The translations under genes and the position numbers were made by a program. 64,000 nucleotides of DNA from Isurus oxyrinchus (taxonomy: Eukaryota): positions 10,230,001-10,294,000 of the forward strand of contig JANJGN010000039.1 of NCBI GenBank assembly GCA_026770705.1. The letters are read 5' to 3'. How positions within the stretch are numbered: position 1 is the stretch's first letter; every line of letters begins with the position of its first letter. A model generated the notes under the pieces. That model made no database searches. It was not told where the DNA came from and saw only the letters and a list, made by a program, of their open reading frames with translations. Positions 1 to 64,000 of the stretch are shown here, in pieces.

Positions 1-690
1 GCGAACAATAATCAAGTGGTTATGGACACGCATGCGTACAGACAGTAAACATGCAGTTAGGCACACACATATCCACAAACGGCAAACAACTGGTTATGTA
101 CATAGATGCACACAAGAAATAAACAATGGCTATGCAGACACATGCTGATTAACAATACATACCTGGTTATGTATGCGCACACGCACACAATAAAAAAGTG
201 GTTATGTATACAGATGCACACAAACAGTAAACACGTGTTTATGTTCACACATAAACACAATCAATAGACAAGGGGTTATTCACCCATACAAGGAAACTTA
301 AATCTGCGATTATGTACACAATTAAACACTTACTCTAAACAATTGGTTATGCACAAACCTAAACGAGTTCCGATCACACATTCAAACAAACACCAAACAA
401 GGTGTTATGTACACACATTCACACACTAAACATTTGGTTATGTACACACATACACACAAACGGTAAACATATGGTTATGTACACGCATAAACACAAACAA
501 TAAAAATGTGGTAATGTACGAATATGCACACTAGTGGTACATATTTGGTTATGTACATACATAAACACACAAAAAAAACACTATGTTAGCTACATACATA
601 TATACAATAATAAACAAGTGGTTATGTAGAAACATACACAAAAACAATATACAAGTGGCATTGTGCACACATAGAAACAAACACAATCTG
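1..690. repeat. Degenerate ~36-bp minisatellite (GGTTATGTACACACATACACACAAACAATAAACA-like)
   Basis: GGTTATGTA(C/T) anchor recurs every ~35-38 bp, followed by CA-rich tracts. Confidence 0.85.
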
Positions 691-734
691 TCCACTTAGT
701 TCATCCACTGATCTTTCCCATTATCCTTGAAAAC

Positions 735-900
735 ACCTACCAGTGTGTGTCGATGATGGGGCCAGTGCATGTTACTGGATCGGGTGCTAATCAACCTGGC
801 AGCTTTGCCCTGAATGGTGTTGAGCTTCCTGAGTGCTGTTTGAGCAGCCCTCTTTCAAGCACTTGGCTTCTGACTGATATTCAACTGGAGCCAGTTTATT
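735..900 (-). mobile_element. CR1/L2-like LINE fragment
   Basis: 'gctttgccctgaatggtgttgagcttcctgagtg' is the reverse complement of the TLKKLDTIQDKA RT C-terminal motif seen in other copies (e.g. 8020-8055). Confidence 0.55.
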
Positions 901-949
901 ATTTCTCACTCTGTGAAACCCCATCACGACTCAAACGTAACTTTTAAAA

Positions 950-1200
950 CTTCTCTTTAACTGGCATTATTTTTAAGGAAAACAATCCCAGTTTCTTCAA
1001 ATCCCCACGTGGCTGGAATCCTTCATCCTTGTTATCACTCTCGGACACCTCATCTGCAGCCTTTCCAAGGCCCTTCCCTGTTTTGTAAAATAACATATCC
1101 ACAATTAGACACAATACTCCTGCTGAGGCGTAACCAGTCAGTTTGAAAATGTTAGTGTGAAGTTCCTCCTCAGGAGAATATTTAACTTTAGTTTTCAACC
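950..1200 (-). mobile_element. Degraded CR1 LINE RT C-terminal fragment
   Basis: ORF 944..1258(-) contains 'LKKLGLFSLK' and remnants of the RPQLEYCVQFW region. Confidence 0.6.
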
Positions 1201-1289
1201 GGACACCCAAAATTTTATTTGTGATTCCATCAGCCAAGCAGCTGCTGGTTTCACCCATTTGTCTGTGTCCCCCGTGAACCAGCTGCTCT

Positions 1290-1952
1290 AATCATACAAT
1301 TAATATGAACCAGAAACTGAACAGGACTAGCTACATAAATAATGTGGCTGCCAAAGCAGCTCAGAGACTAGGGTTAGTGCAATGAATAACTAAACTACTG
1401 GTTCCCCAAAGCCTCTCTACCATCTACAAGTTATACGTCAGGAATGTGATGGAATACGCTGCACTTGTCTGGATGAGTGCCGCTCGCACAACACTCAGGA
1501 AACTTGGCATCGTCCAGGTCAAAGCAGCCCACTTGGCTGGCACCCCATCCACAAGCATTCACTCCCTCCACCACCGGCAGACACTAGCGGCAGTGTGTGT
1601 ACCATCTACAAGATGCACTCCAACAATTAGACATGGCATCTTAAACAACACCTTCCAAGCGCACAAACTCTACCATCTATAATGACAAGGATTGCAGACA
1701 GATGGGAACACCACCACCTGGAAGTCCTCCTCCAAATTTCTCACCACGGATTGGACAAACGGAGCGGTTCCTTCACTTTTGCTGGATCAAAACCAGGAAC
1801 CCCTTCCCAAACCGCACTGTGGATGTACCTACACCATATGGTCATCGGCCGTTCAAGAAGGCAGCTCTCCACCATCTTCTCTAGGGACAATAACGGATGG
1901 GCAATTTATGATGGCCCAGCCAGTGAAGACCACACTCCGTGAATGAATAAAA
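1290..1952 (+). mobile_element. CR1/L2-like LINE, 3' end with UTR
   Basis: Encodes MEYAALVWMSAARTTLRKLGIVQVKAAHL (ORF 1446..1682). Ends in 'gtgaatgaataaaa' tail. Same family as 21465-22472. Confidence 0.85.
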
Positions 1953-2289
1953 GGTTCCTGATCACCCTTTCTCCGTTTCCTGTCTCTAGGTCAATGTCAC
2001 ATCCTCTCTGCCACAACCTCTATACCCCATGCATTTCCATTTCCATAACATGTTTATTTAATGGTGCCTGATCGCACACCTCTGGAAACACCATCTGTGT
2101 AACAAGAGACCGACTATCATCGTTAACGTGTTCAGATATTCAGTAAGAGGCCTCGATCTAATTTATCAGAAAGGTATTCTTTTATATTAAGTTTCCCACT
2201 TCTCTTATGTTACATGAACCGATACATATTTTTTTGGAATGGTCACAGGTTTTGCCCTCCATCATGTGTTCTAGGAACTGAGCCATCAG

Positions 2290-2480
2290 CCCCATTCAAC
2301 GGCCTGGCTGCAGTTAGAGAGTTTGTCCATTTTTGACAACAGGATGGAATGTTTACAAGTTTCCAGTCCTCCGGCGTCACTCCAATATACAAGGGAGAAT
2401 GAAGTATTATGTACAGTGTCTCCGCTATGACTATCATCACTTCCCTCAGCAAGCCTCGGACATCTGTGTTCTGCCACAAG
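2290..2480 (-). mobile_element. CR1 LINE ORF2 fragment
   Basis: ORF 2243..2479(-) 'LLREV..IAETLYII..S...GVTPEDWKLVNI' matches the CR1 motif PRVLKE...GEVPEDWRxANV. Confidence 0.75.
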
Positions 2481-2697
2481 AGTGTTGGAATGAAAGTGGT
2501 TAACAGAAATGCCTGTTCAATGGCTGTAATTAATATCGATGGATTTTATTTGTGCCTCTGAAAGGTTGCCGACTTATATTTATAATCGGCTCCTTTCAAA
2601 GCAGTTTCCCACACTATCATCAGGAGCATTGCATCCGCCACAAATCGGGATCATCGGCTTCAGAGGGAAGGTAAGGAGAGATAACAATCTGAGGACA

Positions 2698-2940
2698 ATG
2701 GATTGGAATGTTACCACAATGGTTCACAATCTGAGAGTAATAGACTGGAATGTTCCAACAATGGGCCTGAATCTGACAACAATAGATTGAAATGTGACAA
2801 TAATGAGCAGGAGTTTCACTGCGGCACTTAACTTACTGTCTGCTGAAGATGATTGTACACTTTATACTGGCGCATCATATGGGTACTTTTGGTTATTCAA
2901 GCCGGGTACAATCCGATCCTGGCTATAATTGGTGTTCCTG
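2698..2940 (+). pseudogene. GPR139-like class A GPCR pseudogene, exon 1
   Basis: ATG at 2698, then N-terminal 7-aa repeats (MDWNVTT/IDWNVPT/MGLNLTT). In-frame TGA at 2788-2790 and a frameshift, then ...IQAGYNPILAIIGVP ending at a phase-1 donor G|GTACGT (2940/2941), the usual exon-1 end of this receptor type. Confidence 0.8.
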
Positions 2941-3707
2941 GTACGTCTTTCCATTCAGACATCAACTTGTGGAACATTTTTAACTTTGTTATTGTTCATT
3001 CCGCCTATATTTTGGTAAGACAAAAGTCATTGTGTGCAATACTGATTACATACTCCACTCCTGATCCATCCTCACCATGTCCCCTATCTGCTCATATAAA
3101 AGGATTATCCAGGTGGCTCACAACCTCTGAGGTCCTTTGTCGCAGAGGTAAGTAGCAGTCGGAGAGAAAATCCATTTTAAATGTCTCGTTCTTGTCTTCC
3201 AATTCTTTTTTCAGCTCAGCTTCTCAAGCCTAACCAGCTATCCCAAATTACTGGAACCGCTCTTGTAAGTATCGCCTTTATTCTTTCCCAAACCATTACA
3301 TCTTGTACTCTTCCCCAAACCATTACATCTTCCTGAATGTACGGTGTCCAGTGTTGGACGCAATGCACAGGAAGGGACCAAATTCATGCTTTCCGTAGAT
3401 GTATTGTAAAACCCTGCAATTCGTACCCTCTGCCGAAATTCACAATGTGGGGGATCCCATAAGCAATCTTCAGAGCTTTGGTAGCCTGTCCTGGGACGGA
3501 TAACGGAGAAGGGCAGTGGAAGGAGGGTTATCAGCTGGAAAATAAACCTGTCAAACCCGAAACCCACAGATGAGCGACCAGCATTGTGTCAGCTCAATGT
3601 TACCTTGGGTATAGTAGGAAAGGAGGATTCGCTTGCTTAGATCTGGGTGAGTGCAGGGGGTCAAGAGATTGTAAACCAGGCGGGGAAATCTCACCACGGT
3701 TAGGAGT

Positions 3708-4379
3708 AGATTTGTTGCTATTTGCCACCAAAATCTGAAAAATAAATATTGTACCGAGAAAACGGCGACAGCAGTTCTGGGAACAGTGACCGCGCTGAGC
3801 TGTTTGAAGAACATCACCTGGTATTTGATGCTCACAGGTTAGTATTTACTGAGGAACGCCCCATGGTTATTGTGGTGCAACATTTGCTTTTCAGCTCTCT
3901 CGGGCCAGCTAACGATCTAATTTCTCCATTACATTCTCACCCCCTGTGTCCCATTTACCCAGATTCTGCTGCTCAATGTTCTCACCGTCAGACACATTTT
4001 ATTGAAAGCAGTCCCCGCAAGGAGACTCCGGGCTCAGGGCAATGGGGATAGTTCCAGAAATCCAGAGATGGAGCGTAGGAGGAATTCCATCATTTTACTG
4101 CTCGTTATCTCGTTCCATCCTGTTGTGGGGAATGTTAATATTGTTTCTATCTGAGGCTGAATATCGTTCTTGTGCAATTTGCATGTTAATATAGCTTAAA
4201 TTGTGACGGAATTGGGTTTCATGCTGCAGCTCCTGAGTTGCTGCACAAACACTGGGATTTACACAGTGACCCAGCCGAAGTTCAAGGAACAGTTGACGAA
4301 TGTGCTGAGATATCCCTTTACTCGAGTTCTTCAATCCGTGCAAAGATTCGAAGAAGTTTCTCGTTGGAGAAGCAGCTGA
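3708..4379 (+). pseudogene. GPR139-like GPCR pseudogene, exon 2 remnant (end of TM3 to TM7)
   Basis: Manual translation gives RFVAICHQNLKNKYCTEKTATAVLGTVTALSCLKNITWY ... LTPCVPFTQILLLNVLTVRHIL ... NPEMERRRNSIILLLVIS ... LGFMLQLLSCCTNTGIYTVTQPKFKEQL..RYPF. Several in-frame stops. The TM1-TM3 part of the exon is absent. Confidence 0.9.
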
Positions 4380-4719
4380 AGTTCGTTGATCCTAGGACAG
4401 TAACCCGTGAAACAACGGAAGTGATGTCCTGGTGCAGAGATGACTGACCGCCATCAACCACAACCGTGTTCCTTTGTGCTAGATGTTACTCGAAATAGCG
4501 CAGCGATGGTGCTGAATGTGACATTGCATATACGGTCCTATTTCTTATTAATATTGCTCTTGATTAGTTTCCGAGCCAGCTCGCCCAAGTTGGCACAAAC
4601 CCCCAGATTCTAATGAGGAGGAATTTGGAGGATCGGCAGGGTTGACTTTACCGTTGTAACTTCCTAGGCCGATTCCATCTGCTCAGTCCCGTTTCATTCT
4701 TTTGAGACTGTGTAGCTTG

Positions 4720-4965
4720 AAGGTCCATTTCAAGGGTATTTATGAGTGAACCACCATGTTGCTGACGACCAAAAGCCACAAGTATCCCAGACAGGTAAGG
4801 ATGGCAGATTTTTATCCCTAAAGGTTACTAGTGAACAGGAGGGATTATTACGGCAATCGACCACTGTTTCAAGGTCATCTTCATTCATTTAGCAACAGGT
4901 TTTCAGTGAATTCAATTTTCAGCATGCTGCGGTGCGATTGGAACGCTGGTCCACAGAGCATTAAC
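4720..4965 (-). mobile_element. Shark-type SINE fragment (HE1/SacSINE-like)
   Basis: 'ggtaaggatggcagattt..ccctaaagg..tagtgaac' core, also present at ~9215-9250 and inverted at ~14700-14740. Confidence 0.6.
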
Positions 4966-4974
4966 CAGGGTCCC

Positions 4975-5006
<32 letters not shown>

Positions 5007-5020
5007 TTCTCTGTGTGTTT
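4975..5020. repeat. (TG)n microsatellite
   Basis: Direct observation. Confidence 0.95.
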
Positions 5021-6459
5021 GTTTGGGGGTGCCTTTCTGAGAGTGTGTGGGAGAGAGAGCATCTAGGTGAAGCGTTAAAACAATCCATGATCCTGTTGAA
5101 AGATTGACTGGCTCGTAAAACCTAATCTTCTCCTCGTGCTCCCATATATGTTTTTCACTCCTCCCCGTGCAGGCTGCAATATGGCGTCTCCGATGTTTCT
5201 GGAGCAATGGCAACTCATTTTCTCAGAATCCCCCGCGCTGGGACTGTCCTCTCTCACTGACACGGGACAAAGTTGGGTCAGTTGGACAAAGAGCAGCGAC
5301 CTGGCGCGGGGGTGAGCAAGAGGTGACCCTGAGAGGAAGGGCCGTTGGAGCAGAAGGTCGTGAGGGGAGTCAGAGCGGCCTCTGGCGGAGAGGATGGGAA
5401 CAGCAGCATGAAGTATCTCTTCCCAATTGCCCTAGTTCTGATGTTCGCGGCTCTGGGACCTTCTTCAGAAATAAAATTCAGCTTCTAAATTCACCAACAA
5501 CAACAACCATTCCCTCTGCAGAACAGCTTCACTCACTATTCCCACACTATATTCCACCATTGATTTATGAAAGAAAATCTGTCCTTGATAATTCTTTTGG
5601 AGCGTATTTAAAGTTAGTGACAGGCACTGTAAATAAGGGGCAAGAGTGCAGGTACTGTATTTGCATTCCAACTCAGCTGTTCTCTCTCTGTATCCCCATA
5701 ACCCACAGCGGTACAGACCATGAGCTGAAAAATGGGAATAGATTGCAGAGCATTTCTGGGCCAGCACAAACACAATGTGAATAAAGGCTGTAAAGAAGGG
5801 AACATGCATTCTCTCCCATGTCTTTTTTTGTTTTTGCTACGTATTTCTTTCTGGAGAAAGAATTCGTATGTGAAATTGACAACACTATCTTGGAGACAAG
5901 TTAAAATCAATTTTTAGCAAGATCCAATCTGTCGCATTAAACATTGACAATGTGTTGCCGAGGGTCACAGGCTAGAGCGAAGTTTATATACTTCCATTCT
6001 GAATTGCGATTAGAGTTTGATAACTGAATCGAATGTCCACATTGCAGTCTGAAATAAACCCCAGCTACACTTTCCAGCCAATATGTCCAAGGGGAATGAG
6101 GAAAGAGTTCATCCACAGGGTCAGCTGGTAAAAGGGCGAATTCTCGACCCGAGCGGACAGTGCAGCCCGCTGCAAACTTCAATCTCTTTCAACATTGATC
6201 AATATTCTCACTTCATCAACCTGTTTCCAGATGCAGCCATGCAATAAATTAACTTCTCTGGGACTGACGAAGGGCAGCGCCTGAATTGGCGATGAGCTGC
6301 CAGCAGAGCTTGAGATTGAGTACCTTTAATCTCAAGACAGTGAAAAGGGTTTGCGAAGAGGCTTGGACCGCGGAAGCTGCGATTGTGGAATGAACTCAAC
6401 ACTCACACTCCCATCCCGTCTGATGCTGCCCCTCACCACTCAGTGAGAAGCCCTTACAT

Positions 6460-6496
<37 letters not shown>

Positions 6497-6522
6497 TAGA
6501 GAGATAATGAGAGAAAGAGAGA
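6460..6522. repeat. (GA)n microsatellite
   Basis: Direct observation. Confidence 0.95.
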
Positions 6523-6596
6523 ATAGTTTCAAATGACCCAGCCATCACAGAAAAATGAAGAAGGCTCTTGAACGGTTCAGGTTAAGCATTCAGAAA

Positions 6597-6602
6597 TTTA
6601 TT
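6597..6602 (-). terminator. Putative polyadenylation signal AATAAA (a second one at 6762-6767)
   Basis: TTTATT on the + strand, about 260 nt downstream of the predicted stop at 6864-6866. Confidence 0.5.
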
Positions 6603-6863
6603 GAGCACAACATTCAAGCAATAACAATAGCACACAAAGTTTACAAACAATCAGATTTCCCGTTAACGCAGATGATCACAGACTGAACCTTGTTCCTGTT
6701 GTAAGCTCAGTATTGAAACACTCAAACCCTTGTAATTGGAATGCATCTTGAATTCTGCCATTTTATTGATGCCTTTCTAACTGAGAGATTTCCTTGTCTG
6801 ACTGTCCATCAATGTAAGCCTTACTTGCTGACCTGCGCAGTTTGACAGGTTTACCCTGTAGAG

Positions 6864-6901
6864 TCAATGGATCATTTCACAACATTTCTCTTGTTGGTCG
6901 C
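6864..6901 (-). CDS. Terminal coding exon of the D8C-like gene: (G)DQQEKCCEMIH*
   Basis: Strong acceptor tttttttatcatttgcacAG|GC. Phase 1 matches the upstream exon. Followed by AATAAA. Confidence 0.6.
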
Positions 6902-7670
6902 CTGTGCAAATGATAAAAAAAACTCACTTTTAACTTGCTCAGAAATAAAATTTCGTGTAAGGAAAATGTCATTCAATCTGCCTCACAGCAGTAACTTCAG
7001 TACCTTCAGCTGTTCCTTTACATTTACTTTCTGTCACAGCAACATGAGCTTGTATTATACAGCAGATCTAACACAGCTCTTGTCACAAGCAATTACTCTT
7101 ATGCCCAATCAAACCTTGACTTGTGAGTCTATTTTTTATTCTGTAAAGCCCAGCATCAAATTAACCTCTCATTCAAAAGAAACATTGATTAAAAACATGA
7201 TACATTCCCAGAGGCTGACCTTCGACAAGGGACTATCTGTTTTCCCTGTGCCCGTTCTCAGTGTTAACAGTTCCTTGAAATTTTAGCGTCTGTAAACAGT
7301 GGGAGAGCTTTAATCGAAACCTTCATTAACCAGGAGATGTTGTCATCCTAAAAGGGTCCGGAGCTGGAGGGTCAGTCTGCCTTCAGTCTGACCATAGCTC
7401 ACTGATTTAAAAGAGCGACCTCATTTTCTATTTAGCAAAGCAAAGGATGACATACGGCCCCACTCTTGTAGTGCGGAGCTGAATCAATAGCAGTATGAGA
7501 ATCACACATGCCTAGTTGTTGATGATCACTTTGCTGAGAGATTCATTGTGTTAAAGAAGCTGAAGATAAAGCAGAGCCGTCATCGAGCAGGTTTGTAAAG
7601 CACACGGAGATAGGATCAGGGCTGCTTAGTGACACTCTCCATCTCTTTCACGGTTCTTGATGGTTCACAC

Positions 7671-7725
7671 CTGAGCACAGACTGTCTTCGCACTTCAACC
7701 GGATTAGACATTGATCCTTCTGGAG
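7671..7725 (-). CDS. Internal exon: LQKDQCLIRLKCEDSLCS(G)
   Basis: Acceptor tttttctgtttgcggcAG, donor G|GTGTGA. 55 nt, phase 0 to 1, open. Confidence 0.6.
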
Positions 7726-7834
7726 CTGCCGCAAACAGAAAAATGACGGATGAGTGACACAATAAAGGGAGGGATTGGGCAGGATGATTGCATATGTGAG
7801 GGATGGACTGATAATGAGAAATATCTCAGTTCTT

Positions 7835-8240
7835 GGTTCATTCATGAGATGTGGGCTTCCAGACATCTTCTGCCCTTGTCCTTTTAGATGGTAGTGGTGG
7901 TGTGTTTGGAACGTGCTAAGGGGCCTTGGTGAGTTTCTGCAGTGCATCTTGCAGATATCACTGTGCATCGGTGGTGGAGGTGGCGATTGTTTGTTGATGG
8001 GGAGCCAATCAACGGGGCTGCTTTGTCCTGGATGGTGTTGAGCTGCTTGAGTGTTACGGAAGCTGCATTCAATCAGGCAAGTGGGGAGTCTGACATCACG
8101 CTCCTGAGTTTTCCCTGTTGATGTTGCACAGCCTTTGGCGAGTTAGGGGGTGAGTTACTCGCCACACGATCCCTAGACTCTGGCTTCCTCTTGTAGACTC
8201 AGCACCTTTATGTACTTCTGTTCATTTTCTGATCAATGGT
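7835..8240 (-). mobile_element. CR1/L2-like LINE 3' fragment (intronic)
   Basis: ORF 7884..8072(-) 'TLKQLNTIQDKAAPLIGSPST..LHHRCTV'. Confidence 0.85.
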
Positions 8241-8369
8241 TCTGGGAAGAACCAGAGGGGAAATATGAACAGTTACCTGAAATGGGAGCTCTCGATCAGT
8301 GAATACAGACTGTGAAAGGGAGGATCTGGTTCATCTCATGTTTGTTCTCAGTACAGTGCATTCTCTAAC

Positions 8370-8455
8370 CCGATCCATAATGATATCCCTCGCTCTTTCT
8401 TCATTGAGCCCTCTCACTGAAGTGACCTTCACGCGAATCGTCTTGTAGTTATTTT
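8370..8455 (-). CDS. Internal exon: (E)NNYKTIRVKVTSVRGLNEERARDIIMDR
   Basis: Acceptor ctgctgtgtttAG, donor CGG|GTTAGA. 86 nt, phase 1 to 0, open, protein-like composition. Confidence 0.6.
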
Positions 8456-9009
8456 CTAAACACAGCAGTCACAACACCAGCTGTTTAAACATACTCTGTA
8501 TTTCACGTAGGGCCCAGTTTGTATTTCATAAAATCACTTCCGTTTATGTTCTGCTTCCTCTAATCCAGCTCTTCTTTCCCTTTTTCAGTTCTCTCTCTCT
8601 CTCTCCATACCTCCCTTCATCTCACTCCATCTTATCTCAATTCTAAACTTCCCGTATATCATTCTCTATCCTTTCCTTTCACTGTCAGCACCTTGTTACC
8701 TCTCCTTATTTCGTTTTCATCCCATGTTTACGTTTTTTCATAGAGAATGATAAAGAGAGAGAGGGTGAGTGGGGGGGGGGGGGGGGGGGGCGGCGGCGGT
8801 GTGGGGAGTTGGGAGGGGGGGTGGCGTGGGGGTGGGGGGTCGTCGGGTGGGATGGGTGGGTGACCGAGAGATGAAGCCATAACTGACACAGAGACAGATT
8901 ATTGAGAAGGAAGCTCAGAAAATATTTACATAGTTGCAGCCCGTGTTTCCAATGATCTCAAACAAAGTGAATACACAATTTGCATTGTTATATTTTGTTC
9001 TGTGTCTGC

Positions 9010-9310
9010 ATCGTGGGCAAGGCCAGCATTTCCTGTCCACTCATAGCTGTCCTTCAGGAGCTAGTGGGCAGCCGCCTTCAGGAAGACCAGCAATCCTTGT
9101 GGTTTCCCATCTTCTGTAGCGGCCTGCTGCTACTTAGTGGCTGCCTGGGCCATTTCAGAGGACAGTCAGGAGTGCACATTGCTGTGAAACTGGAGACACA
9201 TAGAGGCGAGAGCGGGGAAGGATGGCAGCTTTCCTTCCCTAAAGGCAATTCCGAAAGGACAAGGATTTAACACCGATTCTGAATGATTTTTCTGGGCAAT
9301 CAACGGTTTC
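9010..9310 (-). mobile_element. Shark-type SINE fragment
   Basis: 'ggccagcatt..gggccatttcagaggacagtc..cacattgctgtg..ctggagacaca..ggatggcagctttccttccctaaagg', same family as 4720-4965. Confidence 0.6.
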
Positions 9311-9334
9311 CAAGAACCTCTTTTAATACTGAGA

Positions 9335-9490
9335 TCAATAGTGTTTTGGTCTCTCAAGGAATGAATGGATATGGGGAGCTGTCAGGAAAGTGCAGGTGAA
9401 TCCCAAGATGGGGCATGATGGTATTGAATGTGGGAGAAGGCTCTATGAGCCAAATGGTCTACTCCTGCTCCTCTGTCTTCTGTTCTCCTG
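9335..9490 (+). mobile_element. CR1 3' terminus fragment
   Basis: 'ggatatggggag...gtattgaatg..ggag..ggct..gagccaaatggtctactcctgctcct' is a typical CR1 3' UTR end. Confidence 0.6.
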
Positions 9491-9566
9491 TTATGCACAA
9501 CCTCACTAACTGGCTAACCTGATATCATTGATTCACCACAGCGAATCAGTCTGGACCACGACTCAC

Positions 9567-9591
9567 CAAGGAATTCGTCAGAAATCTTCAG
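9567..9591 (-). CDS. Micro-exon: LKISDEFL(E)
   Basis: Consensus donor G|GTGAGT and acceptor ttctgcAG (weak pyrimidine tract). 25 nt, phase 0 to 1, joins the 8455 exon in frame. Confidence 0.5.
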
Positions 9592-10535
9592 CTGCAGAAT
9601 CATCTACATTTCAACTTAGAAATAAACTAGCCGCGCACAAACTCTCAAAGTTCTGGGAGAAACCATCGAAACTTAAAGATCAGCATGGAGCGGGCAACAG
9701 GAGGGAGATAACAAGTGGCAAAGAACTGTAGTGAGGGTGGGGAGCTTGAAAAAAAGTTTGAGAATGCAGAGGTGTGACAGGAAAATGGAGGAAGAGAGAA
9801 AACGTGTCTACTTAGGAAAATTATGCAAATAACTTCAATCACTAAATTCCAATGCACTGACTCACGTCCTCCAGCTTCCCTCAGTAACTGTGTCACACTC
9901 CCTAATTTAATACGTCCCTCTCCCCTCCGTCACTGAGTCGCACTGCCCTCAGTCACTGCATCCCACTCGCTGTAGTCACTGCATCCGACTCGCTGTAGTC
10001 AGTGCATCACACTTCTCTCAGTCATTAAATCCCAACACCTCATTCGATGCATGCCACTCCCTGAGTCTTTGCACCCCACTCCATTGGGTCATTACGTTCC
10101 TTTCCCCTCTGTCACTCCATCACATTCCCCTCAGTTATTAAGAATCACTCCCCTAACTCACTCCATTTAACTACCCCTCCCTCAGTCCGTCCCATCTCGA
10201 GTGAGTACACTCTACCCCCTCAGTCATTGACGCCCGGACATGTCACACGACAGCCAACTCCACGCAGTCACTCTATCCCACACCCATGAATCGTTACATC
10301 CACTCCGCTCAGCTATGACATCCCACTCAACCTAGTTACTACATTCCACTCCCCATAGTCATTGCACCCCACTCACCTCAGGCACTTCTCCCGTCTCCCC
10401 ACAGCCACTGCATCCCATCCTCCTCACTCACTTCTCCTCTCTCTCCACTCAATCACTGCGTCACACTCTCCTCACTCATTGCATTCCACTCCACTAATAG
10501 ATTCGAACCCACTCCCATCAGTTACTGCATCCCAC

Positions 10536-10685
10536 CACGTCAGTCTGTTCAATAAAGTTTTCTGTAGACTTTAAGCTTCTGACTGATAACTGATAGCTAA
10601 GGTCATGCTGGGGTCGATGATGCAGGGTCAGTGGATTTTCCAGTCGAATATTCCTCCGATTCCGGAGTTGGTGTTTTCCCTGGAT
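10536..10685 (-). pseudogene. Stalk-exon cassette copy E: (D)PGKTPTPESEEYSTGKSTDPASSTPA*
   Basis: Acceptor ttaattgcAG|ATCCAGG, TGA at 10603-10605. About 150 bp of upstream intron flank is shared with copies B and D. Confidence 0.7.
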
Positions 10686-11356
10686 CTGCAATTAAAGCAG
10701 ATGGCATGGGAGATGGAAGTGTGCAGATCTCCTCAAGAGATCATTTAGTTGGTGGGAAAGTTGAGAAAATGTTTCACTTCATAATTTATACAGTCTGGAA
10801 TCCATCACTCACACTCTTTTCCGTCACTTCTGACTGCAGCTCAGGAACTAACTACCACTCCTCTCACTCTGTGCGTCCCACCACTGGTCACTCCATCCCA
10901 CTCCCCGACACATTACATCCGAATCTCCGCAGTAACGACATCCCAATCCAGTCACTCATTATATCCCACTTCTCTCAGTCACTGATTCCCACTCATCTCA
11001 ATCACTGCTACCCACTCACCCCACTCACTGCCGACCACCCCCCGAACTTACTCCATCACACTCCCCTCAATTACTGCATCCTACCCCGCGTCACTGCATC
11101 CTATTGCCCTCAGTTACTCGATGACTCTCTCCTCAGCCAACTCCATCCCAATCCCATATCTCACTGCTCCGCAATCCCCTCACTCACTCCTCCCAATTTA
11201 CTCACTCACTGCATTTGACTTTCCTAACTCACTCCATACAACTCACCTGAGTCACCCGGTCCCATTTCGCCCAGCCATGACATACCACTTCCTTCAGTAA
11301 CTTCATACCATTGACTTCCCTTACGACATCCCACTCCCCTAATCTCTGCCTCATAC

Positions 11357-11525
11357 TCCCTTCTGTTTGAGGTTCCAGTGATTATAATGTGTGAGGTTTC
11401 TCTGTACGTTATCCCATCCAGACGGGTAGCTGTTATTTCTGAAGTTGTTGGGCCAGGGGATGCACTGTCAGTGGATTTTCCAGTTGAACGTTGCTCAAAT
11501 TCCAGAGTTTCATTTGATCCTGGAT
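11357..11525 (-). pseudogene. Stalk-exon cassette copy D: (D)PGSNETLEFEQRSTGKSTDSASPGPTTSEITATRLDGITYRETSHIIITGTSNRR
   Basis: Acceptor cttcattgcAG|ATCCAGG. Stop-free (ORF 11224..11571), but the candidate donor GTATGA falls in phase 2. Confidence 0.65.
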
Positions 11526-12340
11526 CTGCAATGAAGTAAGGAAACATGGGCGATTGCAGTGTCTGAATCAACTCAAGAGATCATTGAGTTGGCAGTAAAG
11601 TTGAGAAAGAGATTCACTTCACCATTAATACTGTCTGATTTGCACCAATTTCACACTTCTCTCTCACTCCTGATGTGGCCCAGTCACTAATTCCCATTCC
11701 CCATCTCTCAATACATCCCACTCCCCTCAGTCAATACATCCCACTACCGTCATTCATTATACCATACTCTGACGTCACTGCCTATCACTCGACTCAGTCA
11801 TTAACTCACTGTCCTCACACTCTCTGCACCCCAAACCCTCACTCAGTACTTCCCCTTCACTTCAGGCACTGCATCTCACTCCCACCAGTCACTTCATCGC
11901 ACTCTCCTCAGCCTTGGCATGCCACTCTTCTCAGTCGCTATATTCCACTTCCCTCAGCCTCTACATCCCACTGCCTCCAGCCTTTTCATCTGGCTGTCCT
12001 CATTCATAACATCCCACTTACCTCAGTAACTCCATTCCACTCTGCTGCGCCTGTTCATCCCACTCTGCACAGCCTCTAAATCCAACTCTCCTCAGTTAAT
12101 ACATCGCAATCCCCTCAGTGAATACATTACACTTCCCTCAAACATGGCATCCCTGTGCCCTCTGTCACAACATCCCAATATGCTCAATTGGTATACCCAC
12201 TTCCCTCAGTCATGTGAATCCATTCCCCAAAATCGTTGCATTCCACTCGCTTCAGTCACTACACCTCACTCCCCTGAGTGAATATAACGCACTGCATCCC
12301 AGACCACAGCGTCACGAGAAACCATTTTCCCCAGCCTCAC

Positions 12341-12447
12341 CATCCCGCCAATTTTGAAATGATATTTCCCCGATCATGTTGTGTGAAGATAATCTGTAGA
12401 ACATTCCGTCCAGACTGTTTTGAAATTTCAGAACCTGTTGGTCTTCA
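12341..12447 (-). pseudogene. Stalk-exon cassette copy C (5'-truncated): RPTGSEISKQSGRNVLQIIFTQHDRGNIISK
   Basis: 'IFTQHDRGNII' aligns with copy B 'IFTQYDRRNVI'. Donor-like GTGAGG at the satellite boundary. Confidence 0.6.
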
Positions 12448-13143
12448 CTTGAATTTTTACAATGTCACTGCACCCCATTCCATCCCAATCACCTCAGTCA
12501 CTGCATATCACTTACCTCGATTAGTGCATCCCACTCCCATCAGTCACTACAGCCCATTCCCCAGAGTCACTGTATCTCATTCCCTCAGTCAATACATCTC
12601 ACTCCCTGCAGGCACTGCATCCCATCGTCTCCATCAATGCATCTCCCTCCCCCAGGTTACTACATCCCACCTCCTCAGTAACTACATCCCATCTCCTCAG
12701 ACACAGTGTCTCACTCACCTAGGTCTCTCGAATGCACTGCCTCCAGACACTACAGCCCACCTTCCTCAGTCACTAGGTCCCAATCCCCTCAATCACTGCA
12801 TCCAGCTGCGCTCAATCGCTATAAACTACTCCCTTCGTCAAGACATCCCACACGTCGCCGTCATTCATCCCTCTCCCCTCAGTCACTACATCCCACTCCC
12901 CTCAGTCTCACCATCCCACTCCTCTCAGTCACTACATACCACTCCCCTCAGTCTCTCAATCCCGCTCCCCTCAGTTACTACATACCACTCCCCTCAGTCT
13001 CACCATCCCACTCCTCTCAGTCACTTCATTCCACTGCGCTCAGTCAGTATACTCCACTGCCCTCGTCATATGTCTCGGTCTCCTCAGTTACTACATACCA
13101 CTGCCCTCAGTCATAAGTCCCACTCACTTCATTATCTCCATAC

Positions 13144-13307
13144 CACTTCCTTTAGTATGACATTTCGGCGATCATATTGTGTGAAGATTTGATGCCGACT
13201 TTGCGCTTCACCTCATGTTTCTGATCTTGTTGGGCTTGATGAGCAAGGGTGCGTGGCTCCTGGAGTGGACTGTTCTTCAGATTCCGGAGTTGTTGTTATG
13301 CCTGGAC
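13144..13307 (-). pseudogene. Stalk-exon cassette copy B: (G)PGITTTPESEEQSTPGATHPCSSSPTRSET*GEAQSRHQIFTQYDRRNVILKEV
   Basis: Acceptor cttcactgcAG, donor GTG|GTATGG. 164 nt, phase 1 to 0. A single TGA at 13213-13215. Confidence 0.7.
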
Positions 13308-13880
13308 CTGCAGTGAAGCCAGGCAACATTGGAGATTGCTGCATTCGTATCACCTCAACAGATCATTTAATTTGTAGGAAGTTCAGAAAATGATTCATTG
13401 CATCATTTATACAGTTTGAAACCCACCAATGCCACTCTTCTCTCTCAGTCCTGAATGTATCACAGTCAGTAACGCCCACTTCACTAGTTCACTACATCCG
13501 ACTTTCGTAATTTGCAACATCCCCCTCCCACAAGTCACTACACCCCACTGCCCTCAGTCACTACAGCCTCCCACTTTCCTCTGTCTCCACGTCCCAATAC
13601 ACTCAGTCGCTACACCCACTCCCCTCAATTACTGCCACTCCCTTCAGCCACTACATCTCACTGCCGGCAGTCTCGACATCCAACTCCACTAGGTCACTGC
13701 TTCCCACAACCCTCACTCACTGCTGCCTACTACTCTGATTCAATGCATCCCATCCCCTGTATTACTCCCACCACTCAGTGCATCCCAATACATCAGTCAC
13801 TATATCCCACACCCCTCAGTTACATCCAGGGCCCCTCCGTCACAAAATCCATCTTCCGTCAGCCTCTCAGTTCTCCTCAC

Positions 13881-14045
13881 TTCAGTGTGAAATTTCACAG
13901 ATATTTTTGAGCGTTTATTATGTGAAGAATGCCCTCTACAGACGGGTAGCTGATATTTCAGATCCTGCTGAGATCGATGATGGAGGGAGAGTGGATTTTC
14001 GAATCGGGCGTTCCTCAGATTCCGGATTTTTTATAAACCCTGTAT
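13881..14045 (-). pseudogene. Stalk-exon cassette copy A: (D)TGFIKNPESEERPIRKSTLPPSSISAGSEISATRL*
   Basis: Homologous to the other copies. Acceptor mutated (gcAA), several stops, upstream flank replaced by a LINE. Confidence 0.65.
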
Positions 14046-14061
14046 TTGCATTGAAAGAAGG

Positions 14062-14375
14062 AGTTTCTTCTTGGTGGTAGCGGTCGTGGATTTGGAAGGT
14101 CCTATATCTAAGGAGCCTTGCTGAGTTCCTGTCGTGCCTCTTTTAGATGGTGCGATCTGCTTTCACTCTGCTTCTGTGGTGGAGGGCGTGAACGTTTAAG
14201 GTGTTGGATGAGGTAACAATCCAGCCTGGTTGCTTTGTCCTGGAAAGCGTTGATCTTCTTGAGTTGTTGGAGCTGCAATTATCCAGGCATTTGGATATTA
14301 TTCCATCACACTCCTGACGAGTGCCTTGTAGATGTGGAAAGATGCATTGTGGACAGGCTTTGGGGAGCCAGAAGG
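14062..14375 (-). mobile_element. CR1/L2-like LINE 3' fragment
   Basis: 'tgctttgtcctgg..ttccatcacactcctgac..gtgccttgtagat..ggacaggctttgggg' is the reverse of LSTIYKAQVRSVMEY. Confidence 0.8.
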
Positions 14376-14519
14376 GGATTAGTGTGGGTAGTTAATTAGT
14401 TAGTGTATAGAGGAAGATTGAACGATGTTAATGCCTTTGGGTGTCAGGGGTGGGGTGGAAACTTAGCTTCTCTCTTGTTGGTTACAATCATTTCCTGGAT
14501 ACTGTGTGGTGCGAATGTT

Positions 14520-14830
14520 ACTGTCCACCTATGGGAAGGCTGTGGCATAGTGCTAATGTCAGTAAAGCAGTGATCCAGTCTGCCAGGTTCATGGCCAGGA
14601 GACACAGGCTCACGCACAACCACTGCAGCTGTTAAATTAAATGCACTGAGTAAATCTGGAATATAAAGCCAGTCTCAGTAACTGCGAGTGTGAATTCATG
14701 TGGTTCATTTTTGGGAAGGAAACCTGCCGTCCTTACCTGGAGTGGCCAACACGTGACCGCAAACCTACAGCAATATACTCGAATCTGAAATGGCCGTGCA
14801 ACACACTCAGTTGTCTCAAACCGGTATCCA
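14520..14830 (+). mobile_element. Shark-type SINE
   Basis: 5' 'gtggcatagtgctaatgtcagt..cagtgatccag' head, then 'aaatctggaat..agccagtctcagtaa' and 'gggaaggaaacctgccgtccttacctgg'. Confidence 0.6.
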
Positions 14831-14959
14831 CAAAATGATATTTCATCTGCCTTTGTTCTCTATGTCCCCACTGATATCACTGACGACTTCCATCTCTCTG
14901 CGGTTCATGTGCCTGCACTACCACCCTTCTCACTTTATCTAGTTTATCAGAACGTGTCC

Positions 14960-15115
14960 CTGTGCATTTCCTTTTCAACTGGTACCATCCTTCCTGAATT
15001 TTGTTATCACACTTCCAATTGCCAGAGCACACAGTCCAAGGACAATCGATGCTCTGCCAAGCCTGGTCCAGGACTGTGTGATTCACACACCAGTAAGTGA
15101 TTGCCGAGTACATGA
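14960..15115 (-). pseudogene. D8C (uromodulin/GP2/OIT3 decoy-type) domain exon, internally deleted
   Basis: Acceptor ttttgtctctcAG. Encodes YWCVNHTVLDQAWQSIDCPWTVCSGNWKCDNKIQEGWYQL, matching D8C DPCxNxTxLDxPWRS...CD..L..GWYRF. It then jumps to KCT(G) with GG where a GT donor is expected. Confidence 0.8.
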
Positions 15116-15419
15116 CTGAGAGACAAAATGTGTTTCACGTTAATATAAAAGAAAGTTAAATTTGCATAGCGAATTCATTGTAACGCCGAAGGCAGCAATA
15201 ACATCAGTTTCTCTGCCTCCTGCTTGAAATAGTCGCAAGTTCAAGCTTGATTCATTTCTCCTTCTTTTAACTAAGTTTCCGTCTGTCACCCAGCTCAACC
15301 TCCCCCTCCAACTAACTTCTCCCAAACAGAATTTCCAATTCTAAATTAACCATTCCCACTTAGTTAACATAACTTAGCAACAGCCTCAGCATCAACTCAA
15401 CCTAACAGAAACGCTGCAA

Positions 15420-15690
15420 ATAATCAGTGAGACATACCCTGCGCTACCTCATCCCGGGTAAAAACTGAGTACAGAGGGTGAGGGATAGTCGATGGTCAGT
15501 GAGAGATATCCTTGTTTATCTCAATCCGCAGGTGAACACTGAGTACAGATGGTGAGGGACACTCGAAAGGTCAGTGAGAGATATACTGTGCTATCTCAGT
15601 CCGCATGTGAACACTGAGTACAGAGGGTGAGCGGTACCCGATGAGCAGTGAGAGGTATCCAGCGGTATCTCTGTCCGCAGGTGAAATCAG
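15420..15690. repeat. ~74-bp tandem repeat, about 3.5 copies
   Basis: CAGTGAGA..ATCTC..TCCGCAGGTGAACACTGAGTACAGAGGGTGAG unit starts at ~15425, 15497, 15572 and 15646. Confidence 0.9.
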
Positions 15691-16009
15691 ATTCGGAATA
15701 ATTTTCTCTTGTGACTGCTTATCGTGAAACCTAAACACTCAATGTTGTATAAATTAATACTGAATTGATAAATAAATTGGATATTTGATATAAGTATTAA
15801 TTTAATAACACATAAGACAAATTGAATAATATATTCACGATTAAAATTCTGAAATTATGACAAAGCTAAAGATTAGAATCTGAATGGACATATAGAAATG
15901 GCACAATGATATTTTTAATAAATTAAAAATCAGACTTTTTGCATAAATAACCGTGAAATACACGGTTAACAGTCAGTGTTGTGACCCTTGTTCTTGCTGA
16001 TATATATTA

Positions 16010-16930
16010 ATGAGCAAGTGTATACAGGGCACAATTCCAAATATTTGTGGAAATTACAAAAGCTGGAAGCATTGTGAACTGTGAAGAGGACAGTGAAGTG
16101 TAGATAAATCGGTGAAGTGAGTGGATTGGAGGCAGATAAATTACAAGACGGAGAAATGTGAAACGATTCATTTTGGTAGGAAGAACATGTGGAGAAACAA
16201 GGGGTTTAATACAAACATGATGCAGGAGCAGAGAGACCTGGCTGTATATGTGCATGTGTTATTGAATGTAGTAGGAAAGGATGGGGTAGTGCCGAACAAA
16301 GCACACAGTATCTCAGGCCTTCTTAATATGGGCCGTGTACAGGAGCAAGCCGGTTATGTTGAACTTGTATAAGATACCATTTCAGCCTCAGCTGGAGCAC
16401 TGGATCCAGTCCTTGTCTGCACACTTTGAGAAGGATGTGAAGGCATTGGAAATATTGCAGAAAAGGTACACATGAATACTTCCTGGGGTAAGGAACTGCC
16501 GTTACGGAGATATTTTGGGGAAGCTGGAGCAGTTTTCCTTGGGCAGGAGATTGTTGGGAGGAGATTTGATAGCGGTGTTCAAAATCATGAGGGGTCTGGA
16601 GAGTGTGTAAAGAGAGGAACGGTTCCCATTGGGGGAAGGAGCGAGAACGACAGGGACACGTAATTAAGGATAATGGGAAAAGAAATGATGGCGACATGAG
16701 GAGAAACTATTTTACACAGTGAATGGTTAGGGTGTCGATTGCAATGTCTGGGAATGTGTTAGATGGAGTTTCAATGGAAGCATTCAAAAGGGAATTATAT
16801 TGTTATCTGAACACGAAGAATGTGCAGGGTCACGTGGAGAGCGGAGGCGGGGAATGGTACTAGTTCTACTGCCCATTGGGAGAAACTGTGCTGACACAAT
16901 TGGTTGAATGGCATCCTTATGCACTGTAAC
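16010..16930 (+). mobile_element. CR1 LINE, RT C-terminus and 3' end
   Basis: 'WRQINYKTEKCETIHFGRKN', 'EQRDLAVYVH', remnant of RPQLE.WIQ.W, and a CR1-type 3' UTR. Confidence 0.9.
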
Positions 16931-17099
16931 AATTATGTCATTCCATGATTTCAGAGTACCTGATGAATATAAAACATTGGAGCAGAATACAAAAAATATG
17001 GCTGCCCAGTGCAAATTAATAATGCATTGAATTATGTAAGATTCACAGCAGAGAAACAGGCAATTCTGTGGATTTTCCCTATGTCGTTGTTTATTCTCC

Positions 17100-17490
17100 A
17101 TATTAGCCACCTCCCAGCCCTTCTTGAACTCAGCCCATTAACATATTTTCCTGTTCATTTCACCATCGTGTGTTCAACCAGCTTCAATAAAATCCATCTA
17201 TGTTACTCGCCACTCCACTTCCTGTTATCAAGTTCCACTTTCTCAAAGTTATCCTGGTGCAAGGATGCTTCCTGAAATCCCATTTGCATTTACTGGTGAC
17301 TATCTGAGATTTATGATTTTTGCCCCTCCCGCAAGTGAAGACATCTTCTGTATGTCAAACTAATCAGAGACTGTCACAACTTTATACGTCGCTATCTGAT
17401 TGCCCCTCAGTCTTCAACTTTCAAAAGAGAAATAGGCCCCAGTCAGGTCAGCATTTTCAGGTACATTAAAATTTCTCCGTTCTGGGTTCT
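17100..17490 (-). mobile_element. Degraded CR1 fragment
   Basis: Reverse-strand remnants of FSFEKLRLRGNQIATYKV and RKHPCTRITL. Confidence 0.5.
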
Positions 17491-17689
17491 TCCTTGCCAT
17501 ACTTTTATGCCTTAATCAGGCTTTCAGAGATGTTATTGTCGGTAATTTGGAGATCCCACTGTGCAGGGTACACATGTTAAAGCAATCAGGCATGGGGTAC
17601 ATTTAAATAAGATTTGTGATTGTGACTACGAGTGATAACGAAGGGAGAATTTTGAAATACACCTCATAATTGAACCTCTCCAATCAAGT

Positions 17690-18490
17690 TTCAGAATACA
17701 GGAAGAGGAGGCGCCCATTGAGCTCCTCGAGTTTATTGCAGCATTTAGTGATATTATAGTTGATTTGTGATATAATGCAACACGTCAGTCTTTGCCCCGT
17801 ATCCTTTCAGACCTTTGGATAATGATATGTAGCAATCTCAGATTTCGATGTTAAGCATTCATTGCCTTTTACAAAAGAGATATGCAAAGCTGTAGTTACT
17901 TAATATGTAGAAATGCTTGCAAATTTCGTACAAGAAACTGTGACTGTAAGTTTTATATCACGCCCACCCCCCCCCCCCCCCCCCCCCCCCCAACTGCCCC
18001 ACCAGCCCCATTCTCCACATCTGGGCTCTCGCAAATAGATTCTATCTACCTGGCCCCTACCCCATGATAGATTGAACAGTTGGATAAAATCAGCACCCCT
18101 TCTTAAAAGGGGCAAAAACCTCAGTTTGCCTAAAATTTCCTAATAATTTAACCTTTGGAATGGAGGTTTCATTTTGGTAAACCTACACTAATTCTGAGGC
18201 CAATCTATCCTTCCTAAGGTGCCGTGCACAGACCTGCTCACAGTTGCTCCATGTATGGTCCGACCAGGGCTTTATGAATTCGAAACATGATGTCTACAAA
18301 GTTGCCGTCCATTAGAACAGGTAGAAAGGTCAGCATCCTATTAGGCTTTTGGATTATTTTACGAACCTTTTAAAGATATGCCATAATCTGTGTAAAGGAT
18401 CCCCAAGCCTCTTTGCACCTCCAACACTTGAGGAATTTCACTAATTAGAAAGATGACTGATTTTTCCGTTTTGAGTCCAGACTGAATAAG
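17690..18490 (-). mobile_element. Degraded CR1 3' portion (inverted counterpart of 47860-48605)
   Basis: 'ggccaatctatccttcctaaggtgccgtgcacagacctgctcacag..ggtccgaccagggctttat' is the reverse of the KALVRPHLEYCxQ.W.P.LRKDILAL motif. Confidence 0.75.
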
Positions 18491-18779
18491 CTCACGTGAG
18501 GGAGAGGTTATTCACTATATCAATCCCTCCAACATTCACAATCTGTCAGTAGCTGTCACTGACCTCGGCTGTTTGTATAGAGACTTGCTTTTAAATTTAA
18601 ATACTCAAACCCCACGTGTGCAACTTGAAGTCACACTCCATGGATTAGTTGCCCTGTGACGTATTGATTTTCTATCTCACTCCCAAACACCCCGTTGTCC
18701 ATCGCCTGGCCCCCAGTAGTCGTCATCTATCCCCATTCTCACAAAATCTTTAATCTATACCAGGGACATAATGAGGGGA

Positions 18780-19560
18780 CGGGGTGTTCTGTGTCCAAGC
18801 TGGGTCATATCACCAAGCTGGGTAGTAAATTGGCCTCATTTTGTCTGCCCCTCACTTCGAGTATGATGTCTATTCGGGGTGACCACATCATGCCATGGGT
18901 CTTCATGTAGATGAATAGGCCGACTCAAACCACAGAGCTTCGGACACAGGGGGCGGGACTTCCCACCAGGTACTGGGATCCGGAGAGCAGGATTTGCATC
19001 CTTTACTTCTCTTCCCTGCAGCCACTCTACCTCATCATTAAGCCACGGTGATTCAAAGCGTGATGCAGAATGATGGACACATAGTCACCATTTTGACCCA
19101 TTGACAACGAGCTCCTCCCCGTCATTGCCATCGATGCTGCCACACTTGAGGGAGTGATTCAAAGTGTTTCCGTGGAATGCTGGCCATTAGGGAGTTGAAA
19201 AACAGGACATGACCGTGAGAGATAAAAACAAAAAACTGCGGATTCTAAAAATCCAAAACAAAAACAGAATTACCTAGAAAAACTCAGCAGGTCTGTTCTG
19301 TTGAAGGGTCATGAGGACTCGAAATGTCAAATCTTTTCTTCTCCGCTGATGCTGCCAGAGCTGCTGAGATTTTCCAGGTAATTCTGTTTCTCACGTTTCC
19401 ATCATCCAGACACAGTGTCCAGTCTGTTGACAGTGATTCTGCAATTTTTGTAGTTAAGTTTCATGCAGCCAGCTTCAGGATGGATGCGCACCTATGTTCG
19501 TGAGTCCGCCCAGTGTATACGGCGGTGTCACTGCTCGTGGAAATTCCTCTTTCGCGTTCA
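18780..19560 (-). mobile_element. RTE-clade LINE 3' fragment
   Basis: Reverse of the RTE C-terminus (..SRPLCPKLCGLSRPIHLHEDP / C..C...GL..H.KTH zinc-knuckle-like end). Inverted copy of 45355-45940. Confidence 0.75.
19222..19390. mobile_element. Penelope-like terminal-repeat remnant with inverted ends
   Basis: ACAGAATTACCTAGAAAAACTCAGCAG ... CTGCTGAGATTTTCCAGGTAATTCTGT inverted repeat around 'gaagggtcatgaggactcgaaatgtcaa'. A related half copy lies at ~47320-47420. Confidence 0.65.
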
Positions 19561-20454
19561 TTGGCATCATGGTAAAGCTGTGAGGAGGACACAAAGAACT
19601 GGAAAGTGATAAAGGCAATATAACTGAGCCAGCAATGCGGCGGCAGGTCGAGTATAACGCAGACAAATGTGATATTATCCACTTTGGCAGGTAGAATAGA
19701 AGAACAACTCCGCTCTTGATCTCACACACATCCTTGCTGTCACACACACTCTCTTCCATATGCTAATTCACACAGTGTGGCATTCCCCTTGATGATTGTT
19801 GAATTATCCATCAAGTCCAGGGTAATTTAGCCAGTACGTTCCACTCTTCACTCTTCCCGCGGGCCCCTCTGCTCCACACCCGACACCGCACTTGCCGCAA
19901 ACCCCCTCCCATCCCCCGCAACCTCCAGGGCCTGAGTTCTCTCCTGTGGTCCCCGGTCTCCCCCTCCCACACTTCCCATAGCCCCGTATCTCACTATCAC
20001 TCCAGTCTTTCTCCTCCCAGCCCCCCAATCTCAGATCCCGTAAATGAATAAAAGAGAATTCCAGGTTTATGAATTAATTCGGCTTTCCATGGGATGAATT
20101 CAACCCATGTTCTCAGAACATTCTCCTAAGCATCTGGATCGCACAACCAATGACACCCCCACTCTGGCACTATCTCTCCTATCTGACAGCAGAGCAGTTT
20201 CATGGGAACGGAGTTCACTTTCATAGTAGTGGGAATGATTGGGCTTGCTAGGCTTGGCCATTTTGCTATGAACGTGAGCAGAGAGAAGCCATGTTAGCAT
20301 TGCAATCCTTGCTCTACATGAACTCCTCACTGATGATCAACACTATTGGAAGCTTGTCACTGAATTACCCTGGACTTGAGGCATAATTTTACAATCATCA
20401 AATAGTCAATAAAAGTCAGATTTCTGTACATTACCATTAAACTTCCTAAGCAAG

Positions 20455-21010
20455 GATGACATACGACCATGAAAATTAGAAGCAGGAGTGGGCCACTCGG
20501 CCCCTTGATCCTGCTCCCCTGTTCAGTAAGATCATGGCTGATCTGTTTGTGAGCACAGCAGTACATTCATGACCCCAATCGCCCTACCCCCCTCCCCCCC
20601 AACACCCACCCTGGCCGAAAAACTTTCAACCCCTTGTTCACAGAGTATCTCTCTGGGTCGGCCATCAACATACTCAAAGTCTCTTCTCCCGCCACCTTTT
20701 GAGGAAGATAGTCCCAAAGACTCATGACACTCTGAGAGAAAGTACTTCTTATCTCTGTCTCCACTGGGCGACCCTCTTTATTGTAAACAGTGTAAAGCCT
20801 CATTTCAGTTCCCCTCACACAGAGAATCATCCATTACATATCCTGGCTTTCCAGACCCCCTTAGAATCCTACATTTCTCAGAATCTCAAGTTTAAGAGCC
20901 TCTTATTCTTCTAACCTCCAGCGTATAACAGCCTAGCCTGAGCCACCTTTCCCCTTTAGACAAACCGCCCGTTCTTGGTGAACCTGGTGAACCTTCTCCA
21001 AAATGCTTCT
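20455..21010 (-). mobile_element. CR1 LINE 3' end
   Basis: ORFs 20567..20830 and 20892..21074(-): 'RLGCYTLEVRRIRG', 'GRPVETEIRSTFSQSVMSLWDYLPQK'. Confidence 0.85.
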
Positions 21011-21464
21011 GACGCATCGAAGTTCTCTCTTTGAAAGACTGGGGTCTGAGAAGTAAAGGAAAATACGGCCACACAAGATCTGAGAAAGGAATCTACTCTC
21101 CCGGAAAACACTGCCTTGAAATTTTATTTATTGGCCTAATGCATGGGATAGTCAGATGGTATGAAAAATAAGGAATGCATCTGGAAGCGACCCTTTGCCT
21201 GGAATTAAACGCAACGTGAGCAATTAGCTGCAACCAATGACGATGGCCCTGGCTGCACGAGTGACCAATGAACCATTTGAAAAGTCATGGCAGAAGGTGG
21301 TGTGATGGTTTTCTTGGCGGAGAAACACAGAAACATCTCGATGTGGACAAGAAGTGAAGGGATAAGGGTTCAGACCCTCGGAGTTAGAGGGGAAATTGCT
21401 TTCTGGTTGGAGATGGCGAGTCTGGTTAGAGAGAGGTGAATTCCCATCAGTGCGGATTCCATGG

Positions 21465-22472
21465 TAGAGATGACATCACCACCGTAGTTCCTCAGGTTAG
21501 TGTCCTCAGTCCAACCATAAGCAGCTACTGCGACACTGACCTTCCTTCCATCATAAGGTCAGAAGTGGGGATGTTCACTGATGAATGCACAATGTTCAAC
21601 ACAATTCGTGACTCCTCAGATACTGAAACAGTCCGTGTCCAAATGCAGCAAGACCTGGATAATATCCGGGCTTGGACTGACAAGTGACATATAACATTCA
21701 CGTCAAACAAGTGTCAGGCAATGGCCATCTCCAAGAAGGGAGAATCGCACCATCGGTGCTTGTGGTTCAAGGGCAACAACATCACTGAATCCCCCAATAC
21801 CTACATCATGGAGTTTAACATTGAGCACAAACTGAACTGGACTAGCCAAATAAATACTTTGTCGACAAGGGCAGGTCAAAGGCTGGGAATTCTGCAGCAA
21901 GTAACTCGCGTCATAACTCCCCAAAACCTGTCCACCAACGACAAGGCCCAAGTCAGGAGTGTGATGGAATATGGTACACTTGCCTGGATGAGTGCAACTC
22001 CCACAATACTCAATAAGCTCGACACCGTCCACTGTGATGCAGCCTCGCTTTGCTGACATCACATCACAGACATTCACTCCCTGCAAGGCCGAAACACAGT
22101 AGCAGCAATGTGTATCATCGACAAAATGCAGTGCAGCAAATCACCTAACGTCCTGAGACAGGACCTTCCAAACACATGGCCTCTAACATCTAGAAGGGCA
22201 TGTACTGCAGATACATGGGTAGACCAGCACCTGGAAGTTCCCTTCCAAGCCACACATCATCCTGACTTTGAGTTATATCATCATCTCCTTCACTATCGCT
22301 GCATCAAAATCCTAGAGCTCTATCCCTCACAGCACTGTGGGTCTACCTTTACCACAGTGACTGAAGCCGTTCATGAAGGCCGCACACGCACACCTTCAAA
22401 TTGGACAATTAGGGATGGACAATAACTGCTGGCCCAGCCGGCGAACACCTAATCCCACGAATGAGTTAGAAA
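21465..22472 (+). mobile_element. CR1/L2-like LINE, RT core to 3' tail (~1 kb)
   Basis: VPQVSVLSPTISSY...DLPSIIRSEVGMFTDECT (GVPQGSVLGP...FADD), then KLNWTSQIN...KAQVRSVMEY. Confidence 0.92.
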
Positions 22473-23479
22473 AAGGTGGTGAGTGTGACACTTGATCCCG
22501 GGGACACAGAGAGGAGAATTCCTGTCAGTGAGGATCCGAAGGGGGCGCAGTGTATTTCGGTGAACAGCTGTCAGCGTGGGGTGGGCCGGAGGGCGAGTGT
22601 GCTGTGGTTGAGGTTGTCATCCGCTTCTTACAGCTTGGGCGTCTGTTCAGTCAACATCAGCGTTATTTCCGATTTCAGTGTCTGAGACTCTGCCTGATGG
22701 ATCTGTCTCTGCTAAAGTAAATCAGTTTGAAGGGTCAATTCAGGTTCCAGTGATGAGGCTATTCACGTCTAAATTAACTTAAGTCGAAGTTTATAAAACA
22801 ACAAATAGCCATTTTTAAACGTATATGATGAAATTAAGCTCTTCCGTCGCCCAGTTCTAATGTTATTCAAAGGCCAGTTCAGTGAGCTAACTCCAGGGTG
22901 CATGGTAGTGTTCAACTCACCCCACCCACACTATGGGGCCATTATCAATCCTGTGATTGTGTGATGGAAACAAGTACTGTACCGAGCTGTTTTGAATGCT
23001 GCACACCATGTATCGGGAACATGAAAATGTCATCGCATAATTATTTGTGAGGTTACAGTGTTTGACAGCGCCTGTTTACAAGACATATGGAAATAAGATC
23101 TCTCAGAAACCACATATCCAGGAATATGTACAAGCAGGAACAAGGGAACAGAGAGATGTTTGCATTTTGAAAACAGGAGAATGTAATACAATCCCTTAGC
23201 ATTGTTCCACTATTCAGAGGGACTACAGCACATTTTTATTATTACAACAGTGACTAGCTGGCACACAGAACTTTGAATATCCTTATCTGCCACCGACCCA
23301 ACATTGTATGCTTTGACATTCGCACTTGACGCACCAAACAGATTTCCACTGACTTGTGTGTGATTGTATGATTCCTGACATTAAACCTGATTGGCCCAAA
23401 TCTAATTTTTAGGTTATGTCCCTCAGGAGCAGAGAACTCAGTGACATCAGTAGATGGGCAACAGATTATTCCTCCATGC

Positions 23480-23790
23480 CACATTCGCTGACACTCTGAC
23501 AGTGCAGCGCTCCTTCATATTGACCCCCTGACAGTGCTGCACTCCCACAAAACTGACCCCCCGACAGTGCACGGCTCTCTAAGTACAGACCCTCCGTCAG
23601 TGCCGTTCTCCTTCAGCAATGACACTCCAACACCCCAAGTACATACCCATCAACAGTGTGGCACTCACTCAGTAATGACCCTCCAACGTGCGACACTCAT
23701 TCAGGAATAACCCTCTAGCAGTGTAGATCTCCCCCAGTAATGAACCTCCAACAGTGCGGCGTTACCACCGTACTGACCCTCGGACAGTAG
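23480..23790 (-). repeat. 33-bp satellite, inverted orientation
   Basis: GACCCTCCGACAGTGCGGCACTCCCTCAGTACT-type units, the reverse complement of the arrays at 24590 onward. Confidence 0.85.
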
Positions 23791-23809
23791 ATATACTGGA
23801 GATGGAATT

Positions 23810-24140
23810 AGATTAATTAATAAATGGATTTTAATGCATAATATATTATTGTATTTGATTAATAATTAGACCAATGAGTTCAAATAAATTTTAGAAATTA
23901 ATTGATGATCTGATGTTTAATTTATTATTCATAATTAGACGTTTTAATTCATAATTGATATTGATAATTTGAAAAACAACAGAAAATGTACTACTGTAAT
24001 CCATAATTAATTGATAATACATTTTTTAAATTAATTAATATTTTAGCCAATTATACATATTATGCTGATTTAGTTAATAATTGGATTTAATAACTCATAA
24101 ACAATTAATATTTTTACGTATTTATTGATAATATTTGTTA
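23810..24140. other. Very AT-rich spacer near the axis of the inverted duplication
   Basis: Almost pure A/T with many TAAT/ATTA motifs, unlike its flanks. Confidence 0.85.
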
Positions 24141-24179
24141 AAATTGAGTACAACCTATACCAATGAAAATACAAAAGAG

Positions 24180-24425
24180 GGTCAGGGGAAAGACAGTCTG
24201 CCCTTCGATCCTCCTCTGCCCTTCAATAAGATCAGGGCTGATCTGATGGTAACCTCAACCCCGCATATCCGCCTCCCCACAGATAACCTTTCAACCCCTT
24301 GTTCGTCGAGATCATATCTCGCTTGCCCTCATGAATATTCAAAGACTCTGTTTCAACCACCTTTAGAGGAAGAGAGTCCCAGAGACTCACGACGCTATTA
24401 GATAAAATATTTTTCCTCATCTCTG
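24180..24425 (-). mobile_element. CR1 3' end fragment
   Basis: ORF 24232..24471(-) 'EMRKNILSNSVVSLWDSLPLKVVETESLNI'. Confidence 0.8.
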
Positions 24426-24589
24426 AATGAATTGTCAATTTTGAGATGTGTAAACTGCTTATTTTGATCAAATATTAAACACAACATGATCAATCGTTGT
24501 GAAATATAATTGCTGGTGTGAATGCTCTCTGCAACATAGCGACTCCATAGATACTTATCCAAAACATATAACTCTCCAATTATTGAAAG

Positions 24590-26560
24590 GAGGGCCGCAC
24601 TCTCAGAGGTGCAGGACTGAGGAACTGCAGCACTCTCGGATGTTCAGTAGAGAGGGAGAGCCACACTGACGGAGGGTCAGTAATGAGGGAGTGCCAGACT
24701 GTCGGAGGTACGGTGCTAAGGGAGTGCTGAACTTTCATAGGGTCAGTACTGGGGGAGTGCCACATGGTCAAAGGGTTAGTACCGAGGGTGTGTCAGACTG
24801 CCAGAGGGTCGGTACTGATAGAGTGCCACACTCTCAGAGGGTCAGTACTGAGAGATTTCCGCGCTTTTGGAGGGTCAGTAATGAGGGAGTGCCAGACTGT
24901 TGGAGGCTCAGTGCTGTGGGAGTGCTGAACTTTCATAGTGTCCGGACAAAGGGAGTGCCACACAGTCAGAGGATCAGTAGAAATGTCGTGCTGTAGTGTT
25001 TCAGGGTCAGTAATATGGAAGCACCACACTGTAGGAGGGTCAATAATGAGGCATTGCCATACTGAGGGCGTGCCATCATGGCGGAAAGTCAGTACAGAGG
25101 GAGCAGCATACTGTCTGAGGGTCAGGACAGAGGGAGCAGCGTACTGTCTGAGGGTCAGCACAGAGGGAGCAGTGCACTGTCTGAGGGTCAGGACAGAAGG
25201 AGCTGCGTACTGTCTGAGGGTTAGTACAGAGGGAGCGGAGTACTGTCTGAGGTTCAGTACAGTCGGAGCGGTGTAATGTCTGAGGGTCAGAGCAGAGGGA
25301 GCGGTGTACTGTCTGAGGGTCAGTACAGAGGGAGCGGTGTACTGTCTGAGGTTCAGGACAGAGGGAGCGGCGTACTGTCTGAGGGTCAGTGCAGAGGGAG
25401 CGGTGCACTGTCTGAGGGACTGGACAGAGGGAGCGGTGTACTGTCTGAGGGTCAGGACAGAGGGAGCGGTGCACTGTCTAAAGGTAGGACAGAGGGAGTG
25501 GTGTATTGTCTGAGGGTCAGTACAGAGGGAGCGGCATACTGTCTGAGGGTCAGGACAGAGGGAGCGGTGTACTGCCTGAGGGTCAGTACAGAGGGAGCGG
25601 CGTACTGCCTGAGGGTCAGTACAGAGGGAGCGGTGTATTGTCTGAGGGTCAGGACTGAGGGAGAGCCTTGCTGTCTGAGTGTCAGTTCTGGGGATGTCCC
25701 ACACTCTTCGAGTGTCAATACTGAGGGAGTGCCTAGCTTTCTGAAGGTCAGCACTGAAAATCTGCCTCACTGTAGTAGAGACAGTACTGAAGAGTGCAGC
25801 AAAGTTGGAGCATCAGTGCTGAAAGTTTTAAGCTTTCATTGAAGTTCAGTTCTAAGGGAGTGCTGCACTCTCGTATGGTTAGTGCTGAGCGACTGCCGCA
25901 GGATTGGAGGGTTAATAGAGTGCTGCACTGTCTGAGGGTCATTTATGAGTGTGCGCCGATCCTCCTGAGTTCAGTACTGAAGATGTGCCGCACTCTTGCA
26001 GGAGCTTTAGTAGAGGAATGCTGCAATAATCAGAGTGAATGCCTAGCTCTTGCAGTGTATTACTGAGGGATTGTAGCGCTGTCAGAGGCTATGGACTGAT
26101 GGTGATCAATACCGTTAGAGGATCAGTATGGGCGGAGTGCCACACTCTCAGATGGCCAGGACGGAGGGAGAGCCATCATGTAGGAAGGGCCAGAACTGAA
26201 GCAGAGCCGCACTGTTGGAGGGTAGATACTGAGGGAGTGCAGAACTGTTGGAGGGTCACTATTGAGGGAGTGCTTGAAGTCAGATTGTCATGACTAAGGG
26301 ACTGCTGCAGTGTCAGAGGGACATTACGGAGGGAGAACTGCACTGTCCTAGGGACAGCACTGAGGGAGCACCACGCTGTTGGATGGGCAGTACTGCGGGA
26401 GCGCCGCACTGTCAGAGGAACTGGATTGAGAGAGTACTTAACTGTCAGAGAGTCAGCACTGTAGGATTGCCACACTTTCGGACGGACTTTACTGAGGGAC
26501 TGTACTCTGGTAGCGCTGCACTGTCAGTTTGTCAGTACTGACGGGAAGTTGCACTGGCAG
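24590..26560 (+). repeat. 33-bp satellite array (CACTGTCGGAGGGTCAGTACTGAGGGAGTGCTG-like)
   Basis: 33-bp period, giving the 11-aa repeats in ORFs such as 24793..25770. Near-identical core at ~25090-25680. Confidence 0.95.
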
Positions 26561-27709
26561 CAATTCTAAGTTTCGCCAATAATCTTTTGGCTATCTATTG
26601 AAATCACTGAGTAATCTGCTCCTGAGGGACATAATTTTAAATTAAGATTTGGGCGATTAAGGGTTAAAGTCAGGAATCATAGAATCACACACAAATCAGT
26701 GGAAAGATGTTCGGTGTGTCAATGTGGAAGGTCAAGACAAAAAATAGTGGCTCTTTTTTACATCAGAATATGAAAGGTTCTGGTTGCAAGCTGGGTCTCC
26801 GTTGTAATAATGCACATGTGTTTTGGACCCCTTGAATACTTGAACAAAGTTAAGGGGGTGTATTACCTTCTCCTATTCTCATATTACAAACAGCTCTCTG
26901 TTCCCTTTGTCCTGTTTGAACATGTTCCTGGATGTGTAGTTTCTGAGAGATCTTATCTCCACATCTCCTGTGAGCAGTCGCTATCAAACACAACAACGTC
27001 AAACATATTTATTTGGGAAACCTGTCCTTGTTCCTAATGCACAGCATGAATAATTCAAATCTGATCCGCACAGAGCCTGTCTCCATCACAGAATCTCATT
27101 ATTGACAATGAGCTAAAATGTGCGTGGGGGGAAGGTGATGAACTATTCTGGACCCTGGGGTTAGCTCACTGAACCCGCCTTTGAAGAACATGAGAAATAG
27201 GAACAGAAGGAGCTTAATCTCACTCTTTACGTTTAAAAAGGCCTGTCTGTTTATAGAAACTTGGACATGACGTAATTTAACAGTAAACAGCCTCATCACT
27301 GGTACCTGAATTAACCCTTCAAAACTGATTTAGTTGGACAGAGATAGAACCATCATGAAGAGTCTAAGGCACTGAATTAACGAATAATACGAATTAACAA
27401 ATATGTTTATTAAGCATATGCAAAATCAAACAACAATGCACAAATCAGACAATCAAACACTCATCCATGAATTTGTTCAATCAACTCAGACTGATCCAGT
27501 TGTTAAGAAGGGGAGACACACTGGAACGTATATGAATCGACATCACCCTGCAGGCATCACACTATAAAACGTACCCCCAATCTGTAAGAAATGGATGTTA
27601 ATCTTAGCCGTTTGGCTGCCGCCCACACTGACAGCTGTTCACCAAATGACACAACATCAGGAATTCTCCTCTGTTGGTCCCCTGCACATAATGCCACAGC
27701 CACATTCTT

Positions 27710-28430
27710 TTTAATGTTCATTCAGGGGTGGTGGGATACGCTGTTCGGGCCAGCATTTATTTTCCATTTATAATTGCCCAGTGAGAAGGTGCTGCTGAGC
27801 TGCCTCTTTGAAAGTCTGGAGCCCATGTGGTGCAGGTACACTCAGAGTACTGTTAGCGAGGGAGTTCCACTATGTTGACACGGTGATAGTGAAGGAACGA
27901 CCGATATATTTCCAAGTAAGAATGGTGAGTGGATTGGAAGGGAATTTCCTGGTGGTTTTTTTTCCACTTTGTCTGCTGTCCGTGCCCTTCTCGATGGGAG
28001 AGGACGTGCTTTTTGTAGGTGCTAACGAATAAGCTTTGTTGATTTGCTGCAGTGCTGCTACTTTGTGTCGGTGGTGGACGGAGAGAATATTTGCTGCTGT
28101 GATGCCAGTCAAGCAGGGCTGATTTGTCCTTGATGGCCTCAACATTTTGAGTGTTGTGGGAGGTGCACTCCTCCAGGAAAGCGTAGAGTATTCCATCACA
28201 CTCCTGACCTGTGCCTTGTATATAGTCGACAGGCTTTGTGGGGTCAGGAGATGAACTATTCGTCGGTGCAGTGCCAGGCCCTGGGTGGTTCTTATAGCCA
28301 CAGAATTTATCTGGCTAGCCCAGTTTAGTTTCTCAGCAATGGTAGCCCCGAAGTTGCTGATAGAGGGGAATTCAGCGATGATAATGCCACTGAGCAGAAA
28401 AGGGCGATGTTTGGATTCTTTCTCGTTAAA
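27710..28430 (-). mobile_element. CR1/L2-like LINE 3' part in unit 1
   Basis: ORF 27870..28433(-) 'EKLNWASQINSVAIRTTQGL...LTPQSLSTIYKAQVRSVMEYS'. Confidence 0.9.
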
Positions 28431-29619
28431 CAATGAAAGGAATTCTCCTCAGTCTGTTCCCCCCGGGTGCTGTGCCACACTTTCCATCTCGTCCATGCCA
28501 AGGGATGTCCCCTTGACTTTGAGGATGTGAAGAGGTTTGCTTTCGCTTTTGGTCCAAATCTAGACGTTTCTTTGTTTCACTTCCCAGAGCGTTGACACAC
28601 CACCTTCGTCCACGTCGTTCCAAATGGCTTATTGGTGACTCATGCTGCCTTGGCTCACGCAATTGGTTCCAGCTGATTGCTCACGTTGTCTTCAAATGGA
28701 AAGAAATTCCTCCAAACTCCTATATTCCATGGCTGATCCCTTTTTCATCATTAGCCAGAAGGAAAAAAAATGCCCGGACCCATAAACTTACTTCCCAGTT
28801 TAATTGGTGTTCAATTCAAAGGCATAATAGACCGGTCCAAACTATTACTCTTAATTCCAGGATCTACTGCTTTAATTTTCCGGGTATGTGCCCAAATCCC
28901 TGCCCCAACCTCTATCCATTTCTGGAGTCTCCAGTCAGGATGTAATCCCTCTGTATGTACCTATGTATCTGAATCAGAAACTGAGAAGCTTCAATGAGAT
29001 AACCTTTTTTTGTTTGTACTTCAGAGCCCCAATTTGTTCCAGCTCACGGATGAATGGAGAAGCCTCTCATCCTGGGAACTGATCGAGTGAACATTTGCCA
29101 CGCCTCATCTAAGTTAAACATATCCTACCTCAGGGCAGATGACTGAAACAGTCTTACTGCAGCTGAGAACTCCTAAGAAATAAGACCCAGAGTAGCCAAT
29201 TCGGACCCAAAAGTCGGCTTCGCCATTTGATACAAATGTGGCCAATCTGACTGAGGCCTGAACTCCATTTTAACTGACTCTAATCTTGTAAAATTGCAGC
29301 AAGACTCCCTTCTGTTGTGAAGTACAAACATGTGTAATCACGTCCCAAAGCAACCGTTTGCTAACTTGTATTGTTTCCTGGACAAACATTCCGATATCCC
29401 TCCCAGCACCAGCATTAAAGTTGCCCTCATCGCTTGTTCATTATTATGTTCTTCAATTTTCCCTGCCAATTTGGATAATCATACATATCCCCACATTATA
29501 CTCGACCTGCCACAATATTGCCTGCTCACTCAACCTGCCTCTACCTCTTTGCAGTTCTTTGTTGTCCTCCTCACAGCTTTATGGTGATGCAGATGAGTGG
29601 GGTAGAGACATTTCCACCA

Positions 29620-30900
29620 ACATTGGCTCTGGCGTATTCACAGGGAGGACTTTCACAAAAAAAACTATCATGTCCTGCTCGAAAATGCCTGCACGAGCAT
29701 TCAGGCAAAACGCTCGCAAAATCGCCTTCCATGGACTGGAAAGTGTGCCCGGTTGGTGGAAAAGTGTGTCTCGCCGCCAGGTCCAGTTTTCTCTTCTCTT
29801 CAATGGCCAATGTTCCAGGGGAACACTTTGAAACTGGACTCGATATTTGGTAGCAGCGACGCTAACGAAAGGGAGGAGCTTGCTGCCAGTTGGTCAAAAT
29901 GTTGACAACGTGTCAATCATTCTGCATCACGTTTTGAGTCGCCATGTCTTAATGATGAGGCAGAGTGGCCGAAGAGAATGGAAGGAATGGAAGCAAATCC
30001 TGCTCTCTGGACCGCACTACCTGGTGGGACTTCCTGATCCTTGTATCTGAAGCTGTGCCTTGTAGATAGTGAACAGGCTTTGGGGATTCAGGAGGTGATT
30101 TGTTCTTCGGGGCATTGCCAGGCTCTGTCCTATCATTGGAGCCATAGAATTTATCTGTCTAGCCCAATACAGGTTCTCAGCAATGTTTGCACCCAGGGTG
30201 TTGACAGTGAGACATTCAGCAATGGTAATGCCATGCAACGGCAAAGGACGATGGTTGGATTCTCCCCTGTTGGACAGTGATAGAAATTCTCCTCAGTCTT
30301 TCCAGTTCCTTGTGTCCTTCTCATAACATTATGGTGATGCTGATAAGTGGTGTAGAGACATTTCCAAAAGCAGTGACCCTGCCGTATTCACTGGGAGGTT
30401 TGTCACACAAACGATCCTATGCTTCTCGAAAATGCCTGCACGAGCAGTCAGGCAAAACACTCGCAAAAACGATTTCCATAGACTTGAAAGTTTGTTTGAA
30501 CGGTGGAAAAGTTTGTCTCGCCACCAGATCCTGTTCTCTCAACTCTCCAATGGCCAATGATCCAGAGGAACATTTTGAAACTGGGCTTGACTTTTTAAAG
30601 CACCGACGCTAATGAAAGGGAGTAGCTTGCTGCCAGTTGGTCAAAATGCTGACAACGTGTCAATCATTCTGCATCACGTTTTGACTAGCCAAGTCTTAAT
30701 GATGAGGCAGAGCGAGCGCAGAGAATGGAAGGAAAGGAAGCAAATCCTGCTGTCCAGTCCATACTGCCTGGTGGGACGTCCTGCCCCATGTATCTGAAGC
30801 TCTGCGGCACGAGCCTCGGCCTGTTCATCCACATGAGGACCCATAACTGGGAGTGGTCACGAATAAGAGACATCATTATCGAATGGAGGGAGAGCCGAAG
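29620..30900 (+). mobile_element. Two RTE 3' fragments (29620-30050 and 30370-30900) separated by a LINE piece (30050-30280)
   Basis: 'LENACTSIQAK..Q' and 'RQVQFSLLFNGQCSRGTL' (RTE motif LPKQILFSQL..G.RSRG) occur twice. Confidence 0.8.
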
Positions 30901-31064
30901 GTGAGGAACATTTATTGCCCAGCTTGGTGCTGTGAGCAAGGTTGGACACAGAAGACTCCATCCCCTCATTAGGTCGTTGACATAGACTGTAAATATTGTG
31001 AGAATCAGGATTGGTGATGATTATTGTGGACCAGGCGAACGATAATGGGAAGTTTTGTGAGTGA

Positions 31065-34000
31065 GATGTCACAATGTCTGAGGGTCAGTGCTGAGGGAGC
31101 GCCACAAAGTTGGGGCATCAGCACTGAGAGAGGGCCAAACTGGCGGAGAGTCAGAACTGAGGATGTACCACACTGTTGCATGGTATGTAGTGATGTAGTG
31201 CTGCGGTGTTTGAACGTCATTTCTGAAGGAGTGCAACGCTGTAGGGGGGTCAGTACTGATGGAGTACTGCACTATTGGGGGGTCAGATATGAGGGGGCAG
31301 CGCATTGTCAGAGGGTCAGTAGTGAGGGAGTACTCCATTTTCAGAATATCAGTACTAAGTGATAGTTGCTCTGTTGGACAGTCAGGTCTCTGGAATTGAC
31401 ACACTGTCAGGGGTTAAGTACTGAGTGAATGCCGGCCTGTCAGATGTTAAGTTCTGATGGAGAGTCGCACTTTCAGAGAGTCAATTCTGAGGCAGTGTTC
31501 CCTGTCAAAGGATCAGCAATGAGGGAGTGCTGCAATGTCAGAAGGTCAGTACTGAGGATGTGTGCAGCTGTTGGAGGGACTGTACTGAGGAAGAGCTTCA
31601 CTGTCCCAGGCTCTGTGGTGAAGGACTGCAGCAATAATGGAGGGTCAGTACTGATGATGTGCTGCATTGTCGGAGGGTCAGCCCTGAGGAACTACCGCAC
31701 TTTCTGAAAGTCAGTACTGATGGAGTACAGCACTGTCAGTTGGTTGGTACTGAGTGAGTACCGCACTGTCAGAGGCTAGTTGTTGATGGAGTGCTGCATG
31801 ATCGGAGGCTCTGATGGAGTGTCGCACTTTCAGAGAGTCAGTGATGAGGGAATGTCACACTGTCGGATGTTCATTTCTGAGGGATCGCCACAGTGTCGGA
31901 GGGTCAATATTGAACGTTTGCTGCACTGTCAGAGAGTGTCAGACATGATACAGTGTCACTCTGTCAGAGGAACAATAATTAGGAAGTGCCGCCTTGACGG
32001 AGAGTCAGTACTGAGGGAGTGCCACGTTGTTGGATGGTCTGCACAAAGGGAATGCTGCTCTGTCTGAGTTTCTGTGCTGAGGGAGTGCTGCCCTCTCGGA
32101 TGGTCAGTCCTAAGGGAGTGCAGTGATGTCGGAGGTTCAATACTGATTTAGTGCCACCCTCTCACATATTCAGTACTGAGGGAGTGCCGCTGTCTCGGAG
32201 GGTCAGTGTTGAGCGAGTGCCACACACTCGGAGGGAAATTACTGAGGGAGCCCTGCACTGTCGGATTGGCAGCACTGAGGGAGCCCCACACTATCCGCTG
32301 GATATTTGTGACTGAGTGCGCCACTGATGTATGATCACTAATGAGGGTGTACCGCACTGTCACAATGTCACTACTAAGGGAACGCCACACTCTTGAATCA
32401 ACAGTACTGAAGGAGCTCTGCAATGTTGGCGGATAACTATTGGTGCTGCACTGGCAGCAATTCTAACATGCAGCAATAATATGTTGGCCAAGTATTGAGA
32501 GCAGTTAGGGGACATCACCTTAAAATTGGATTTGGGCCATTGATGGTTTATATCTGGATCAGAGAAACATATACAAGACAGTGGAAAGATGTTAAGTGTG
32601 TCAATTTGGAAGGCCAAAATATAAATTAATGGGCCTTTTTTACGTATGAACATTAAAGGTTCTGAGTGCAAGCTGAGTTACCTTTGTGATAATACAGATG
32701 TGTGGTAGATCCCCTGAATACTGCAACCAGTCTAAGAGGGTTCATTACCTTCTTCTGTTCTCATATTTAAAACAGATCTCTGTTCCCTTTCTCCTGTTTG
32801 CACATGTTCCTGGATGTGTGGTTTCTGAGAGATTTTATCTCCAACCTTCTTGTGAGCAGTAACTGACAAACACAGCAACATCACAAATATTTATAGGCTG
32901 ACATTTCCTTGTACCAGATAACCAGTGTGCTGCATTCAAATGTGCGCCACGCAGAGCCTGTCTCCATCACATGACCTCAGTATTGACAATGGCCCCACAA
33001 TGTGGATCGGGGAAGGTGAAGAACAACCCTGGGAATTGGATTAGCTCACTGAACCGGCCTTTGCAGACCCTAACCAATAAAAACAGGAGGATATTAATCT
33101 CACACTTTGCGTTTAAAAAGGGTTGTTTGTTTGTATAAACTTAGACTGTAATTAATTTAACAGTGATCTGGCTAATCACTGGAACTGGAATTAAGCCTTC
33201 AAACCTGTTTTAGTTGGACAGAGATAGAACTATCATGCAGAGTCTAAAGCACTGCATTAACGAATAATACTGACGTTTATTGAACATATGCAAAATTAAA
33301 CAGCAATGCAGTAATCAAACAATCAAAGGCTCATCCATGAACTTGTTCAATCAACTCAGACTGATCCAATTGTTAATAAGAGGAGACACAATGGAAAGTA
33401 TACATTTCAAGAACACCCTGCAATCGCCTCCCTTTCAAATGTTCCCCCCAATCTTTAAGGAGTGGATGACAATCTTAACCGAGTCCCGGTCCCCCACGCT
33501 GACGGCTGTTGATCAAAGGACACTGCACCTTCCTGGAATCCACACTCTCAGGAAATCTCCTCTGCCTGCCCCCTGGGGCTAGAGCTATATTCATTCAGGG
33601 GTTGTGGGATTCGTCAGGTGGGCCGGCATGTATTGCCCATCTCTTAATGCCCGTTTGGGAGGCGGTTATGAGCTGCTTTTTTGAAAGGCTGCAGTCCATG
33701 TGATGCAGGTGCACCCACAGTACTGTGCAGGAGGGAGTTCCATTATGTTGACCCAGTGATGTTGAAGGAACGGCCAATATATTTCCAAATAAGAATGGTG
33801 AGTGGCTTCCAGAGGAATTTCCTTGTGGTGTTGTTCCAATTTTTCTGCTGCCCTTGCCCTTCTCGATTGTATGGTTCGTGGGTTTGGTAGGTGCTACCGA
33901 AGGAGACAAGGTGAGTTGCTTCAGTTCATCCTGTAGATGGTACACGCTGCTGTTACATTGTGTCAGAGGTGGAGGGAGTGAATGTTATTTGATGTGGTGC

Positions 34001-36255
34001 TAATGAAGCAGGACTGATTTGTCCCGGAAGATCTCAAGATTTTTGAGTGTTGTGGTAGGTGCAATCCTGAGGAAAGCGGTGAGTATTCCATCAAGCTCCA
34101 GAGTTGTGCCTTGTAGATAGCAAACAAGCTTTTGGGAGTCAGGGGGTGATTTATTCGTCGGGGCATTGCCAGTCTCTGGCCTGTTCTTTTAGCCATATAA
34201 TTTATCTTGCTAGCCAGCTCAGTGTCTGGGCCATGATTGCCCCCAGCCTGTTGGTAGTGGTGGATTCAGTAATAAGCAAAGGTCGATGGTTGGATTCTCT
34301 CTTGTTAGATAGTGATAGTAATCCTCCTCAGTCTGTCCCCTCCCCGCACCCCCCACACCACCACCCCCCCCCCCCCCCCTCCCCCACCCCCCCCCCCCCC
34401 CCCCCCGGCTCGGTGCCACACCCTTCACCTCCTCCCTCAAAGCTATGTCTCCTTTGACCTCGAGGGTCTGAAATGGTTTCGATTCGCTTTTGGTCCAAAT
34501 CGAGACTTTTCAGTGATTCACACCCCAGAGTGTTGACACACCAACTTCGGCCATGGTGATCCAAATGGCCAATTGATCACTGTTGCTGCCTTGGCTCAAG
34601 TCTTTTGTTCCAGCTGATCATTCACGTTGCCTTCACGTGCAAAGCAATTCCTCCAAACTCCTGTATATCATGGCTGATCCCGTTTTTTTCTCATTAGCCA
34701 GAAGGTAAAAAAAATAGTCCGGACCCATACTCTTACTTCCTGATTTATTGGTGTTCCATTGAAAGGCATAATAGACTGGTTCAAATCAAGATTCGTAATG
34801 CCAGCTTTACTGTTTTAATTTCTCAGGTATGCGCCCAAATCTCTGCCTCCATCCACCATTAATTTTTTGAGTCTCCAGTCGGGATGTAATCCCTCTGCAT
34901 CTACCTATGTATCTGTGTCAGAAATAGATATGCTTCATTGGGTTGCACACTTTTTATTTGTACTGCGGAGACCTACTTTGTTCCAGCTCACAGATGAACG
35001 GACAAGTCTCTCATCCTGGGAAACAATGGAGTGGACATTTGCCACACCTCATCTAAGTCTAACATATCCAACGACAGGTTAGATGAATGAAACCTTCTTA
35101 CTGCAGCTGGGAACTCCTAAGAAATAGGAGCCGGAGTACGCAATAATGATCCTAAGGACTGCTTCGCCATTCGATACAATTGTGGCCGATCTGACTGAGG
35201 TCTGAGTTCCATTTTGACTGACTCTTATCTTGTAAAATTACAGCAAGACTCCCTTCACTTGTGAAGTACAAGCACGTCATATTATTTCCCAATGCAACCG
35301 TGTGCTAACTTGTACTGTCTACTGGACAAGCATTGCAAAATCCCTCCCAGCACCAACATTGAATATGCCCTCACTGTTTGTTCAGTAATCTGTTCTTCAA
35401 TTCTCCCTGCCAAATTGGATAATAGTACATTTTCCCACATTATACTCGACCTGCCACAATATTTCATGCTAACTCAAACTGTGCTACCTCTTTCCAGTTC
35501 TCTGTGTCACCCTCACAGCTTTACGGTGATGCTGATAAGCGAGATAGTGACATTTGCACCAGCAGTGGCTCTGTCGTATTGACTGGGAGGACTGTCACAC
35601 AAACGATCTTCTGCTTCTCGAAAATGCCTGCACGAATATATGGGTAAAACTCTCGCAAAAACGACTTCCATGGACTGGAAAGTAGGTCGGGGTGGTGGAA
35701 AACAGTGTCTCGCTGCCAGGTCCTGTTTTCTCATCTCTCCAATGTCCAATATTCCAGGGGAACACTTTGAAACTCGCCTCGAATTTTGGAACCATCGACA
35801 CTGATGACTGGGAGGAGCATGCTGCCAGTTGGTAAAAATGCTGACCACATATGAAGCATTATGCATCACGTTTTGAGTGTCACGTCTTAATGATGAGGCA
35901 GAGTGGCCACTTAGAATGGAAGGGAAGGAAGCAAATCCTGCTCTCCGGACCTCAATACCTGATGGGACGTCCTGCGCCATGTCTCTGAAGCTCTGCGGCA
36001 CGAGTCTCGGCCTGTACATCCACATGAAGACCCACAACAGGAAGTGGCCACACCGAGGATACATCATCATCGAATCGAGGGACAGCCGATGGTGTGGACA
36101 ATTTGCAGGCCAGCTTGCTGCTGTGAGCAAGCTTGGAGACATAACACTCCAAGCCCTCATTACGTCATTGACATAAATTGTAAATTTGCTGAGAATGGGG
36201 AATGGTGAAGACTTTTAGGGGCCAGGCACACGACAATGGGAATTTTTGTGAGTGA
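31065..36255 (+). repeat. Tandem segmental unit 2
   Basis: Sat33 31065-32455; segment A 32455-33585; LINE(-) 33590-34310; segment B 34315-35100; RTE 35570-36090. Confidence 0.9.
35570..36090 (+). mobile_element. RTE-clade LINE 3' fragment in unit 2
   Basis: ORF 35877..36176 'ANPALRTSIPDGTSCAMSLKLCGTSLGLYIHMKTH' matches the RTE C-terminal C..C...CGSRIGL.SH..TH motif. Confidence 0.85.
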
Positions 36256-39200
36256 GATGTTGCAATGTCGGGTGGTCAGTGCTGAGGGAGTGCCGCACTG
36301 TCGGAGCATCAGCACTGAGAGACGGCCAAGCTGTCCGATGGTCAAAAGTGAGGATGTGCCACACTGTTGCATGGTATATAGTGAGGTAGTGCTGCAGTGT
36401 TTGAAGGTCATTTCTGAAGGATTGCAGTGCTGCTGGAAGGTCAGTAACAATGCACTAGTGCACTGTTGGATGGTGTGCATTGAGTGGGCAGCGCATTGTC
36501 AGAGGGTCAGTAGCGAGGGAGCACCCTAAAATTAGAATGAAAATACAAAGGGATTGTTGCTCTGTTGGAGGGTCAGGTCTGTGGAAATGGCACACTGTCA
36601 TGGTGTAAGTACTGAACAAACGCCGAATCATCGAATGTACAGTTCTGATGGCGAGTCGCACTTTCAGAGGGTCAATTCTGTCAATGGATCATACTGAGGG
36701 ATTTCTGCACTGTCAGAAGGTCAGTACTGAGGAAGCCCCGAGCTGTTGGAAGGCCGGTACTGAGGGTACGCTGCATTGTCGCAGGCACTGTAATGAAGTA
36801 GTGCAACACTGTTGGAGGGTCAGTACTGATGATGTGCTGCACTGTGGGATGGTCAGTGCTTAGGCAATACCGCACTTTCTGAAAGTTAGTACTGATGGAA
36901 CACAGCAATGTCAGGTGTTCGGCATGGAGGGAGTGTTGATGCAATGCCGCACTATTGACGGATATGTTTTGATGGAGCGTCGCACTGTCAGAGGGTCAGT
37001 GCTGAGGGAATGTCACGCTGTCGGATGGTCATTTCCGAGAGAGTGCTGCAATGTCCTTTTCAGTACATGAGCATTTTCTGAGCATAGAGTCAGAACTGAG
37101 GGAGTGTCGCTCTTTCAGAGGAACAGTAATTATGAAGTGCTGTACAATCAGACGGGCCACACTGAGGTAGTGCCACCCTGATGGAGAGTCAGTACTGAGG
37201 GAGTGCCGCGCTGTCAGAGCATCTGTACAAAGGGAATGCTGAGGTTCAGTACTGATGTAGTGCCAACCTGTCAGATGGTCAGTACTGAAGGAGTGCCGCT
37301 GTCTCGGAGGATCAGTGTTGAGGGAGAGCCTCATTATCGGAAGGACATTACTAAGGGAGCACCGCACTCTCGGATTGGTAGTACTGAGGGAGCCCCGCAT
37401 AAAACGCGGGTCACTTGTGACTGAGTGCTGCATTGCTGGATGATCATTCCTGAGGGAGTACTGCACTGACAGGAAATCAGTATTGAGGCAACGCCACTCT
37501 CTCGGAGGGACAGTACTGAGAGATCTCTGCAGTGTCGGCGGGTCACTACTGAGGAGAAGCTGCACTGACAGCAATTCTAACATGCAGTAATAAGATGTTG
37601 GCCAACTATTGTGGCAGCAATTCTAACGTGCAGTAATAAGATGTTGGCCAACTATTGAGACCAGTTAGTGGTCTGCTCCTGAGGGATCATAACCTTAAAA
37701 TTGGATTTGAGCCTTCACAGTTAATATCAAGAATCATATAATCACACACAAGTCAGTGGAAAGAGGTTTGGCCTGTCAATTGGCAATGTCAAGGCATACA
37801 TTGATGGGTCTCTGTAATGAAAGTTGATAAACTTTTCTGCATGCAAGATGGGTAACTGCTGTAAAACTACGGATGTGCTTTGGATCCTGTGAATAATGGA
37901 ACAAGGCTCAAGGAAAGTATTACCATCTCCACCTCTCATATTTCAAACAGCTCTCTGTTCGCTTGCTCCTGGTTGCAGATGTTCCTGTATGTGTGGTTTC
38001 AGAGAGAACTTATCTCCACCTCTGCTCTGAACAGTCAGTCAAACAAAGTAACCTCACAATTATATAGATATAGGCTGACCTTTCTATGTTTCTGACGCAT
38101 GAGGTGCAGCATTCAATTCTGCTCAGCACAGAGCCTGTCTCTATCACACAACCTCAGGATTAACAATGGATCCATACTGTGCGTTGGGGTGCGCTGAAAA
38201 TCTACCCTTCACCCCTGAGTTAGCCCAATGAAACGGCCATTGAAGAACATTAGACATAGGAGCAGGGGGAGTTTAATCTCACCATGTAAATTTAAGAAGG
38301 GTTGTTTGGTTTGATGAAATTAGATTTGAATTTATTTAGCATTGAACATACCAATTACTACAACCTGAATTAACCTTTCAAACGGCTTTAGTTTGAAAGA
38401 GACCGAAACATCAGAATGTCTTAGACACTGAATTCGGAAATAATACTGACATTTATAGAACAGAAGCAAAATCAAACAGCAAAGCACTTATAAAAATACG
38501 AAAGTCTAATCAAACAATTTGTTCAATATACTAAATCTTAACCAATAATTAATAAGGAGTGGCGCAGTGGAAAGTATATGTAACAACAGTGCCATACCGT
38601 AGTCACACTTTCAAATGGATGCTCAGACGGTAAGAAGCGGATGAGAATTGTAACCACTACTCCACCCCCTGCGCTGACAGCTTTTCACCGTAGGACACTG
38701 AACCTCCATGGGATCCACACTGAAATGAATTCTCCTCCCTCTGCCCCCTGGGCACAATGCCACACTCTCCATATTTTTCTATTAATTCATGGGATGTGGG
38801 ATTCCCAGGGTTAGCCAGCATTTATTACCAATTCCTAATTGCCCCTTGAGAAGTTGGTAGTGAGCTGCCTTGTTGAATGGCAGCAGTCCATGAGGTTCAG
38901 GTATACCCACAGTGCTGTTAGGGATGGAGCTCCATTTTGTGCACCAGTAACGGTGAAGGAACAGCCGATAGGTTTCCAAGTGAGGACCATGTACGTATTC
39001 GAGGGGAACTTACAGGTGTCTGCTGCCCTTGCCCTACTGGATGATAGGGGTCGTTGCTTTAAATGGTGCTATCGATATAGCCTTGGAGAGTTGCTGCAGT
39101 GCATCCTGTAGATGGTACACAGTGATGCTACATTGTGTCGGAGGTGGAGGGAGTGACTATTTATTCATGTGATACCAATCAAGCAGGGCTGCTTTGTCCA

Positions 39201-41570
39201 GGACAGTCTCAAGCACTTTAATGGTTGTGGGAGGTGCACTCCTCCAGGGAAGCGCTGAATATTCATTTTCAATCCTGACTTGTGCCATGCACATAGTGGA
39301 GAGGCTATGGAGAGTCCGGAGGTGATTTATTTGTCGGGTTATTGGCAGGCTGTGGCCTGATTTTGTAAGCGCAGAATTATTCTGGCTAGTCCAGTTCAGT
39401 TTCTGGGCAAAGGTAACCCCCATGTTGTTGATAGTGGGGGATTCAGGGAATGTAAAGTCACTGACCGGCAAAGGGCAATGGTTGGATTCTCTCTTGTTCT
39501 GCAGTGGCAGGAATTTTCCTCTGTAAGTCCCTCCGTCTCTTGTGCCATGCTCTCTATCTCCTCCCTGAAAGGAATGTCCCTTTTCACACCAAGGGTCTGA
39601 CCAGGTTTCCCTTCACTTTGGCTCCACATCGAGACATTTCAGTTTTTCACACCCCAGAGTGTTGACACAGCACCTTCGGCCATAGCGTTCCAAATGGCTT
39701 TTTGGCCACTCATGCTTCCTTGGCAAACGTCAATGGTTCCAGCTAATTGCTCATGTTGACTTCAACTGCAAAGAAATTCTTCCAGAATCCTGAATTTCAT
39801 GGCTGATCCCTTTTTCCTAATTAGAAAGAAGGAAAAAAATAGCCAGATCCATACTCTTACTTCCCAGGTTTTCTGGTGTTCCATTGGAGGCCAGGTCATA
39901 AGGTGCATTTAAAACCGAGATAGATAGGAGTTTGATTGGTGAGGGGATCAAATGTTACGGGGTGAAGGTGGGAGAATGGTGGTGAGAAACTTATCAACCC
40001 ATGATTGATTGTCGGAACACATTCGGTGGCTGAATGGCCTATTTTCTGATCCTATGCCTTATGCTCTTATGGTCTTATTGGAAGGTGTACCAGGCCGGTT
40101 CAGACCAGTATTCTTATTTCCAAGTTTTACTGATTTTATTTTATGGTTATCTACCCACATTCCAACCCACCCCGCCAAATCCAACCAAACAGACAGTCCC
40201 GGAGTCTCCAGTCGGGATGTAATCCCTCTGCATCTGTCTATATATCTACATCAGAAACTGAGAAGATTCAATGAGATAAACTATTTGTGTTTGAACTTCA
40301 GAGCCCCAATTTATTGCAGCTCACTGATGAATGGAGAACCCTCTCATCCTGGGAACCGATCGAGAGCCCATTTTCCACACCTCATCTAAGTCAAAGATAT
40401 CCTAACTCAGGTCAGAGGACTGAAACCGTCTTATGGCAGCTGAGACCTCCTAGGAATAGTAGCCGGATGAGGCCATTTGGGCCATAAAGCCTGCTTCACC
40501 AATTGATACAAATGTGGCGGATCTCCTGTAGTCAATTTTGACTGACATACTTTGCAAAATTGCAGCAAGACTCCCTTCTCGTGTGAAGTAAAAACACATC
40601 ATTTCACTTCCCAATACAACCGTGTGCTAACTTGTTATGTGTCCACGACAAGCATTCCAATATTCCTCTGAGCACCAAATATAAAAGTGACGTCATTCTT
40701 TGTTAACTATTCTGTTCTTCTACTCTCCCTGGCAAAGTGGTTAATGTAACGTTTTCGCACATCATACTCGACCTGCCACGCTATTGCCTGCTCACTCAAC
40801 CTGCCGCTACCTCTTTCTCTTTCTTTGTGTCCTCCTCACAACTTTATGGTGATGTTGATTATCAGGGTAGAGAAAGGTCCACCAGAAGTGGCTCCGCCGG
40901 AATTAATGTGAGAAGCTGTCACGCAATCGCTCGCATGCTTCTCGAAAATGCCTGCACGAGCATTCAGGCAAAACTCTCGCAAAATGACTTCCGTGCACTA
41001 GAAAGTGTTTCCAGATGGTGGAAAAGTGTGTCTCGCCACCAGGTCTTATTTTCTCAACTCTTCAATGGCCATTATTCCAGGGGAACACTTTGAAACTGGA
41101 TACGAATTTTGGTAGCATTGACGCTAATGACTGGGAAAAGCTTGCTTCCTGTTGTTAAAAAACATGTCAATCATTCTGCAGCACTCTCTGAGTAGCCATG
41201 TCTTAATGATGAGGCAGAGCGACTGAAGGGAAGGAAAGGACAGAACCAAGTCCTACGCTCTGAAATGCAATACGTTGTGGTACGTCCTGCCCCTTGACTG
41301 TTAAACTCTGCAACACGACACTCGACCTGTTCATCCACATGAAGACCCAAAACAGGAAATGGCCACACCGAGGAGACAACATCAGTGAATCGAGGGACAG
41401 ACGAAGGTGAGGAAAATTTACTGTCCAGCAAGGTGTTGTGACCAAGCTTGGACACAGAAAGCTCCATCCCCACATTAGGCCATTTACATGGATTGCAAAT
41501 TTGGTGAGAATGGGGATTTTTAAGGATTATTGGAGGCCATGCGAAAGACAATGTGATGGTTTATGAGTCA
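36255..41570 (+). repeat. Tandem segmental unit 3
   Basis: Sat33 36255-37570; segment A 37570-38770; LINE(-) 38780-39500; segment B 39505-40440 with a private CR1 3' insert at ~39890-40075; RTE 40890-41410. Confidence 0.9.
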
Positions 41571-44500
41571 GATGTCGTCATGTTGGAGGGTCAGGAGTGT
41601 TGGAGCGCCTCAGGCTGAAGCAGCGCCGCAATCGGAGTGTCAGTACTGATAGATGTCCAATCTTTCAGAGGGTCTGTACTGAGGATGTGCCACACAGTTT
41701 CATGGTATGTACTGATGTAGTGCTGCACTGCTCGAGGGTCATTTCTGAAGAAGTGCAGCACTGTTGGAGTGTCAGGACTGATTGAGTACTGCACTCTTGC
41801 AGGTGAGTACTGAGGGAGAAATGTATTGTCAGAGGGTCAGCAGTGAGGGGGTAACGCACTGTCAGAGTGTCAGTACTAAGGCAATGTCGCTCTGTCGAAC
41901 TGTCAGGTTTGTGGAAGTGGCACGCTGTCAGAGAGAAAGTACTGAGTGAATGCCGGACCATCGTAAGGTCAGTTCTGATGGAGAGTCTCACTGCCAGGTG
42001 GTCAATTCTGAGGCCGTGTGCCCTGTCGGAGGATCAGTGCTCAGGGAGTTCTGCACTATCAGAAGGTCAGTGCTGAGGGAGAGCCAAGCTGTCGGAGGTT
42101 CCATACTGAAGGCGCGCTGCACATTTGCAGCCTCTGTAGTGAAGGAATGGATAACTGTTGAAGGGTCAGTACTGCTGATGTGCTGCACTGTTGGAGGTTC
42201 AGTCCTGAGGGAGTGCCACACTTCAAGAAAGTCAATACTGGTGTAGTACAGCACTGTCGAGTGTTCGTCAGGAAGGGACTGCTGCACTGCCAGGGGTTCT
42301 GCACTGAGGGAGTACCGCACTGTCAGAGGGTCAGTGATGAGGCAATGTCGCACTTTTGGGTGTTCATTTCCGAGGCAGCGCCGCACGGTCTGGTTGTCAG
42401 TACTGAGTGAGTGCTGCACTGTCGAAGTGTCAGAGCTTAAGGAGTGTCATTCTGTCAGGTGGTAATTACTGATAGGGTGCCACACTGTCGGACGTTTTAA
42501 TGCTGAGGGATTGCTGCATTGTCAGATGTACAGTAATTTGGTAGTGCTGTACTGTCAGGGGTGTCGCAATGAGAAATTGCAGCCCTGACAGCCAGTCAGT
42601 ACTGAGGGATGCCGCACTGTTGGAGGTTCAGTAGAGAGGGTGTCCCGGTATGTCGGAGTTTCAGTGCTGAGGGAGCGCTGCCCTGTTGGAGAGTCAGTGT
42701 TGAGGGAGTTTTGCACTCTCAGAGGGAGATTACTGATGGATAACCCGCACTCTCAGAGGAGCAGTACTGAAGGAGCGCCGCACTGTCAACGAGTCATTTG
42801 TGACTGAGTGCTGCACTGATGGATGATCAGCCTTGAGGGAAACCACACTATCAAGAAGTCAGTATTGAGGGAGCTCTGCCCTGTCAGTGGGTCACTACTG
42901 AGGGGGAGTTGCACTGGCAGCAATTCTATCATGCAGTATTAATCTGTTAGCCAAGTTTTGAGATCACTGTGTGGTCTGCTCCTGAGGGACATAACCTTAA
43001 ATTTGGATTTGGGCCATTCACTGTTAATATCAGGAATCACACATTCACAAACAAGTCAGTGGAACGATATTTCGTGTGTCAGTTGAGAATGTCAAGCATA
43101 GATTGATGGGTCTGTGTTATGAAAGGATATTAATGGTTGTGGGTGCAAGATGGGTAAATTTTGTAATGATACAGATGTGCTCTGGACCCCCTGAATACGG
43201 GAACAGGGCTAAATGAAAGTATTACCATCACCTCCTCACATAAGTCAAATTGTTCTCATTTCGCTTGCTCCTGTTTGCACATGTTCCTGGATGTGTTGTT
43301 TCTGAGAGATCTTATCTCCACCTCTGCTGTGGACAGCACCTGTCAAGCACAGTAACCTCAAAAATAAATATATGTAGGTTGAACATTCCTTACCTCTGAC
43401 ACCTGGTGTGCAGCATTCAAATATGCTCAGCACAGTACCTGTCTGCATCACGCATTCTCATTATTGACAATGGTCCCATAGTATAGATGGGGTGGGGGTT
43501 GGGGTGGGGGGAGGGGAGTGCTGAAAATATCCCCTGTACCCTGAAGTTAGCGCAATCTACCGGCCAGTGAAGAACATCAGGCACTGGAGCAGGAGTGGAT
43601 TAATCTCACCCTCTACTTTTAGAAAGTGTTGTTTGCTTTGATGAACTTAAAATTTAATTTATTTAACATTGAAAAGACTAATTCATGGAACCTGAATTAA
43701 CCAGACAAACTGATTTATTTCGACAGAGACAGAAACATCAGCAGAGTCTTAGACACTGAATTCGGAACTAATACTGAGGTTTATTGAACAGAAGCAACTC
43801 AAGCAACAAAGCACTTAGCAAACAACCAAAGTCTCATCAACCAACTTGTTCAATTAACTCAAACTTATCCAATAGTTAATAAAGGGAGACAAGTTGGGAA
43901 GTATACTTAGCAACGAAACCCGAGAGGAGAAACGCATTCAATTGGACCCCCAATGGGTAAGAAGCGGATGACAATCTTAACCGCCCCCACCCCTCGTGCT
44001 GACAGCTGTTCTTCGAAGGACACTGCACCTTCCGGGGATCTACACTGAAATGAGTTCTCCACTCTCTCTGCCCCCTGGGTACAATGCCACTCTGTTCACA
44101 TTTTTAATATTCATTAGATGGATGTGGGAATCGCAGGCTGATCCAGCATTTATTGCCAAATCCTAATTGCCCCTTGGCAATTTGGTGGTGAGCTGCCTTC
44201 ATGAACGGTGGGAGTCCATGTGGTTTAGGTACACCCACAGTGCTGTTAGGGAGAGAACTCCATGGACTTGAACCAATGACGGTGAAGGAACGGCCGATAG
44301 ATTTGCAAGTCAGGAACTAGTGTGGCTTGGAGGGGAAATTCCAGGTGGTGGTGTTCCCACATTTCTGTTGCCCTTTCCCTTCTAGACGTTAGAGGTCGTG
44401 TGTTTCAAAGTTGGTATCGAACGAGCCTTTGCGAGTTGCTGCATTGCATCTTGTAGATGGTACACACTGCTGCACCTGTGTGTCCATGGTGCAGGCAGTG

Positions 44501-46250
44501 AATGCGTGTTGATGTGATGCCAGTCAAGCTTAGCTGCTTTGTCCTGTACAGTGTCGAGCATCTTGAATGTTGTGGGAGCTGCAGCCATGCAGGCATACGT
44601 TGAGTGTTCCAGCACACTCCTGACTTGTGCCTTGGAGGCAGTGAGCAGGCTTTGTGGAGTCAGGAGGTGAATTGCTCGCCGCAGGATTCCTATCCTCTGG
44701 CCTGTTCTTGTTGCTACAGTATTTTCCTGGCTAGTCTAGTTCAGTTTCTGATCAACGCTGAGCCCCAGGATCACGATAGTCGAGGATTCAGTAGTGGGCA
44801 TGCAATTGAATGTCATGGGGCGCTAGTCAGATTCCCTTGTTGGAGATGGTCATTACCGGGCACTTGTGTGGCTCCAATTATACTTGCTACTTGTCTGCCC
44901 AAGCTTGGATATTGTCCAGGTCTTGCTGCATTTGGACAGGGACTGCATCCGTATCTAAGGAGTCACGAATGCTGCTGAACATTGTGCAATCAGCAGCGAA
45001 CATCCCCAATTCAGACCTTATGATGGAAGGAAGGTCTTAGACACAGCAGGTGAATATGGTTGGGCTGAGGACACTGAACTGAGGAACTCCAGCGGTGATG
45101 TCATCTCCACCTTGGGATGCACACTGCTAGTAATTCTCCTCTGCCTGTGCCCCCGGCCACACTCACCATCTTAACCCTGAAAGGAATGTCATCCCTGACC
45201 CCTATGGTCCGAACCGGTTTCCCTTCACTTAAGCATTCTGATTTTCTATTCTTCCTGCCAAAGGTAAATAACCTCACGCTTGCCCACATGATACTCGACC
45301 GGCCTTCATGTTGCCTGCTCACTCCAACTGCCACTATCTCATCCCAGCTCATTGTGTCCTCCTCCCAGCTTTACCATGATGCTGACAAACAGGGTAGAGA
45401 TATTTCTATCAGCAGTGACTCATCCGGCTTCACTGGGAAGGCAATCACACAGACGCTCTTGTCCATCTTGAAGCTGGCTGCATGAGCATTCTGGCAAAAC
45501 TCTCGCAAAATCGACATAAATCGACTGGACACTGCGTCCAGTTGGTGGAAACGTGTCTTTTACCGCCAGGTCCTGGTTTCACAATTCTGCAATGGCCAAT
45601 GGTCGTGTGCAACACTTGGAAACTCTCCTCGAAGTGTGGCAGCATCGACGTTACTGACTGGTAGCAGCTTGCTGCCAGGCGGTGAAAATGGCGACAAAAT
45701 GTCCGTCATTCTGCATCACGCTTTGAGTCTCCAAGTCTTCATGATGAGGCAGAGTGGCCAGAGAGAAGAGAAGGAAAGGAAGCGAATGCTGCCCTCCGGA
45801 TCCCCCGACTTGGTGGGACGTTCAGCCCTACGTGTTTGCCGCCCTGCAGCTGGAGAATCCGCCTTTTCATCCACATGAAGACCCACAGCAGAAATGGCGA
45901 CCCCGAGGAGGCATCACCCTCGAATCGAGGGACAGCTGTAGGTGAGGACAATTTCTATCCAGCTTGGTGCTGTAACCAAGATTGGACCCAGAACATGCCG
46001 TAACTCATTAAGTCACTGGTATCGACTGTAAACTTGGTGAGGATGGGGATTGATGAAGATTATTGGGGACCAGGCGATGGCCAATGGGAGGGATTGTGAG
46101 TAAGATGGAAAATCAATCCAGATAGTGTGACTTCAAATTGCAACCCTGGGGTCTGTGAATTAGACTTTAAAAGCAAATCTATGAACAAATATCCTGGATC
46201 AGTAAAAGTCACTAACAATTTGCGGGCGGGATTGACGGAGTGAATCTTCA
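41570..46250 (+). repeat. Tandem segmental unit 4
   Basis: Sat33 41570-42915; segment A 42915-44095; longer LINE(-) 44105-45100; truncated segment B 45105-45230; RTE 45355-45940. Confidence 0.9.
44105..45100 (-). mobile_element. CR1/L2-like LINE (~1 kb), mirror of 21465-22472
   Basis: Extends to 'gaggacactgaactgaggaactcc' (GVPQFSVLSP) and has the same 5' junction as the left-arm copy. Confidence 0.9.
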
Positions 46251-46254
46251 CTTT

Positions 46255-46620
46255 CTAAAACTATCTCCATTAAAATCCCAAACCGCAACTCGGCAAGTGT
46301 CCTCTGACAGCACCTTCCATACCCACAGGCGCTCGCATCTAGACAGTCAAGGGCATCAGCTGCATGGGAAGACAACCGCCTCGAATTTCCCTTCCAAACC
46401 ACTAACCAAACTGACATGAAATTACGTTGGCCATTCCGTATTTGATGCTGCGTGAAAATCCTGGAACATCCTCCCGAACAGCACTGTGGGTGGACCTAGA
46501 ACATATGGACGACTGCAGTTCTACAAGATGGCTCCCAAGACTTTCTCAAGCGGAAATTAGCGTTGGGCAAAAAAAGCTGGCCTACCCAGCGATGCCCACA
46601 TCCCAAGAAGGAATGCAAAT
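46255..46620 (+). mobile_element. CR1/L2-like LINE 3' UTR fragment
   Basis: 'cagcaccttcca..catctagacagtcaagggc..aaaatcctggaac..cagcactgtgggtg', as in 1650-1950. Confidence 0.75.
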
Positions 46621-47859
46621 ATATGCCGGGAACATTACACAACATTGAACATTAAATTTTCAGACCCAAAGACAACTTCAGTCCTCCAACAGTCTCCAGG
46701 ATTGGCAACGAGAGGCAGGTTATGTTATGTCAAAGGGGCAAAAAAAAACTGTTCCAAATATCAGGTAGAAGTTTCCTTGTTTTCAAAACTCATTTCATTA
46801 TAAGGAAACTTGAATTTGCATGAATGCTACAATTTCTATCCCGGATGAATGATAATGTTTCAGCCAAACAGCACAGCCAGTAGTCACGTTACCTCAGTGG
46901 GATGGGCAGTGCTGGATGTATTATTAAAGAGTCTGACACCAGGCACAGCATATTGTACCTGAGAGTGAGGACATCGCAGGTGAAAAGGACAACCAGTGCA
47001 TCTCACAGAGCATTTGAAAACTCTGGTATGTAGTCAGCTGTGAAAGGGCCTTTGAATACGTTCAGGAATTTGTCACTTTCTGGGTGTTGGCTCGGTGGGG
47101 TGTGTCTGTTGCTTGTCCTGTCCGCGAACAGGGCTCAGTAATGGAATTGTGTTCGAATATTAGCAGGGTGTCTATACAGGAGGCCTTGAAGGAGGAGCTG
47201 GAGAAGAGAGTCGGTAGGTCAGTAAGACATCGACATTAAACCATTGAGACAATTGAACAAGGAAAAAGGGAAGCATTGGAGCCAAGCAATTGGTGTTGGT
47301 TCAGGACATGTAAGAATGAGCTGAAGAAGAGCCATATGGTCTTGAAACGCTAACTCTTTTTATTTCTCCACAGATGATGTTAGACCTGCTGAGCATTTCC
47401 AGCTCTCTCTGGTTTTGGTTTGGGGTTGAACTCCATATGTTGGGGTCCCAATGAGGTTACGGTTCACCCACTACAAACCACCAGTCCACTGCCTCACTAC
47501 CTAATTAAATTGCCCTCATTTTCCCTATTCCAGTTACTCCCCCTAATGCTAGTTCTTTGTTTTCCTTCCCAGAATATCACCCAGTGATGTGGACTCTGCT
47601 GCTGATACCCGGTTTCATGGGTAAGTTATTTACTTTGTGACCAATCTCCTCCATGTTCACATAAAATTGTTACAGAGCGAAACTTAATTTGTGATATTAT
47701 TGAGGGTGGTTCCACTGCTGTACCTGGGACTCAAGAACAGATGCCATTGTTACCAATGTACACGGAATATAAAGTTATTAAGAGATGTTGTTCACAGAAT
47801 GGACAACAGTGTGTCAATTGGGCTGGATTGTAGCCTCGTGGGAGCTCATACAGTCTGGA

Positions 47860-48605
47860 CTCAAATGGTTAAAACAGCGATCTTTCTAATGAGTTACAAT
47901 CCACAAATGGTACAATCCACAGAGTGACTTGGGGATCCTTCACACAGATTATGACATGTTTTTATCGGGTAAACACATTAATCTAAAGCCTAACGGGGTG
48001 CTCACCTTTATATCTGTTCTAATGGCCGATGTGTGTGTAGACTCCATGTGTCAGGTTGATAAAGCCTTGGTCACACCACACACGGAGTAACTGTGAACAG
48101 CTCTGTGCACCAAATCTGAGGAAGGATAGATTGACCTCGGAGGGAGTGTCATGTAGATTTAACAAGACGAATCCTGGATACCAAGGGTTAAATTATTAGG
48201 AGATTTTAGACCAAGTAAGAATGTTGTCCCCTTTTAAATGTTGGTGGGGCTGATTTGTTCAAAATTAAAAAGCTATCCTGAGGATATCAGGTGGACAGAA
48301 TCTTTTTCCGAGAGTCCGGATGTCGAGGGTGAGGAGGTGTGATCTAAAAATTAGAATGATAGTTTCTTGAGTGAAATTAACAAACACGTCTACATATCGA
48401 TATAGTCGAAGATTGAATCTCTCTGCTGTTAAATGCAATGGATGGTTAATTTATAATTCGGTATTGTCATGTTTATATTCCCCAACGATCTAAAAGGATA
48501 TGGGACAAAGGCGGATAGATTGAGTTATTTCGCAGATCAGCCAAAATCTCACTGAATGCTGGAATAAACTCGAGGGGGCTGAATGGATGCCTCCACTTCT
48601 TGTAT
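47860..48605 (+). mobile_element. Degraded CR1 3' portion
   Basis: 'aaagccttggtcacaccacacacggagta..tgtgaacag..ctgaggaaggatagattgacc' (KALVRPHLEY...LRKD) plus 3' UTR. Confidence 0.75.
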
Positions 48606-48899
48606 TCTCCAACCTGATTGGAGAGGTTCAATCATGAAGTTAATTTTGCAATTCTCACATCCCAATTGCTCATGCACACAATCAAAAATCAGATTTAAAA
48701 TTTACCCCACATCTGCTTGCTAATAAATGCGCATCCTCAGCTCCAGCCTGATTTCCAAATTAACCACAATCAAATCTCGGAAGGCCCTAATAAAGGTGCT
48801 AAAAATAATTCACAATGAAGATACAAGGAAAGAGAGATATTGCTGCACTTCATGTCTTTATCGCTTCTTTTCCCATTCCCCTTAAGTCTGCCTCTTTGT

Positions 48900-49110
48900 C
48901 GTTATCGCTCCTTCACTCAGTGGGAACAGTTTCTCTTGATCGACTCTCTCTCCAGGCCCTCAGGATTTTGAACACCTCGAACAACTCTCCTTTCAGCCTT
49001 CTCTGCTCCAAGTTAAATAGGCCCATCTTCTCCAAGCTATCGATGGAACTGAAATAACTCATAACTGGAACCATTTCTGTGAAACTTTTCCACGCACTCT
49101 CCAAAGCCTT
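48900..49110 (-). mobile_element. CR1 fragment
   Basis: ORF 48913..49128(-) 'LEKMGLFNLEQRRLKGELFEVFKI'. Confidence 0.85.
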
Positions 49111-51545
49111 CACAGACCCCACATTCAAACTCTCTCCCTCCCTCTATCACACACACTTACACTTGTTCTTTCTCTCTGTCAAACATACTCACATTCTCCC
49201 CCTCTTTCACACACACTTAGACTCTCTCCCTCTTGCTCACGCAATCAGCTTCTTCCCCTCTCTTTGTCATACACACTGACATGTCCCCTTTCTCACTGTA
49301 ACACACATTCAGACTCCCCCCTCTCTCTGTCACACACAATCACACTTCCTCCCTCTCAATCACATATACTCACACGAACCCCATCTCCATCCCTGACACT
49401 CACAATCTTCCCTTCTCCTTGTCAATCACACACACATACTCGTGTATTTTTTTCACACAAAGTGGCACCCTCCCCGTCTCTCACTCACACGCACTCACAT
49501 TCTCCCCCTCTCTCACACAGACTCTCTCCCCCACTCTCTGCCATAGACATTCACATTCATGTCCTCTCTCTCTCAAAATCCCTCCCACTCTTTCTCACAC
49601 TCAACCCCACTCTCAGTCACACTCACTTTCTACCTCGGTCACACTCACCGCCTCAATCTCGCCACTCACACTGCCACAAACACTCACACTCTCCCTCTCT
49701 CTCTCCCTCTATCTCCATCTCCTCCTTTTTCTTTGATACATATATTCACACCCCCTTGCTCACTCATAGACAAAAGCTCCTCCTTTCTCTCTCCTGCTTT
49801 CTCTCTCCCCTCGCTCTTTTACACACGCTATCGCCCTCTCTCTCTCTCTTTCTCCCTCTCTCACAATCACACTGCCCCCTCTCTCTCAAACACACTCTCA
49901 ATCTATACCTCACTCTCTGACACTCAGACCCTGCACTTCACTCTTTCACACAGATACACTCTGAACATCACTCTCTCACGCACATTCTGCACCTCACTTT
50001 CTCACATTCACCCTCTGCACCTCTCTCACTCACAGTCTCCTCCTCTCTCTCATTCAGAGTCTCATTCTCTCTCTCACATTCAATGCCCCCCTTTCTCACT
50101 CAATGTCCCTATCTCTCAGTTGGATTCTCCGGCTCTCTCAGTTACCCTGCCTCTCTCACACATTTACAATCTCACTCATTCACTTACAGTCTCGTACTCC
50201 CTCACATTCACAGCCTCCCACTTTCACTTACAGTCTCCTTTCGCATACAGACTCCCTCTCTCTAACATTCAGAGTTTCATTCTCTCTCTCACATTCATTG
50301 TCTCCCTTTCTCACTTACCCGCCCTCTCTGTCAAATTCACAGTCTCTGCTGCCCTCTAACTCAGTCTCACTCTCCCTCTCCCCCGACAGTCAGTCCCTAT
50401 CGATCACAGTCCCACTCTCTCTCATCCATTATCTGTCTCTCTATCTCACACACACATTCACTGTTTCCCTCTCTCACACACATTCACAGTCTCTCTCCCT
50501 CTCACAATCTCCCTTTCTCTTACCTAATTCTCCCTTACACTCACTCACAGTTTGTGTCTCTCGCTAACAGCCTCCGCCTCCCTCTCTCACTCAGTCTTCC
50601 TCTCACACACTCACTGCCTCCTTCTCCCTTACGAAGTCTCCACCTCTCAGTCTCCCCCGTCTCAGACTCTCCCTCTGTGTCCCTCTCTCTCTCACACACA
50701 CACATTTACAGTGTCCGTCGCTCTCTACCACAGTCCCTTCTCTCTCACTCACAGTCTCTAACTCACACTCTCTACAACTCAATCTCTCTCTATCTCAATT
50801 TTAGTCTCACTCTCTCACTCATTTTCCTTTCTCACTCTTTCACAGCCTGCACCTCCCACACACAGTCTACCTCTCTCTCTTTCATTCACATAATCTGTCT
50901 CCCTCTGTCATTAATATTCATTCTCCCTCCCTTTCATATTCACAGGCTCAATCTCGCTCATATTCAGTTTTCCTCTCTCACTCCCTCAGTATCCTTTTCT
51001 CTCTCACTCAGTCTCCAACATTCCTCACTTAGTCTCACTCTCCCCCTCTCTCATACTCAGTCCCTCCCACTCACTCAATATCCCTTTCTCTCTCATATGC
51101 ACGATCTCATCTCTCGCACGTTCACATTCTCCCTCTGTCTCACACAAATATTCACATTCTCCACCTCTCTCACACGCACATTCACAAATTCAGTCTCTCT
51201 CGCTCTCTCACACACACATATCCAGTCTCCCTCTCTTTCACATCCAGCTTCCCTCTCTCACATTCACACTGTTTCTCTCCCTCACATTCACAGTCTCCCC
51301 GCTCTCACATTCACAGTCTCCTCTCCCTCATATTCACAGTGTCCCTCTCCCTCGCATTCAGTCTTCCCCTCTCTCACATTCACGGTCTCACGCTCTCTCA
51401 AGTTCATACTCTCCTTCACTCTCACTCATATCCCTATTTCTCACTTACAATGCCCTCGCCCCCCCCCCCATCTCAGTCGCCCACTCTCACTCTCTCATAT
51501 TCCGCATCCATATCTTTCTCACAGAGTATCACTCTCCCACTCTCT
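49110..51545. repeat. (CT)/(CA)-rich low-complexity tract (CTCTCTCACACATTCACAGT-like)
   Basis: Pyrimidine/CA composition with almost no G on the + strand. Yields spurious S/L/H/T ORFs. Confidence 0.95.
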
Positions 51546-54500
51546 CCCATGCCTGGCCCTACTCTCTAAGCCCTGGCCCCACTCTCTATCCCTGGCACTA
51601 CAATGTATACCTGCAACCGCACTCCTTACCCAATGCCACACATTATACTCTGCCACAAACTCTTTCCACAGCTCTACACTTTAACCCCGGCCCAAATCTC
51701 CATACTCCTCCCCTCTCTCTACCTAAAGCCCGACTCTATCGCCGGCCCCATTCCCGTTCCCAGGCTCCAATATCTTTCCCCGGCCTTACTCTCTATACAT
51801 GGCCCCAGTGCCTATGCCTGCGCCACTCTCGTAGCCTGGCAGCACTCTTTATCCTCGGCCCCCTCTCTGTACCCGGCCCGACACTCTATCTTGTCTCTAG
51901 TCTCTATGCCTGGCCCAAATCTCTATACCCTGCTCCAATGTCTATCCCCACTCACTCTCTATTCCCGACCGCTTTTTCTATGCACGGCTGTACTCACTAT
52001 CCCTGGTTCCAGAGTATAACCCCTTCCCCACACCCTCAATAGCCCCGCTCTCTATACCCGGCCATGCAATCTACGCCCATCCCTACTCTCTATATCTGGA
52101 TCCACCCTCTGTCCACGGCCCCCAACTATCAAAGGCCCCCAACTATCAAAGGCCCCTAAGTCTATCCCTGGCCCCACTCTCTATTCAAGGTCCCACTCTA
52201 TACCACTGGCCCCAATCTCTCTCCCGGATGTATTGTGTAGACCCGGCCCCACTCGCTATCCAAGTCCACACAGTCTTTCACCAGATCCACTCTCTATCCC
52301 CAGCCCCGCTCTCTTGACACCCCAGCTCCCTATTTCCGGACCTGTCTCTACCCCCGATCCTACTCTCTATATCTGGCTCCAGTCTTTATCCATGGCACCA
52401 CTCTTTACCTCCTGCCTCACTCTCTATCTCCAGCACCACTCTCTACCTGCGTCCTCACTCCCTATAATTGGCCCCAATCTCTAAACACCAGCACCGCAGT
52501 CTATCGCTGGGCCAACACTGTACAGCCAGCACAAGTCTCTATACCGAGCTCGACTCTCTTACACCCTCCCCCACTCTCTTTTCACGGCTTCACTCACTAT
52601 ACTGGGCCTCACTCTCTATACCCTGCCGCACTCACTATCCCCACCCCACTCTCTGTACCCGGTCTGACACTTTATCCCTGTCTCCACTCTCTATGCCCGG
52701 CCCCAAATCAGTAAACGCTGCTCCAATATCTATCCCCACTCACTCTCTATCCCCGGCCACTTCCTCTACCCATGGCTGCACCCATTATCCCCTGTTCCAT
52801 AATGTTACCCCATCCCCTCACCCTTGACAACCCAGCTCTCTGTAACCAGCCTAGCACTCTACCCCCACCCCTACTCTCTATACCCGGCCCCACTCTCTAT
52901 TTGTGGCCCCAACTTACTCCGGCTCCAAACTCCAACCCCGGCCCCACTCTTTATTCAAGTCCCCACTCTTTATCCAAGTCCCCACTCTTTAGCCCTGGCC
53001 CCGATCTCTGTCCTGGCCCTATTCGTTCGATGCGGAGCCACTCTCTAATGAAGGCCACACACTCACCGGATTCCCTCTTTATCATCGGCCCAGCTCTCTC
53101 GACGATCCAGCTCCATATCTCCGGACCACTCTCTACCCCCGATCATACTCTCTATACCTGGCCTCACTCTTTATCCCTTGCACCACTCTTTACCCCTTGC
53201 CCCCTCTCTATCCCCAACACCACTGTCTACCCACGACCTCACTCCCCATAACTGCCCTCTGACTCTAAGCCCCTATGCACCGCTGTTTATCGCCGGCCTA
53301 ACACTTTATAGCCGGCACCATTCTCTATACAAAGCACAACTCTAATATCCCCTACCCCCACTCTCTTTACCCGGCTCCACTCACTATGCTCGGCGCCACT
53401 CTCTAAAACAAGCCCCAATCTCTATCCCTGGACACAATCTCGATCCCCGGTGCTAATTTCAATCCCCGGTCCTACTCTCTATTCCCAGCCCAACTGTCTA
53501 TCCCCGGCTCTACTTTCTATCCCCGGCCCTACTGTCTGTACACAGCCCAACTCTCTATCCCTGGCACTACTTCCTATCCCCGGCCCTAATCTCTATTCCC
53601 GGCCCATCTCTATCCCCTTCACTACTCTAATTATCTGGCCGCACTCTCAATCCCCAGCCCCACTGCCCATCCCCTGCACCACTCTGTATACCCAGCACCA
53701 CACTCTATCACAGCTCCCACTTTCTATCCCTGGGCACACCCTCTACCCCCAATCCAACCTATATCGCTGGCCCCACTGTCTATCCCCGTTTCTGCTCTGT
53801 TTACCCGGCCCCACTCTCTCTATCCCCATTGCACGTTCAATGCCGGTCTCCACTTTCTATCCCCGGCCCGACTCTCTCATCGGCTATACTCTCTATACCG
53901 GGCCCCATTCACTATCCCAGGCCCCAGTCTCTATCCCTGGCCCCACTCTCTCTCCCAGGCCCTGATCTCTAGCCCCAGCCCTACTCTCTATAAATAACAA
54001 AGAACAAAGAAGACTACAGCACAAGAACAGGCCCTTTAGCCTTCCAAGCCTGTGCCGATCATATTTTATGTCAACTAAACCATTTTACTCTTCCGGTTTC
54101 CATATTCCTCTATTCCCATTCCGTTCATGTATTTGTCAATCTGCCTATTAAACACCACTATCGCACTTGCTTCCACCACCTCCTCTGGCAATGAATTCCA
54201 GACACTCACTACCCTCTGTATAAAAAACTTGCCCCGCACATCTCCTTTATGGTTTTCTCCTCTCACCTTAAATCTAGGTCCCCAGTAAATGATTCTTCCA
54301 CCGTGGGAAAAAGCTTCTGACTATCTACTCTTTCCATGCAACTCATAATTGTGTAAACTTCTGTCAAGTCACCCCTCAATCTCCGTTGCGCTAGTGACAA
54401 CAATCGGAGTTTCTCCAACCTCCCCTCATAGCTAATAACCTGCAGACCAGGCAGCATCCTGGTAAACCTCCTCTGCACCCTCTCCAACGCCTCCACATCC

Positions 54501-57500
54501 TTCTGGGATTGTGGTGACCAAAATTGCATGCAATATTCCAAGTGCGTCCTAACCAAGGTTCTATACAGCTGCAGTATAACTTCCCAGCTTTTGTACTCAA
54601 TACCCCACCAATGAAGGCACATATGCCATATGCCTTTCTGACTACCTTATCCACCTGCGTTTCCACTTTCAGTGACCTGTGGACCTGTACACCCAGATCA
54701 CTCTGCTCATCGATAGACCTAAGGGTTCGGCCACTTACCGTATAATTCCTGCCTTTATTACGCCTTCCAAAATGCATTACCTCACATTTGTCCGGATTAA
54801 ATTCCATTTGCCATTTCTCTGCCAAAGTCTCTCAACGATCTATATCCTGTTGTATCCTTTGTCAATCCTGTTCACTATCTGCAACTCCTCCAACCTTACT
54901 GTCGTCTGCCAAGTTACATTTTCCTCCAGATCATTTATATATACCACAAACAGCAAAGGTCCCAGCAATGATCCCTACGGCACTCCACTAGCTATAGCTC
55001 TCAATTCAGAAAAGCACCCTTCCATTGCGACCGTCTCTCTTCTATGACCAAGGCAATTTGGTATCCATCCTACCAGATCACTTCTGATCCCCTGCGACTA
55101 TACCTTCTCTACCAGTTTGCCATGGGGGACCTTGTCAAAGGCCTTAGTGAAATCCATGTATTTAACATCCACTGCCCGTCCAGTGTCGATCATCTTTGTC
55201 ACTTCCTCGAAAAAATCGATCAACTTAGATAGACACGACCTCCCCTTCACAAAAACATGCTGCCTTTCACTACAACGCCCTTTTGCTTCCAAATGGTAGG
55301 AAATCCTGTCACGAATAATTTTCCTACCACCGACCAAAGGCTCACCAGCCTGTGGTTTCCTGGATTAACCCTGCTACCCTTCTTAAACAATTGAACTATA
55401 TTGGTCCTTCTCCAGTCCTCTGGGACCTCACCCGTAGCCAGTGAGGATACAAAGATTTATGTCCAGGCCCCAGCAAGCTCCTCCCTTTCCTCCCTTAGTA
55501 CTCTGGGGTAGATACCATCTGGTACTGGGGACTTATCCACCTTAATACTCTTCAAGACGCCGAACACCTCCTCTTTCTTGATCTCAAAGTGATCCACGCT
55601 ATGTACATACTCTTCCCTAGACAAATCGACCGCTAAGTCCTTCTCTTTAGTGAATACTGATGAGAAGTATTCATTTCGTATCTCTCTCATTTCTTCTCAC
55701 TCCACACACAGATTCCCATCTCTTTCCCTGAGTGGGCGTAACCTCTAACTGGCTATCTTCTTACTTTTTACATATGTATAAAATGCCTTGGGATTTTCCT
55801 TAATCCTTGTTGCCAGTGGCTTTTCATTACCCCTTTTAGCCTTCCTGACTTGATTAAGATTCTTTCTAATTTCTTTGCATTGTCCACCAGCTTTATCTGT
55901 TCCCAGCCTTCTAGCCCTAACGAATGCTTCCCTTTTCTTTTTAACTAATCTCACAATATCCTTTTTATTATTATCACAATAAACTCACAAAATAGTCTCT
56001 GTTCTCGGCCACACTCTATCCCTGGCCCCAAACGCTATCCCCGGCTCCACTCTGTATCCCCTGCCCCACTCTTTACGCATGGTCCAATTCTCTATCCATG
56101 GCCCCAATCTCTACCCCAGCCCTATTCTGTAGAGTCGGCCCCACTCTCTATCCTAGTCCACACGCTCATTCACCGAATGCACTCTCTATCCCCTGCCCTG
56201 CTCCCTCGATGTCCCAGTTCCCGATCTCTGAACCGCTCTCTACCCTGGAACCTACTCTGTATACCTGGCCCCACTCTCTAGCCGTGGACTCACTCCCTAT
56301 AACCAGCCCAACTCTCTAATACCACCGGCACCGCTGTCTATCGCCAGCCCAATACACTATAGCAGACACCACTCTCTACACACAGCTCCACTCAGTTAAC
56401 CCCGTCCCTACTCTCTATTCCCAGCTCCATTCACTATTCTCGGCCAGATTCTCTATCGCTGGCTCCACTCTCTATGCCTGGACCCACGCTCTATCCCCGG
56501 CCCCACTGCACAGCCCCTGCACCACTCTCTATACCGAGCCCCACACTCTACGGCTGGCACCAACCCATATCCCTGGCCCCAATCTCTATCCCCGGCCACA
56601 CTCTCCATCCCTGGCCTCTCTCTCTCTCAACTCCGGCCCCACTCTCTATTCCTGGCCCTATATTCTAACCAAGGCCTCACTGTCCATACCCTGTCCTACT
56701 GATTATACGTAGACCTGCTCTCTATCCCCGGATCCAATCTCTATCCCTGGCCCTAATCTATCACACCCTGGACTCGCCCTTTAACCCTGGCCCAACATTC
56801 TATTCCCTGCCCCAATCTCTATCCCCAGCTCCACGCATTACCACTGGCCTAAATCTCTATACCCATTCACTCTCTCTATCCATGGCTCCTCTCTATCCCC
56901 GGTCCCATTCCCTAACCCTAGATGCAATATCTATGCCCGGCCCTACTCTCTATACATTGCCCGACTCTCTGCACAGAATCACTCTCGAAACCCGGCAGCA
57001 ATCTTTATCCCCGGCCCTACTCTCTGTACCCAGCCCGACACTCTATCCCTGTCTCCACGCTCTATGCCTGGCCCAAATCTCTATACCCTGCTCCAATGTC
57101 TATCCCCACTCACTCTCCATCCCCGGTCCCTTTCTCTATCCACGGCTGCATTCCCTATCCCCGTCTCCACAAACTGACCCCGTCACCACACGTTCGACGA
57201 CCCTGCTCTCAGTACGTTGCCCTGCTCTCTACCCCCATCCCTGCTCACTATTCTCGGACCCAATCTCTATTCTCGGCCAAACTCTATACCCGGCCCCAAA
57301 CTCGAAAACTGGCCCGACTTTCCATCCCTGGCCCAACTCTCTATGCATTGCCCAATCTCTATCCCTGGCCCCAATCTCTACCTTGGCCCAATTCTGTAGA
57401 CCTGGCCCCACTCTAAATCCAAGTCCCGGCTCCTCGCTCTATCCCCGGCCCTGCTCTGTCAACGCCGCAGTTCCCCATTTCTTGAACCGCCCCCTACCCC

Positions 57501-60500
57501 CACTCCTAATAACTAAACGTAGCCACACTCTTTATCCCCAGCAGCAATCTGTACCCTCTGCACTACTCTCTATCCCCAGTCCTACTCTCTATCCCCAGCA
57601 CCACTCTCTGCCTGCCTCGTCACTCCTTATAACCGGCCACACTCTCTAACCACCCGGCACAGCTGCCTATCACCGGACCAACACTCTATAGCTGGCACCA
57701 TTCCCTATATCCAGCTCCGCTATCTTACCTACGCCTCCACTCCATTTACGCGGCTCTGCTCAACATATACGGCCACACTGCCTATCCCCTGCTACAATAT
57801 CTATCCCCGGACCCACTCTCTATCCCCAGCCCTAATTTCTATACTCGGCCCCACTCTCTATTCCCGGCCGCACTGCCCAGCCCCTGCAACACACTCTATA
57901 ACTGACCCCACATTCTATCACCACACCGAATTTCTATCCCCAATCACACCCTCTACCCACGGCCCAACCTATATCCCTGGCCCCACTTTTTATCCCCGGC
58001 ACTGCTCTCTTTACCGGGCCCCACTCTCTACACCCGTCCCCGCTCACTATACTGACCCCATTCTCTATCAGCGACCCCTCTCTCTATCCCTGGTCTCACT
58101 CTCAATCCGCGGCCCAAGTTGCTATCTCTGGCCTCTCTCTGAATCCACGGCCCCACTCTCTTTCTGCAACCCCACACACTAACCCCAGCCTCACTCTCTA
58201 TACCTTGTCCCATTCATTATACACGGCCCTGCTATCTATCCCCGGCTCCAATCTCTATCCCTGGACCCACTCTCTAATGCCCCGGCCGCGCTCCCTATCC
58301 TTGGCCCAACTTTATATAGCCTGCTAAATCTCTACACCCAGCTCCACTGTCTAAGCCCCCGGCACCACTCTCTAAACCCAGCTCCACTTACTATACCCTG
58401 TCCGAATCTCTATCCCCAGCTCCAAAATTTAACACCAGCCAAATCTCTTTACCTGTCCTCTCTCTTTATCCATGGCCCCAATCAATCGCTGGCCCCATTC
58501 CCTATCCCTGGCTCCAATATGTATGCCCAGCCCTACTCTCTATACACAGCCCAACACTCTATGCTCAGATTTACTATTCAAACCTGACAGCACTCATTAT
58601 CCCTGGCCCAACTCTCTATTCCTGCCCCCCACTCTCTATGCATGGCCCAAACCTCCATCCCTGTCTCAACTCTTTAACCAAGCCAAAATCTCTATAATCT
58701 GCTCCAATGTCCATCCCCGCTCACTCTCTATCCCAGCTCCATTCTCTATCCACGTCTGCAGTCACTATACCTGGTCCCACAATCCCACACCGTCCCCACA
58801 CCTTCGACCATCATGCTCTCTATACCTTGCCCTGCTCTCTACCCCCATCCATACTCACTGTACCCGGCCCCACTCTCTATTCTTGGCCACCCTCTGTACC
58901 CAGCACCAAACTCTATCTCCAGCCCCACTCTCTATCCTACGCCCCAGTCTCTATGCATGACCCCAATCTCTATCCCTGGCCCCAATCTCTACCCTGGTCC
59001 TCCTCTGTAGACCTGGCCCCACTCTAAATCCAAGTACAAAAACTCTTTCATCGGATCCTCTCTCTATCCTCGGCCCGGCTCTCTCAACGCCGCACCTGCC
59101 TATCTCATGAACACTCCCTACCCCCGGACCTAAACTCTGTACCTGGCCCCACCCTTTATGCCCAGCAGCACTCGCTACTCCCTGCCCCACTCTCTATCTC
59201 CAGTACCACTCTCTACTCACCTGCTCATTCCCTATAACTGGCCCCTGTCTCTAAACCCCTGGTACAGCTGTCTATCACCAGCCCAACACTCCATAGCCGG
59301 CACCACTCTCTATACCCAGCTTCAGTCTCTTACCCCCGACATACTCCCTTTACCCAGTGTCACTCAATATACCCGGACCCACTGCCTATCCCCTGCTACA
59401 CTATCTATCCCCGGCCACACTCTCTAACCCTCGCCCAACTTGTATCCCTGGCCCCATTCTCTATCCCCGCACCAGTCTCTATACCTGGCCTTGCTCTCTA
59501 TCCCCAGCTGCATAATCTATCCTGGGCTCCACTCTCTATTCCCGGCTCCACTTTCTGAACGTCCATGCTTTCTATGGCTGGCCACATTTAATACCCCCAG
59601 CCCCACTCTCTATCCCCGGCTCCTCTCTATATCACTGCCCTACTCTGTATAGCCGACCCCACTCTCCATCCCCAGCCCTAATCTTTATAGATGGCCTCAT
59701 TTTCTATCCCTGGGTACAATCTCTATCTCTGTCCCCACTCTCTTGCCCGGGCCCAACTCTTCACCCCCGACGCCGCTCTCTCTCCCCAGCCTCAAATTGT
59801 AGCCCCGGCCCGATTCTCTATCCCCATCCCTACTCTGTACACCCAGATCCAAAATATCTCCTCTCTCTATTCCCGGCCCCACTCTCTTGGTGGCCACGCA
59901 CTCTTTCCCGGCCCTGCTCTCTATACCAGGCCTCAATTTCTATCCCCTGCCCCACTCTCAATCCCTGGACCTACTTGCTTTAACAGCCCCAATCCTTATC
60001 CGTGGCTGCACTCTCTATCGCTGGACTGACTCTCAATCTGCGGCTCCCCTGTCTGACACCTGCCCTACACTCTGGCCACCCCAACCCTCTCTCCCTTACC
60101 CTAATCTCTATGGATGGGCACACTCTCTATCCCTGACCCCGCACTCTACCTTCGGACCTACTCTCTATACCAGGCCCCACGTTTCAACCCCAGCCCTGCT
60201 CTCAATCCCTGGACCCGTTCAAATTCTGTGCCCGAATCCCTATCCGTGGCTCTACTCTGTATCACCGGACCGACTCTCAACCCACGGCTCCACTCTCTGT
60301 CCCCTGTCCTACTCTCTGGCCATCCCAACCCTCTATCCCCATTCCTAATCTCTATAGATGGCCCCACTCTCAATTCCTGGCCCCGCACTCTACCTCTGGA
60401 CCTACTCTCTATACCCTGCCACAATCTATATACACGGCGTCACTTCCCCAGAACCAGATTCTACCCCTGCGGTCTCTCTCTATACACGGCCCCACATTCT

Positions 60501-63500
60501 ATACTTGGCCCAGCTCTCTATCTCCGCCTGCAATCTGTATCCCTTAACCCCACTCTATAACCCCCAGGCCCCACTGTCTTTACCCAGCTCCAATCACGAT
60601 CATCGATCAACTCTCTATCCCCAGACCCAGTCGCTGTCCCAGGATCTACTCTCTATCCCCAGCTCCACTCTCTGTCCCTGGCCACACTCTGTATTTCCGG
60701 CTCCACACTCTATCCCCGGCCCCATTCTCTATCCATGGCTCCACTCACTATCCATGGGTCCACGCTCTCAATCCGACCCCACACTCTCAAAAGCCCCTCT
60801 CTATCCCCGACCCTGCTCTCTACCACCGGCCTTACTCATTATAACCACCCACATTCTCTATCCACAGCCCCACACTTTAACTCCTGCCACACTCTCAACC
60901 CCTAGCACAACACACAGCCCATCGACTGCTATACTATACCGGGCCCCATTCTCCAACTTTCTGGCACCGCTCTCTATAACCAGCCATGCAGCCTATACCC
61001 GGCACAATTTTCTATACCCAGCTCTAATTTCTAACCACCCAGCCCCTCTCTCTACACCTGGCTCAACTAACTATACTGGACCCCACTCATTATTCCCAGC
61101 CCCCATTCCTATAAGTGGCCGCAATCACTATCCAGGCCGCCACTATCTATCCCTTGCCTCACTCTCTATCCCCGGCACCACACTCTACCATCGGCCTCAC
61201 TCTCAATACCTGGCCCCATCTCTAACCGCTGGGTGAAGATCTATATCCACTGCTCGACACTCTATCTCCTGAACCACTGTCTATACCCAGCTAGATTCTC
61301 TAACCCCACGGACCCACTGTCTTTACCCGGCTCAAATCACGATCATCGATCAACTCTCAATCCCTAGACTCACTCGCTATCCCAGGACATACTCTCTATC
61401 TCTGGCACCACTCTCAATCCCCGGCGACACTCTCTATACATGGACCCCATCTCTACCACCAGCCCCACTCTATTCCCAGCCACATTCTCTATGATTGGCC
61501 CCATTTCACTATCCCCAGCCCCTTTCTCTATTCGTGGCTCCACTGTCTAATCCAGGCTCCACACTCTATCCCTGGCCCCACACTCTCGATGGTCTGGCTC
61601 TCTATCCATGGCCCTGCTCTAGACCCCCTTCCCCACTCTCTATCCCCCGCCCCACTGTCCATTTCCTTCACCACTCTCTATTACCGGCTCAAACTCTATC
61701 ACAGCCCCCACTATCTATCCCCGGCACCACCTCCTACCCCCGACCCATTCTATATCCCTGGCCTCATTCTGCATCCCCAGCACTAGTCTCTATATCCTGC
61801 CCCGCTTTCTATACCGTGCTACAGACTCTATCCTGGGCTCCAGTCTCTACCCACGGCCCCAATCATTATCCCTGGCACAACTATTCTTCCCAGGCCCTAA
61901 TCTCTATAGACGGACCTATTCTCTATTCCCGAGCCAATTTCTATACCCGGCCCACTCTCTAGCCCATGACCAATTGTCTACACCCCACCCCCCTCTCTAT
62001 CACCGGGCCCAATCAGTATCCCCAGCTCTACACTCTTTCCCTGGACCTGTTGTGCATACCCATCTCCAATCTATACCTGGCTCCACTCTGTTCAAGGCCC
62101 CAAACTGTCGATGGCCCCACTACTCTCTAAACCCGGCACCACATTCCATCCCCGGCCCCACTCTCTATCCCATGACACACTCACTTTCCCTGCCCCAATT
62201 CTTTCCCTGGCTCCACTCTCTATCACCAGACTGAATCTCAATCCATGGCTCCACTCCCTATCCCCGGCCCTAAACTTATAGACAGCCCCAATCTCTATTC
62301 ACGGCCATGCACTCTCTACGGTCCCGGTCTCTATGCCTGGACCCACACTCTATCCCCGGCCCCACATTCTTCCCCAGCCTCTCTGTCTACACCCGGTCCC
62401 ACATTCTATACCCAGCCCAGCTTTCTATGCCCGGCTGCAATCTCAAACCCCTACCTCAATCTCTAACCCCAAGGCACCCACTCTTTATACCCAGATCAAT
62501 TCAGTACACCCGGACCCAATATCTATCATAGGCTCCAAACTCTGTCCCCGGACCTAATCTCTATACCCGGCCCCACTTTCTATCCAGGGCCACACACTAT
62601 ACCCAGCCCCATTCTATTCCTGACTGCAATCATTAGCCCCAGCCCTACAATCTAACACTGTCCCCACCCTCTATACCCGGCCCTACTCTCTTTCCACAGC
62701 CCCACTCTCTAACCCCTGCCACTCTCTCTATCCCCAGAACCATGCACTACCTCCCAACAGCTTTTCTATACCTGGCCCCACTCTCTTACCCTCCGACTCA
62801 GCTCTCTATCTTCGGTCATACAACCCATAACAGACACCACGCTCTATACCCAGCTCCACTCTTTAACTCCCCAACACCTGTCTCCATACTCGACTCCACT
62901 CATTCTATTCGCCCCACTCTCTATCACAGAACACACTCACTATCCCAAGATCGACTTTCAATAACCGGCCCCACTCACTGTCCACAACCCCGATCTCTAC
63001 CTCTTGCCGCACTCTCTATCCCCTGCACCACTCACTACACCTGGCATCATTCTCAATACCTGTCCCCACTCTCTATCCACTGGGCACCGCTCTCTGTTCC
63101 TTGCCTTAGATTCCATACCCAGCACCACTCTCTAACGCCTCGGACCACTCTCTATACCAGTCTCCACTCACTTTACTCGATCCACTCTCTATCCCCGACC
63201 CACTCTCTAACCCTAGCTCCACTCTTGAACCATGAACCCACTCTCTAACCACCCAGCACAGCTTGCTATTCCCACACCAACACTCTATCCCTGGCCGCAC
63301 AGTCTATCCCCACCCCTAATCTTTATAGCCATCCACAGCCTTTATCCATGGCCCCACTCTCTATCCTTGGCTCCGCTCTCTTTCCCCGGCCACACTCATT
63401 CGAGGGACCTGCTCCCTATCCCCATTCTAACTCGCTATCCCCAGCTGCAATCTCCATCCCTGGCTCAACATTTTACCCCCTTCCTCACTCTCTATACCAG

Positions 63501-64000
63501 GCCCCACTCTCTATACCCAGCCTATCTCTCCATCCCGGGAACCACACTCTAACCCTGGACCATCTATCTGAGCCCCGGCACTGCTCTGTATTGCCCGCTC
63601 CACTGTCTTTACCGAGCTCCACTGACTAACGCTCTGGCCCTACTCTCTATACCCGACCCCAAACTCTATCAGCGCCCCCACTTTCTGTCACCAGCTCCAT
63701 TCTCTTTCCCCAGCCGTTCGAAGGCTCCGCTCTCTATCCCCAGCTCCACTCCCCATCCCCATCCCTACACTCTATATCCGACCCCACTCTCTATACCCGC
63801 ATCTCCGTCTCTCCCTGTCTCCACTCTCTTTCTCCGGCCCCACTCAACCCCTGGCCTCACGCTCAATGCCCGGATCCAATCTTTATATTCGGCCCAGCTC
63901 TCTATCCTCAGCTCCACTATGTAGCCCCACACTAAATTTCTAAACCGCCCGCCCCACTCTCTCTTCAGCCTTACACTTATACTCAGCACCACGCTCTGTA
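51545..64000. repeat. 19-bp C-rich satellite (ATCCCCGGCCCCACTCTCT), degenerate, with higher-order blocks; runs off the window end
   Basis: CTCTCTATCCCCGGCCCCA recurs throughout. Interrupted by a CR1 at 53992-55960. Confidence 0.95.
53992..55960 (-). mobile_element. 5'-truncated CR1 LINE (~2 kb) inserted in the 19-bp satellite
   Basis: Consecutive ORF2 pieces: RIKENPKAFYTYV; DKSPVPDGIYPRVLRE; GRSCLSKLIDFFEEVT..YMDFTKAFDKVPH; WQMEFNPDKCEVMHFGR; LVRTHLEYCMQFWSP; FFIQRVVSVWNSLP. 3' tail (ttctttg)n at ~53995-54010. Confidence 0.97.

Follow-up and report, generated by a model that had tools for sequence, protein, structure and literature searches.

A broken D10C gene copy in Isurus oxyrinchus belongs to an elasmobranch family with intact, secreted and ZP-less predicted members

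Does the minus strand between positions 15115 and 7648 of the window (the whole 64,000-nucleotide stretch of Isurus oxyrinchus DNA analysed here) still encode a D10C protein and, if not, what do its intact relatives encode? The segment is a broken copy of an elasmobranch gene family and is very probably dead and non-functional (Table 1). We favour, with a probability of about 0.6, a joint reading in which this broken copy at 15115-7648 goes together with an intact family of secreted, ZP-less proteins, built from D10C modules, a stalk and a tail, that would present soluble glycan decoys to bacterial adhesins.

Table 1. Features of the window bearing on the broken gene copy; positions are those of the window.
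Feature	Position	Strand	Remarks
Exon 1, same subfamily	46902..47025	+	Open frame, GT donor
Signal-peptide exon, same subfamily	47573..47620	+	AG and GTAAGT intact; 15/16 residues identical to P0070
Exon A, first third of D10C (C1, inserted Cys pair, C2)	14971..15115	-	145 nt; good acceptor; N-H-T sequon retained
Interspersed repeat fragment	14067..14341		Window has 7 further similar copies; very high contig depth
Cassette c0, 96 nt	13950..14045	-	Acceptor AA not AG, donor CT not GT
Cassette c1, 96 nt	13212..13307	-	Splice sites intact; TGA at last full codon
Remnant (3' end) of fifth cassette	12421..12441, approximate	-	7/7 residues identical to P0077
Cassette c2, 96 nt	11430..11525	-	Frame open; donor position CT
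Cassette c3, 96 nt	10590..10685	-	Two in-frame stops; donor position TT
Degenerate 23-bp minisatellite	9877..13752		Fills the inter-cassette introns; co-duplicated with the cassettes
25-nt exon proposed earlier	9567..9591	-	Unsupported
Tail exon 1, phase 1-0	8370..8455	-	Splice sites intact; strand-like segment and predicted helix
Tail exon 2, coding part to stop, phase 0	7648..7725	-	Terminal coding exon in closest homologues
Last exon proposed earlier	6864..6901	-	Good acceptor; no homologue support
AATAAA, candidate polyadenylation signals	7140, 6767, 6602 (span 6597..7140)	-	Candidates only

Homologues of the window exon, exon A, were recovered only by a full HMMER scan, which matched it to GP2/UMOD-like proteins (40 at E<=0.001 among 1.84 billion representatives), 32 of them bearing Pfam D8C_UMOD (PF23283), with the best-matching stretches mostly inside the first ~50 residues of the query. 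Pfam itself returned 0 families and no D8C match for six window queries; for exon and tail, nothing was found in Pfam, PDB sequences or the ESM Atlas, and a word-index search gave two candidates, none significant. The D8C exon named in the preliminary description therefore stands as regards its GP2/UMOD-like homology, but of the domain it holds no more than the first third (C1-C2). In a profile search of the 64 kb, one of the three D10C exons is present at the locus: the exon A profile scores 60.8 bits at the window exon, and the profiles of exons B and C, each built from 89 homologue segments, score below 0 bits throughout. We rejected the idea that a decayed remainder of D10C, or some other domain, follows exon A, since no profile or Pfam signal appears in any frame.

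Exon A is itself damaged. Its donor reads GA in place of GT, and read-through meets a stop at 14879-14877. It has Y-W where homologues read D-P and W-Q where they read W-R; all 119 distinct module starts of homologues have P before C1 and all 119 also have R after W, while 113 of the 119 have the D. Its identity is 31/48 to Cetorhinus and 29/48 to Carcharodon, two proteins that share 44/48 with each other. Downstream, the S/T/P/E stalk cassettes reported earlier were found as four related 96-nt copies (S, T, P or E at 17-22 of 32 positions in each) together with the remnant of a fifth. The c0 donor is CT in the window versus GT in paralogous contigs of two species, and at position 13949 the base required for GT is found in every covering contig (one in X2, two in X7); the expected donor position of c2 was deduced from c0 and from the 32-residue cassettes of homologues. 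A disabling lesion is present in all five upstream exons of 15115-7648 (exon A and the four cassettes), so the damage previously placed at the 5' end is real and reaches beyond it. The interspersed repeat, which we take to be LINE-like, sits where the other three cassettes have a conserved intron block in front of them, and a deletion breakpoint near 14062 is the probable site at which exons B and C were lost.

No family signal-peptide exon was found on the minus strand in the 49 kb upstream of the locus. The window's only such exon is on the plus strand, behind an exon 1 that shares 36/41 residues with Carcharodon P0066 (E 7.7e-31), and no exon A follows it there up to position 64000. With two D10C exons gone, a GA donor, ruined cassettes and a signal peptide on the opposite strand, these exons cannot yield a D10C protein, and the window copy has no start-to-stop open frame with canonical splice sites on one strand.

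At the 3' end, four exons had been proposed to chain in phase; 8455-8370 and 7725-7648 match homologues, but 9591-9567 and the segment from 6901 onward do not. Tail exon 1 is identical at 25/28 residues to both P0064 (Cetorhinus) and P0066 (Carcharodon), and at 27/29 to P0013, and tail exon 2 at 17/25 to P0064 and 19/25 to P0066, which share 23/25 with each other. In the closest homologues (P0064-P0070), the 7725 exon passes the supposed donor at 7671, with its internal GT at 7670, and continues to a stop equivalent to the window stop at 7650-7648; the P0063 and P0013 models apparently splice at the 7671-equivalent site, but into other sequences. As for the cysteines attributed to this tail, two are those that family tails keep, the third, in 7725-7648, replaces an Arg of lamniform homologues, and the Cys-Cys of the 6901 segment is unsupported. 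The 9591-9567 exon was rejected, being absent from the closest homologues, where a cassette is spliced straight to the 8455 exon in phase 1, and starting in phase 0, which is incompatible with the preceding phase-1 cassette; it is probably a chance splice-like pattern of a type that occurs 92 times in the window (50 on the minus and 42 on the plus strand). The segment from 6901 matches none of the homologue C-termini compared and is at most an alternative last exon or UTR exon. The AATAAA signal is present, in three copies, and no EGF or ZP exon was seen in the window from the stalk to the tail. Divergence is greater in exon A than in the tail (Fisher p 0.015 in the Carcharodon comparison and 0.12 in the Cetorhinus one). 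Under uniform decay a near-intact tail exon 1 (25/28) beside a more diverged exon A would not be expected, an observation that counts against a dead copy.

Homologues of the locus occur in 16 shark and ray genera, with several family loci per species, all of them as gene-model predictions (RefSeq/UniRef). The predicted proteins consist of a signal peptide, one to five D10C modules, an S/T/P/E stalk and a short C-terminal tail of one of two types, and at the level of predicted sequence we regard this ZP-less architecture as almost certain. ZP and EGF were found in none of the 40 and 21 proteins scanned (D8C, PF23283, is present in 32 and 15 of these) and neither is among the domains precomputed for 29 and 53 matches, in searches seeded from the ZP-less family that could therefore overlook ZP-bearing elasmobranch D10C proteins. 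By our hydropathy criterion for a GPI signal or TM segment, a C-terminal 19-residue value above 1.6, none of 79 proteins qualified. A tail-profile search yielded 29 proteins, 23 with D8C and none with ZP. Tail homologues thus co-occur with D8C in the absence of ZP, as the preliminary description had anticipated, in predicted proteins rather than transcripts; its secreted, ZP-less family with a C-terminus of its own holds for these predictions, and it rightly pointed to intact paralogues, since the family has intact predicted members.

Among 113 proteins, 51 have tail type A, 21 type B and 41 neither, and near-identical exon-A heads are paired with either type (P0013, P0015). Homology between types A and B was considered and is unsupported (hhalign probability 8.6% over 22 columns). 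P0030 was discarded as a repetitive chance match, and P0012, with a different D10C type, was excluded from the D10C profile and from the hydropathy, sequon and module counts. The models Carcharodon LOC121274779 and XP_041038352.1 and Cetorhinus LOC144672631 and LOC144673262 have exon 1, signal-peptide exon and exon A as in the window, and share with the window copy the 32-residue cassettes and a type-A tail with a short deletion; in most of them D10C is complete and the cassettes are open, whereas the window copy lacks exons B and C and is lesioned in every upstream exon. Intact proteins are already deposited in RefSeq under the names "uromodulin-like", "GP2-like", "OIT3-like" or "uncharacterized", which mislead because none of these proteins has a ZP module.

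Intact shark and ray relatives have D10C sequence and predicted fold in common with GP2 and uromodulin (7P6R, 7PFP). P0068 matches GP2 7P6R in a sequence search (E 7e-26), and the AlphaFold model of P0022 matches the same structure (E 1.5e-14, rmsd 1.7 over 127 columns), one intact relative thus being predicted to adopt the D10C fold of GP2. Across 99 distinct modules, C1, C4, C5, C7, C8 and C10 are retained in 94-99, and C2 and C9 co-vary (both present in 38, both absent in 48, discordant in 13); C3 and C6 are replaced, with loss of the C3-C6 bond, and the two cysteines of an additional pair between C1 and C2 occur in 92/99 and 87/99. A beta-hairpin before D10C was not found, the GP2 alignment starting only at the Asp-Pro-Cys of D10C; in the 12 segments inspected, out of 17 upstream ones with at least two Cys, the cysteines are part of the previous module or of the signal peptide. 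Compared with GP2 and uromodulin, the family therefore lacks the beta-hairpin, the C3-C6 pair, EGF, ZP and GPI/TM, and has tandem D10C repeats, a mucin-like stalk and an unrelated tail. An N-x-S/T sequon at C1+2 aligns with GP2 N65; it is present in 43 of the 99 modules (absent in 56), in at least one module of 50/76 proteins, in window exon A and in the closest homologues. According to excerpts of a study of GP2 (PMC8930769), N65 is required for FimH binding, the beta-hairpin is linked to keeping the glycan high-mannose, and D10C is present also in LZP/OIT3 and VWDE.

The nearest described relative is zebrafish omc5, a multi-D10C protein with five D10C modules, EGF IV, ZP and a predicted GPI anchor, which is induced by bacteria and whose loss shortens survival; excerpts of the source for this (PMC11415648) term the omcin family (zebrafish omc1-15) teleost-specific, mention short members of 200-600 aa and leave cartilaginous fish undiscussed. 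As far as these excerpts describe it, the omcin cluster is multi-copy, with variable D10C number and frequent gain and loss, as in the elasmobranch family, whereas EGF IV, ZP and GPI of the omc5 type were not found in the latter. Among the top-ranked results of literature searches, which included few subscription papers, no description of a ZP-less elasmobranch D10C family was found.

Might a misassembly, in which a satellite-rich tandem cluster had collapsed, account for the lost exons and for the 5' exons on the opposite strand? The heavy satellite content and the many homologues on short scaffolds would fit, as would the finding that, in the region compared (13780-15400, using 4 of 24 runs), none of the contigs listed covers the whole or bridges the junction near 14062. 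However, a 713-nt X2 contig spans 14709-15400 with six differences, so that exon A and the following 260 bases are not unique to the assembly; of these differences one is itemised, and the GA donor is known only from the assembly; second-species contigs tile 14263-15229 at about 89-96% identity, and point lesions in five separate exons would persist even with a wrong join, making such an artefact highly improbable. Two RNA-type runs with the same species label left exon A and c0 uncovered at 80% likeness and weigh neither way. Also improbable, if slightly less so, is that the tail exons are alive, either spliced to 5' exons more than 49 kb upstream with the ruined exons skipped, or within a stalk-plus-tail or tail-only product. 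Both are open with canonical sites, the first keeps its 25/28 identity where exon A is more diverged, and the Cetorhinus models P0064 and P0065 are stalk-plus-tail proteins without D10C; yet these two models begin inside exon A in another frame, resembling a gene predictor's rescue of a broken transcript, tail exon 2 has 6-8/25 differences, including Arg to Cys, versus 2/25 between intact relatives, and the minus-strand signal-peptide exon is absent from the 49 kb. We therefore prefer a dead copy. By itself the locus is a gene wreck of little weight, and the useful result is the family behind it.

For that family, the chances seem to us about even that the intact proteins act as soluble decoys for bacteria. 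In such a role the stalk would be O-glycosylated, the glycan at the GP2-N65-equivalent site would be bound by fimbrial lectins, and multivalency could come from tandem D10C repeats, possibly with self-association of tails, instead of ZP filaments, in a family whose phase-1 cassettes would be duplicated and lost by birth-and-death evolution. Searches brought up no data on binding, expression or tissue for any member. The locus could also be dead while the intact family served as a structural component of mucus or matrix, or as a protein-binding module like OIT3/LZP or VWDE, which we judge unlikely. A sequon in only 43/99 modules, the missing hairpin and the replaced C3 and C6 speak for such a role, as do the presence of D10C in LZP/OIT3 and VWDE (excerpts of PMC8930769) and the absence of uromodulin, GP2, oncoprotein and D8C names from the accessible part of one shark skin-mucus proteome, a result that depends on database names. 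Set against this, the lineage-specific multi-copy expansion, variable modules and broken copies resemble the antibacterial omcin cluster (excerpts of PMC11415648), and many family members, the closest homologues among them, carry the N65-equivalent sequon.

How decoys without ZP filaments might become multivalent brings in the tail, which as a monomer is modelled (pLDDT 76.7) with a single helix at 22-40 and strands that do not pair. No Pfam SEA was found among nine members; Foldseek gave no match at E<=0.001 and a second look none with Z>=2, and in a wide structure search 0 of 48,161 chains reached Z>=5, the best row having Z 3.9. Three of the best ten rows, at noise-level Z, are half-SEA chains: MUC1 2ACM chain B (3.3, with 46/47 residues aligned to the model), GPR110 8HC0 chain B (2.9) and Gpr126 6V55 (3.0); the matched ranges of the latter two are presumably SEA. 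A SEA domain is about twice the length of the family tail. It is conceivable, though doubtful, that the beta-alpha-beta tail, of ~50 residues, represents a free half-SEA module and pairs, either with another copy of itself or with the other tail type, into a SEA-like sheet that replaces ZP-filament multivalency. If so, half-SEA pairing would give soluble combinatorial adhesin decoys, with heads, stalks and tails shuffled in a large, fast-turnover family.

Described D10C decoys (GP2, uromodulin, omc5) sit on ZP filaments or GPI anchors, whereas the shark and ray versions are predicted to be secreted, are ZP-less, differ in their set of disulfides, end in an unclassified tail, and are hidden behind misleading database names. 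Since compact intact members comprise about 190-300 residues, the decoy question is directly testable. If these proteins are decoys, they would form part of an elasmobranch mucosal defence for which our searches found no description, and would serve as a natural experiment on whether a decoy can work without polymerisation or without the beta-hairpin.

The best-supported reading of the minus-strand locus at 15115-7648 is that it is a dead member of a gene family for secreted proteins of decoy type. Exon A, the first of the three parts of its D10C domain, found no match in Pfam, PDB sequences, a word-index search or the ESM Atlas, and a full HMMER scan returned 40 proteins at E<=0.001 (best stretches mostly in the first ~50 query residues), 32 of which carry Pfam D8C_UMOD. 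Truncated models of homologous proteins (P0002, P0020, P0023, P0026) suggest that the D10C domain would be split over three exons, A, B and C. When profiles of each part were built from 89 homolog segments, the part-A profile scored 60.8 bits at exon A, and those of parts B and C did not exceed 0 bits anywhere in the window, all frames included, so that only the first third of D10C stands at the locus. The preliminary description of a D8C exon was therefore sound as to homology, but the exon covers the first third of the domain only. Taken as a whole, that description is confirmed in part, and its interpretation is likewise supported in part. No second exon A was found in the window.

Features of the locus and of the opposite strand (window coordinates)
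Feature	Coordinates	Strand	Remarks
Exon A	15115-14971	-	145 bases; good acceptor; donor reads GA
Cassette c0		-	acceptor AA, donor CT
Cassette c1		-	TGA as last codon
Cassette c2		-	donor CT (position inferred by homology)
Cassette c3		-	two stops; donor TT (position inferred by homology)
Tail exon 1	8455-8370	-	25/28 identical to P0064 and to P0066
Tail exon 2	7725-7648	-	17/25 identical to P0064, 19/25 to P0066
AATAAA signals	7140, 6767, 6602	-	
Exon 1, same subfamily	46902-47025	+	36/41 identical to P0066; sites intact
Signal-peptide exon, same subfamily	47573-47620	+	15/16 identical to P0070; sites intact

Reading on through exon A leads to a stop at 14879-14877, and the exon has Y-W for the D-P of its homologs and Q for their R, residues found in 113/119 (D), 119/119 (P) and 119/119 (R) distinct homolog module starts. 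A contig of sequencing run X2, perhaps not independent of the assembly, spans 14709-15400 with 6 differences (one specified). The stretch 14263-15229 is also covered by contigs from a second species, at about 89-96% identity, but none of the contigs listed bridges the junction near 14062. The depth of this near-identical X2 contig was 285, against about 50-150 for paralogous contigs on the exons; the broken unit may thus exist in several copies, although depth is not a measure of copy number.

Downstream, four 96-nt phase-1 stalk cassettes (c0-c3) match the 32-residue repeats of the homologs, with a remnant near 12441; all four are disabled, by the lesions given in the table. At the c0 donor position, all three covering contigs, from two species, carry the base that gives GT. 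Before c0, an interspersed repeat stands in place of the conserved intron block found before c1-c3, and probably marks the deletion that took exons B and C. In P0064 and P0065 (Cetorhinus LOC144673262) and in P0026, exon A is read in a different frame and followed directly by a stalk cassette; on these gene models, loss or skipping of exons B and C would be recurrent in the family.

In P0064 and P0066 (Carcharodon), the last cassette is directly joined to the first tail exon, and the second tail exon passes the 7671 site to a stop that equals the window stop at 7650-7648. Of the four-exon 3' chain proposed earlier, the two tail exons in the table thus match homologs, but the other two segments do not: 9591-9567 is missing from P0064 and P0066, starts in the wrong phase and has a pattern that occurs 92 times in the window, and the segment from 6901, taken as last exon, matches none of the homolog C-termini compared. 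In P0063 and P0013, the site equivalent to 7671 does seem to serve as a donor, but leads to different sequences. Decay across the locus is uneven: exon A has diverged more than the tail (Fisher p 0.015 against Carcharodon and 0.12 against Cetorhinus), so there is a slight possibility of continued use of the tail exons. The intact-looking 5' exons on the plus strand belong either to this gene, with its 5' end inverted, or to a divergent paralog running past 64 kb; no second signal-peptide exon was found in the window, and no D10C exon follows them up to 64000.

The window consists of repeat-rich DNA, without any gene-like long ORF in its 64 kb. A strongly strand-skewed satellite of ~15 kb fills 49100-64000, in which a 19-bp unit prevails (57770-63845, about 323 copies) and numerous spurious long ORFs occur. 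Dispersed arrays of a 33-bp satellite, each strand having long open frames, lie at 24589-25686, 31216-32283 and 37280-37399. The reverse-transcriptase-like fragment at 55253-55149 (-), which we take to be a retroelement, matches the C-terminus of P0029, itself mis-predicted. A pseudogene of the rhodopsin GPCR family, interrupted by stops, lies at about 3700-4320 (+); its Pfam 7tm_1 match (E 3.1e-5) falls short of the curated cut-off. It is matched by P0016, a gene model in which a GPCR of this sort is fused to D8C domains, so the two genes may be neighbours in another species too. Scattered GPCRs of this type are numerous in sharks, and human GPR139 presumably adjoins GP2 and UMOD.

All named close homologs of the locus are from sharks or rays, the nearest being the lamniforms Carcharodon and Cetorhinus. 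Out of 8000 scored candidates, a nine-tail profile retrieved 29 proteins, elasmobranch without exception (D8C in 23/29, ZP in 0/29), and a whole-protein profile 53 among 5701 (D8C in 50/53, ZP in 0/53), with named matches in ten shark and six batoid genera. Direct Pfam scans of two sets found neither ZP nor EGF in any protein (0/40 and 0/21), and none of 79 had a hydrophobic C-terminus. The idea of a ZP-less D8C family therefore held, with no ZP in any member scanned or profiled, but members are gene models and searches were seeded from the family itself, so that ZP-bearing shark D10C proteins may possibly exist. Tails among 113 family proteins were of the window's type A in 51, type B in 21 and neither in 41, many of these being partial models. 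Type B (P0001, P0010, P0015 and others) has two invariant Cys and looks unrelated to type A; a profile comparison did not show the two to be homologous. P0013 and P0015 have near-identical exon-A heads and different tails, which suggests exon shuffling.

No Pfam family is common to more than one of the nine tail members, and no significant PDB sequence match was found for the tail. Its monomer model (pLDDT 76.7) predicts one helix with unpaired flanking strands, and a wide structure search returned nothing at Z>=5. The top ten, with scores within noise, included MUC1 SEA chain B (Z 3.3, rmsd 3.3, 46 aligned), Gpr126 (Z 3.0) and GPR110 chain B (Z 2.9), the latter two over ranges that are presumably SEA. 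In MUC1, the single sheet of the SEA domain is built from two strands of either cleaved half (PMC10556640), so a tail of half-SEA type would need a partner; for the modelled tail, this type is a lead only.

The alignment of P0068 with GP2 (7P6R), at E 7e-26, begins at the first Cys of D10C, and an AlphaFold model of P0022 matched 7P6R at E 1.5e-14, rmsd 1.7. The decoy module, by its published definition, combines a beta-hairpin with D10C, contains five disulfides and carries FimH-binding oligomannose at GP2 N65 (PMC8930769). Across 99 distinct elasmobranch modules, C1, C4, C5, C7, C8 and C10 of GP2/uromodulin are retained in 94-99, and C2 and C9 co-vary (both in 38, neither in 48, discordant in 13). 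Unlike in GP2/uromodulin, the C3 and C6 positions, where located (96 and 90 of 99), hold no Cys, an extra Cys pair lies between C1 and C2 (92 and 87 of 99), and the beta-hairpin is absent. With D10C but without hairpin, C3/C6 and ZP module, the elasmobranch proteins are therefore D10C-bearing, yet outside the ZP-module family.

The link to a decoy role comes from the GP2 fold, from the N65-equivalent sequon (in 43/99 modules and in the window's exon A) and from zebrafish omc5, described as having five D10C, EGF, ZP and a predicted GPI, being bacteria-induced and being required for fish to survive when exposed to bacteria (PMC11415648). What speaks against this link is that the sequon is missing from over half of the modules, that there is no hairpin, and that a term search of the text and one supplement of one shark skin-mucus proteome met no such proteins by name (PMC10707392). 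Among the top matches listed in the open-access literature, no paper describes elasmobranch D10C proteins without ZP as a family; the proteins themselves already have RefSeq entries with generic names, and fish clusters with multiple D10C have been published. The value of the finding lies not in the locus itself, but in the intact paralogs and their unclassified tail.
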